This document shows positions 1 to 64,000 of a stretch of 64,000 nucleotides of DNA, piece by piece (the first letter of the stretch is position 1; each line of letters begins with the position of its first letter). Under the pieces are notes generated by a model, which saw only the letters and a list, made by a program, of their open reading frames with translations, did not search any database and was not told the DNA's origin. The stretch covers positions 758,316 to 822,315 of the forward strand of contig MU004240.1 in NCBI GenBank assembly GCA_010405405.1, in the 5' to 3' direction. Both the position numbers and the translations under genes were made by a program. The stretch comes from Microthyrium microscopicum (lineage: Eukaryota).

Positions 1-1261
1 CAAAAGTGAGAGCCAGTACTCCGGCCCAATACATTGACCTTGGGGACTTCTTGCTTTCCGACCACCATCCGAGCTTACTAACAGGCGCCGGATCATCCGC
101 ATCGAGCCACAGTTCGTAGAGCCGCTCTCCCCAATGTGGAAATTTCTGATAAAGACTGTCCACGTCAGTGGGCTGAAGAGCGTCTCCGGGGCTTTCATGT
201 TGTTGCTGGTAACGCTGCAAAGCCAGCAAGCGGGGATCGGCCTGAAGTGTCTTGATGCCTCTGTTTAGTATGGCGCGTGAGCGCCTCTCATGAGGTGGAA
301 ATAGCATCTCTAAACTACGGAGAGTTTCGCCGACAAGTTCCTGACTGAGACATCTGGATATTGCTCTAACATGACTGTTAATTGATATCAAAGACCAGAA
401 TGCTCATGCATACTTCTCATCAGCACACTGCTGTGTTCGAGCGAGACATTGCTCCAGAAATCCTGTGTGAGAGAAGACATGCAGATATTTTCCATTAGCC
501 GTTCTTTCCAACGTTAGATGATCCGGTAGATGAACCGTCCATTCAATTTCAATATCTGCATATCGTTCAAGATACGATGCTGTCAGCTTTTTGAGGTGGA
601 TCCGTTCCCAGCGCTCTAAGCTCTGCCTTGTACCCTGTGAGTTGAGAGGAAATGTCCGTGCAAGAAAGTTTTCCAGACTCTCAGCATATGACCAGGATGG
701 TCTGAAAATTTGTCCTGTTGTTACAACGTGGCCGGGAGCTGAAGACCGCGGTGTTACTAGGAATACCATTCTTACTACTAAATCCAACGCCCAATCATCC
801 ACATGTGCATCCTCATCTGGTGAAGATGATGTACTTGTATGCAACAGCTCAGTGAGCTCCTGGCGAGATTTTCCCGGCGATCGATTTAGGATGTCAACGA
901 TAGCGATTAGGCGATCGTGTACCCGGTGGTTGCCTCCTTCTGGCGCTACAAGCGACGGATGCAAATGGGCTATTGGAGCTATTTCATCCGCGTAGTACTG
1001 GAACCAGTGATCCAGTCGTCGCTGAGCCTCGTTATTCCAGCTACCGCTCCAAATCGCTGCTGCTAAGTCCTTTCTGGTCTCGCTGTCGATCTCGAAAAGA
1101 ACGTTTGTTTCTTGCACCTGAGGTGGCTCTGTTTCTTGCAACATCTCGAAAAAGCTTTTTGATTTACAGGTTAACGTTTCTGAAGGGGGGCTGAGCGCTT
1201 TATCTCTGCAACGTCCTACTTTCTGCCTTGCGCTTGTCAACAGGCTGAGGCTGAGCTCCAA
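1..1261 (-). CDS. Uncharacterised fungal protein, probably C-terminally membrane-anchored; 3' end runs off the window and the start codon is uncertain
   Basis: ORF 404-1261 ends in an intron (GTATGC donor near 413). The frame continues ...ELVGETLRSLEMLFP...FPHWGERLYEL...GWWSESKKSPRSMYWAGVLALTF to position 1. Motifs such as LTASYLERYADIEIEWTVHLPDHL recall a widespread ascomycete hypothetical family. Confidence 0.75.
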
Positions 1262-1572
1262 GTCTATTCTCTGCCAAGGAATGCATCTGTTTCAATCTTG
1301 ACGCATAAGCGCAACTGACAAGCTCAATTCGCGCGCTTTCTTTTTTGAGTCTGTCTACTTGCGCACTTTCGTATCTCTTCTTTACCATTCTGCAAATTCC
1401 TGATATGGAGCTCATGACTTATTAGTACGGGGGAATTTCCTTGTGGTTGTCGTCCCATCAATTCCACGTCTCGACGCGTACGGAGTAATGCCTAATATGT
1501 CGTAATTACCTACCAAGATCGGTACAACTACTCGGATATACAGCTCCTGGCGAAGGAATTCCAACAACGGCC

Positions 1573-4553
1573 ATGAGTGGTAAAAATCTGGAGGACACAC
1601 AGCCGGGAGCTCTCTTGCCTGTCCATCCGGCCGACGCAGGCCAGGCGATCTCAACGAAACCCGGGCTACGCTCACTACTACTGGCAGAAGGTTGCCGTTT
1701 GGGGAACAGCGTCAGACGTAACAGCATCCCCAGGATAAAGCCAAGCAATTCCGATGTTGGACCACCAACGCCGAACATCCTGATCAATGGCCAGGAAACT
1801 TCAGCTCGAATTGTTCAGCACACCCAGACAGTGAACAATACTGCCAATCTTCCGAAAGCAGAGAAGTGCGTGATTTTTCGCCCAATTACTGAACGATTTA
1901 CTCGGCCGTTATTTGCGTCTCACATAGGAGTTCGGGTCAAAAGCCAACTAACTTTCCGAGATGAAGAAGAAAAGACCTCATGCTACGCCAAGTTGCAGAA
2001 GTTCGCTGAACACGTTGACAAAAATTCCCTTGGGTTGTTTCGTGGTCACGGCAAGCCGACTCTAAGTTTTGACCTCGTTTCCGTTGAAGGCCTGCCTTCA
2101 TACGAAAAGCAACCTTGTATTATGATTCGTGGTCTCAAATCAACAAAAGATATTGCCTATTTCCATGGGTTCATGTCAATAAAAGCTGTGCGATCGGTTT
2201 ATATTCCACTAAAGCTATGCTATGATCCGTCTCGTCTCAGGCGACCCGCAAGCAATGAATACGAAGTGTCCTCAACTACGGCTGATAAAACTCTCTGTGG
2301 GCAGCTTATACAACACAGAACAGAACACGGGAATTCGACCTCAACCATTGGCGGCATCATCGAGGTTGACGGCAAATATCTAGCATTGACTACAGCTCAT
2401 GAGGCCTCACAAAACACATTGGCAAGTCTGCGCTCATCTCCAACAACCGACATGCTCCTAGATGACTGGAGCTCAGACGATGATGATAGTGATGATGATG
2501 AGGAGGATCTAGAGGGTCAACGGGCCCTGATATTAAACAACGAAGTCTGGAAGCAACAAAAACAGAATCGTTATGTCACACAGGAGTCAAATCCAGAGGT
2601 CATTGAGATCGAGTCACCTCTGTCGATATTCCTTGAGCAACCCATGGCAGAAAACGCCAATACTTCTGACTGGCGGCTACACCCTATCGCTGCTAAAGAT
2701 ATACGACCAAATCTACTGGAGATTGGGGATGTACAAAAGTATACGAGCTCAATAGAACCTTCGCCTAAGTCGGAGAATGTCTACATTCAGTGCGGGAAAA
2801 GTGGCCAACTGACGGGGGAGATTTCTCCAAACCTGTCCTTCTTGAAACCGAGCCCAGATAAGCCTTCCTTACTATGTTGGATGGTAAGTCTCCACAACAA
2901 GAATCATATCGACTTTATCATTCCTCCATGTTCGGTCTGAAAGCTGTTCTGTGAGGCGTCACAGAGTATCCTCTAGACAGATTCGTACCAATCAGGCTGG
3001 CTATCATCAATTACCATGGAACAATGCATGAGAAGTCACTAACACTTTGCAGGTTGTCCTTAGTATTGGTAACAGTGAGTTATGATCCTACGTGGCCCTT
3101 GACATCGCTAAACAGCCCAGCTCTAAATACCGGCGATTCAGGATCATGGGTGATCGGCGAGTCTGGCAACAATGTCTTCGGTCATATCGTCGCCTGCACA
3201 GGCAAGGTATGCTATCTGATACCGATGCATGACATTATGAAAAGCATCAACGAGCTCCTCAAACCCACTTTCGCGCCTCGGTTAGCACAGCCTTATTATA
3301 CACTAGCCATTACCGCATACCATCTTTTCCAGAGCGACGTCACGAAGCATCAAACCAGAGCTGTCACCTTAGCTACCCAGGCTGCATCATCAAATGTCCA
3401 GTCGAAAATCCTGGAGACCAATGATCACAACGGCCCTGCTCTGACTGTGACTGCAGAAAGCGACATAGCTAGGAAAATTTTAGCCGAACTCATATGCATC
3501 TGCGGACCCACGTTTGGTAGTGCCATCGATAAACCTGCTGGTTGGCTACAAACTCACAGCAAAGATATAGTTAAGGCTTCTCGCCTATTTGGTACATCGT
3601 ACTCTGGCGAGCAATATTTGGAGTGTCTTAGACTTTTTGCTGCCATCAACCGAAACCTACCTACGACTTGCTCAAAAAGTCTACTCTCAGTTCTCGCTGG
3701 GGATGACTGGTTCAATTTACGAGTGCCAGCAAGGCTCACAGCCACGCCAACGAAGTTTGATCTCACTAGCCATATATTGCCCTCAATGCCATCAGCTGTG
3801 TTTCCTGCCACGCTTGATCCTGTGCTCCAAACCGACGATACAAGGTCTCGCAAGATTGCCGAATCTTCAGCAGTAGGTGAGGGACAACCCGAGTTCCATT
3901 CAGCTTCCAGAAACACCAACGAAATGAAGAAACGGGTAGATGAATACTTGCGCCGGAGCGTTCCGGTATGGGCACAGAGGGTCTTCAGAAGACTGGTCCC
4001 TCGAAAGACAGAAAGGTCTAACCTCCAACAAGCTACCGAGCACGGGGAAGATAAGAGGCTGGTTCATAGGCAGGCTGAAATTGTTGAACCACAAAGGGCT
4101 CCTCAGAATCCTGCTCGCGAACTCTCCGAACTTGAGATTCAACAAACGGTGGCTTTGATTCCTGCCTCGAGCTCACCTGGAAGACTAAACAAAGACTCCC
4201 GATACCAGGTTGACAGTGACAGTTTATCACATGCTTCGATCCAACCCTTCAACCGCTTCAATGGCGCCCCCTCGCAAAAACTCGAACAACACACATCAAC
4301 TCAAACAGATGATACTTCCACCTTCACCTGGGGAGCTATGGATTTCGAGATTGATCCTTTCTCACAAAATCATTCGCTTCCGCCACTACTTAGTGTCGGC
4401 CTCGATATAAGGTATGTTGGTGGAATGGCTGGAGCAAATTCCGAAGACATTCCAGAAGACATTCCAGAAGCAAATTTCGAAGACGTTCCGGAATCAGCAC
4501 TTGATGACGATGAAGCCTTGATGTCTGTGATCTCTCAATCTAATCTCGGCTAA
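1573..4553 (+). CDS. Putative chymotrypsin-fold (Ssy5/Nal1-like) serine protease with long N- and C-terminal extensions
   Basis: Motifs STIGGIIEVDGKYLALTTAH (His), TSDWRL (Asp) and NTGDSGSWV...VFGHIVA (Ser). Introns 2884-3052 and 3075-3120 flank a 22-nt micro-exon that joins the two ORFs in frame. Confidence 0.75.
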
Positions 4554-5726
4554 GTCAAGCAACAACTCAACGCTCAAGTCCTTGAGTTAAAGCCATATTG
4601 TTGCCTCAGAATAGTCAAATGACTACTTGTGTCGTCCATCATTCTCAAGTCGAATTTATAAGCCGCAACATGTTTACATAGGCACTGGACAGCTTCGGCC
4701 TTGTCTTTTAAATGAAAAGTATAGATAGACCGGGACATCTCCTAGACACCACTCAGCATGCGGCATGCTTCATGTTTAACGAGGGCTACTTTCGCTTTCT
4801 ACGATACAAGGCTTTCTACCATGTCCTTTCTTGATAGCCTCTTCCCATGAGGTAATGCAAAGTCATGGGCTAACATATTGTGCTGTAGAAACTAATCTGA
4901 TGAGTTGATTATAATCTTATCCTTCTCCACATCATATACTATCTACATGGCCTGAAGGCGTTAAAAGTATCAAAGTCACTCGTAAGCAAACGAGGTGTTG
5001 AGTGGCAAGTTGCCTGCAAGGTTGCAAGTCTGGGCGTTTATGAAGCAGTTCACTCGTATCTTTGCTCAAACGTAGCTCTCAAGTTGATCATCGACTACCA
5101 ACAGGAGCTCGATATGGATAAGTAGATGAAGAGTGTCACCCGTTATGTAACGCTGAGCGGACTGGATCCTTGAAAATTGAGTTCATGACGAGAGATGGAA
5201 AGTGCAGACATTGGCTGAGTTATTGTGTTCAAAGTAAAGTGAAATGGTACTTTAGTGGTATTGCGACACTAGAGTACTAGTAAGTACCTCATGTCAAAAA
5301 AGAGATATCTGAAGATATACCGTAAAGCACCTGAAGTCATGAAAAGCGATTTCAAGACTCTTCATTTGTTTGTGAACGAAGACTCTATCTTTTGATGCAT
5401 CATTTTGGGGTTTGAAAGTGCCCAGTTCGCAGTATGTCCATATATATCAATGTTCAGATGATAAATACGTGTTGTCAAGTTTCAAGGTTGTCTTCAAATG
5501 TTACAAATGCATGTGCACAACATTGAAGCACGATGCATGTGTCCAATGTTCAAAGATGTCGATTCCTTGGCTCCTCACAATTAAGGCTTTCACTTTCAGC
5601 CACATGCAGTGCAGCTTGAGGTTGAACCTCAACTCAACTTTCAGAACGACTTCTACAGGTACTAATGTCAAATAATCTCGCCGCCCCTACCACACTTCCG
5701 GGACTTTGCTCTTACTAGAGGTATCC

Positions 5727-6524
5727 ATGGATGATGGACGACACCTCACTAATCGCTTGCTATCACGCATTCCCTTTGTTCGCACCTCCTTAGAAGAAAC
5801 GCGCCCATCGCTCTCTGAACTCGCCCATAAAAGTCCTCCAACATCGCCACCTCCAAGGCGGCGACCTCGCAAAGGCTCTTTGCGTAAGGTACTGCTAACA
5901 ACGGGCCACATTGCGTCTTCTCGAAGGGCTGGAGAGTTCAATCGCGATCCCCTCAAATCGCTGCCACACGACATTGTTGACTCTGCGCCCGCACCACCTG
6001 CGGATCAATCGCGCGATCATTACGGTAGTACAACAGATGAAGATAATGATGGTCTTACCTTACGAGCGCGAAGTGCTTCCGGAACTTACCAACCTCTACC
6101 CGGCGCTCCATCGGGCGCTCCCATAGTCTCACGTCGAAAGAGCATGCGAAGCTCTGGTCCCATCCCCGTACCTATCGCGATGCCTACAAGCATTCCCAAG
6201 TCCATCGATGATCTCGCACCCGCTATACAATACCACGATTATTCTGAGACGGAATGGTGGGGCTGGATAATTCTTGCGGTTACCTGGATTGTCTTTGTGG
6301 TTGGAATGGGCTCATGCCTTGAAGTGTGGAGCTGGGCCTGGGATGTTGGCGAGACTCCTTATGCTCCTCCAGAGCTGGAAGATGATCCTACCTTGCCGAT
6401 TGTCGGATACTACCCAGCTCTGATTGTCATGACTGGTGTTATGGCCTGGGTTTGGGTCATGGTCGCGTGGGTGGGAATGAAATATTTCCGACATGCAAAA
6501 GTATGGGATGGAGAAGAATATTGA
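5727..6524 (+). CDS. PIG-Y/Eri1-like GPI-GlcNAc transferase subunit domain protein
   Basis: Disordered N-terminus, then two TM helices (WWGWIILAVTWIVFVVGMGS and YYPALIVMTGVMAWVWVMVAWVGMKYFRHA), typical of the PIG-Y family. Confidence 0.65.
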   Translation: MDDGRHLTNRLLSRIPFVRTSLEETRPSLSELAHKSPPTSPPPRRRPRKGSLRKVLLTTGHIASSRRAGEFNRDPLKSLPHDIVDSAPAPPADQSRDHYGSTTDEDNDGLTLRARSASGTYQPLPGAPSGAPIVSRRKSMRSSGPIPVPIAMPTSIPKSIDDLAPAIQYHDYSETEWWGWIILAVTWIVFVVGMGSCLEVWSWAWDVGETPYAPPELEDDPTLPIVGYYPALIVMTGVMAWVWVMVAWVGMKYFRHAKVWDGEEY

Positions 6525-6580
6525 TGGATAAGCAATGTACGATTCTACAACATTATCTAAGGACGCTCAACAGAGCTGTG

Positions 6581-7962
6581 CTAGGACGTCAGATACTCTA
6601 CCAACGGCTCCCTCCAGATGACGGCGTCTTTATAAACGTCCATGGCAGGAACACCACCAGCTCGCAATCCGTTTAAAGCTCCAGCAAGCTTCGGACCGGA
6701 TCCTTCCTTCTTGATTTCAGACAAAGGCTCCAGTATAGTCTTGAACCCGAAGATGATTGCACCAGACTTCTCTAGACGATGAAGGGTTTGCCTTTCCATT
6801 CTCAAGGAACACTTCAGAGGATCAACTTTCTTCGTCTCTTCAGCCCATTTGGCGATCTCCTCATCAGTTGGCGTATACGTAGGAGGAGCCATCTCTATAT
6901 TGGCTTTCGGTCTGCCATTAGACTTACTCGCGGTATCATCCGCTACTCTGATATCGATATGAAGTCCTCCAAGTTTGAACAACACGCTATCTGTAGAGAT
7001 GGACCAGTTGGCTCTTTGTACCACCTTTCCATATGGTAAGCTTGCGAAATAACGATCCATAGACTTCTCTAATTTGATCGAGTAGCCTGGCACTGGACCA
7101 TGTATACCTAAATCATCAGCGGATCGCCAAGACTTCTGGGCATTGCATGACCTACCTGCTAATGGCAAGCCTAGCTTTAGTCTTGGAGTAAATCCAGAAG
7201 GGAACGCCAAAACGAATGCATGCATGTGGAACACCTCTTTGGGTTCCATGGTCGGCACTGCGCGAAATGGAGCTGCGTTTGGGTCTGAAATCGGCAACAG
7301 AATCGCAAACTCACAATCTACATGTCGTCCGATCGTCTTCAAGCACTCCTCCGGGGTTGGAACTGAAAGTGGGACCAAATCTTGTGTGACTAGATTCCGC
7401 ACATATCGGCTTCGGAGACCTTTCTCTGTCAATTTATCCTCGGCTTTAAACATGGATGGGAATCGCTTTGGAAGATAGTTCTCAAAGATCCATGAATATA
7501 GCTCGAAAACTGCATCCCTTGCAACTGGATTGAAACCGATGGTTTCATCGGGCCTCTCAGCAATCAACTGCTGCCGTAGCTGGACCTTCTCAGAATAGGT
7601 TTTGTCCATGAGCACGATCTCGGACAGACTACATGATTGCAGACCTAAAATTGTCAATGACTACCGATAGACAAGTGGAGCTCACGAACCCATCGTGAGA
7701 TGATATACATCTCTGAATGGTCTTAACTTGACATGGTCTACGTTTGTCCAATCGAAGTCCTTCAATGGCTCTATGTCTTCATAGGGATTGGTCTTTACAT
7801 CTTCGACGCTTCCAATCTTTCTTGTCTGTGTCAGCCGCTATCGGTAGTTAGATACAGTGTTTGATGATTGATGTACTTGACTGTTACCTTACGTATCGCC
7901 ACCGAAATACCAATCAGCACCAGGAAGAAGCCAACCACAATGCGAATATCGAACAATCCCAT
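6581..7962 (-). CDS. DUF3445 / HRQ-family protein (heme-dependent oxidative N-demethylase alpha-like) with N-terminal membrane anchor
   Basis: ATG at 7962 (MGLFDIRIVVGFFLVLIG...), three introns. Motifs FPSGFTP..KLG, IHGPVPGY, RANWSI and RMERQTLHRL..SGAIIFGFKT. Confidence 0.8.
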
Positions 7963-8463
7963 TGCTTCAAGCAAGCTACGCATTCTCACTATCCTGAATT
8001 ATGTTGAAATACTCAGAGCAGTACAAGGAGTGAACAGGTGGAGATGAACTGAATCTCTACCAGTCAATGATAGCGTGCCCCTCTCGCGGCCCACCATTCA
8101 GGCTGAAGACAAGGATCATGATATGCGAATTGGCGAATCGGATACTAGAACTACCAGATGTCTCGATACGTATCGTCAGTCTATCTGCTGATGCTGGTCT
8201 ATATGAATGCAGTCGGCTCCAATTACTTATCAGGTTTTTATCCTGGTCAATGGTTCTATCATGTGGGGATACAAAATATGCAAGCACGTTAGACATATCC
8301 AGTGTCAACACTGGCATTACTTTCTTCACTCTTCATCAAGACCATAATCTTTTCATGATACTATGGATATCTCTCAGCGAGTGTAATGTCTCCAAGCCAA
8401 CCGTGTGACAAAGTGATACATCAGAACAGGGTATCTTAATCATGTTGTATTAATACAGAATCA

Positions 8464-9675
8464 TCAATCATATCCATCTCTACCTGCTACAACACCATAA
8501 GCACCACCACCCTTACCAAACATAACTCTCAAGTCTCCAGCTAGCTTCTCCGGTCGTTCCCAAGCCGCAAAATGGCCTCCACTTTCTGCCCAGCTCTCAA
8601 ACACCACATCGCCCAAAGACGGCAGTAAAAAGCTCGGCATGCCCACGATATCTTTGGGAAACTGTGTCACGCCTAATGGCACCGGAATCCAGTCCCAGAA
8701 ACCACCACTCTTGCTCGATCCCTTCTGTGCCTCATGATATATTCGCACCGAGGCTCCAGGCCCAGCCTTGGAGAACCAGTAAACCGATATCCAAGTCAGC
8801 AACTCCTCATCACTCCACTCATACCCATCTGTCCATTCCTCCAGCTTCTCGCCTACCCAGCCCAGCAGTGCCACCGGACTGTCTGCAAACGCATATGCCA
8901 CCGTCTGCGGACTGCTCTCCTGTACGCGATAGTAAGCGTTGCCCACAGTCACATAGTTCAGTGCGCGTCTCAATCCATCACGATCGCGTGCGCCCGGCCA
9001 GCGCCAGAACCAGCGAACAAGTGCAGAAGGAGCACGCATTACGCTGCCACTATCAACCCCAGCAAGATTGACGTGGACGGCACGCACGGCAGTTGGGTAG
9101 TGTCTTGCCATATTGCGACCGATCATGGATCCCCAGTCCCCGCCTTGGATGGTGTACTGCGGGTAATCGAGTGCGAGCATGAGGCTATGCAAAACTTCGC
9201 CGTAGGAACCCAGATGGAAACCAGCTTTGGGCACCCCATCAGAGAAAGCGTAGTTCGGAAGACTAGGAACAATGATATCGAATGCTGGCTCGTCATTGTT
9301 GCTCTCTCCTAATACTTTGAGAAGCTTTTTGGCTTCGAGAAAACTGCCTGGCCAGCCGTGGATGAATAGGAGAGGGATTGCGTTTGGTTGTTTGGACTTT
9401 TGATGGACGAAGTGAATGTTAAGGGTGCCAAAGTCCTCGCTTTTGACAGGCATGGTGTACATTGGCAATTCATTCAGCTCGCGCTCATGTTTTCTCCAGT
9501 TCGGTAGGTACGAGGTCCTCCAAAACTCGACTAGGCCTTTCATCCGAGCGATAGGCACGCCTTCAGCCTTTTCGTAGCCTTCGACTCCATCTGGAAGTCT
9601 TGTCAATTCCAATTTTTTCATCAACAGGTCCAAGTCTGAGTCGGGGATGCTAATCTTAAATTCGCTGGGCTCCAT
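8464..9675 (-). CDS. Microsomal-type epoxide hydrolase (EHN domain plus alpha/beta hydrolase)
   Basis: Motifs IHFVHQKS, LFIHGWPGSF, QGGDWGS (nucleophile Asp), DSPVALLGW and GGHFAAWERP. Confidence 0.93.
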   Translation of the reverse strand: MEPSEFKISIPDSDLDLLMKKLELTRLPDGVEGYEKAEGVPIARMKGLVEFWRTSYLPNWRKHERELNELPMYTMPVKSEDFGTLNIHFVHQKSKQPNAIPLLFIHGWPGSFLEAKKLLKVLGESNNDEPAFDIIVPSLPNYAFSDGVPKAGFHLGSYGEVLHSLMLALDYPQYTIQGGDWGSMIGRNMARHYPTAVRAVHVNLAGVDSGSVMRAPSALVRWFWRWPGARDRDGLRRALNYVTVGNAYYRVQESSPQTVAYAFADSPVALLGWVGEKLEEWTDGYEWSDEELLTWISVYWFSKAGPGASVRIYHEAQKGSSKSGGFWDWIPVPLGVTQFPKDIVGMPSFLLPSLGDVVFESWAESGGHFAAWERPEKLAGDLRVMFGKGGGAYGVVAGRDGYD

Positions 9676-10059
9676 TATGGCTTTCGAGAACTTCTAATAT
9701 CCTATGAACAGAGGAATGTTTTAGACTTGTAGACTAAGAGTTGGAAAGCTAAATGCTGCTCCATAATTGTTTACATGATAGGCAATTCGTCACCACAGCA
9801 CCTGCCCTCAAACCGAGGCTCACATGCTACAAATCTGAGAGTCACTTCAAGGCAACTGTGAGTTTCACACATTCATTTGTCATGGATCCAAGAAATTATC
9901 ACTTTCCAGCATGTTTTTAGTTCTCCAGTGAGCTGGGCTTTTTCATGCAACACTGCCCCCCTAGAAAGCCTGTAGAAAAGGAGGCTATGAATCGTAAAAA
10001 GTTGTTCAAGAATGTCCATTTAAATCATTGGCTTCGATTATCTAGACTTTTAACTTACA

Positions 10060-11412
10060 TCAAGTCGATCCTGCTGGCTTGATACCCATCTTGACAAACG
10101 GACTGTTGTCAAAGTTGACATAGTCATGAAAAGCAGCAGCTTGCGCCTTTGATATTGCAACTTCTTCTCCTCTGAGCACAACTCCCTTGTCATATTCTTC
10201 AAGAGCATCACTTTGCGAAACCTCACCTTTCGATATAGCAGTAATCTTCTGCACAAACTCAAAAGCGTCTTTGATGGCGAGATTCCCGCCTTGGCCACGA
10301 TGAAATGTCATACTGAATGTAGTTAGAGATAGCATGCTACCACAAAACCTTGCCTAGAACTTACCTGTGAGCTGCATCTCCAGCAAGGGTAACTTTTCCC
10401 TCCTTGTTGTCCCATGGAGTGGGTTGCCAAATTCGAAGTTGATCTGGCTTGATAACCACATCGTCAGCCAACCACTCCACGATACTCTTATAAGGATCCG
10501 CCCAGCCATCCATATGTGCTCGTAGTCGTTCTAGTCGGTTCGGTGTGTTCTCTTCGTCTTCCTTGGTTTCGATATTCCACGTCACCAAGAAGTAGAAGAT
10601 CCAAGTCTCAGGCTTGTTGATGTCTGGCTTGTCAAGCAAGAACAACCCAAGATACATGTTCTTGGGATGTGTAGCAACATCAACGTTTGGATTCATCACG
10701 CTGTCCGCCCATTTTGCCTTGTCTGCGGGCAGAGAAAATGCAAAGTTCATGAATGCATACGGCAGCACTTCTTGAGCAGCCGCATCTCCAAGCAGCCATT
10801 TTCTCACTTGACTGTTTCCGCCATCGGCGCCAATGATGACATTGCCAGTCTCTTTGCTGCCATCGTCGAAATATGCAATCACCATGTCTCCCTCAACACT
10901 TATGTCGAGAAGCTTTTTTCCATATTGGACGTCTAGTCCTTGAGCCAAATGCTTCTTTGTCTTTTGAATATTGACCCGTCTGATGACTGGAAATGTCGCT
11001 TGAGCTTTTGGAAGGCCTGTTGATCCGTCTCTGATCAAGATGCCTGCCTTACCAGCGTCTTTTGAGTCTAACGTTGGATCCGGTTGGCACACCTTTATCT
11101 CGCTAAAGAGGTCCGCGGGAAGCAGTTGTTCCAGGAGAGGAAGAGCCCAACTGAGGGTGATGCCCCAACTTCGATCCCTAGGTGTCGACTCTCGATCATA
11201 AAGACTGTATGAAATATTTCGCTTTCATTCAATCAGCTATTGAGGCTTTACGACCCAGGACGTTCTTTCACCAACCTTATTTAAACCATGAGCAATCACT
11301 AATCCAGCCAATCCTATGTTTAGAATCTGATTAGCTCTAGTTCTTCCTGAAGATAACAATGAACATCCTTACCTGCGCCAACCACAATAACATGCAAGGG
11401 TTTCTCACTCAT
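10060..11412 (-). CDS. FAD-dependent monooxygenase (aromatic hydroxylase-like)
   Basis: Spliced start MSEKPLHVIVVGAG-LAG (GxGxxG); motifs IGADGGNSQVR and VTLAGDAAH..TFHRGQGGNLAIKDA; several introns. Confidence 0.9.
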
Positions 11413-11955
11413 AACTGACAATGCAATAAAACTTCAGTCAGTAGATCAGCGATAAGACGACCAGAAATGATAGTACAAAGAAATCGCAGATCATGAAATT
11501 AAGCTGGCTTACGGTGGGTCCCCACTCAGCTCGCCGCGCCCAGGAGAGGTTGGTAAGAAATTCCAGCCACTGGTTGGTGGGAAGAAATACAACAACCAGC
11601 TTGTCACAACCTAGAAAAACAATCATGGTAAAATACACAGCTTTAAGGTCCTGAAGCTGTGACTCTTTCGAATGGGGAATCACATAGAATCCTAATTGAT
11701 CTTTGCGTTGGACAAAAGAACCACATTTGATATCACGAGAATGACTTGAAAGTGCTTCGTACGAGATCAGACAACGTACCATACTTGTAAAGCTGTAATC
11801 AAGGAACTTTTTGGCTATGATGCTAAGCTACCGCTTTCATCAGAAGTGTCAAGTTCATTGTTCGAATTTGATACAAGCTCTAATAACACTCAATGATAAT
11901 ACGTCACATCGTTCAACCATACAAGGTGTGGGTGGGTCAAGTGTATAGTAAATTG

Positions 11956-13594
11956 TTACGATATAATGCCTTCTTGCTTGAGATCTTCAATCTCCTTGTT
12001 TGTATAACCAAGCTGCTCCCCCAATATTTCTTCCGTATGTTGTCCCAACGTTGGTGGAGGAGACCTAATTCCAGGTCTTGAATGTGAGTACTTGACTGGA
12101 GTATTCACAAGTTTTATAGGGCCGCAAGCAGGGTGGTCAACTTCAGTTACCATTTTCCGAGCTTGCACTGTAGTATTGTTAGTATAGACGTTGTGGAGAA
12201 TGGATCAAATTTGAAATTACCATGTGGATGATTTAATGTCGTTTGAACATCATTTATGGCAGCATACGGCATCCCACTTCCTTCAAGTGCCTTCAGCCAT
12301 TCTTCTGTAGTTCTTTTCTTCGTCTCAGCTTCGATGAGGTTTTCAAGCTCTATCCGGTTCTGTACTCTGACATTGTTGGTCACGAAACGTGAGTCTTTGG
12401 CCCACTCAGGTCTGCCGATTTTGTTGCATATAACCCCGAAAAGTCTGTCGTTGCCACCTCCGAGTAGGATATCGCCATCCTTTGTTTTAAACCCTTTATA
12501 AGGCACAATTGAAGCTTATTAAGTTAGTTAGTTCGGATAACATATGACTTGAATGGACGTACGGTGTGCTGTTCCCCAGCGACCGGAATCCTTCTTGCCA
12601 CTGATAAGTGTAGAGCTCGCAATGTTCGCAAGAGATGCAACTTGACAATCTGTCAGAGAGACGTCGATATGTTGCCCTTTGCCAGTTCTTCCCCTGCCGA
12701 TGAGTGCCGCAAGGACAGAATTTGAAGTGTAAAGTCCGGTTGTCAAGTCAGTAATGGCGACACCAACTTTGACAGGTGGACCATCTCTTGAGCCGGTAAT
12801 GTGCATCAGACCCATTTCTCTATATAAGCATTAGTCTAACTCGATAACCTCGAGAGGCCGAGAACATACGCTTCTACCATCACGTCATAACCAGCTCGAT
12901 TGCTATAAGGACCCGTCTGCCCATAACCGGTGATACTTGCGTATATTATGCCCGGATTTACCTTTGCTACGGATTCATAGTCCATAGCATACTTTTTCAG
13001 TGCACCAGGAAGATAATTTTCGACTAGCACATCGCATTCCTTGGCCAGCTTGTGAAGTATCTCGACTCCTGCCGGATGTGCAAACGAGAGTCCAATGCTC
13101 TTCTTATTTCGGTTTACCTAACCAATTTAGTTTTTGAGAAGGCAGTGCAGTGATCCGAAAGATGAAAAGTCCTTACAGATAGGAAATAAGCGCTTTCACC
13201 AGGTCCCTTAGTTTCACCATCCGTGTATGGAGCGTATGGTGGACCCCAAGCTCTTGTGTCATCACCTCGAACTGGATGTTCTATCTTGATAATCTCCGCC
13301 CTTGAACCCCGTCAGAATAGATCGATATACGCATATAGAATGGAACCGACCCGAGATCACCGAGTATTTGTGTCGAGTATGGCTAAACACATCTCAGTAC
13401 AATGGTTTTGACGCGCGGTAGGACAAGCTCACTCCAGCCAGAACTCTGGTCATGTCGAGGACTCGAATGCCCTTGAGGGGAAGTCTGCCGTCATCGCTGG
13501 CGGCTGTCGCAAGACATCTTCGGAGACTCCTAATCGGACTTGGCTTCACACAGGTAAACTGATGAGAAAATCTAGTCAAAGTCCGGGATGCCAT
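11956..13594 (-). CDS. Mitochondrial class III CoA-transferase (CaiB/BaiF, SUGCT-like)
   Basis: Presequence followed by [56 protein letters not shown] and PPTLGQHT; multi-exon. Confidence 0.93.
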
Positions 13595-14042
13595 GGATCC
13601 AATTGTCTTTGCAGAATGTTGTTGTTGAATGAGGCGGGAGCTCTCTCAGAAACACCAACAATCGCGTAGCTCGAGGTTCCGAGGTCGGTTGCTTTTTTGG
13701 TACTAGTTGACTCGGGCGAGATTCTTTTTGCCGCAGGCAATATGCAGATCATAGAAGCTTCATAGAAATAACTACTCTTTTGCTAGAATAATAAGGCCTA
13801 AATCTTTACAGTTGGACTGTTGTTACTTGGTCGGCTGTCATCGTCACCATTGACCTCAAATTGCTCTAGCCCCGCCTCAGACTGACCCGATCACAACTCA
13901 GAATCTCGAAGACCTTTCCTAAGTCCGAAAGCGAAAATAACGCCCAAATATTTATCCAGCCTTCAGCTCTGATACTGTATATATATTGAAGTAAAGCATT
14001 TTCAACCCGAGTCGAGCCGGTACTGGGCACAGCAAGCAAAAT

Positions 14043-14842
14043 ATGTTCACGGGAATAGTAGAAGTCATTGGGAGTCAGTCTTGCTACAATTTATATCACC
14101 AATTCACTAACAACTCCAGCCGTTTCTAAGTTAGAGGAGCTAGACACAAGCAGCAGTGGAGGAGGAGGAACGTCTCTTACCATCGCCGGCGCCGCTTCCA
14201 TCCTTACAGACTGCCATGAAGGCGACAGCATATCCATCAACGGTAACCCGTCCACGCCACCCTAGTTTATCCCAGCTAATCCTTTCAACAGGAACATGTC
14301 TGACTGTAACTGAATTCACCCCCGAGACCTTCAAAGTCGGCGTCGCCCCCGAAACTCTCCGCCGCACCAATCTGGGCGCCCTCAAAAACAACTCCCCCGT
14401 CAACCTTGAGCGCGCCGTCTCCGGCTCCACACGCATGGGCGGCCACATTGTACAAGGCCATGTAGACACCACAGCGCGCATCCTAAGCATCACACCCGAT
14501 GGCAACGCGCTCACCTTCCGCTTCCAGCCGCGCGATGTCTCGCTGCTAAAGTACGTGGTGGAGAAAGGCTTCATCACGATCGACGGCGCGAGCTTGACGG
14601 TGACGGCGGTCCAAGATGGGAAGGACGGCTGGTGGGAGGTGATGATGATTGCGTATACGCAGACGCGCGTGGTGACGGCGGACAAGAAGGTGGGCGAGGA
14701 GGTTAATGTTGAGGTCGATATGGTGGGCAAGTATGTGGAGAAGAACGTGCAGGCGTGGTTTGCGGGTGAGGGCGAGAGTGTGGCGCTGGAGAGGTTGGTG
14801 GGTAGATTGGTTGATGAGAGATTGAAAGCGAAGGGACTGTGA
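14043..14842 (+). CDS. RIB5: Riboflavin synthase
   Basis: N-terminal MFTGIVE; motifs GDSISING-TCLTV, NLERA, GGHIVQGHVD, KGFITIDGASLT and VNVEVD; two introns. Confidence 0.97.
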
Positions 14843-14945
14843 TTCCGGACAGTCCAGAGTTGTCTTGTATGATCATCCAATACCTAGATATGAATCAAAG
14901 ACAAATTCAACGCCTGAAGTCAAAAATCAGCCAGTGGTCTGTCGT

Positions 14946-16583
14946 TCATCTTGTTGACTCTGCTGAGGAGAGTAGAGTGCGTTTGCTTTTCCCAGAGAAT
15001 GTATCCTCAAGTCCTTCAGTATCCGAATCGTCGCCCGTGTTTTGAGAGCTGCGTCCAACGAGAGCCTCGAAGACAGAATCCACGCTGTCATCAATGCCAG
15101 CGACTGTATCGTCACCTTCTAGCTCGTTGGACTTTCCCCATGGCCATATATACATACTTCGCTGACCATCGTGACACAGCAGGGATGGTTTGGGATGTTG
15201 GCTTTTGATCCATTGTATGTCAAATTTGCCGTTGGAATACCGAAAGGGCATCTGTGCGACTACAGGCTCGCCTTTTGTTGAATCCCATAGATGTATATAC
15301 GGTACATTCTCCTTCTCAACCACGATCAAGAGCAACCCAGGGATAGAAGGATGCCAGGAAAGTCGTTTGATAGGTGAATGCTGAACAAGGACACATTTCA
15401 CCTGGAAGGAAGCCAGATCCCATATCCAGGCCGTGGTTGGGGCCAAATCATCTTTGGTCACAACCAAAGTGCTGGAAGCATCGACAGTAACCAGAGAAAT
15501 GCCGTGTTTTGGATCTTGGTCCGTTGAAGCAGTCAAGGAAGTTGGTGGGGAGAATGGCGAGGTGACGATTGTGTATGATCGCGTCAAGGGCCCCGTAAGC
15601 TGTTCTTGCCATATTGGCTTATCTTCTCCGAGATTTATGATAGCTGCGTGATCCAAGTGCATCATGGGAGTAAACTGTAGCATGGTGTTAGCTTGAACCA
15701 AAGATTCAACAACAAGGACATACAGTGCGAGACTTTAGGATAGTTACACGACGACAATGCCCTCCAAGTAACAAATGCTGACTATCAGGACTCCAGACCA
15801 GAGTTAGAATCCCAAGTTCGAAATCCTCACCACCTTGATTGCCAAGGTAAGGCCGAAAGAGGTTCCCATCTGCTGTGTAGATTTGTACGTTCGTGCCCAA
15901 AGCAGATGCATCCCAGATGGCAATCCATCTCCCGTCTGGACTCCATTTCAATCCTTGAGCATCAGTAGTAGAAGTCGTAGCAGTTCGAACCACGTTATAA
16001 GACTCTGGTGCGTGTATAGTGAGAAGGTCTACCGCTGCTGGCCTTGAAAGAAACGCAAGATGGCCGCTATTAGGTCTGAAAGCGTAGAAATTGACCAAAG
16101 ATTTGGAATCCCTGATCTCAACATGTCTGCCCGACACAAGAGACCACACAGTAAGCTTTGAGCCAAAGTCGTTGAGGATCAGGATTTCATCTTTTGTTCG
16201 ACCAAACTCGGCACTGGCAATTTTGCCCATCCCACCGGTCCCATTCGTGATTTTGGCAGACCATTGGGTGTCGTCAAGATCCCAGGCCCGAACATTATCA
16301 CGGCCTTGAATCAGGATCCGTCGACTATCAGTTGGAGAGTTCGATTCTGGTGACCATTTAATGGCATTACCGGCAACACCGACCTGAATCGTGCGGACAG
16401 GTTTCGAGGAACCTGTTAGACAAATGTCTATCCGTTCTCCACTCTTAGGAATGGCAATGTATTTACAGTCGTCTGATAGACAGGCCGGAGCAGAGCCTGT
16501 TACACAAATATTAGCATGTACAACTCTGCGGCAGGATAAGGAGGTGTTGATAACCCACTCTCGATGGCGGATGAGAACTCCAT
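14946..16583 (-). CDS. WD40 repeat protein, WRAP73/WDR8-like
   Basis: Start MEFSSAIE; motifs DFGSKLTVWSL, DAQGLKWSPDGRWIAIWD and VLVQHSPIKRLSWHP; two introns. Confidence 0.8.
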
Positions 16584-16920
16584 GTAGCGTTATTTTTTGT
16601 CTATACCTCTAAATTCGTGCTATCGAAGCTCATGGCAAAATATGAATTGGATTTCACCGTGGTTGACGACTTTCAGCCTTGCAGCAGTTCGTGTTTACAT
16701 TTAGACAACAATACAATCCAGTGGGGCGAACCCCTAAGCTAGGGGCTCTCGAAAGACGCTAGTGAGCTAGCGCCAAACTTCAATCTTGAACTTTTTAATA
16801 CTCCAAAATTTATCGGCTTGTCATCCACTACCAATACTCAAATTTCCTTCAAAACACCTAGCTACAGCCAACATGCGAGTCTGATAATTGAATCACATCG
16901 CGCTCTGTGTAAGACTTCAA

Positions 16921-18635
16921 ATGACCATCGCCTTGAGGCGTTGTGTTAGATCCTGGCCACACTTTTATCCCTATCCCCAACTCCAGAGTACCAATTTGAT
17001 ATCGACTCATCCACGAGGCAATATAGTTACAAAATCTACCAAACTCTACTCTAGCAATTCCAAAAGCTACAATCTTCCGAAAATGGCGTCCGATTCGCCT
17101 CAAACCTCTCCTTCTCGCCCTAAACTTCATGGTCGCGCCTTCTACGAGTCCATCGGCAGCCCAAACTTCATCCTCGCACCAATGGTCGACCAATCTGAAT
17201 TTGTAAATACTCTCACCCTCCTCCCTACTCCTCACTCTAACAACTTCAGGCCTGGCGACTCCTCACCCGCTTCTTTCTACCCGCAGAACGCCAGCCCTCC
17301 CTTCTCGCCTACACGCCCATGTTCCACGCCCGCCTTTTCGCTTCCGGTCCAAAATATCGCGATGCCGCCTTCCAACCGTTCCAACGATCGTGGACCAGTC
17401 TAAATGGGCCGGCAGAAACAGCAGAGCCATTATACCTAGATGGCAACCCAGCACACGACCGCCCACTCTTTGTTCAGTTCTGCGCCAATGACCCCACCGA
17501 ACTCCTCTCCGCCGCCCAGTACGTCGCGCCCTACTGCGACGCCATAGACTTAAACCTAGGCTGTCCCCAAGGCATAGCGCGCAAAGGACACTACGGCGCC
17601 TTCCTCCAAGAAGACTGGGATCTAATATACCGCCTAATCAACACCCTGCACACCAACCTCTCCATCCCCGTAACAGCCAAGATGCGCATCCTCGACACAC
17701 GCGAGCAAACACTCGCCTACGCCTGCATGATCCTCTCCGCCGGCGCAAGCATAATAACAGTCCACGGACGGCGACGGGAGCAAAAAGGGCACAACACAGG
17801 CGTAGCAGATTGGGAGATGATTAAATATCTGCGCGACAATCTGCCAGCAGACACAGTTCTATTTGCCAATGGCAATATTCTACAACACAGCGACATACAA
17901 GCGTGCCTAGCCGCGACTGGTGCGGACGGCGTGATGAGCGCGGAAGGAAATCTACATGATCCATCAATATTTGCAGAACCGCCAACGCCGGGCTCAAATA
18001 ACAGGGAGTACTGGTGGGGAGCGGATGGACGGGGTGGGTATCGGGTGGATGCGGTGTTGAGGAGATATTTGGATATCATATACACGCATGTCCTCGGCAC
18101 CACGCCACCCGTCCGTCAACCGCTCTTCATTATTGGTGATAAAGCGTTCGATAATGGAAAAGCAAAAGAAACCTCGACTTCTGGTGAAGAGGAGAAGAAG
18201 CAGAGCAAGGCAAGCACGCAATCTAATAACCCAAACCTCACAGCGATGAAAGCACATGTTTTTGCACTGATGAGATCGCTTATACCCACACATACACATA
18301 TCCGGGATACCATAGCGCGCGCCCGAGGTGGTGATATGGATGCTTTCGAACAAGTATTAGCTTTGACTGAGGCCGCCATCCGAGACGAATTCATCAATCA
18401 ATCGAAAATCGAAAATAGCTTCACATCACTGGAGATCAATGATAGCGTAGAAAACTCAAGCATACGAGCTCGATGTGTTCGTCCTTGGTGGGTTGTACAG
18501 CCGTATATCAGACCGCTTCCCGAGGAGGCTATTGCAAAGGGATCAATGCAAATGAGTAAAAAGGCCAAGAAAGAGCTGGCGGAGCGTGAAATGGCCGCAA
18601 ATCCTCAGGCTGAACCGATAGCAGCTGCAGCTTGA
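16921..18635 (+). CDS. DUS1: tRNA-dihydrouridine(16/17) synthase; alternative start at 17083
   Basis: Motifs FILAPMVDQSEF-AWR, DRPLFVQFCAND, DLNLGCPQGIARKGHYGAFL and VHGRRREQKG; intron 17203-17249. Confidence 0.95.
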
Positions 18636-18980
18636 GTATGCAGGGATTGGAACTGTCCCGCAAGGAATCTGTCACGACAGGAATTTGTCCCGAGTTGGAC
18701 GTGGTGCCTTCCTGCCCCAACGCAAAAACGCGCGAGCTCTGCGTCGTGTGAATGGCTATTCTGCGTCAAATCCAAGGAATGCAAAGTTGTCAAATATGGC
18801 AGTAAGGTTGTAGGGATGTAAAGACAAATGATGAGTTTGGCCAAGACAGCCTTTATCTCCAGCGCAAGTACAGCAAGCCAATAAGCATGTATGATAATCA
18901 TAGCGCCGGCTTTGCAGTCCAGAAAGTTGCCAAATTCATCATTGGCAGGAGACTGTTCAAGTTGGAAATCCTGGATGGAA

Positions 18981-20101
18981 TCAGAAAGTGGACCAGCTCC
19001 AATCTCGGGGAACACTCTGAGCAATGCTGTTCATGAGACCTTCCCCCTTCTTCTTGCCATTGATTTCCAAGGATGTTTTGGCGGTACCATCAGCACTTGA
19101 TGCTCTCTCGCCAGCTTCCTTCAGCTTTCTGAGCCGTTCACTTTCCCAGACTCCATAGTCCTTGAAACAATCATCGCAGGAGCGATATCTTTGAGCAAGA
19201 GGATGAAACCTGGCATGTTGGTCCAAGGGAACATAATGTGGAGAGTGGTTGGAGCAGAAGATATGGCCACATCGTCGGCAGTGATGTCGCCGGGTGATGA
19301 AAGTAAATGATCGCTCACATGTTGGAGAATCGCATTGTGGAGATGCTGGGTCGGGCTGTACCCATATTAGTATGCTGAATTTTTCATGTGGTAAAAACAA
19401 TTGTCATGAACAATGTTGAAATAAATCATAAACAATTGCAAATCCAATAATACGAAGGAGCAAAATTCAACAGTCAAGTCAATAAGGCTGTCAGATTCTT
19501 GCTCGAAAAATCAAATAAAGTCAAAGGCATGATGTTGAGTTTTTGGAGTAGCGGGTAGTCGCGTGTCATCACATGCATGTCAACGGGGAATCCATGCCAA
19601 GTATTTGGATGGGTTTTGGGGATAAAATGATAGGTTCGCAAGGGCACACAAGAGCAAAGACAAACTAACCTTCCAATGATTTCGTGAGGGTGGTCCGGTC
19701 ACCTTACCCATTGATGTTTCGACCCACTCTTCGGTGACCATTCGCCGGAGTGCGAGCGGTCTAGTAGCAGGTGCGGAATCGTCTTCATCTTGCGCGTTTT
19801 CTGCCGTGTCCAGACCGAGATTGTCAGCTTTCTTTGGCGGTGAGAACCTTCCAGGCCTCTCTGTTGGACGTAGAACTGCAGGCACGTATATTGGAGCGCG
19901 CGGACTTCGTATTTGCTTTGGTGCAAAAGAGATACTGGAGCTGTTTGCCCATGTACTGCGTGGAGAAGATGGAGATTGGTCTTTTGGCGTAGCAGGACTC
20001 GAGTCTGGTGGAGTCACAGGTTGCTGGGCAGGCGGCATAGGCTCGGGAGCCGTAAAAGGATTTGAGAATAGACCGTGATGTTGAGCAGAAACGGTCGCCA
20101 T
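18981..20101 (-). CDS. FYVE zinc-finger protein
   Basis: Motifs WK-PD..SPQCDSPTC, RRHHCRRCGHIFCSNHS and SCDDC; C-terminal DWSWSTF; one 314-nt intron (19356-19669). Confidence 0.9.
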
Positions 20102-21594
20102 GAGGAAGAGGGGGAAAATGTCGGGCGAAGAAAGTGTAGCGACGGGCGGAGGTTGGTATTCTTATCAGTGGCCTGGCCTGGGGTGGTTTGGCGGTTTGGC
20201 GGTTTGGCAGTACCTTACAAGAGGCGACTGGGCGCGTTGGTGAGTTATTAGAAGTGAAGAATAGCAACGAGACTGGTTGTTAGCCAAATCTACGCTTTAG
20301 TGAAGAGAAGAAAAGGAAAAGGCAGCGGATTCCATTGCGGAAAAGGTGTGGTGAAAGGACAATTAGCACGGTATCATTACGGTACTTGATTAAATGGCTG
20401 ATTCCGTCTAGACTTGGAGGAGATATGACAAGCGGACTGGCCAATCAACAGCTGTGTATTGCTGCGAGGCAGAAGATAAGGCTAGACTGGGGATCCTAGC
20501 TAGTGCTAGTAGCCAACCAGGGATTCACAGTTCATGCTATAAAACATGGCCACCAGCGCCTGTTACCGTTGTGGTGGGCCGTTGAATGTCTTGGGTCTCA
20601 ATCGTTAATGTGCAACTTCACTTTGTAGTTTGTATGATACTTTGCTGCTTCTCTCTTCATCTTTGAAGATGTTGTTGGATGGTACTATAAATACTGATAC
20701 TTAGCAAGGCGAACAGACTGATCTAGCCTCCAAGCCCCAGGGTCCAGGAGTTCCTGCCGTCTTTCTTAGCTGCAGTTGCCAACGGACTGGCTTCCGTGCC
20801 GCCCTTGTCCCTGCCTGGCTCAGTAGTGCTCGGCCTTTCAGTGTTTGTGTTCCTTCGAAATTCGGCCTCTTTTGGAGTCTACGGAGGAAGGACCCCGAAC
20901 CTCAACCACATCCGTTCCTGCCCGTTGAACCTGTTGCTGCTACTTTTGGACATTTTAGCCTGGAACGTAACTTCCTCCCTTTAATCGCTCTTACTCCATA
21001 CACGACTGATATAATATTCGTTATTCCATGAAAAGCATTGAGCCATACATCAAATGCGAGGGCGAGAAACTACTGTTGAATTGAGGCTGTCTATGTAAAG
21101 TATATGCGAGCAATCAATCAAATCGCTTCTTGCCGATACTCAGCACCAAATATGGCCGTTCTGATACTCTCTAGCTACGATATCTTTACTGTATCCAGCA
21201 ATTGTCCTGTCAGCATCAACCATGTTTCATCTTGCCCTCAAAACAGTCCAAGATGATCAGATCTTACCCCTCCTCCTACTGCAATGGCCTACCTCGGCAC
21301 TGACCAGAACCTTACTCTAGAGTAGCATTCACTCTTTACTGAAATAGATGAGGTGCCAGGATACCGTATATGCTTTAATCACCTTCCCCAGATTTGGCCA
21401 CTTCCTTAGCCAATAGACATCCCAGCCTGGTCTTCTTTACGACACCTGGTGGTGAGACACCTAGCCTTGTCACATGTGGGCCGAGTTGCAGTGCTTCAAC
21501 ATTTCAACCACCCATTGACCTCACAATATAGGCGGCTGACTTGTACCTCTTCCTCAACTACTTGCAATTATCAGCTCCTGTCAAAACGTCCATC

Positions 21595-23969
21595 ATGTCT
21601 GCTCCAGAAGACACATACCCTCCTGGCCCATATACTCCCAAACCAAGCCCATTGCACCCGGCACCTTCAAAGGATCCTCTCTCCAAAGATCAGTGGCGAA
21701 CTTTCTATGCACTTGCCGACACCATTGTAGCATGTATCCAACCATCAAGTCTCGCCAAACCACAGGTCGATTATGGAGTCGCAGAGAACGACTATGCCAT
21801 GGCATTCAACAAGGCAGAGAAATTTGCTCTTGCTGTAGGAGAGTCCAGACTCGCAAAAGAATACATGATCGAACGACCATCTGATAATCCACTCTTCCGA
21901 GCCAATGCCTACCGCCTACTATCCTCCTATGTGCCAAAAGATTTGTTTGATCAACTGGTTCTTGGACTCACACTACTCAAGTACGTTGCCAATTGACCAG
22001 TAACTGCCCTTGTACTGACTTGATAGTTATCGTATAACCGGGGTATTTTTAACACGGCGACTTGGACTTTTCGCCGATCAACCAGTCCATATCCGTGAGG
22101 AAATCGTTCAATCGTGGTCGCAGAGTCCACTACCGATTATTCGACTACTGTTCAAATCACTAGGTCTTCTTGTCAAGCAAACATGGGCAAAGTCCAGTGC
22201 CCCTCTACATAAGATGATCTCATTTCCTCGTGTGCCTGTACACGGCACGCCAGCGAAAGGATTCGAGTTCTCATTTATCGAACTCCCTCCTGGATCTCAG
22301 CCTGAAATCATAGAAACGGATGTCGTTGTGGTGGGCAGTGGATGCGGTGGTGGTGTGGTGGCAAAGAACTTGGCTGAAGCAGGACACAAGGTTCTTGTTG
22401 TTGACAAGGCATATCACTTCTCGGCGGAACACTTTCCTATGGTAGAGTCTGAGGGTTGGGTTCATTTGTTCCACAATGGCGGATTCTTATTCTGTAAGTT
22501 GCTTCTTGACATGCAACACTACCCTCTCTGATTCTTCTCTAGCTAAGGATAGCTCAACGTGTGTCGTTGCTGGTCAAGCTTGGGGTGGCGGTGGTGCAGT
22601 CAATTGGTCTGCATCTTTGCAGACTCAAGGCTACGTTCGCAAGGAGTGGTCAGATGCCGGACTTCCTTTCTTCACATCATACGAATTCCAACATTGTCTG
22701 GATTCTGTATGCGATAGAATGGGCGTCTCTGGCGATCACATCACTCAAAACAAAAACAACGACGTCCTCCTCGAAGGTGCCCGCCGACTCGGCTGGACTG
22801 CGAAAGTAGTCCCCCAAAATAGTGGAGGAAAACGACATTACTGCGGTTATTGTACGATGGGTTGCGCCGCCTGCGAAAAGCAAGGCCCATCAGTCTCCTT
22901 CCTTCCCGACGCCGCGCAAGCTGGTGCCAAGTTCATTGAAGGCTTCGACGTCGACCGCGTTCTCTTTGAAACTGATAGCAAAACCGGTAAGAAGACCGCC
23001 GTCGGCGTTCAAGGCTCGTGGCTCGGTCGCGACGAACATGGCGGCGTAGCAGGCGAGCGACGCACAAAGCGCAAAGTCATCATCAAAGCCAAGCGCGTCA
23101 TCATCTCCGCCGGCACAATGCATACGCCCACCATTCTTATGCGGTCACGCCTGACAAACAAGCACATTGGCAGCAATCTCAAGCTGCACCCTGTTTGTGT
23201 CGTCGGCAGCGTATACGACGAGGAAGTGCGGCCATGGGAAGGCGGTATTCTCACCGCCGTCGTCTCCAACTACGAGAACCTGGACGGAAAAGGCCATGGT
23301 GTAAAACTTGAAGCTACATCTATGCTACCATCCACATGGTTGGCCTTCCCTGTCTGGCGCGGCTCAGTGGACTGGAAGATGTTAGCACTCAACATGAAGC
23401 ATATGACCGGGCACATTAGTCTCGCCCGCGATGAAGGATCCGGCTCAGTTTATTTAGACGCGCACGACGGCCGCCCACGCTTCAAGTACAACCCCAGTCG
23501 TAAAGACCGCAGACATATCCTCGAAGGAGTAATCGCCCTCGCCAAATTAAACTACATCGCCGGCGCCCGCGAAATCTTCACCGCTATACCTGGCGTGCCA
23601 CACTTTGTGCGCGCGCCCAAGCCAACGACTGGCGAGCAAGAAGGTTGTGACGCATCGGGTATCAATTGCCCAACATTCAACGCGTGGTTGGACAAGATAC
23701 GCAAAGTCGGCTTGCCGGATCCGGATACGACGTTCTTTAGTGCTCATCAGATGGGGTCGTGTCGTATGGGTGCGTCGCCGAAGAAGGGCGCACTTGATAT
23801 GTATGGCCGGACATGGGAGGCCGATAATTTGTACGTGGCGGATGCGAGTACATTCCCAAGTGCGAGTGGTGTGAATCCTATGATCACGAACATGGCAATT
23901 TCGGAATGGGTGGCAAGAAATATTGTGAAGGATATGAAGATGGGTGGTAAAGTCAAAGGGAAGTTGTAG
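21595..23969 (+). CDS. Long-chain fatty alcohol oxidase/dehydrogenase (GMC oxidoreductase)
   Basis: Motifs DVVVVGSGCGGGV, WGGGGAVNWSASL, HYCGYCTMGC, SAHQMGSCRMG and FPSASGVNPMIT. Ends in -GKL, a PTS1-like tripeptide. Two introns. Confidence 0.92.
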
Positions 23970-24118
23970 ATTTTGATCTGAAAGGGGGTGTGGTGATGGT
24001 GATGGTGTAGTTGTATAAGTGTACACTGTAGTATAGCAATTCATGTTGCGACTTCGCTCTCATGCGAGTCTGTGGGTATCTTTATTTGTTCATAATGGTC
24101 ATAATCCTCTGGTCCAGT

Positions 24119-24871
24119 TCAGGATTTGGTAGTTGGCTGCGATATCTTCAACTTTGAAACATCAACAACATGTCCCTCTATCGCCCCAACGTCCTCCCCG
24201 TTTTCTAGCGACGGAAACGCAGGCTTCTCATCCAACCCTTCCCGCTCCACAACATCCGACTTCAACAAGCCCTTCTCCACCAACTTATCCTCCTCCTTCA
24301 CCACCGCCGTCCTAATCGGCAACACTATCCCCTCAGCTCTCACATCCGCCTGCACGCTCTCCATCTCCGTAATCCCCTTCTTCCCACCAACGTCCCCCAC
24401 CGGCCACCGAAACCGAATCCAGCCCTTCCCCCTCAACCACCCAGGCGTACTCCCCAACTGCGCCTTGACATAAACAGCGCGCATTTTACACCCTGCACTA
24501 CACCACGCCTCCGCGGCTTCCCTCTCAACTACCTTCGCACCTTTCCCGCTACCGACCACGCTTTTTAGGCCGCCGTAGGGGTTGCGCTTGGGGGCTTTAG
24601 AGCAGAGGATGTAGCCGCATTTATCGACGCGGCGGCGCTCGTCTATTAGCTCGTCATAGTCGGATGCTAGGAAAAGTTGGAGATGTAGCGTTGCTAGGGA
24701 TATGTCGGTGGGAGATGGGGCGGAGACGGAGATGGTGGTGAGAGGGAGGTCGAGGAGGGATTCTAGGGCGGAGAGGTTGGTGGACTCGACGTCTTTGCGG
24801 GCTTGGTATTTTTGGGCTTCGGCGAGGGCGGCGGCTAGGTGGGTGGGGTCGACGTCTTTGGGGATGGGCAT
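24119..24871 (-). CDS. RTR1: Rtr1/RPAP2 family RNA polymerase II CTD phosphatase-like protein
   Basis: Zinc motif DYDELIDERR..KCGYILC...WCSAGCKMRA..VKAQL; C-terminal AIEGH. Confidence 0.8.
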   Translation of the reverse strand: MPIPKDVDPTHLAAALAEAQKYQARKDVESTNLSALESLLDLPLTTISVSAPSPTDISLATLHLQLFLASDYDELIDERRRVDKCGYILCSKAPKRNPYGGLKSVVGSGKGAKVVEREAAEAWCSAGCKMRAVYVKAQLGSTPGWLRGKGWIRFRWPVGDVGGKKGITEMESVQADVRAEGIVLPIRTAVVKEEDKLVEKGLLKSDVVEREGLDEKPAFPSLENGEDVGAIEGHVVDVSKLKISQPTTKS

Positions 24872-25765
24872 TTCGACTGCCGAGAGTAGTAGGTATGGGC
24901 AAGATGGGTTTGCGGCTGCGCTGTGGCAATTTTTTGATAGATTTTTGAGTAGATACCCTTGAATATGGATTGTGGTTGTCTTGTATGAATTGGCGCTTAG
25001 TGCTGGGTTTGATCGAAAAGTTTAGTATAAGATTTGGTTGTTGTGGAGGTTTGAGTTGCTGTGTGAGTTGGTGATGTTGATGGAGTTGAGAAATGTAGAA
25101 GCTTGGACAAATTTGGGGTAAGATCCCTGCATTCGGCGCTTGGACTGTATCGTTGTTGCCAAGGCTAAATGGTTGGGCTTTTTGCTTTGCATCGTTCTTG
25201 TTGTATGATATGAGTCCATGATTCAGTCTGCCCACCGCTTCATTGCCGACATCAACTTCTCTCCTCTGCCCATAAAACTACCTGAAATCTGGTTATCACC
25301 CATTGCTTGTAGGCGGCTACAGCAAGCTTACTATTGAGCCAACTCCTTACTTCATTCGGGCTGCTGGTCTCATTTGCCCTCTGAGCCCTTCGTCACCACT
25401 CGTCGGTAAGATCTCCATGTTTGCATCCCCAGTCTTGTGTCAGATCATTATGCCTGAATTTCACCTCTTCCATGAACAAAAGTGCTGACTTGAAACCTTT
25501 ATCTAGTGGCTCATATAGTTCTACCGCTTGTATCCTCTTAATTCAGATCGCCGTCGCAAACCGCCAATTCTGGAGCTAGGCAACAGGTCAGCACAGCCTC
25601 CTTCAATCGTCGACTTCTTATTACACCTTGATCTTGTCCCGCATGGAATTGTCATAGTTGTGGTTCTTCACTTGTGTTTATAGACGACATTGATATTAGC
25701 ATTGGCGCATACCGACATTGGACCTCACTAGATACCTAGCGCCACCCCTACTCATCACCGGCATC

Positions 25766-28700
25766 ATGGCTGCCCCGCCCTTTAAAGTCAAGGCGACTTA
25801 TGACTACGCTTCCCCTCACGATGATGATTTGAGTTTTCCGGAAGGCCAAATTATAACTGTTACCGAGGAGGAGGATGCCGATTGGTATGTTGGTTCGTAT
25901 ACCGATGCTTCCGGGGCCCAACAGTCAGGTCTGTTCCCGAAAAACTTTGTAGAGCGATATGAGCCTGCCCCGCCTCCACGACCAACGCGAGCGTCGCGGC
26001 CCAAACCCGCGGAGCAACCTGCTCAACCGGAGCCAGATGTTGAAGATGTAGCTCCTCCAAGTCGACAGGTAGTCGAATCTCCGCCACCCCAACCGACTTC
26101 TCCTGTACTTTCAAAGGCTCCTATTCCTGCTTCTGCCCCGGCGCCGGCGCAAGTAGAGGCATCGTCTCCTCCTCCAGCTAGATCACAGCCTACGCCAGTA
26201 AAAGCGTCTAAACCGGCTCCTCCTGTGGTAGAAAAGCCATCGTCTTTCAAAGATCGCATTGCAGCCTTCAATAAATCTGCCGCTGCACCTCCAGCACCTT
26301 TCAAGCCCTCGGGTTTGGGATCGTCTGGCTTTATCAAGAAACCTTTTGTTCCTCCACCGCCATCTCGCGATGCATATGTTCCACCTGCGCAAACTGTTGC
26401 CCCACAAAAGATCTACCGTCGTGAGGAAGATCCGGAAATAGCCGAGAGACGTGCCCAGGATCAAGAAAATGCCGAGAGAGCAGGTCTTGCGCCTTCGGGT
26501 GAGCAGGAAGACGATGAAGAGGCTCCAAAACCAGTGAGCCTTAAGGAGAGAATTGCTTTACTTCAGAAGCAGCAAATGGAACAAGCTGGTCGCCGAAATG
26601 ACACGGCTGCTAAAGAAAAACCGAAGAAACCTGCGAAGAAACGCGAACCTGTTGACGAGGATGATAACTCTAGTCAGCAACCTGAGGCACCTCCACGAGC
26701 GTCGGGCGAGCATTCTATTGCTGGGGAGGATGCATCACAACGCGCCCCTCGTCCACCTAAGCCGCCAGCGGAGACCATCGTTAGTGATGGCAACGAAGCT
26801 GATCATTCTGCAGCAGGCGAAACCACTGAACAAGAAGGCGGATCCACTGGTGTAGAAGATGAGGAACATACTGCACACCATGAGGAACCTGCGGCTGCAG
26901 AAGAGGAGGAAGAAGGCTCTACCGAAGAAGAAGATATGGACGATGAAGCCAGACGTCAATTAGCTATTCGCGAGAGAATGGCAAAACTTAGCGGAGGCAT
27001 GGGAATGCCAGGCATGTTCGGTCCACCTGGTGGTTTGCCTATGATGGGAATGGCATCTCAACCAAAAAAGAAGAAACCTCAGGAGCAACGGGTTGAAGAG
27101 TCACAAGAGGAGTATACTCAAGCTGCTCCTCCTAGAATTCCTGTGCTGCCGATGCCAGAACTTCAGCGAAATCTCTCATCAGAATCAACTGAGGATCAGC
27201 GGACTCCAAGGGAAGAGTCTCAATTCAGCGCGCCTGCCCCTCCGCCGAGAAGCAATACAGGAGGTGAGTAATTTCAGGCCATAGAAATTCTCTAAGCTAA
27301 CAAGTTCTCAGCTCAACAGCGTGTACCGGCTTCTATTGAGTCACCAAGCTCAGGATCGGAATCAGATGATGAGCTTCCTGGAACTTCTCAAGCTCAAGCT
27401 ACACCAATAGCGGCTTCAAGTCCGCAAGTTCCTCAGATGCCTATTCTACCTAAACATGAATCAACTTCTCGCCGGCCGCCAGCTCCGCCAAATCACGCGT
27501 ACGATAGCTCTCCAGGCTTGCCTCCTCAAGCACTACACGAAAAGCGCATGAGTAGAGGGTCTATCGTGACATCGGAACAAAGTAACCAAGCCTACGAAAG
27601 ACCAGAGCCTCCTCTACCACCTACAATGTCGCCGACCCAACAACATTCTGAATTTCTTCATCGCCAAACACGAGCTGGAGGTGAAGGTGAGAGCGAATAT
27701 GAAGGAGACTACGATACTGACATTGCATCTGGAGCTAAACATAAGGAAGCTTTGAAAGCACACGCACGAGAGCCAAGCCTCGATGATAGCACAATCGCCG
27801 ATGAACCTCGATCTCCGCCTCCAGTCCCATCATCACCACCGACAAGTAGAGCACCAGCTCATCGACCTGTTCCACCGCCACCGCCTGCTGTTCAAACATC
27901 GATTCCGAGGACATCGATAGATAGCCCTCGAGCTGCTCCTCCTCCAGTGCCACCCCGCGATTTGCCGTCCCCGGGAGAAGACGACGATTATGATCCATAC
28001 CGATACGTTCCAGGTGGTCCGACCCTAGGAGTACCTAGCCCCGGTTATACATCACCTATCTCTAGTTCTGGTCCTCCGCCCCTACCCAAAGTTGCAGCTC
28101 CACCTCCTCTTCCTTTTGCAGCGGCTCCACCGCCTATTCCATCCGCAGGACCTCCACCCCCTGTTCCATCTGGAGCTCCTCCACCTCCACTACCAGCTTC
28201 AGGGCCTCCTCCTCCAGTTCCGCAACGCAACGTTGAACCCGAGGAAAGTAGCGAAGAGGAATATGATTACGAAGAAGAGCAACCACGTAGCAGAATACCG
28301 GAGGGTCATCCCTCTCTTCCACCACCTCCACCACCTCCAACTGCTCCGCAAACGAGACCTGCGCCACCACCACCTACTACCCAGCCAGAACCATCTGTCC
28401 CAAGATCAGCTCGATCATCAGCCGAGACCAACCGTGATCAGCCTGTCCGAAGATCTACGGACCAGCATCGAATGGCTACAAATCACGAGTACATTGCATC
28501 AGAGCTGAATCTCAATGAGGAGAGTGGTTGGTGGAGTCAAGCAAACACGCTTCCTCCAGTCCTCCAGGGTCGAAAGGATATTCAGTTTGAAGTCGAAGAA
28601 TCGACAACTACCAAGCGGGGAGGAAAGGCAATCACCAACAAAGACGTATATGTTCTGTTCCAGGACTACTCCCAAACCGTCATAACAGCTCGATATGACC

Positions 28701-29266
28701 CCAAGAACCCATCTGATGTCGTCCTCGAGCAAAGACACGAAGCACCACCACAAAAACTTCGACAAGACCAACTAGAAGACGCACACACTCAGTTTGGTAA
28801 AGTCATAGCTGAAGCGATCACCGCCAAACAAAACTCTGTTGTTGGTGACGGTACACCACAAGGCCTCATCCTCGACCTTCTGCAACCCCTCCCTGGCGCC
28901 CTCTACCCCGTCGGCACGCGCGCATATGGTGCTCTCGTCTACGCCAATCTCGCCAACGCCACTGTCCAGCAGTATGATGAAATCCGCGCTGGTGATATCG
29001 TTAGCTTTCGCAATGCCAAGTTCCAAGGCAAGCACGGCGGCGTGATGCATCAAAAGTACCAATTAGAAGCTGGCGCGCCAGATCATGTGGGTGTAGTCGT
29101 TGAGTGGGACGGTACCAAGAAGAAGATTCGTGCTGCTGAGCAGGGACGCGAGAGCAAGAAGTGTAAGGTGGAAAGCTTTAGGTTGGGTGATCTACGGAGT
29201 GGTGAGGTACGGGTTTGGCGGGTCATGTCGAGAGCTTGGGTGGGATGGGATGGAAATAGTGCGTAG
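25766..29266 (+). CDS. BBC1: SH3-domain, proline-rich myosin-tail-interacting protein (Bbc1/Mti1-like)
   Basis: N-terminal SH3 (ATYDYASPHDDDLSF...GLFPKNFV), repeated FKDRIAAF/LKERIALL motifs, RERMAKLSGG and conserved C-terminal domain (DLRSGEVRVWRVMSR.WVGW). Intron about 27263-27311. Confidence 0.85.
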
Positions 29267-30074
29267 GGTCGTTTTTCATTGTTTGCTTTGTTAATCGTGT
29301 AGATACTGCAATTATATGGATTGGCTGGCTTGTGGCTTCTTTTCTACTTTTGTCATGATGCTCTCTCTCCTTGACTTCAAAGCGGTTAGGCGGCTTATTG
29401 CTTCTTAAAGCCGATGTTCTACCTAGGTATGTACACTGACGTTATAAAAAGCTACATGAATACCCATAAACTGTCTTATATGCAGTGATTCTAGCGACAG
29501 GCTCCAGTCAAACACACGATCTGTCCCTGTTTAAAAGGCGGTTCACTTCTGCTTTTGTGTTAAATACTGTATGACTGCGGTGAGCTTTCGTGGTCTCTCT
29601 TTCTGGGTTCAAAAAGAGAAGGCGCTCATCAGCACTTTTTACTGCCTTCTTCAGACACCAGTATGTACATTGTAGGCACTGCTTAGGCAGTCGCATATTC
29701 CCAATACGGCAAGGCCTACCGGTAAAATGAGGGGCGCCACTGCCCTTCTGCAGGGGCGGGGTAAGTCCAAGCCACGTGCCCATTGGGTGACCTCAAATCC
29801 TACACCTCAGCTCCTCTTCTCGAGAAAACCCTGCAACTTCATCAACCACACTACTTTTTCTACACATTTTTGTGCCGATACAGGTTGTGTGATTTTCCTT
29901 CCTTATCGCATCCACCGTGATAATACATTGCGCTTAGCTTGTCTACGCCTCTGTTTATTGTTGGACGCACAACGTCCAGTCCCAACCCCTTACACTTTTG
30001 TCACTTCTTGCTTCTGCTCGTCGTGTCACTCCCTACTCCTCGCTCGTTGCCTTGATTGCGTTATCATCTCCATC

Positions 30075-32849
30075 ATGACGAGAACCAAAGCCAAAAAGGC
30101 TCGGGATCAAGCCCAGATCGGTAAGGCCGGTCCTGGTGGTAAGACTGCTAAGACCGGTCCTAAACCATCTGGGCCGCTTGGTCAAGGTAAAAAGAAGAAA
30201 CAACCTCCTCAGCCAGGCAATGCTGCGAACCCTCTTTCCAATGTCCATGCGCTGCCTAAGAAGCCCGCAAATCCAAACCAGAATAACCAACCCAAAAAAT
30301 CCAAGGCCCAAAAGAAGATTGACCGCGCGGCGCGATTAGCTGGCCAACGCTCGACGCAGCAAGCTGGCGCACCTCATGTACCGCAGATGAGTTTGCCAAC
30401 AGGCCCTCCAACGTCCTTCCAGGGCGTCTCAGGCCCTACTGGTCAGTCCGGCTATCCATCTGCAGGCGTAGGCATATCCAGTGGTCCACCTGGAGGTACT
30501 GCGGCCAATGTTGCCCCTGGCCAACCGGCCTTTACCTTCACAAATGCGCCAAATAGCCAGCCTAGCTTTAGAGGTTTGAATGCTCTAGCAGGCCCGCCCG
30601 GCCATCTAGGTTTCGGCTCCGGGAGTGCTCCAAATGGTCCACCACCTGGACTGCCCACTCGTCCGGCTGCAGGTCGATCGGCGTTTCCGGGAGGGAGATA
30701 CAACGACGGTGGTAGAAACACCAAAGATAATCGTGATCGATATGTCGCGAGCGAGGACCGCTACTCGAGTCGTGATCGATACAATGGCGACGGTGACCGA
30801 TACGCTCCTAGCGATAGTCGATATGCCTCGAGAGGTGGCTATGGCGAACGCGAACGCGATCGATATGACAATAGTCACGATCGCTACACTGACAATGGTG
30901 ATCGGCATGCCAGTGCTCATGGCGCTGATACCTATCGACCTGCGTACGGTTCCAACCTCCCTCCGCGACCTTCCGATCAAGCGTTTAGTTTCACGTTCAA
31001 AGGAGCCGCGGATGTCAAAGTCCCCGATTTCTCCTCAGCGCCTAGAGGGCCACGTGCTGAACGCGGTAATGGATTGCGTCGTAATAATCGCCCAAATAAC
31101 AAGGGGCCTAAATTCCCCGCACCTCACAGCCGGGCAATTTTCCAAGCTATGAACAATCGCGAAACTACACCGGAACGCCTCTCTGGCATGGCCGAAGGAG
31201 CAGTTCGATTCATACCAAAGGATGAACTTGATCAACCTGACTCGGATGCCCTTGATCATGATGCCAAACGGCGAAAGCTGGGCAATGATGCGGATGAGCG
31301 ACCTAAATGGTCCAATCCTGACCCTTACACGGCATTACCTCCCACCTTTGACCCTCAGGCGAAACGAACAGATGTTGTTCAGCTAATTCGCCAGGCTAAG
31401 GTTATGGTTGAAAATGCCGAAGCATCAGCCAATGCCCTCGCTGATAATGCTGACTTTGTTGCTTTTGACTTTGATGATGATGACGGTCCCTCTACAGATA
31501 CTCGTATAGGTTACGAAAACCTCCCAGCAGCTCAGCCCTTCGCCATAAATAGCTACCCTCCACCACAGCAGTCTGCAGATATATCCCGGGCTCCTGATGG
31601 TCCAGCTTCCAGTAGACCCAAAAAGTCCAGACCCGACAAGCGTAAACGACAAGCTGACGGTGATATTATACCGAGTTGGCTTAGCTCTGGGGAACTTGCA
31701 ACGCCATGGAAGCGAGAAGGAGGTTATGCGACAGACATGGATGACATATCTTGGGGGTGAGTCTGCCGACAACCCTTTTATGCACCTTGACTAACAAATA
31801 TAGACTTCACTGCGAGATACGAGATTACTTCGACTATGTAGAGCCTCGAGATTTTGAAGACCGTGTCCGTCAGCATCTGGTTACACGAGTCTCTCGTGCT
31901 CTTTGCCATGATGAATTTTCTTCTTTGAAAGTATTTGGCTCGTTTGCGTCTGGCCTATATCTTCCCACCGCAGACATGGATCTAGTACTCCTTTCACACC
32001 GCTTCGAAAGCACCGGCAATCCAATGATGCTCAACTACAGCCTCATGGCTCGTTGTCTCAATCATCTCAGACGCGCCGGTCTTGTTTCCGAAGCAACACG
32101 CCCTGAAGTCATTACCAAAGCTAAAGTGCCAATTATCAAGTTCTGTGATGCGGATGCAAACCTGAAGGTGGATATTTCTTTTGACAACTTATCAGGCGTG
32201 ACTGCAAATCAGACCTATGCCAAATGGAAGGCGGATTACCCGGATTTGAAGTATTTGCTGGCTGTCGTCAAGCAGTTCTTGGCTATGAGAGAACTAAATG
32301 AAGTGTTTAGTGGTGGTATAGGTGGCTTTTCGATTACCTGCTTTGTTGTCAGTTTTCTTCAACATCGCCCTCCAGGACCACCGCAGAATCTAGGACAGCT
32401 ACTATTGGACTTTTTCGACTTTTGGGGCAACAACTTCGATATGGCAACCACGGGTGTTTCGGTGAATCCACCCAAACATTTTGAAAAGCCAAAATCTCAG
32501 CCAGTAAGTCGGATTCTGATATGCGATCCCAATCATCTAACTTTTAAAGGGAACCCGAAAGCCACTCATTCGCGAGAAATGGTATCTTGTAGATCCCAAC
32601 GACCACATGAACGATCTTACCGGTGGAACAAAAAAGGCACCTCTGATCCAGAAGTGCTTCTCTGATGCCGCTGCATCACTTAAGCGGTCATTGCTCTTCT
32701 TGAAGGGCGCTCCAAATGCTAACATCAAGGCGCGCCACAGCATTTTGTCCTGCATTATCGGCGGCAACTACAACACATTCGACATTCAGCGAAAGACCAT
32801 GTTCGATGTTGATGCTCAATACGCGGATGTATCGCGTCAGCGCTACTAA
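30075..32849 (+). CDS. TRF4: Non-canonical poly(A) polymerase of the TRAMP type (Trf4/Cid14)
   Basis: Motifs FGSFASGLYLPTADMDLV, AKVPIIKF, VDISF, RELNEVFSGGIGGFS and DPNDHMNDLTGGT; long disordered N-terminus; two introns. Confidence 0.9.
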
Positions 32850-34118
32850 GTTCTCAAACTCACTCCACGATTCCCATTTCCCTGCTCGATGGCCCTCACT
32901 AGCTCTCAAAGTCTAGTGACAGATATTTTTGGGCCTCACCACATCCACCATTCATCAACATGCCTATCAGCTAGTACATTTAATGTTCTAACCTGTGTAT
33001 TATACAAGGCCTCCTCGACAATTACGAGAAGACCAGGAGCACTTCGCCTTTCTACCATATTGCAGCAAGGCGTTGGTGGCTCATTTGTGCGTCAAAATAA
33101 TGATTAAACCGAACCGACCTTTCCACCTTGGAAAGGCATTGTAAATTATGTATCACTTGATACGACTAACTGCAGCAGACACGAAACGACTTCGTGACGA
33201 TAGATCAATTTCAACTAGCCACCACTGGCATCATTCTTTTCTTCTTCTCCTTCTTTTCTTCTCACATTCTTTTTGGTTTTCTTCTGTGGCGATCACAGGA
33301 GCCTTCTTTTGGGTACTAATCTTGGTGTAGATGAACAAGTCTGTCGGCTTAGCACTTCTCCTTCAATCTTTACTGATAGTTGGCTGATTTTGCTGTCGTT
33401 GGGCGAGCCTCGCAATTCATTTCGAGCTTTGTGCTTGATTTGATGGTGTTGCTCATTCCCTTTCTCTCATTCTGTTTCTCGCTTTATGTGGGAGCAGGAG
33501 GAGGGTTTTGTGACGTTTGGCTTGTTGGGAGGGCTTTGTAACTTGACCATCACATGCCGTCGTCTTGTTAGGTCTTGCTTCACCGCGTAGTAACTGGCTG
33601 TCAAAAGTGAGGATTAGGCAGGATCAACTCTGTCAGGTTGCTTATTCTTCTTCAATACATATCTTATCAAGCTCAAACATGGCGTGTGATCTTACTAGTA
33701 GCTTAAATTCTAATATTTCAGCAATCCTTTTCGCTTCACGACGTACCTTTATAGGCTTTATCTGACTTTATGTCGCATCGCAAGGCGCGCGTAAAGAATT
33801 ATAGGCAATAAACGCGCGTATGGACCCAAACCTGGGCAAAAAAGGCCCCGTGCTCACCTCCCGCAGCAGCTGGCTGCACGTCCCCCTCAAAGTGCACAAC
33901 CACCAGAACAGTTCCGCTGCAAAGTCACTTCAAACGCAAGTCCAAAAGTCTTGCTTTCACCTTTTTCAAAGACCTATTTGCCCGAGCGATCTAAATTCTT
34001 AGAACAGCTGCAACTCCTATGGCAGCCTCCCACTCTTACCACGTCGCTAACCACACCACCTTCGTTGCCGCATAGTCGATACCTTTCAACAGCTCATGTG
34101 CCTACCCACGCCAACAAT

Positions 34119-37100
34119 ATGGCGTCGAGTTCCAAAGATGTTATTGAACGCATATTCCAGGAGCTAAAAGCCAAGTACAAACCACCGACAGACACAGTTC
34201 TATGTGGATCAAAATGCTAATGGTGTTCTAGAAATGAAGATGTTCGACGGAAAGCCGCGCATGCGTTGCGCCAGACCCTCGACTCTGCCTATCGAGGTAA
34301 TGCTTTCACACTCGCACGGCATTGACCGAATCTAACCATCCACAGAACTCTCGACAGCTCAATTCAACCTCATATACGCAGACATCATACAACGCATCTC
34401 CCAGCTTGTCGTACACGGAAGCGACTCGAACGAACGAATCGGCGGAATATATGCTCTCGATAGCTTGATTGATTTCAAAGGCGACGATGCAGGCCAAAAG
34501 ACGACTCGGTTCGCCTCGTACCTTAGAGCGGTAATGCGGGGCAACGATACGGCGGCCATGATTAGCGCTGCGAAATCCCTCGGACGCCTTGTCTCGCTTG
34601 GTGGCACAATTACAGCTGAGCTCGTTGAGGCAGAGGTCAAGACAGCGCTGGAACACCTTCAGACTGAACGGCAGGAGAATCGGAGGTTTGCAGCGGCTCT
34701 TACTCTCAAGGAGCTTGCTCGTAGCTCTCCGACTCTGCTTTTCGGCTGGGTTTCTCAGATCCTTGAGGTTATCTGGATAGCACTCCGAGATCCCAAGATT
34801 ATGATTCGCGAGGCTGGATCCGACGCTGTTAGTGCCTGCATCGAGATTATGTCGACTCGCGATTCGGACGTCCGACAGAAATGGATGGGTTACATCTACA
34901 AGGAATCCATGAAAGGCGCTCAACAACCCCAATCCGAGGTTATCCATGGCTCTCTTCTTGCTCTCGAGCAACTTCTCATTAAGGGTGGGATGTACATGCA
35001 GGGAGCACGATATCGAGAGACCTGCGAGCTTGTCCTTCAATACAAAGACCACCGCGATTCCTTGATCCGTCGAGAAGTCGTAAACATGATCCCCATCCTC
35101 GCCGCCTACACCCCACCCGAGTTCACCGGGAACTACTTGCATCAATGTATGCTTCACTTACAAGGCTTGTTGAAGCGCGACAAAGAACGAAATATGGCAT
35201 TCGTAGCCGTCGGCAAAGTTGCAAGCGCTGTAGGAAGCTCAATTGCCCCCTATCTTGAAAGCATTCTCAGCTATATCAAAGAGGGGTTGGCGATGAAAGC
35301 TCGAAACAGAAACGTTCAAGAAGCACCCATATTCGAATGCCTCAGCATGATATCCATAGCAGTGGGGCAAGCCCTTAGCAAGCACATGCTCTCTCTATTG
35401 GATCCCGTCTTCGCTTGCGGCCTGAGTGATAGTCTTACACAGGCTCTTGTCGATATGGCACATTATATACCACCCGCGAAGCCAATAATACAGGAGAAGC
35501 TCCTTGATCTTCTCAGTCAAGTGCTCAGTGGACGACCGTTCATGCCACTTGGAAGCCCATACCACAGCAACTCCGTGCCTCAAATATGGACACGGGATCA
35601 CAAAGATCCAACTATCATTGAAGCGAAAGAGAACGAGATCGCTCTAGCTCTGCACACGTTGGGCAGCTTTGACTTTTCAGGCCACGTTCTCAACGAATTT
35701 GTCCGCGATGTCACCCTTAGATATGTTGACGCCGACAATCCGTTGATCCGCAAGGCCGCTGCATTAACATGCTGTCAACTCTTCGTCCGAGACCCAATTG
35801 TCTTCCAGGTTAGTACCCATGCTGTACAAGTGGTCGGAGACGTCATCAAGAAGCTTCTCGAAGTCGGCGTTGGAGATGTGGAACCAGAGATCCGAGAAAC
35901 GGTTCTCATTTCCTTGGATTCACGATTCGACCGCCATCTAGGAAAAGCTCGCAACGTTCGGACATTATTCTTGGCTCTCAACGATGAAGTATACTCTATT
36001 CGAGAAGCGGCAATCACCATTATCGGCCGCCTTACTTCTGTCAATCCTGCATATGTCTTTCCTTCTCTGCGCAAGGTGTTGGTCCAGCTGCTCACAGATA
36101 TTGAGTATGCAAATACCATTCGAGCCAAAGAGGAGAGCGCTAGATTGATTAGTCGCCTTGTTCGAGCTTCATCGAAACTTATACGCCCATATGTGCAACC
36201 TATCGTCCAGGTGCTCATGCCCAAAGCTCGGGATCCTCATCCAGAGTTGGCATCAACCACTCTCGAGGCCATTGGCAATCTTGCTGAAATGGGCGGAGAG
36301 GACATGGCGGAGTTCATTCCACAACTCATGAAGATCTTAATCGAGAATCTACAAGATCTCAGCTCAGATGCCAAACGAACCGCAGCCCTTAGAACCTTGG
36401 GGCAACTCGCCCTAAGTTGCGGTTATGTTATCGATCCCTACAAGGAGTATCCTGAGCTTCTCATGATATTGAAGAACATCATCAAGACTGAACCTCCCGG
36501 TCAACTGCGGAAAGAAGCCGTGAAGCTCATCGGAGTGCTCGGGGCCATTGATCCTGACGAGCAAGAGAAGCTTACCGAAAAGTCCCCAGAGAACAGTTCT
36601 GGAGCCGACGCCCAAGCTGTAACGGACATTTCTCTCATTATCAGCGGGATCACGCCTAGTAACGATGAATACTACCCCACTGTGGTCATTAATACTCTCA
36701 TTGGCCTCCTGAGAGACTCTTCTTTGACTCAATATCACACCCAGGTTATCGATGCTATCATGAACATCTACCAAACTATGGGCCTGAAGTGCGTCAGCTT
36801 CTTAAATCAAGTTGTTCCAGCATTCATATCTGTGATCAAAACTACTGGTAGTGCTAGTGCAGAAGGATATTTCAACAATCTCAGTCAATTGGTTAAGATA
36901 GTTCGTCAACACATCCGTCCATACCTACATCCCGTCATCGAGACTATCAAGGAGTTCTGGAATAAGGATCCCAAGCTTCACAGCACGATGCTATCGTTGA
37001 TCGAGTCGATCTCTCGAGCCCTGGAAGGCGAGTTCAAAGTATATCTTGCAGGACTACTTCCACTCATGCTTGGTGTGCTTGACAACGATACACATCAGAT

Positions 37101-40100
37101 GCGCATCCCCTCACAACGAGTTATTCATGCTTTCCTAGTGTTTGGCGCGAGTGCAGAAGAATTCATGCATCTTATTGTACCAGCCATGGTCAGAATGTTC
37201 GACAAGCCTGGACAGCCTACGGCAATTCGGAAATTATGCATAGAAACCATAGGACGGTTGTCTAGACGTGTGAATATTTCCGAATTTGCTTCCAAGGTTA
37301 TTCACCCTCTTGGACGAGTCCTTGCTGGGAACGACAATAGCCTAAAGCAGACCGCTTTGGATACTCTCAGTGCCTTGATCTTCCAGCTGGGCGAAGACTA
37401 CATCCACTTCATTCCAACTATCAACAAAATCTTGGTTGCAAACAAAGTGCCTCATAGCAACTATGCTTTGATTGTGTCCAAACTACAAAAAGGAGAACCG
37501 TTGCCTCAAGATCTCAGCCCGGATAAGCACTATGGCGAGTACGACGATGACAACATGATTCCTGATGTGCAGTCAAAGAAGTTGGCTGTCAATCAACAAC
37601 ATCTTAAAAGTGCTTGGACTGCATCGCAAAAGTCCACTCGGGATGATTGGGTGGAGTGGATGAGACGGTTTAGCGTTGAACTTCTTCGCGAGTCACCACA
37701 ACAAGCACTTCGAGCATGTACTGGCCTGGCTACCGTCTACTACCCAATTGCTCGAACTCTCTTCAATTCTGCCTTTGCGTCTTGCTGGACCGAGCTCTAC
37801 GATAGATTCCAAGAAGAACTCATCCGTGCGATTGAGACTGCTCTGACCTCTGCGGATATCCCTCCGGAGATCTTACAAATGCTACTCAACTTGCTAGAGT
37901 TTATGGAACGTAACGATACCAATCTGCCCATCGACGTTAGAACCGTCGGCATGTACGCAGCCAAGTGCCATGCCTACGCCAAAGCCCTCCATTACAAGGA
38001 AATTGAGTTCAACTCACACCAAAACCCTAGTGCGGTTGAGGCATTGATTAAGATCAATAACCATCTACAACAATACGACGCTTCACTTGGTATCCTCCGA
38101 AAAGCTCAAGGCTACAACGATGTAGAGATGAAGGAGAAGTGGTACGAGAGCTTGTTCCGCTGGGACGAAGCGCTTGACGCTTACAGTAAACGCGAGTTGG
38201 AAGGTGGCGCGACGTTTGAGACAACATTTGGTAAAATGAGATGTTTGCACGCTCTCGGAGAATGGGACGTGCTGTCCAATCTAGCGCAGGACAAGTGGCG
38301 ACAAGCGAACAATGAGAACCGAAAGCTCATCGCTCCACTCGCGGCGGCGGCGGCATGGGGCTTGGGCCAGTGGGAATTGATGGACACTTACCTGTCCGTC
38401 ATGAAGAATTCTTCTCCAGATCGGGCCTTCTTTGGTGCTGTCTTGTCTATTCATCGGAATCAATTCGACGACGCACATATGCAAATCGACCGAGCCCGCA
38501 GCATGCTCGAAACGGAACTGGCTGCTCTCCTTGGAGAGTCCTACGATAGGGCGTACTTCCAGATCCTTAGAGTTCAGATGCTTGCAGAGCTTGAGGAGAT
38601 CATAATCTACAAGCACAATCACGACGATCCTGAGAGACTAGCTTCGATGCGCCATACTTGGATGAAACGTCTAAAGGGCTGTCAAGCGAATCCTGAAGTC
38701 TGGTCTCGTATGCTCAAAATTCGCGCCTTGGTCATCTCGCCCAAAGATAACGTGGAGATGTGGATAAAGTTTGCTAACCTTTGTCGCAAAAATCAGCGTA
38801 TGAGCCTAGCAGAAAAGGGCCTCAATTCTTTCTATGACACTAATGCTCCTGTCAGCGAGATCATCAAGACAGACGATATCTACTCGGTTTCTTATCCTGT
38901 GGCGTATGCAACCTTCAAATATGTCTGGTCTGCTGGTGAGCACGATAACGCCTTAACTGCGCTCAAATCTTTTAGCCAGAAGGTAGCAGACAACCTTCAA
39001 TTACGCCAACGCGAGCTCAGTTCTCGTCCTCGAGATCAGCAAGTCAACGGCACCTCGATTATGGACGCTAGAAATGAGTTTGTAGACCCTCCAATTCATA
39101 TAGCCATGTCCCCCGAACAGAAACAGATGGCAGAAGACTCCAAACTTCTTGCCAAATGTTACCTCAAGCAGGGAGAGTGGCAGGCAACGATCAACGACGG
39201 CGAGTGGGGCCCGGATACTGTCCAGGACATACTTGCAGCGTATAGCGCTGCCACCAAATACCATAAAGAGTGGTATAAAGCCTGGCATGCCTGGGCACTG
39301 GCAAACTTTGAAGTGGTCAACTCTTTTGCTTCAACTGGAGATCGACCGCAGACTGACTTGCCTGCGAACGTGATCTACGCTCACGTTGTTCCGGCAATTG
39401 AAGGTTTCTTCAAGTCGATTTCGCTGTGTTCGACAACGTCTTTGCAGGATACTCTTCGTCTTCTTACCTTATGGTTCGCACATGGTATCCATCCGGAGGT
39501 GAATACTGCCATCACCGATGGAATAAGCACTGTCAACGTTGACACATGGCTCGATGTCATACCACAACTATTGGCACGAATAAATCAACCCACTGCTCGA
39601 GTTCGGGCTTCAATCCATAAACTCATCAACGAGATTGGGCGTGCTCATCCTCAGGCCATGGTATTCCCGTTAACTGTGGCCATGAAGTCCAATACTTCAG
39701 GACGCCTGCGCTCAGCAGTTCAGCTGATGGACGCCATGAGACAACATTCACCAGTCCTCGTTGAGCAGGCGGACCTCGTTAGCCACGAATTGATCCGTAT
39801 CGCTGTTTTATGGCATGAGCTCTGGCACGAAGGCTTGGAAGAGGCTAGCAGATTGTATTACATCTCCCCCAAATCTAACATTGAATTATGCTAATCTAGA
39901 TTCCAGGTACTTTGGAGATCAAAATGTGCAAGGCATGTTCGACACCTTGACTCCTCTACACGAAATGCTTGACAAGGTATGTCAACACTAGAAGCCGTTT
40001 GGCTCAGACACTAACCTCTGCTCAGGGACCTGAAACACTTAGAGAAATCTCCTTTATTCATTCCTTTGGCCGAGAAATCAAAGAGGCACGCGATTGGTGC

Positions 40101-41594
40101 ACAAGCTTCCGACAAACACAGGATATTGCAGATCTCAACGCCGCTTGGGACTTGTACTATCAAGTTTTTAAGAAGATCAATCGACAACTCCCATCCTTAA
40201 TGACTTTGGAGATGCAGTACGTCTCACCAAAGCTTAAGAAGATCACCGATCTGGAGCTCGCGGTCCCAGGAACATATCACAGCAACAAGCCGGTGGTAAA
40301 AATCGCTCGGTTTGAACCTATAGCATGGGTGATTCAATCTAAGCAACGACCGCGTCGACTACTCCTCAAAGGAGATGACGGAACCAACTACCAGTTCCTA
40401 CTCAAAGGCCACGAAGATCTTCGTCAAGACGAGCGTGTTATGCAGCTTGTGGCACTTTGCAATACACTGCTTGCAAATGATGCTGATTGCCGTAAACGCC
40501 ACCTGATGATACAAGGCTTTGCGGCCATACCCCTTTCCACACAATCCGGCTTGATCAGCTGGGTCCCCAACACCGAAACTATGCACGTCTTGATTAGGGA
40601 ATATAGAGAGAATAGGAAGATTCTGCTAAACATTGAGCACCGCATCATGTTGCAGATGGCGCCAGATTACGATTGCCTCACGCTCATGCAAAAGGTCGAA
40701 GTCTTTGGCTATGCCCTGGACAACACCACTGGCCAGGACTTGTGTCGAGTCCTATGGCTAAAGAGCAAGAGCGCAGAATCTTGGCTTGGCCGTCGAACAA
40801 ACTATACGCGCTCTTTAGCAGTCATGTCGATGGTTGGATATATTCTTGGATTGGGCGATCGTCACCCGTCGAATCTTATGCTGGATCGCATCACTGGAAA
40901 GGTTATTCACATCGATTACGGCGATTGTTTTGAAGTTGCCATGCATCGCGAGAAATACCCTGAACGTGTACCATTCCGTCTTACGCGTATGCTTACGTTC
41001 GCAATGGAAGTTAGTAACATCGAGGGTACTTATCGTACCGTATGCGAAGCTGTAATGCGCGTGCTACGACAAAACAAGGAGTCTGTCATGGCCGTTCTAG
41101 AAGCTGTAAGTTCCCCTCATATCATTTTCCTGCTTATTTCGCAATACTAATATGCTTCATAGTTCATCCACGATCCCCTCCTCACCTGGCGTCTCAACAA
41201 CCGCGAATCACCACCCGACACCAAATTCCCCACCGAGCGCCGCGGCAGCATCATGGGCGCCAACCTCGACCGCGACGGCCTCCCTGCCAACATGCCTGAG
41301 ACAGGCCGTCCAGAAGGGCCGTATCGTCCACGCACTCGCTCTAGTGTTGTCGCACACAACAACAATGGCGGGCCTACGAATGCTGCAAACGGCGCGGAAG
41401 AGCCAGATGCGCGAGAAGTACAGAATCAGCGTGCCATTGAGGTGCTGAAGCGCGTTAAAGAGAAGCTGACGGGTCGCGATTTCCACAACGAGCAAGCTCT
41501 TAAGGTGGACATGCAAGTGGATCGCTTGATTCGCGAAGCTACCAATCTCGAAAACCTGTGTCAGCACTATATCGGCTGGTGTTCATTCTGGTAG
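34119..41594 (+). CDS. TOR: Target of rapamycin kinase (HEAT, FAT, FRB, PIKK and FATC domains)
   Basis: [19 protein letters not shown]; kinase [16 protein letters not shown] and [26 protein letters not shown]; five short introns. Confidence 0.98.
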
Positions 41595-42548
41595 AGACAT
41601 TCGATGGGTCTCATGAGGACTTTATTCCCTCTTTTTGCATCGTTTTGGAAACTTTGCTTCGTCTTCGGTGCGGTGTTGTTGTCTTTTCTAGGTATGTACT
41701 ACTGTACGGTTGGGCTTTCTTGTTCCTGTAAACTTGTGGCTTTGTGACTTTGTGATTTGACTTGCGGTTTGCGGCTGGTGTTGTGTAAATACCCTCTTGT
41801 AAAGGGAGTTTTGGGCATAGAATCGGGCGAGAATGGGCACTACGGGTTAATAGGGGACTGGCCTTGTATTATGTTTTGCTTGGGATGGATTTATATCGAA
41901 TGCTATCCGTTCATGATCACACTGTTTCTTGTGATGCTATGGTTTTTGTGCTGCTATTGCCTGAGACAGCGACCGCCAGCCTCAGTTGTGAATGTATCAC
42001 AGCCCCCATTTAGCTGTTCGGCGATGCCGACTTGGTGTCGCATGTGGCAAGTTGGAAACAGCCTTGAGAACTTGCGCAAGAACAGGCTCTGTGGGCTCGT
42101 CTATAGGTTGAGATCTTACCGCCTTCACAGGTTCGCTTGTTTCAATCAGGCTGACAAGCAAGTGCTCTCGACTAATTAATATTTACATGTGAAGCTTCTC
42201 CATGCATAAAGCTGTCAGACGGCAATTGCTCAACCCTGCCAGGCTGTCACTACTGTTCCCAAAGAGCCGGACACGGGGACGGGGACGGCCCAATTGAAAG
42301 CCGCCTGCCAAATCCTTGCCCAACTACCTCAGAGCTCCTGCTATGAGCTTTATTCCGTTGTACTTCGGGCTTCACGATAGAATCAGGATAGCGGACTTAG
42401 ACGTCTGTAGCGCGAGTATTTCAGGCGTTCCGGTAGAATGCAATCCCGTTCGGCGCGAACAACATGCTTACTGAGCATTATATAAAAGACAAAGCCAAGT
42501 CCAAACTTCTCCAATCTTGAATCTCATCACCCCTATAGCTCTATCACA

Positions 42549-42922
42549 ATGACTACACCAGTTACAATCCATGTCACACTGCCTATCAAGGCTGGCAGCG
42601 AGGACGAGTTCTTCAAGGCCCTGAAGTTGCTCTTTGACGAAGCTTTGCAGGACGAAACATTACTACGGGCGGAGATTCTCACCAGCGCTGAACCGGGTAC
42701 AATCCGCATGGTGGAAGTCTGGAATGCCGACGATGCGACTTTGATGGCTGTGAGTTCTGGGTGTTTATGGTGCTTGCGTTTCCGCTGCTGATAGATGAGT
42801 AGAGACATGCGACTTGGCCGGCTTTTCAGACTTTTATAGCGGCTATTAAGCCTCTTTTGACTGGGCCTGTTGCGCGCGATGTGTTTTCGGCCAACTCGGA
42901 GTTCAGTTTTGCGAGGAAGTAG
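42549..42922 (+). CDS. Small antibiotic-biosynthesis-monooxygenase (ABM/Dabb)-like protein
   Basis: VTIHVTLPIKAGSEDEF...IRMVEVW...RHATWPAFQTF after one intron; TATAAAAG at about 42481. Confidence 0.7.
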
Positions 42923-43760
42923 AAGTTATCAACAGGTCGAGGATAATCCATTGTATTGATTACGGACTGAAGGGTCTTGATTGTTGGGCATGAAGTAGAG
43001 AATGCTGGTTCAAATAGGGGCAGGTTAGCAAATAGACGTTAAGATGGCGACCGTAATGTAACCCTCCATTGCCTCCATTAATCAGCTTTTTGCAAAGCCA
43101 AAAGCCACCGATATACTCGTCTTTATACAAAATCTGGTCGTAAATCGTACTCTCGTCCAATCAAGGGGCTGCCGAGCTGGACCGGGATGAAGCCGTAAAT
43201 GCAATGTGCGCGACCCTGGCTGTCAGCGCTTGTTTTGGCCTTGCCTTGGACCATCCCCTTAAGCTTGGACTCAGTTGCACGAGACTGTGACATCTTTCAT
43301 CATTAATACTAGGTAGCCCACATGGCCGAGTCTCCTAGCTTGCAGCATCCCGTTGCCTCCATCTCCGCCCTGTGCTGCTCGGCATAACTAATGTTCAACT
43401 CCGTAGGACTTCACATATACGAAATGCATCCGATCTCCCGTCTCTGACCTCCAAAGCTGTAGCCTGCGTGTAGCTATAACTTTATATAACCTGGCTGTCT
43501 GCTTCGCTTGCTATTTCTACTTTACTTGCATTTTCAATCGGTCATCGTGCTTCATTACTTCCAAGTTGGCACATATACGATCACGAGCCTTCAATCACTG
43601 AAGGCCTTCGTTATTGCTTAAAGCATCTTCACTGCTGACTGATACTGTATTCTGCTCTCAAAACTTGTCACGAGTCTTGTGACTCTTTTCAGCAAGCATC
43701 GTCTTATAAGTAGACTGTTGCCCAGCTCTGGCCCCAAATTCCTCACTTTCCAGACCAATC

Positions 43761-45433
43761 ATGGCTGTCGTAAAAGGACTAGAAGATGCCTTTGGCGCAC
43801 TTGGGCATTACTCCATCGTCTCATTTGCACTAATTGCCTTTGTCGTCGTTCTCTCCATCAACTACTACTCATCCTATGCCCGCCAACAGAAATTTGCAAA
43901 GGAGCATGGCTGTAAACCCGTTGCAGCAAAATTCCCCCACAAAGACCCCATTTTCGGAATTGACCAAATCTACTCAAGAATCCAGAGCAGCAAGCGACAC
44001 ACACTACTAGAAGACGGACTCAAGAACTTTCGCAAGCTTGGTACTACTTTTTCAGCCAAAGTTTTCGGCCTCAATATCATCAGCACCATCGAACCGGAGA
44101 ACGTCAAGACAATCCTATCCCTCAAATTCAAGGACTTTGGAATTGGCAATCGTGAAAAGACTCTCGGTCGCCTGCTTGGTCGTGGTATCTTTACCTCTGA
44201 TGGCGAGCCGTGGTCGCACTCCCGTGCAATGATCAGGCCCAACTTTGCCAGAGATCAAGTTGCAGATCTGGATGCCTTTGAACGCCATATACAGACTTTG
44301 TTCAAGCTCCTTCCTCGCGACGGCTCCAAGGTCGACCTCCAGGAATATTTCTTCAAATTCACCATTGACAGCGCCACTGAATTTCTGTTCGGCACATCTA
44401 CTGCCACGCTCAAAGCCAGTGCAAGCGGCGACAGTTCAACATCCTCCGAGGCCGGTTTCGCAGTCGCATTCAACCACGCGCAAGACAGTGTCGCCAAACG
44501 CGGACGCATAGGACTCCTCCGCGCATTCTACCGCGACCCCGCTGGCGATGAATCCATCCGCATCTGCCACGAATTCGTCGACCAATATGTCGACGAAGCC
44601 GTGCGGTACCGCGAACGCATCGAAGATCTTGAGAAGAAGGGCGGCGAGCCAAAGGAGGAAAAGTACGTCTTCTTGCACGAGCTAGCCCGTCAAATCAAGG
44701 ATAAGAAACAACTACGTGACGAACTTCTCAACGTTCTACTCGCTGGACGTGACACCACTGCCAGCTTGTTGAGTAACATGTGGTTCGTGATTGCTCGCCG
44801 TCCAGATATTTTTGCCAAATTGCGCGCTGAAGTCGAGGAGACGCTGCAAGGACGTACGCCGACATATCAGGAATTGCGCAATATGAAGTATCTCAAGTAC
44901 TGCATGAATGAATGTAAGTGTCTCATCATTGTGTTGTTCGACTCAAAGATCTGACAATTCTAGCCCTCCGTCTGCATCCCGTTGTACCTGCCAATTCGCG
45001 TGTCGCCTACCATGACACTTTCCTGCCTCTTGGCGGCGGAAAGGACGGAAAGTCACCACTGTTCATCAAGGCTGGTACCATTGTTGCCTACTGGACATAT
45101 GCCATGCACCGCCGATATGACTACTACGGCGAGGATGCCGACGAGTTCAAGCCAGAGCGCTGGGAATCTCTGCGCCCAGGCTGGGAGTATCTGCCTTTTA
45201 ACGGTGGTCCAAGGTACGTTTTCCCTTAAATCTATAAAATTATAGCAAACTAACGAGATATCAGAATCTGCCTTGGTCAACAATACGCCCTCACAGAAGC
45301 AGGCTACGTAACAGTCCGCCTGCTCCAAGAGTTCCAAAACGTCGAGACTCGCGACCCCGAGCAATGGGCCGAGAGTCTGACATTAACGCTATGCTCGAAG
45401 AACGGCACACAAGTTGCATTAACGCCCGCATAA
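43761..45433 (+). CDS. Cytochrome P450, CYP52-clan (alkane/fatty acid hydroxylase-like)
   Basis: Motifs [38 protein letters not shown] and [18 protein letters not shown]; two introns. Confidence 0.93.
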
Positions 45434-45630
45434 GGGGACCACCACCATTGACACAACAAGCAACTGGAGAGCGTTATAGGCTTATTGCTCGCATCTAATA
45501 TTGTATACTAGAATTATCACTTGGCATCTCCTTACTACACAGCACGAGGCTGAAGTCACAGCATGAATGAATGGCATATTTTATACTTGTTCATGTTCTT
45601 GTCATTCAATAACTCATGCTACTAGTTTGT

Positions 45631-45892
45631 CTATTTCGTGGCCGGTTGTTCACCGCCTTTGAGATGCAATCCACCTCCACTTGCTGCCGCACCTTCTAAT
45701 TTCCCTCCTGCTTCATGTTCTGGCATATCTGCAACCTTGTCTAAGCGGCCGACCTTGGTTGGCTTGTATCTGTTAGCTCCGATACCTCGTACATCAGACT
45801 GAGGTGCTTACCTTGTCTGTGCCGCTACCGTGGGTGATGTTGCCCTCTTCAAATGGGCCGTTATCTGAAGATCCGTCTCCGTTGCGTGGCAT
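45631..45892 (-). CDS. 70-aa Gly-rich hydrophilic microprotein, missed by the ORF track
   Basis: Start context caccATG. Exon 1 (45892-45812) reads MPRNGDGSSDNGPFEEGNITHGSGTDK. Intron 45811-45763 (GTAAGC..GCTAAC..AAG). Exon 2 reads PTKVGRLDKVADMPEHEAGGKLEGAAASGG...PATK*. Confidence 0.75.
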
Positions 45893-46038
45893 GGTGATTG
45901 TGTAAGGCTGTGTATGAAGTTGTTGAGGAATGTAGGTGACTGTCTGAAAGTTGTGGTGGAGAGATGCAAGTTCTTGTTTCCAAGCTCTCAGGGGAATTTC
46001 GTCTTATAAGTTTTGCTTAAATATCGGTGCTCGTGATG

Positions 46039-46087
46039 TGACGTCTGAAGCACAAGGGAGGTACCAAAAATGGTAAGGCTGACGTCA
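46039..46087. promoter_or_regulatory. Two CRE-like ATF/CREB sites upstream of the microprotein gene
   Basis: TGACGTC at 46039 and TGACGTCA at 46080; TATA-like element near 46004. Confidence 0.5.
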
Positions 46088-46859
46088 AATATGATGCTAT
46101 TCAGACTGGAGCTCCCCAGAGCCCCACAAGGGTCTGATGATCATAAGTTTTTCGAAAGGGCGTTTCAGAAGAAGTCGATGGATGGTTTTCGAAAATGCTC
46201 AAAATTATATCTTTCTCCTTGAAAACGGCCTACGCGACCGGTTTCTTGCTGCTGGACCATGTATCGCCCAAATGTGGCAAGTACCGTAGCATAACCGGAG
46301 CTATTTCCTAACATGACCGTCACAGGGTATGAGAGAAAGAGCGAATTTCGGATACCTATTCGAGCGTAAAAGATCCAACATGCTTTCAAAATCATCTTAT
46401 TTCCTCTATTTTTTTTTGGTCCTGATCGTTTGTAACATAATTGTTCATGACTTGTATGATAAACGTCTTGAACTATCAAGGTGATCCTATATCAAGAACT
46501 GATCTATCCAGCGACCATATATAGCAAAGACTTGAAGATGGCGCTTTTTTTTTCGTCGATCACCGTATCACTTTTGACGGGTTCGGTCTTGGTAGAATAT
46601 ACGAACAGCATGCAGTGTATCACAGCCTGGTTTCTGAGCAATCGTGCATGAGCTGGCCTCCCACTGCGCCCCATTGGAGCTACCCACCACAAGTTGCGAG
46701 CAACAGAGAGACTTTCTCTTCTTTATCCACAGGCCCCATTTTCATTGCCCATTAAGCAGTCCGTTTGTATAGCTTCGGTCTGTCCACGCCCAGATTGAAG
46801 CGGCACCATCTCATCTAGACGAATTTCTATGGTCCCTGCTTCAGACCAATACCTCTCCA

Positions 46860-48593
46860 ATGTGGTTAATCAACACAAGCACATATCGCCTGGAGCATTT
46901 CATCGACCACACAGTAGTGAAATATGCAATTCTGTCACACACCTGGGGAGACAATGAGCTTCTTTTCCAGGATATCTCTGGACCAGATGGGGCCGAAAGA
47001 GCTCGGAACAATGTCAAAGTGCGCTACACATGCGAGCAGGCAAAGAAAGATGGTCTCCATTACGCTTGGATCGATACCTGTAGCATCGACAAGCGTAGTA
47101 GCGCTGAGTTGAGCGAAGGTATAAACTCCATGTGGAACTACTATCAAGCGGCGACGTGCTGCTACGCCTTCCTCGTGGATGTTGATACTGGTAAATATGA
47201 CAATTCAAAGTTCGGGGTTGATGTCTTGTCCGACTACAATTCCATGACAAAATATCCGGGGCTTGCCACGCAAGAGTATCAGCGCTTGCGCCAACGGTTT
47301 GAGGATTCTCGATGGTTTAAGCGCTGCTGGACTTTGCAGGAGCTTATAGCACCGGAGGAAGTCATATTCTTTGATAACGAATGGCAACGAGTGGGATCTC
47401 GAAATGGCCTGTGTGGGATCATCTCGAAAGCTACGCAAATAGACATCCAGATACTCAATACACCTCGACAGCGCTTGAGCTATTTCAGTATTGCCAAACG
47501 CATGTCCTGGGCCTCCCATCGAAAAGCTACACGGTTAGAGGATGAGGCATACTCTTTACTCGGAATATTCGGCGTCAACATGCCCATGCTATACGGCGAG
47601 GGTCGCAAGGCGTTCAGGCGTTTGCAAGAGGAAATCATTCGCTACTCAACAGATCTATCCATCTTCGCTTGGGACAACCATAACGACGTACGTACACTCC
47701 AGGACAGTGAGCTTTTGGCACAATCACCCCAAGACTTCCAACACTGCAACCGCATTATCAGCCACTCGACAGCAACCAGTTCATTTCAGTTGACTAATGC
47801 TGGTCTGGAGGGGAGTTTTCATTACTACCGTAACGCAGCCGCTCTCATGTGTTCCCGCGATGAGTACCCGGAGAGAATTCTTGCTCTTCCTTTACACAAC
47901 GCGCGCATAATATCTAGTGAAAATGTCCTTGTGGAACACATCGCTGCTCTGCCGAGCGATATACGGGCTCGTCTTGACACGATTCACTTGGAAGAGATGA
48001 AAGATGCCACAGTACAAAAACTAGTCATCCTTCGAGAACGTCCCTATGAATCAAGTACAATGTTTGTACGTCTGGAAAGAGCAGAGTCATCTCAGCCTCT
48101 CAGTTTGCGCCAGTCAATAGCAGACACGGGCCAATATCGATTCGAGACAAGCGCAAAGTTCCCTTGCACTCTTTGCACCTTTACCGGCATAGATCAGATT
48201 CATGGTGCGATTCTTGTAGATGTTCGGTGGGAGACGGGGCAAGCGCTGAGTTGCGCAGCTATATGCTTCGCTGTATTCTATGATAGTGAGCTACAGGCTC
48301 TTGGTATCTATACAACGGTCACGCTTCTATCTGAGGCGCGGGTCAAGGGCCAGGAAGACAAGGTATTGAAGAAACTGTTGGCGAAACTGCTTGACTTTAA
48401 TACAGCACCAATGACGTTGACATTGGAGCCTGATCCAGGTGGCAGTGATCGTCTTGTCAATGAAGGTGGTGCAGCATTCGCGGACGTGAATAACGGTCTG
48501 AAGTGCCGTTGGAGGTTGTATGCCAACTTCACGATGAGCCCAATCCCAGCAGTCATCATGCGGTTCCATATATCAGATCAGCTTTCTATATAG
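46860..48593 (+). CDS. HET-domain (PF06985) heterokaryon incompatibility protein, stand-alone
   Basis: Motifs MWLINT, YAILSHTWG, WIDTCSIDK.SSAELSEGINSM, WFKRCWTLQELIAP and EDEAYSLLGIFGVNMPMLYGEG; intronless. Confidence 0.92.
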   Translation: MWLINTSTYRLEHFIDHTVVKYAILSHTWGDNELLFQDISGPDGAERARNNVKVRYTCEQAKKDGLHYAWIDTCSIDKRSSAELSEGINSMWNYYQAATCCYAFLVDVDTGKYDNSKFGVDVLSDYNSMTKYPGLATQEYQRLRQRFEDSRWFKRCWTLQELIAPEEVIFFDNEWQRVGSRNGLCGIISKATQIDIQILNTPRQRLSYFSIAKRMSWASHRKATRLEDEAYSLLGIFGVNMPMLYGEGRKAFRRLQEEIIRYSTDLSIFAWDNHNDVRTLQDSELLAQSPQDFQHCNRIISHSTATSSFQLTNAGLEGSFHYYRNAAALMCSRDEYPERILALPLHNARIISSENVLVEHIAALPSDIRARLDTIHLEEMKDATVQKLVILRERPYESSTMFVRLERAESSQPLSLRQSIADTGQYRFETSAKFPCTLCTFTGIDQIHGAILVDVRWETGQALSCAAICFAVFYDSELQALGIYTTVTLLSEARVKGQEDKVLKKLLAKLLDFNTAPMTLTLEPDPGGSDRLVNEGGAAFADVNNGLKCRWRLYANFTMSPIPAVIMRFHISDQLSI

Positions 48594-49055
48594 AAAATCA
48601 CGTATTGCCTTCAAAGCACAGTCAAAGAAGAAGATTCAGGAGGACTTCCCGAAGAATGAAAGATATGATAGTATGGTTTGTAGCACTCTTGATTTGATAT
48701 TGCTACTTGGACTGGTTCCTGTCCATTGATGCTCGCTGTAAACATTCATCCCAGATCACACTAGTAATCTATCCGTCCCTGAATAATAGTATATAATACA
48801 GTAAATTTTTGTCGAGTCTCTCACGACTGCCATGACCTCTTCGCCGAGATCCCCAAAAGAACACCGTTTAAAATCACAAACCAAAACCTCATCTCCATTT
48901 CACGTCACTTCTTTGCAACAAGAACTTTGTGTCGACATCTCTTCACTTTCAGAGGAGCAGAAGAGATCAAAGAGCCTGTTCAGGCTTCCAAGACCCAGCG
49001 AAAGTGCCAGTCCGCGCAATACTACATGGTTAGCCCACTCACATTGATTGTTAAT

Positions 49056-50152
49056 CTAGTCCTCCTTCTCAGCAGCAAGGAGGTCGTCGCAGGTGAATGC
49101 GCCCATACCGGAATGCACTTCAGAGAAAAGAGGACCACCAAACATGTCATTGTGATGGTCTACCGCGTAGGATGCGCCGATGACGGTGTCAGCCGGGAGT
49201 GGAGAGTTTGAAGAGCCTATGAGAGGAGAATTGGCGAGGGCCGGGATATTATGGGCGGAATTGATCTTATTGACGAAGAAATCGTTGTTCTCGAAGAGGG
49301 TAAAGTCGGGCACATCGCCGTTGATGTAGTCGCAGAAGTCAGACGCATCCATAACGTCCACTGTTGAAGCAATAGGTTTGCAAGATCGAGCCAGGAAATT
49401 GAGCGACACTGCGGGCCTAAAGAGCACAACAATGCTGCAGATTGTTGTGTCAGCTCAATGTCCTGGGCTACGACGGATGGAGTATATGGAAGGCTTCCTT
49501 CAGAGGGCGATGCCGTGTTGGAGAGACTTGGGGTATTGTGGGAGGATTGATTGGATTGTGCTGGAGTATCTACGGGGGGATAGCCCTCCAAGGCATATTC
49601 GCTCTGCTCGAATTTGATGTTATCGAGGTTGCCAGTGATGCCGGGAATGTAGTCAAGGTTAAGTTCGGTAGGCTCTTGGCCAAGATCCCGAATTTGTTGC
49701 TGAGCATGTTCCAGTTGCGCCTGTAGACGACGACATTCTTGAAGGAACAAGTTCTTTTCGTCGATCAGTTTTTCATGTTCGACTCTTTTGCGCTCACGGG
49801 AGTTGTGAGCGGCTTGGCGATTACGCTTCACACGCTCAATGCGACGTTGCTCTTTTTCAGCCTCGGTCTTTGCACGTTTGCGTGGTGGAAGGCAGGTGGT
49901 GGGCTCAGGAAGCTTTTGTCCCCATGTCTTCCGCTTCTTTTGCGGCGACTTGGACTCGGACTGTTTGGATAGATCCATGTTAAAATTAGGTGCAGACGTG
50001 TTCGATGGTGAAGACGTTGCTTGTGAGAGAGCCTCGAAGGACAAAGTTGACATGGATTGGGAGTTTTCAATGTCATTGAGTTTGACAAACGAGTGGTTGT
50101 CAACGGATTCCATCTTGAGGTTGTGAACGGATACAACTGGTTTCGAGTCCAT
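49056..50152 (-). CDS. HAC1: UPR bZIP transcription factor Hac1/HacA (spliced form 356 aa; unspliced form ends at 49217, 311 aa)
   Basis: KKRKTWGQKLPEP.T.LPPRKRAKTEAEKEQRRIERVKRNR bZIP; an Ire1-type intron switches the frame into ORF 49056-49427. Confidence 0.95.
49412..49437 (-). other. Unconventional Ire1-cleaved 26-nt intron
   Basis: Two CNG|CNG loops (CTG|CAGC and CCG|CAGT). The first sits on a perfect 9-bp stem, cacaacaat/attgttgtg. Removal gives an open acidic C-terminus. Confidence 0.92.
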
Positions 50153-53100
50153 GGCTGGCGATATGTATAAGATAATGAAGTGGTTTGATGGAGTGATAAT
50201 ATTAAGCGATGGGGTGGTGTTGGCGGAATTAGGTACTTTTGATGGGAGAGATGGAATGCCTATGGTAGATGCATGACAGAGGGACCAGCGTTGCAAAGGG
50301 AAGGGAGGGGTGCTCTAAGGGCTAAACTGCCGCCTAGAAGAATGAGGACAGAGTGGTTGATGGAGGTTGATGGAGGTAGATGGAGGGTGGTGGATGGCTG
50401 CGATGACTGGAAGGTGCGACAGAGTGGGCAAGGCGTTGGTTGAAATAGGAAGAAGGCCAGGTGGCTCCTTCTGCGTTGCTCTCTCCTCGCCGCTTTAGGA
50501 ATGGCCGTGGATGCCGTCAGGAAAGACCGACCGGGGGCGCAGGGGCCTGTTTAGTTCCTTCCGGCCCCTGCTGCCCCTGCCTTACTTTCCAAGTAATAAA
50601 TTGAATACCACCACTAGTTCCAACCGAACTGCTCCTGAAACACTTACAACTCGGCATCTTTTGGCTTCTTTACACCTGTTTAACGGATCTAGCCCGACTA
50701 GCGCCGTATCAAATCTCTGGGGCTTAGTCCCGACTCCCACCAACAAGATCCAACATCAGCACATTCGCAACAGTGTGCATCACTGCATATGCTCCTGAAC
50801 ACTGAACTGCCATTCGCCATTCCTACTTTTTCTTATGCATCTCTGAAATAGGGGCAAATCAGCTATTCTTATTCTACTTGTGCCAACCTCTACCAACAAG
50901 GCGCAGTCATCCCTCTCCCACTTGTATCTACATGTCTATCCGCGCGCTCCGTATACTTTTAATGCCCAACAGATTTCATCCAATTCCAAGGGGTTTTTGC
51001 CGCTGAATTATGTTGGACCGACCGACTTTTAGTTACAAGCACTCCAACTAAATTAGGGGTTCCATTTCGTTCCCTACCTTTAACTTCTTTGCCTCAAACA
51101 TTACTTGCAGCACCACGCACACCCCTTGTTGCCCCTGCAGAGCCGCACATCACTAACTCCATTCCCCCTTTGGCCTGTCCACCGCATTCAATCAATCAAT
51201 CAATAACCTTTGCCTCCTCCTTACTCCCTTTTTTGATCATGATAATCAGCTCCTCTGGATTCTCAGGGCATCAATCCACTTGGTCTGTCAACCTTGCACA
51301 TTACGTTGGTTCAGGCGAGCCAGTCGGTTACACTATTAACTATTCCCACCTTTGTAGCCCTTCAAACTGCAGTACAAACTAACAAGGCCCAAAGCCAAAA
51401 AAACGTCTTTCCCTGGCTGACTTGTATCATATGATGGCTTTAACCATTGGCTCTGTCGCATCACTGCAACACCAAAAAACCCCTCTCTCGCCCAGTAATT
51501 CAGTGAACTATTGAAATCTCCAAAAAGTCCATGGAACCATTCGGGCAAGCATCCCAAAGAAGGATCAAATCCCAAAATGCAAAATTTTTCACACATCACG
51601 GACCAGAAGGGTCCTACCACAACTTCCTTCAATTCCAAAGTTGAAATATGGATCATCCGTCGCTCAACATCATCCCCAGATTTCAACACAGACCCCGGAA
51701 AGTCGCAATCAATATGGGCAAACCCCGGAATCCACGAGGGATCTTCTGATACTAATCCCAATAAACAACTAGAAACGACCCCAGACCCAAGTATAAACTA
51801 CCTCTGGCGAGACCAGTAAAGTGCATACTTTATATTGCCTTTGCAGCTAATAACCCGCCACCACATATTGAATCAAGTAACAAAACCCTCAATTATTCAT
51901 TATAAAATTATCAATATGTGCCTGACTTGTGGTCCGAAACCACACCACGCACAAAAAGAAGTTCATATAAATCGTCTCCATATTTGTGAAATTTCGGATA
52001 CTATGTTGGTACTATCAGCAATCCCTTCCCAGCCGTCGATCGCATTCTAACGCAATCCTACGCAATCCTCCCATCCATCTATCTATCTCCAGACGAGCAT
52101 GCATGTGCAAACGGGAATCTTGTTCTAGAATCCTCTTCACTCTGAACCTCCGACAACATCCAAATTAAGCCCCATTAATCCCACAACTTCCAACATCAAA
52201 AATTCCCCCGATACCTGGATCGGCGGATACCGAAAATAAAAAACATGTTCCCAGCCTCCCTCACACACAGGAAACAGTGCATCGTTTAACGCAAATAAAA
52301 TCTATCCATCTCACAACATCGTTGGGTCAAGACCATACTGTATAAGCTTCACCGCCCATAAACATTCCCATGAACCAAAACCGTTTATTCCCCGCACCCA
52401 GCAGAAAACTTAACCCCATTTCTCAGCTGAGGTCTGGCTGGGATACCGTATGTTCTTTGTGCGCTGGTGCTGGTGCTGGTTCGGGTGTCTCACGTTTCGT
52501 CTGACGAGAGATTTTGACTCGCCTTGCTCGCTAAGCGCGATTCCCCCACCAGCGTCGCAGCACGGCAGGCGGGTGCAGCTGTGGTCAGATTAATCATTAT
52601 GGTAAGATATTACAGAGTAGGATATTCTAGATGTGAAAATACTAAAGGTGAAGGCTGGGAGGGAAGAAAATAATGTTGCTACGGAGCTGGAGGCTGGGAA
52701 AGGTAACAGGAAACATAACGCCAGCCCTTGGCCCTACCGCCATTTCCATGTTTTCTCAGTGGTTGCACCGAAAAGATGAGACAGTTTGATGGTTTGACGG
52801 TTCATACGAAAAAGGTTTATTTTACAGCTAGGATGGTGTTATGAACCGAGGGCTGGGATTACGAACAATGGATCGTACAGGTTACGGCGTAGAGTAAGAA
52901 TTACTCGTAAGCTAGAGCGGTGACACGTTCATAATCTGTAAGACGAAGAATTGAATTATTGGATTCGATGCTACCTAAAGCCATGCACCAAACGCCGCCA
53001 ACAAAAGAGTTCGCTCAACAGTAACAAGTGTACCAGCTAGAGGCCAAGCACCCATCAAAAAAATAACTAATATCACTAGCCATGAAGCTAGATATCGGAC

Positions 53101-53290
53101 AGAAACAAAGGTGGAAGGTTACAGGCGGGTATGGTTTCTTTTTGGTGTCGTTGTGTACATCATCTCGAAAGGGGTCGACAGAACATTAGGAGAACAATGA
53201 GGTTTTGTATTGCGGGATGTCGTGATCAGCTCCTCATCCTACGCAACTCGAGATATCGAAATCTCCACAACAGAAGCTAGTAGATGACAT

Positions 53291-54995
53291 CTACAACTCC
53301 TCCTTGGCATAATCGCGAGCCTTTTGAACGCTCTCAGTCGCAGCATCGTAAGCCTTTTGGGCAGACTTTGAGGCCGACTTGTTTCCTGCCTTGGAGGCGC
53401 TGTACAAAGCGGACGAGGCACTCTTGGAAGCAGAGGAAGCAGCAGAAGCAGCAACGGACCCGACGCTGTTGAGTGCGCTGGATGCAGAGGAGATGGCATT
53501 CTTGTCTCCTGCCTTGGAGGCGCTGGACAAAGCGGACGCGGCACTCTTGGAAGCAGAGGACGCAGAAGCAGCAGCCACGGACGAGACACTGTTGATCGCG
53601 CTGGAGGCGGAAGAAATGGCATTCTTGTCTCCTGCCTTGGAGGCGACGGACAAAGCAGATGAGGCACTTGAGGAAGCAACTGAAGCGGCGGAAGAAGCGG
53701 CAGACGCGGCGCTGGCGGATGCGCTAGATGCAGAAGAGATGGCATTCTTTGAGACGCTGGAAGCGCTGGCGGCAGCTTGATCTCTCAAGCCAGTAGCAGT
53801 AGCAGATGCAGAGGATGCAGCAAGTCCAACTTGGGAACGAGCCCAATCAATGTAGGACCATGCAGCGCTCTTGTAGCCGTCAATCTGGTATCCAAGGTCG
53901 TTGCTGGCGCGAGCATATTGATTGCTGGCACTGGAAGTAGCAGCTCCGTAGGCACTAGAAGCAGATGCGGCCATCTTGCTGGCTTCAGAATTTAGGAGGG
54001 CATTTTGACGACGGACAACAGCTAGGACCTCATTGCGCTTGGAACCTTGAGGAACCTTGAGTCCCTTCTCATCAGCCCATTTCTTGAGTTGGCTGTCTGA
54101 CCAGGTGTCAAAGACGGCATCGGAGACGGCCTGAGTGGCTGAAGAAGCGGTAGAGGATAGAGATGAAGACCAAGCAGAGAGGTTGTTGGAGGCAGTTCGA
54201 GAGTTGCGGCGGACGGAGGCGATGAGCTCGTTGCGCTTGCCACCTTGGTAGACGGGAATTCCGCGCTCATCTGACCATGCCTTGAGGTCAGAATCAGACC
54301 AAGATGCGTACAACCAGTCTCCGGGATAGGAGTAGTATTCTCCAGCCTTCTCAGCGACAGCTTGATAGTTTGATCGGACGGTCTTGAGAAGAGAGTCACG
54401 AGTGCGAGGCTGAGGAACAGGAATGCCATGGTAATCGCAGAAGCTCTTAAGCTGAGACTCAGTCCAGCTATGATGAATTAGTTAAAGCTCGCGAGATGAT
54501 CCAAGGCCTATAGAGGGAAGCTTACGAGTCGAAAATCCAGTTGCTGACCGAACCGTACGCAGTGTTGGCACCTTCGGCAGTTTCTGACCAGGTAGATTGA
54601 ACTTGCTTGACGAGGGCATCCTTGTTGTTGACGGCGCTCTTTTGAACGTCTTCACCCTTCTGTGAGAGATACTTTGAGAGTTGAGCGGTGTCCCAGCTAT
54701 TGTATGGAGTGACAACATTGTCGTTCCAGCCGTCCTTGACTGCCTTCTCCAGATCTTTACGATCAGAAGGAGTAGGGTATGGGATGTTGTGATCTGACAA
54801 CCATCTCTCCAACTCAGTCTCATGCCATTTGTTGTATACTGCTGTACAATTAGTTCAGTTTGATGTTCTTGAATCTATTTCAAGAATTCAGAAGCTCGAC
54901 GAAAGTGACTTACCAGTGCTTCCGAACCATGATGATGCTGCAACGGCGTCAACCGCTAGAAGTGCCACGAGGGCGCTGCTGATGGCAAAACGCAT
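53291..54995 (-). CDS. ISH1: Ish1-like stress-responsive nuclear envelope/ER protein
   Basis: Signal peptide MRFAISSALVALLAVDAVAA; repeated W(S/H)xSxL..W....IP Ish1 motifs; C-terminal KEEL; two introns. Confidence 0.88.
53380..53750 (-). repeat. Three 123-bp (41-aa) Ala/Ser-rich tandem repeats inside ISH1
   Basis: The unit KNAISSASSA...SALxxASKAG(D/N) occurs three times; DNA ggcattcttgtctcctgccttggaggcg recurs at 123-bp spacing. Confidence 0.9.
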
Positions 54996-55157
54996 GCTGA
55001 ATGAACGCTTTTTGAATACAGGAGGTTAACAGGGTCTAGAACTAGGGCGATTGAAGTAATTTGGTGATTTGAAAAGTAGTTGGAGGTTGAAGTTGTTGAG
55101 GAATGTTGTTAGAAAGGAGAGAGCTTCGACTGAGTAGAAGGGTGTTGATTGTTTGGG

Positions 55158-55171
55158 TCGTGACGTCACGA
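55158..55171. promoter_or_regulatory. Perfect 14-bp palindrome containing a CRE (TCGTGACGTCACGA) in the ISH1 promoter
   Basis: About 165 bp upstream of the ATG; S. pombe ish1 is an Atf1 target. Confidence 0.65.
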
Positions 55172-55636
55172 AGGTTCAGAGATATGGGAAACTGCAGGTG
55201 GGTGGTGCTTGCTACCTTCCCAGCCGCCTTGGTGTGCTTTTGAAAAGTTGAAGCTTGCCAGCCAAGCCATTTATTTTTTCTCTCTTTGCAGAAGGCGCGT
55301 TTGATGCGTTCATTGTTGGCGTGCTTTAGGTGTCGAAGCTTCAGTCTGCCAATCGCTGTTGTTGTTAGCATCGACGATTGCATTTGCCCCCTCTAGGCCC
55401 CAGTCTCCCCCCTCCATGTTTTGGAGCTTGCATCGCGATCTACTTTCCCATGATGACATAGGTGGATTTCTTCACATGGCATTTTCATTTCCAAGCAAAG
55501 AAATTAATAGTTCATATGGTCTGTAATGATACTTCGACAGCTCATATTTTTTTGGCTTGGTTGTCGTAGCTACATGAGAAAAACACTTATTTTGTACACA
55601 AATAAATTTACACGATACTACACATGAACGAAAGCG

Positions 55637-56021
55637 TTATAGATCTCCTTTCTTGAAGTCCTTCATCGTACCACCCTTCTTATCTGCAGAATCGTCACTC
55701 TCTATTTGCTCCGTGGGCTTCTCAGCTCGATTCTCCATCTCGCGATTGTGCTTCTTGGTGGCTTCGTCTTGTTGCTCCTCGCCCGGTGGGTCGGCATTGA
55801 GAATCTTTGGCTTCAGGCCCTTCGCAGACTTCGGGCGGTCCTCGCTCATGAGCCCACGAGAGGAAGAGATGTGTCTCACAGACGCTGAGGAGACTAGCCG
55901 CGCATCTGCATCAAATAATTAGCTAAGAACTTCATGGGGTGCTTTGGAGGCTCAGATGCTACACACGTTGTAGGTTTGTGACTCGCGCCACTCGAAGGAT
56001 TGAGTTTGATATGCTGCTCAT
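55637..56021 (-). CDS. Small hydrophilic protein with predicted mitochondrial presequence
   Basis: MSSISNSILRVARVTNLQ, one intron, then HARLVSSASVRHISSSR...PKILNADPP...KKHNREMENRAEK. Confidence 0.75.
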
Positions 56022-56518
56022 GATGAACTTTTGGCTACTGTGTGATTTTGTAGAAGTAGGGAAATTGTGTCGTGAAGGAAGATCAGAGGTCTTGCCATGC
56101 TCTGACGTAAAGCTGCTTTCTCTTGGGAGCTTGGACGCTTTGTTTGTAGCTGCTGGGGCTCAATGGAGCAATACTTGCCCTAGTACAAGAACGGATTAGC
56201 GTCGGCCGCATATCATTGTACATCTCATGCCGCAAATCTTTGTTATCGTGCATTAATCGAGCATATAATGAGTTTAGGGGAATCGAGCGTCTAATCGATA
56301 ACGAGAGCCAGTATGTACTCACATTGGCGCGTATCAGATGATTTGGTTGGAGGCAGTCATTAAGGTGGTTAAATGCACCTAGATCCTACCAAGGCCAAGC
56401 CTGGTCTTCAGCCTTATAGACAACCACCTCACGTAGGAAGAATTCAAAACAGCATCGTGAAAGAATAGAAGTCAAGCATCATTCAACGAATATCCAATTC
56501 AAAGGTTTGATCAATGCG

Positions 56519-59413
56519 CTAGAGCATCACTTCATCCTTATCCATACTAAAATCATATTCCCCAGCAACAAACGTCTGCCGAGCCAAACGTGTAGCCGTG
56601 GATGAAAACGCCTTTGATGCTTTACCAATATAATCCCCCCTAGCGCCATCGCTGCTTCCAAACCAATAAACAAAACTGCTAGAAATCCAATGCCAAAATG
56701 CTGTGATGGGGTCGTGAATGGGTTGCGTAAGAAAAGAGGCTGCATTCGAAAGTGAAGTAAGAACTAAGAACGGCGGTGAATTGCTCGCTGGGAAGGGGCC
56801 ATAACTGCTGTGGGTGTAGGATCGGAATAGTGGACGCGTGAGGACAAAGCTGAGTGAGAGATTAGTCTTGATATTTAGGAAAAGGAGGCTGACGTACCAT
56901 AATATTATTTCGCATATTGCCCACGTCGCGAAAAGTAATGAGATCCAACCCAGCGGAGTCATATGGCCCTTGTTGTCTTCATCGACAGTATAGAACGTCT
57001 CCCGAACTCCCCGCGCAAGTGCGGAAAATGGATGCGAGGCTAGACAGTCACCATCACACTTGTGATGAGTACAGTTGGCTGACTTTTCCAGAGTACGCTC
57101 TAGACGCCCGAGACCAGCATTCAGCGACTTTGTTCGTGAGTGCATGTTATTGACATGCTCAGACATGCGCTGAAGGTGCATCTCTTCTTCCAAGCGACCC
57201 TTCCGTCGTGGTGTGAGCGAGCCAGCGTCTACTTCTGCTTTGAGCTGAGCTAGACGGCGATTGGTGTCGCTGGGTTTGGTGGTCGGTCGCGTTGAATCAG
57301 ACGAGCCATTGGAGCTGCTAGTAGCTTGTCCAGTGGTGGTTCGCTCTTCAGAATATTTAGCAATGGTCTCGTAAAGTTCTATCGGCAACGTACCTTCTGG
57401 AGATGTGACACCGTTCAGCTTGGAAAAATCCCAGACTCTTGCGGTATTGTCGTCATCCTCCTCAGACATCAATCCTTCTAGCGAGTCTATTGTCGAGTCC
57501 CCCAATTCATCGCTTTGACCGGTCTCCTTTCGAGCTCTACCAACTAGTGCAGAAAGCGCAGATTTAGGTACGTCTGGCTTCTTTTGTTTTGCAGCCTCCT
57601 CAGAAGACTGAACTGCTGGCTGTTTTGGCAATGCCACTGGCGTTGGCTTCTTTGATGCCTTAGTCGCAGGCAGGCTCTGCCTTTCTGCGGCTGGTGTCTC
57701 GATCCATGCGCCAGTCACGAGCGGTGTTTTGGGCGGAAGCGGAGGAGGGATATCACTGTTTCCTAAAGAATTTTGCGACCCGGCGTTTGTTCTTGGTTGG
57801 CTGGTTTTGCGAGCTGATGCAAATACTTCGTCAATGGCATTGTGTCGACCAGCAGTGGAAGTGACTCTACTACTGCTCGGCTTCACGGTCTCCAGTTGAC
57901 TTGGGGGCTTGAACATATCATTGTGGGGCTTTTTCGGTGTGACAGATCTTGAAAGTTGACGGAGAATGTCGATCGAGTCGGACTGATCGGCCTGGAATCG
58001 GGATGGTCCTGGAGTTGCAACAGGAGAAGGTACGGAATCATTGGTGGTGGAAGGGCCTTGGTCCCTTATCTTCTTTCTCGGTGAGGCATAGGTAGATCTT
58101 GGTTTCAGAGAGGTCTGGTCGCTTGCTATTGGGTCAAGTGGTGGCGTGGGATAAGAACTTGTAACAGAAACTGGACGGGGAGGGTTATTGAGTTGCGATT
58201 TTGGTGGATTTTTTGGCGGTAACTGGTTCGATCGAGACTGAGCTTGACTCATTTGCCTGGCGATCGGTCTTCTTGACAGATCATTGTTCCCTGGTCTCGA
58301 TAATATTCCGGGCTGGCGATGGTCAGAAGGGTGTGGTACAAAACCAGATGCTGTCTGCAAAGGACCAGTTATCGTGGCAGCGTCGTCTACCTCCGAATCG
58401 GTGAGGAGTTCTGCAAGTGGGCCTAAAGCATCCAGCTCTGATGCAGAAAAGATTTCCTCAAGCGTTGGCTTTCTATTTGGAGGATTGGTGATCCCATCCT
58501 CCGTTAGAGCAGTGTTCATCTGCTCATCGGCGTTCCTTCTCCGTGTCTTTTCTTCTTCGAGCTCTTTCTGTGCAGCTTCAGCATCAGCGCGTCTAATTGC
58601 ATCAAGCCTAGCACTATATGCCGTAGTCGGGCCAGCCTGACGCGATATCTTGGGGTCAGTCTGTACGGTCTCTGCTCCTTGCGCTTTCCCAAAAATTCGA
58701 CGCTTAGTCGGGTAAGCTGGGGTAGACGATATCAAAGATTTATCGTCAAATTCATCACTCACTTCCCAAGAGAGCACTTTCTCGACCGATTTGTTCCTAG
58801 CAAATCGACCTGTAGCAGGTGTTCCTCGTGTTGAGCTTTTCCGGGAAAGCGGGCTGTCTTCTATGCTGGGGATGGGATTGTCTGCACCGTCATCCCAGTC
58901 AATTGTATCTAGCTCTCGAACTATTGGCGTGGCCTGGTTTTTTATATGCTGGTACCGTTCAAAGAGGCTTTGCCCAGCGACAAGGCCTGGAACCTCTACC
59001 ACGGGCTGGGGTGCTGCATTCTCATTCCGCTTGATCTGTCGCGCTCTCTGATTACCTTGATTTTGTGTACCATTGCGTATCCGGGGTTTCGGTCCGCGCT
59101 CGAAATCTTCCAACGGAAGATTGAGTCTTCGTTTCTGGGGTTGTGCCGGTCGCGTTTGAGGTGCAAATAGAGGTCCCTGATACGCGGCTACAGTTTGTGC
59201 CTCTATCTCGGCTTTTGATCTGCGATTGAATACATCTAGAGGAATATTGACATGTCTCCGAGTATTCAGGGGAGCGCGACGCGTCTGTCGTTGTTCTGCT
59301 GCCATGCGCTCAGCCATATGGATCTCGAAGGAGGAGTCGGACGAGTGTTGTTCGGGAAGTTCATAACTGCCGGTTTCAGTCTCGGAGCCGTATTGGGTAA
59401 CGCGAACATCCAT
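56519..59413 (-). CDS. Large disordered protein with coiled coil and C-terminal TM helix; function unknown
   Basis: 964-aa ORF with many S/T-P sites and TM GWISLLFATWAICEIIL; probable in-frame intron 56850-56897. Confidence 0.8.
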   Translation of the reverse strand: MDVRVTQYGSETETGSYELPEQHSSDSSFEIHMAERMAAEQRQTRRAPLNTRRHVNIPLDVFNRRSKAEIEAQTVAAYQGPLFAPQTRPAQPQKRRLNLPLEDFERGPKPRIRNGTQNQGNQRARQIKRNENAAPQPVVEVPGLVAGQSLFERYQHIKNQATPIVRELDTIDWDDGADNPIPSIEDSPLSRKSSTRGTPATGRFARNKSVEKVLSWEVSDEFDDKSLISSTPAYPTKRRIFGKAQGAETVQTDPKISRQAGPTTAYSARLDAIRRADAEAAQKELEEEKTRRRNADEQMNTALTEDGITNPPNRKPTLEEIFSASELDALGPLAELLTDSEVDDAATITGPLQTASGFVPHPSDHRQPGILSRPGNNDLSRRPIARQMSQAQSRSNQLPPKNPPKSQLNNPPRPVSVTSSYPTPPLDPIASDQTSLKPRSTYASPRKKIRDQGPSTTNDSVPSPVATPGPSRFQADQSDSIDILRQLSRSVTPKKPHNDMFKPPSQLETVKPSSSRVTSTAGRHNAIDEVFASARKTSQPRTNAGSQNSLGNSDIPPPLPPKTPLVTGAWIETPAAERQSLPATKASKKPTPVALPKQPAVQSSEEAAKQKKPDVPKSALSALVGRARKETGQSDELGDSTIDSLEGLMSEEDDDNTARVWDFSKLNGVTSPEGTLPIELYETIAKYSEERTTTGQATSSSNGSSDSTRPTTKPSDTNRRLAQLKAEVDAGSLTPRRKGRLEEEMHLQRMSEHVNNMHSRTKSLNAGLGRLERTLEKSANCTHHKCDGDCLASHPFSALARGVRETFYTVDEDNKGHMTPLGWISLLFATWAICEIILWYVSLLFLNIKTNLSLSFVLTRPLFRSYTHSSYGPFPASNSPPFLVLTSLSNAASFLTQPIHDPITAFWHWISSSFVYWFGSSDGARGDYIGKASKAFSSTATRLARQTFVAGEYDFSMDKDEVML

Positions 59414-61528
59414 GAAATGGACAACAGGAATGGACAGCTATTCTCGTGGAGACCAGCTGTTGTGGGAGGTGGGCGCAATGGTTTGGAGGGAATGGGAAGT
59501 CGCTAATCGGCTGAATAAACAGTATTGAGGCGTATCGCGAGAGCAATATGCACTGGTGACTACTCAGATATAGATGTCTAGTAAACAATTGTAAGGTGTC
59601 GAGAATCTATTATTATTGTTGTATGTGGTTGTTATGCATCGCGTGCATCGCACCTGCCTCTATCGCACGCGACGTTCCTGCCCACCTCGGCCTCGTGGCT
59701 AGTGAATGTGGCTGATGCAGTGCACTCGCCACATCCCATTAGTCGGGCCGTGAGAACCTTTTCTCAACATCGTACTACTGTAAGTACTCTACAGTCCTCT
59801 ACTCACATCAGAGTATATCAAAAGAGAGTGGTCAACTTACGCCTCCTTCGAATAGCAAAGAATACTTTCGATACGTGGTCGGTAGGCAGTCAAAAAAGCA
59901 GATGCTGTGCGCATAACAATCCTAGAGTGTAGGATGTGTCAACGATGCACTTCACTGACTCTTTTGCAAACGGTCGAGCCAGTACATACATGGAAAGATC
60001 CTCGATATATTGGATCAAGGCATCGCCATGTTTCAGGCCGCGCCTCCTGACGCCTTAGAGAATACTCTTCCATCCTGCTGTGATACCAATTCCAGTAGGT
60101 ACTCGCGATCGCATGTTCCTCGATTCTGTATTCTCCAACAAGGTTTGAAACAACTGGCCGATTGCGGCACATCATACAAAGCATGAACCATTTTCTCGCA
60201 CGTTTCTTCTAGGTTCTTGTCGACTCTATCCTTGTGTTGCTCGTCGACCCCATGGCCTGGTTCACACTTGAAATCTATGCATCGCAGTCCCTCACCACCA
60301 TGATGGAACATGCCATGGCTGATACCATACTTCTAATACTCTAGCATTTACTGGGTGTGGCTGGCGCCTAGTGCGCAAGCTCTTATGCAGTCCTCAAATT
60401 GTTCAATTCTTCGGGTAAGCCGCTCTTATTCCATTATAACCAAATATGTACATCCGACGTTGGCTCATGTACTTCAGACGCCAGCTTCTTCTCTTACCTG
60501 GAGCCGCCCTGCCTGTTTTGGACCGGAGTCTTCCCAGGCTGTCACTAGACACTTCGTACTATTTTATGCAGGAACGGACTATTATTGAACAACTTTCCGC
60601 CTGCGTTTGATGAGACAGGACCCCCACGACCAGGTCGTTCCAAACAACTATACTCTGGTCGTCTCGATGACCCGGTACATTCATTCTTTGCTTAGTTCCA
60701 CAGCCCTGCTAGATCAGCAGCAATGTTTCCAATTGTTCCAGTAAAGGCTTTGCGCGGTTTAATCGGCAAGGCATCCAGTTGGTCAGGAGATATTAACTTT
60801 CGCTCCTTGGATGAAGTCTGCAGTTATGCAGTTCAGAATAGCGCCACCAGCTTCGACAACTTTGTATCATCTACAGGTTGGTCGTCATGTAAATACATCA
60901 TGGTTGATCCCAGATCATTCGAGAACATCTCTCAACCCAGTCAGATCTACCATACTACCGCGTAAAGCGACGTAGTTCCAAAATGCTGAACCTATGGCTC
61001 TCTCACATGAACAGCTTTTACGCTGGGATCTATGAGACAAGCTCTGTCTCGTTACTCATTATATGAATAGTACATCAGCAGAAGCGCAAGTTTGGCAGGC
61101 GACGACCTATAAAATGGCATATAAGAATGCGGTAAGAGATCATGAGGCATTGCAATTGCCAATCACAGCGGACTTGCTCCTCTCGAGTGGCTTGGTTTCT
61201 CATTGCGTCCAAGGCCTTCCCCTCTTTAGGCGTATTGTTAGTTCCTAATTGTAGAACTAATTCCATCGGAAAACATTTTGGCGTCATCCCTCATCTGGAC
61301 TCTGACTCCATCCAAGGCCCGGCCCGGATATCTATCATTTGTGGCGCCCGCGAGAACTTCGATAGCGGGGACCAAGTACACTATGGTATGCATGAAATAA
61401 TTCCAGGGAGGCTGATAGCACGCGCTTGTCTATGCCATTTCGGTGTACTGTCATATCTCCCGCTGCCTTATAGATCAGCATGCTTCCGCCACCTGCTAAA
61501 GCCAATACTAACCATTTGCTCACCAGAA

Positions 61529-62311
61529 ATGTCCCTTCCTCTCTCATACTTGGACATTGTTGATTTCGACGACGACGATAACACACGGGTGAGGCCGATT
61601 ACTGTTTTGCTGATCCCGCGCTAATACGTTAAGATCCAAGCAGTTCGAATAGCATGCGTTGGGGAGGTCCAAGAGTTGGACGTCCCCAAGTTCGAGTCTA
61701 TCACCGTCTTAGCCTCCGATCTAATCTTTCGTGACGATTACTCCTTTGTCTCCGATCTTAGTCGCTTCATCGGCGTACCCCTATCAGCGCGCAAAGTTCA
61801 GCTGGACGGTTACTGGAACATTGACCGACGGAATGACGAAGCTGCCTCGCTTTTCCCCAACTGCGACATGGGCGCACTCGACCCCCAGCAACCAGTGTTT
61901 GGTTCTGTTCCCGATTTCTGGAGTCAGGATACTGGACCTGTAATTGTCGCACGGATAGATCAAAAACCGCTTCATCCTCTACATGCGGCCGCACTCGTTT
62001 CCTTTGCCATGAAGGAAATGAAAGGTCCCTTCCGCGAGTGTATGGATATTGAGAGAGCTTGGACACATCTTCATGGCGCCAAGGAGATGATATTCGAGCG
62101 AAGAAGAGAAACTCTTGCTCAAGCAAGCCCGATCCAGTTCGCAGAGTTCTTTCGAGAATACAGACAGCGAAGAGTTCAGGGACGACCTGATCTCGCGCTT
62201 CCCTGGCATCAGTTGAACCACCGTCAACGAGTAGAGATACAAAAATTGTCGCCAGAGGAAATCGAACCGAGACCTGAATGGGCCAATGTGCCAACACCAT
62301 TTGCTGTATGA
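61529..62311 (+). CDS. Fungal hypothetical protein resembling the domain often found with MYND fingers
   Basis: Exon 61529-61588, intron 61589-61633, then IQAVRIACVGE...PKFESITV...QDTGPVIVARIDQKPLHPLH. Confidence 0.65.
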
Positions 62312-63061
62312 TCCTAACCCACGACACGGTCGACACTTATGAGGCTTGGAACCGAGATACCCATATTTAGCCTGGAGTTATGTTGCTTTGGTATGCAAAC
62401 ATCATGAAGGACGGTAACAGATAACGACTTACGAACGATAACTTTGAATAAATAGACTTAGCGTTTTGCATGCCTATCTGCTATATTGGGCAAAGTACCA
62501 GAGAATCCAACGTATATGAAAACTGTGTTTTGATTTCTATTCTCGTCATACTTTGCTGCTTACTCAATATCTCAAATGAGAGCTCATCTGTTCTACGTTC
62601 CCACACTATCTGTTCTTTCATGTCTTACTAGGCGTATGTTAACTTTCCGGCTATTGTATCTACTGTTTAGTATCGAGGATGTCTCAGCTTAGATATGAGC
62701 CAGTACATACTCTTGAGAGCGTAGCAATGCCATATTTTACTCATTTATGAACATTCCAGACGACCTCATAGTGTTATAGATGTTCCCCTCCCTTGGCAAT
62801 TTATTCCGATCAAATTGTCAATCAGATTGTTGGTATTTCTGTCTTCGATGCATGTGAGAATTTGTAGAGTTTATATTGCTATCTCCTTTTAAAAAGTCTG
62901 AGCACACGTGTGACCTTTACTGCCACATCTTGATGAGTCCTACAATATGTCTCTATTCAATACCATAATTATCGAGGAGACAATCACATGTCTCAAACCG
63001 CCGTATTAAACATCCACAGCAAACATAAATTGAACCTTTTCCCTCCCCTAAGATATTGCCC

Positions 63062-63712
63062 TTATAGAACCATAACTGCCGCAGCACCCATCAGGGCTGC
63101 CACAGCCAATGGTGCTTGTGTTGCTGCCGCAAATCCAGACTTGGCCGTTGTGCTGGTTGATTTGGCAGTGCTTGCGGCACCGCCGGTTGTTTTGCTAGCT
63201 CCGGGGGCAGAGCTCGTCGCCGCCTTCCTCTTAGTCGCGGTGGGTGCAGCGTCGGGGTTGATAGTGATGCCCTGGGATGCGCAGAGGTTAACGCTGACCT
63301 CTTTCATCTCTAAATCACGAATCAGCAGCCATTCAGTAGGAATATATCGAGTAGAAGAGATAGGTAAACACATCGAGACGTACTTGACAAATCGGATGGT
63401 TGACAGACGCTGTCAGCCTTTGTCAGGCAGCGGGTGACTCTGTCCTGAACTTCTGGAGTGCAAGCACATTTGGCATCGGTGGGTGCGCAACCAGCTTTGG
63501 AAGCGGCTTTCTTGATGCATGCAAACTAGATTTGATATTAGTGAGACTTCTAGACTTGCCCAGCGTGTCACCTCTCCAAAAAACCGTCGCTCATTTGATG
63601 TGGGTCAACTTACAGCGCAGTCCGGAAATCCGGCGACCTTCAACATAGTATCATCTTGAGCGATGACTGTGGTCGCCAGAACGGCAAGAATTGATACAAA
63701 AGTGACCTTCAT
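63062..63712 (-). CDS. Secreted, GPI-anchored CFEM-domain protein
   Basis: Signal peptide MKVTFVSILAVLATTVIA; 8 Cys (PDCA-FAC...GCAPTDAKCAC...RC...VC...LC) across two introns; S/T/A stalk and hydrophobic GPI tail. Confidence 0.88.
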
Positions 63713-64000
63713 TGTGAATATCGAATGCTAAACGAGTGACTGGCTATCTTCAATGAGAATTTCAAAACTGGTGGAAAGAGCGAATTTTCAGTGATTAGAG
63801 TTTGTGAATCGAAAGAGCTCAGAAGCAATATCGACGGGCAGTTGAGATTAATATACCTCTTTGATTGATCGACTGGCTGAAAATTCTTGATCCCCAGCAA
63901 CGGACATTTACTGCGTTGCTTTGTTGGTTGGTGCAATATCGCCACTTGCTTGTCGGAGTCAATATATATTCAACACATGCGCCACTTGGTGCTACGACGA

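Follow-up and report, generated by a model that had tools for sequence, protein, structure and literature searches.

A conserved divergent pair of genes for a chymotrypsin-fold protease and a predicted tail-anchored protein in filamentous ascomycetes

The stretch of DNA analysed here (the window, 64,000 nucleotides of Microthyrium microscopicum contig MU004240.1) begins with two divergent genes, one for a candidate membrane protein, hereafter the partner, and one for a serine protease. The genes neighbouring the pair in the window are housekeeping genes. The features of the pair, in window coordinates, are the following.

1..365, minus strand: partner exon 2, residues 244-365 of the 401-residue product P0001, continuing beyond the window start; splice joint present in the X5 contig
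2..37, minus strand: first 12 residues (354-365) of the partner hydrophobic segment; the remainder, to residue 386, and the last ~15 residues lie beyond the window
366..413, minus strand: partner intron, 48 nt, GT..AG; joint 365/414 present in the X5 contig and consistent with the P0001 model
414..1144 (ATG at 1144), minus strand: partner exon 1, residues 1-243 plus two bases of codon 244; N-terminal globular domain
1145..1572: 428-bp intergenic region separating the start codons, putative bidirectional promoter
1573..2883 (ATG at 1573), plus strand: protease exon 1, residues 1-437, including a disordered N-terminal stretch (1-90), the alpha/beta domain and the first barrel carrying His276 and Asp366
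1885..2232, plus strand: protease alpha/beta domain, residues ~105-220, which from ~129 onward superposes on the NAL1 (rice) ATP-binding domain as delimited in PMC12012508
2398..2400 (CAT), plus strand: catalytic His276, motif LTTAHE
2668..2670 (GAC), plus strand: catalytic Asp366, motif SDWRL
2884..3052, plus strand: protease intron 1, 169 nt, GT..AG; joint present in the X5 contig
3053..3074, plus strand: protease microexon, 22 nt, residues 438-444 plus one base of codon 445
3075..3120, plus strand: protease intron 2, 46 nt, GT..AG; joint present in the X5 contig
3121..4553, plus strand: protease exon 3, with the end of the second barrel and its GDSGSW motif, then the helical domain (~480-640) and a disordered tail (650-921); stop codon at 4551-4553
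3138..3140 (TCA), plus strand: catalytic Ser451, motif GDSGSW

A spliced contig from run X5 is missing precisely the three predicted introns of the two genes (the type of this run is the tool's guess, and none of the listed runs is on record as RNA), and a DNA contig from run X1 retains colinearity with the window. The common intergenic region of ~430 bp serves the transcription of both genes, and both are spliced. The two divergent genes described in the earlier note are thus in place, with an ATG-to-ATG spacing slightly above the 0.3-0.4 kb given there.

The protease product (P0003) is 921 amino acids long, with neither an N-terminal hydrophobic signal nor a membrane segment of its own. Its AlphaFold (AF2) model is confident over residues 100-640, with pLDDT above 90 across most of 240-500. 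A Foldseek search of the PDB with this model returns 50 matches at E ≤ 0.001, and among the matches listed all are chymotrypsin-fold proteases, with rice NAL1 at the top (7y77_A, E 2e-7) and bacterial S1 proteases next. Alignment with VIA gives a Z of 17.6 against streptogrisin A (2sga; rmsd 2.8 over 171 residues) and of 16.9 against NAL1 (8pmi_A; rmsd 4.4 over 267 residues, model residues 129-506 on chain residues 87-451), the latter spanning a pre-protease domain together with both barrels at a Z no higher than that of the bare bacterial protease core. On this model the protein is a chymotrypsin-fold (clan PA) protease with two six-stranded beta-barrels and with His, Asp and Ser in that order, the Ser lying in GDSG. 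The residues of the triad are also well conserved: His276 is kept in 50 of the 55 aligned family members, Asp366 in 46 of 55 (DWRL in six of the seven distinct paired loci described below), and Ser451 in 47 of 55, where 6 gaps stem from truncated models (GDSGSW in 7/7 distinct paired loci). The earlier description of a cytosolic-looking protease of chymotrypsin type with its His/Asp/Ser motifs is therefore borne out by the model, the conserved triad and the missing signal peptide, and we consider the enzyme probably active. One lineage (L012) carries Ser at the position of the catalytic Asp, so catalysis may not be essential everywhere.

At the sequence level, the protease family has escaped the usual profiles. 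P0003 has no match in Pfam and none in a PDB profile search, and its 55 relatives together give a single Trypsin_2 match at E 0.038, none to the S64 family (PF08192). Pfam also finds no NAL1_N or Nal1_C domain, and no NLR, WD40, TPR, ANK or other repeat domain, in P0003 or these relatives. The family is nevertheless large and fungal, comprising 147 clusters at 50% identity. As it goes unrecognised by Pfam and by PDB sequence profiles alike, surveys of the Pfam/MEROPS type that catalogue fungal serine proteases, PMC5567314 for example, probably miss it.

The likeness to NAL1 (PDB 7y77, 8pmi, 8hau) lies in an intracellular setting, an H/D/S triad, and an alignment that covers the pre-protease domain as well as the two barrels. 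With an identity of only 11-13%, this likeness is structural and comes with no significant sequence-family match. Features that set the fungal protein apart from NAL1 are a long acidic stretch inserted between His and Asp, a further helical domain at ~480-640, and a disordered tail of 280 residues. We know of no dedicated neighbouring partner gene for NAL1. The highest Z for the two-barrel core belongs to the group of streptogrisin A/B and alpha-lytic protease (2sga), but those bacterial enzymes are secreted proteins of ~190 residues with a pro-region, lack the N-terminal alpha/beta domain and the helical domain, and are 8-15% identical to the fungal protease.

The partner product P0001 has 401 amino acids and is 100% identical to the window over residues 1-365, residues 366-401 being known from P0001 alone. 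The hydrophobic stretch MYWAGVLALTF, which the earlier note saw at the window edge, opens a hydrophobic segment of 33 residues (354-386), after which ~15 residues remain. This is the single such segment in P0001, as it is in a relative from Glutinoglossum americanum (P0151, residues 351-385 of 411), and the model of the partner places a helix at residues 352-390 with pLDDT ~90. A lone C-terminal hydrophobic helix, in the absence of a signal peptide or any further membrane segment, is characteristic of tail-anchored proteins, and the insertion route and the topology are predicted on that basis. The protein would thus expose a mostly helical domain of ~350 residues to the cytosol, followed by a juxtamembrane segment and one membrane helix. 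Conservation is found in both portions: exon 2 carries the juxtamembrane block FPHWGERLYELW...SPRSMYW, and the N-terminal domain carries the blocks ALDL.VR, F.P.W..E.L, WT..L.DHL and K.L.VF.H. The partner family is large and unnamed, and appears, like the protease family, to be limited to Ascomycota.

The earlier note recognised no motif in the partner, which agrees with the Pfam result: at E up to 10 no family (gasdermin, HeLo or other) matches P0001 or P0002. The structure search proposed for it brought no relative either. The AlphaFold model built from alignment A5 (pLDDT 65.5, pTM 0.41) is mostly helical with one small sheet, and comparison with the PDB by Foldseek gives nothing at E ≤ 0.001. 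In the wide VIA search the best Z is 5.3, most rows reflecting the long C-terminal helix alone, and neither BFVD nor a PDB sequence profile search yields a match. The lack of fold matches is weak evidence because the partner model is only of moderate quality. Gasdermin entries are absent from the Foldseek and VIA rows for this moderate, whole-protein model, which does not suggest a gasdermin. Longer proteins containing the partner, i.e., fused forms, were not found, which is weak evidence against fusions.

Linkage of the two genes in other genomes, the absence of which had been named beforehand as counting against a two-gene system, is clear. Scanning metagenome contigs with partner alignment A3 (the closer set) gave 25 loci with a partner relative; all loci were thus retrieved via the partner, and several of these metagenomic contigs are near-duplicates, and L006 and L009 are 88% identical. 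Using tblastn with six proteins of the protease family, 11 of the 25 loci are matched, each upstream of the partner and on the opposite strand. A protease homologue is present in all ten loci in which the partner N-terminal domain occurs and upstream DNA extends for 1.5 kb or more; in the eleventh matched locus (L010) the protease start lies where the contig ends. When loci of 97% identity or above are merged, seven distinct loci remain, all of them paired. The start-to-start gap is 437-550 bp in six of these seven and 1128 bp in the other (L001). No further protease match occurs elsewhere, either in the 64-kb window or across the ~192 kb that the loci comprise. In L019 and L022, the two loci that lack a protease despite more than 6 kb of upstream DNA, only C-terminal remnants of the partner with in-frame stops or a frameshift are present.

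The surroundings of the pair behave quite differently from the pair itself. The flanks of the loci have nothing in common with those of the window, and between loci flanks are common to close relatives only; even in L006 and L009 the shared flank lies on opposite sides of the pair. The pair persists at 27-45% protein identity between lineages, with other synteny gone. The pairwise identities of partner and protease also co-vary, with a Pearson r of 0.95 and a Spearman coefficient of 0.77 over 28 non-independent pairs. Adjacency of the two genes is more than chance, and together they make up a two-gene module, conserved in filamentous ascomycetes, whose protease family lies outside Pfam coverage. 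Because the pair stays together across many distantly related fungi, the two genes are very likely a working unit, and we hold with high confidence that they are functionally coupled.

An arrangement of this kind could also arise if functionally unrelated genes were adjacent merely through a compact common bidirectional promoter, as divergent pairs with short promoters can be kept for regulation alone (cf. the abstract of PMC2871058). We consider this very unlikely here. Such an explanation does not sit well with survival of the pair at the above identities despite the loss of other synteny, with degeneration of the partner where the protease is absent (L019, L022), or with the apparent restriction of both families to Ascomycota. 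The intergenic regions themselves contain no conserved promoter word that could account for the constraint: no 9-mer is shared by at least four of the eight regions, and the best 7-mers occur in five of eight.

Both genes are under purifying selection, which is strong for the partner. For the L006/L009 comparison dN/dS is 0.06 for the partner and 0.36 for the protease, and for L005/L008 it is 0.29 and 0.10 for partner exons 1 and 2, respectively, and 0.32 for the protease. The protease is the faster evolving of the two, with 68% amino-acid identity between L006 and L009 vs. 94% for the partner.

These values bear on the role first suggested for the pair, in which the protease activates a latent effector, the partner, that damages membranes or acts in allorecognition, making the pair a trypsin-fold counterpart of HET-Q2/HET-Q1. 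The background of this suggestion holds, as S8 or CHAT protease genes lie clustered with ~80% of the gasdermin genes of fungi and clustered proteases activate fungal gasdermins, according to the available text of PMC8851545, in which the word "trypsin" occurs 0 times. Like HET-Q2/HET-Q1 and other clustered gasdermins, the present pair joins a non-secreted serine protease to a membrane-acting protein, and it has the conserved adjacency that in those systems predicts cleavage (PMC8851545, in part). The faster evolution of the protease, the degenerate copies in L019 and L022, and flanks that differ by lineage are further points in its favor. The protease of the HET-Q2 type, however, is a subtilisin (S8) or CHAT rather than a chymotrypsin-fold enzyme, and the partner is predicted to be mostly helical and permanently anchored, with no gasdermin match in sequence or, for its moderate model, in fold, and no Pfam or significant Foldseek match of any kind. 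Selection argues in the same direction: dN/dS of 0.06-0.29 for the partner and ~0.3-0.4 for the protease show no gene-wide diversifying selection, and the contigs of three runs (carrying three organism labels) have zero differing letters over the covered parts, a tiny sample of possibly identical strains. Finally, the protease is devoid of NLR, WD40, TPR and ANK parts, and the neighbours in the window are housekeeping genes. Thus the conserved divergent unit of the original proposal stands, while its cell-death or allorecognition role now seems unlikely.

We find a signalling or regulatory output more likely than killing. In the mechanism we tentatively favor, the two genes would form a module for limited proteolysis at a membrane, by analogy with Ssy5, SltB or NAL1; this is plausible, if still short of probable. 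Cleavage by the protease would take place at the membrane in which the partner is anchored, with the partner as its dedicated substrate, a role that linkage and analogy make conceivable to about the same degree. A membrane setting is suggested by the single hydrophobic segment of the partner and by the protease family itself: hydrophobic segments occur downstream of the protease domain in 29 of 53 GDSG-bearing representatives, and the multi-TM C-terminal region of P0015 has counterparts in the paired proteases of L005, L006/L007, L008, L009 and L018. A cut in a conserved loop or in the juxtamembrane region would then free the cytosolic domain of the partner. Precedents for such processing are available in part from the literature: Ssy5 processes Stp1 and SltB signals to SltA (PMC4557415), and NAL1, which has an ATP-binding domain and forms a hexameric cage, acts by limited proteolysis of regulators (PMC12012508), cutting FZP and TPR2 (PMC12012508).

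The comparison with the two fungal precedents is instructive in both directions. Ssy5 (MEROPS S64), the protease of the SPS sensor acting on Stp1 and Stp2, is likewise a fungal intracellular chymotrypsin-like endoprotease with a large N-terminal part, and is a signalling endoprotease at a membrane-associated sensor (PMC4557415, PMC5567314, each in part). It differs from the protease described here in its unrelated substrates and partners and in the PF08192 domain, absent from P0003 and its 55 relatives, and the available parts of the same two sources describe no gene-pair arrangement for it. In SltB/SltA of Aspergillus nidulans, a signalling pathway found only in Pezizomycotina, the protein bearing a trypsin-like domain modulates a target dedicated to it (PMC4557415). 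However, SltB has 1272 amino acids with an N-terminal pseudokinase, whereas the scanned family members here contain no kinase domain, and its target SltA is a zinc-finger transcription factor rather than a tail-anchored protein (PMC4557415, in part).

The same precedents can be read in another way, namely that the partner serves at the membrane as a receptor, scaffold or inhibitor, positioning the protease or holding it in check, with the true substrates lying elsewhere (e.g., latent transcription regulators). Ssy5 inside the SPS sensor and NAL1 with FZP and TPR2 provide parallels, and known relatives of the fold act on soluble regulators (PMC4557415 and PMC12012508, both available in part). 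Constraint over the whole length of the partner is also far above the need of a simple cleavage substrate, and the protease of the window lacks a membrane segment. The fact that the multi-TM proteases of L005, L006, L008, L009 and L018 still retain the partner gene means that pure anchoring is insufficient, and we regard this role of the partner as rather doubtful.

Returning to the limited-proteolysis module, its most far-reaching form would be an Ascomycota-wide two-component system, in which a NAL1-like intracellular protease, possibly cage-forming and nucleotide-regulated, is dedicated to one tail-anchored protein of putative new fold, and cleavage releases or activates that protein at an organelle membrane. 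We offer this form as a speculation with a limited chance of being correct. If true, filamentous fungi would have a new path for signalling from membrane to cytosol, or for regulated cell death, and the plant yield protease NAL1 would gain its first relatives in fungi as well as its first candidate partner identified through genetic linkage. Only a few intracellular proteases of chymotrypsin fold signal through limited proteolysis; in the literature we consulted these were Ssy5, SltB and NAL1, each discovered genetically. A conserved neighbour provides a specific candidate substrate or co-factor, which is usually missing for such proteases, and the function is therefore directly testable. Our search of the literature outside subscription journals returned no paper on this gene pair, on a fungal NAL1-like protease, or on NAL1 together with Ssy5.

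If the link to NAL1 is true, this type of protease gains an evolutionary context outside plants. As leads only, the Nal1_C domain is found on 16-57% of the members in some neighbouring Atlas clusters, and Peptidase_S64 on 15% of the members of one neighbouring cluster.

It is clear from the stop-to-stop ORFs and the raw sequence that two genes point away from each other at the start of the window, which confirms the divergent pair claimed by the earlier note. Their start codons lie 428 bp apart, and the partner and the protease each occur once within the window.

Gene models of the pair (window coordinates)
1144 (ATG) to 1, where the gene leaves the window; minus strand; partner gene with one short intron
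1573-2883, 3053-3074 (22-nt microexon) and 3121-4553; plus strand; protease gene, exons from splice signals

The partner protein P0001 (401 aa) is identical to the window translation and adds 36 residues beyond the window edge, while the exon structure of the protease P0003 (921 aa) is exactly that of the three exons predicted from splice signals. A contig of sequencing run X5 spans the whole 4.6 kb and skips 366-413 (reading CT..AC, i.e., GT..AG on the minus strand), about 2883-3051, and 3075-3120; a contig of run X1, which is DNA, runs colinear with it. The RNA nature of X5 is only a guess, but since its contig is missing precisely the three introns of two genes on opposite strands, as spliced RNA would be, we regard both genes as expressed and their models as confirmed. 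This single spliced X5 contig, 8352 nt long, reaches through both genes and the 428 bp separating them into the DNA on either side, and originates either from transcripts overlapping in the shared promoter region or from a merger by the assembler.

Metagenome contigs were scanned with the partner alignment A3, which gave 25 loci that were then searched with six protease-family proteins; as every locus was located by its partner gene, linkage is seen in one direction only.

Protease homologues at loci carrying a partner relative
Partner N-domain and at least 1.5 kb of upstream DNA (L001, L005-L009, L012-L014, L018): protease homologue in 10/10
Contig ending at the start of the protease (L010, whose overlap with L018 is identical): first 39 protease residues present
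Upstream DNA exceeding 6 kb but without a protease match even at E<=10 (L019, L022): partner match confined to the final ~100-150 residues

The remaining 12 of the 25 loci, with less than about 1.1 kb upstream, were left out of the count. In the ten informative loci the protease homologue lies just upstream of the partner on the opposite strand. The earlier note had named a lack of linkage in other genomes as refuting its proposal, and this test came out for linkage. Collapsing loci at least 97% identical leaves seven distinct ones, of which L006 and L009 still resemble each other closely, at 88% nucleotide identity. In six of the seven the two start codons are 437-550 bp apart, in L001 1128 bp. 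Sequence identity of the partner varies in step with that of the protease (r 0.95 over 28 non-independent pairs). No further protease match was found elsewhere across ~192 kb of loci, and nothing outside the pair is common to the window and the loci; flanks are common to close relatives only, and the one that L006 shares with L009 lies to one side of the pair in L006 and to the other in L009. What is established is a conserved pair of divergent genes, both of them expressed.

The partner remnants (L019:9884-10312 and L022:6679-7103) comprise the C-terminal module only and are interrupted, in L019 by in-frame stops and in L022 by a frameshift, with no protease gene within 6-10 kb upstream; L021 is 95.5% identical to L019.

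Purifying selection acts on both genes, and more strongly on the partner.

dN/dS between related loci
L006/L009: partner 0.06; protease 0.36
L005/L008: partner 0.29 (exon 1) and 0.10 (exon 2); protease 0.32

Within the protease, the first ~110 residues of L006:5727-8000 and L009:1015-3180 (minus strand) give a dN/dS of 0.08, the remainder 0.25-0.63, with 0.63 in the helical domain (domain limits being approximate). These conserved residues correspond to predicted disorder in P0003 and may form a regulatory or docking segment.

The AlphaFold model of the protease, built from a 55-sequence alignment, is confident for residues 100-640.

Regions of P0003 in the AlphaFold model
~105-220: alpha/beta domain
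~245-480: two beta-barrels
~480-640: helical domain
1-90 and 650-921: disorder

Foldseek against the PDB places the rice serine protease NAL1 (NARROW LEAF 1) at the top (7y77_A, E 2e-7), followed by streptogrisins, alpha-lytic protease and HtrA-type enzymes. VIA-align superposes model residues 240-500 on streptogrisin A (Z 17.6, rmsd 2.8, 171 residues) and residues 129-506 on chain residues 87-451 of NAL1 8pmi_A (Z 16.9, rmsd 4.4, 267 residues). With the NAL1 domain limits given in excerpts of PMC12012508 (ATP-binding 89-172, protease 184-458), the latter alignment takes in both the ATP-binding and the protease domain. The triad residues His276, Asp366 and Ser451 sit in the blocks T-T/S-x-H, DW.L and GDSGSW, and in the protease-family alignment A6 they are conserved in 50/55, 46/55 and 47/55 members, respectively, six of the Ser misses being gaps from truncated models. 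Among the distinct paired loci GDSGSW is present in 7/7 and DWRL in 6/7; the motif pattern finds the His block in 6/7, and the alignment gives His in the seventh (L012, GSSH). The chymotrypsin-fold protease of the earlier note is thus borne out by the modelled fold and the conserved triad, and the model adds an extra domain that appears NAL1-like.

In the L012 lineage (L012:6339-8195, minus strand; also L013 and L014) Ser replaces the catalytic Asp, giving SWRL for DWRL, with His and GDSGSW retained, and an intron with in-frame stops lies just before GDSG, about where the window introns sit. The microexon of the window gene (3053-3074) lies shortly ahead of the catalytic Ser. GDSG is missing from all eight of the nearest database relatives (P0004-P0011, 391-453 aa), whose alignment ends at P0003 residue 425-444, at or just before the microexon splice site; they have the look of gene models cut short where the microexon was overlooked, an error that would conceal the catalytic serine from annotation.

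Judged by sequence searches, the protease is recognised by no curated family. A Pfam scan gave no match to P0003 and none to 32 of 36 relatives scanned alongside, the other four matching nothing but transporter families, away from the protease region. With all 55 members of A6 at E up to 1, Pfam returned a single Trypsin_2 match (E 0.038) but no Peptidase_S64 or NAL1 family, and the A6 profile found nothing among PDB sequences. The family is large, since an exhaustive HMMER search with protease exon 1 recovers representatives of 147 clusters at E<=0.001, of which 66 reach E<=1e-10. Atlas neighbours are unnamed Ascomycota clusters in 22/30 cases; Peptidase_S64 and Nal1_C occur on a minority of members in a few neighbour clusters and serve as leads only. 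Hydrophobic segments follow the protease in 29/53 GDSG-bearing representatives. The database models P0041, P0072, P0090 and P0148 fuse family members to the transporter domains AA_permease_2, Sugar_tr or MFS_1, fusions that may be real or may be merged neighbouring genes.

The only membrane helix of the partner is C-terminal and corresponds to a 33-residue hydrophobic segment (residues 354-386), the start of which is the hydrophobic stretch noticed previously at the window edge; the ~15 residues beyond this segment bear a conserved YC.W......C motif. Its best-conserved region is the C-terminal third (ETL..L.LLFP ... FPHWGERL ... NP.P ... SPR..YW plus the helix), and the N-domain carries invariant blocks of its own. 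Pfam at E up to 10 gave no match, and word-indexed searches found few relatives: P0002, P0150, P0151 (labelled hypothetical protein, Glutinoglossum americanum) and fragments. The nearest Atlas clusters are unnamed Ascomycota in 25/30 cases; three share the overall predicted structure (TM 0.64-0.72), and no other exceeds TM 0.32. AlphaFold, given 15 sequences, yields a model of moderate quality (pLDDT 65.5, pTM 0.41) in which helices predominate; residues 198-224 form a small sheet, and 352-390 a long helix predicted with confidence. Fold searches with this model of the whole protein gave nothing convincing, and on that basis we call the predicted fold unmatched, not new.

Intracellular chymotrypsin-fold signalling has precedents in Ssy5 with Stp1 and SltB with SltA (excerpts of PMC4557415; PMC5567314), and in NAL1 with FZP and TPR2 (excerpts of PMC12012508). 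By analogy, we infer that the protease would act at the membrane holding the partner and cut it, which would free a ~350-residue domain. The main rival is that the partner is a scaffold or inhibitor instead of a substrate. At five distinct loci the paired protease matches database protein P0015 in its multi-TM C-terminus, and the partner gene is kept even where the protease bears its own membrane domain. The interpretation of the earlier note is supported in part, for the linkage and the protease; its cell-death reading would be one particular form of the substrate model.

Genes neighbouring the pair (window coordinates)
5676-6524: PIG-Y
6581-7660: HODM_asu-like
8464-9693: epoxide hydrolase
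10361-11224: FAD monooxygenase
15706-16608: WD40
17241-18635: dihydrouridine synthase
22446-23969: GMC oxidoreductase
24119-25021: Rtr1
25700-29266: SH3 + AIM3/BBC1

The neighbouring ORFs (5676-31760) are ordinary genes, with no NLR or HET domain among the 14 scanned. We rate cell death lower, as this neighbourhood is one of housekeeping genes, the partner is unlike gasdermin and strongly constrained, and the protease is without the NLR or repeat parts described as typical of gasdermin-controlling proteases in excerpts of PMC8851545 and PMC12881547.

A literature search, with subscription journals outside its scope, found no description of the protease-partner pair or of fungal NAL1-like proteases. 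Dedicated limited-proteolysis modules are a known element; what is new is a protease family lacking annotation, a tail-anchored partner whose fold is unmatched, and the conserved divergent pairing of the two.

Within P0001, residues ~155-166 (ESLENFLARTFP) resemble ~257-268 (ETLRSLEMLFPP), at about 646-681 and 328-363 of the window on the minus strand. This similarity led MAFFT to misplace exon-1 fragments on the C-terminal region, and the two blocks may reflect an internal duplication in the partner.
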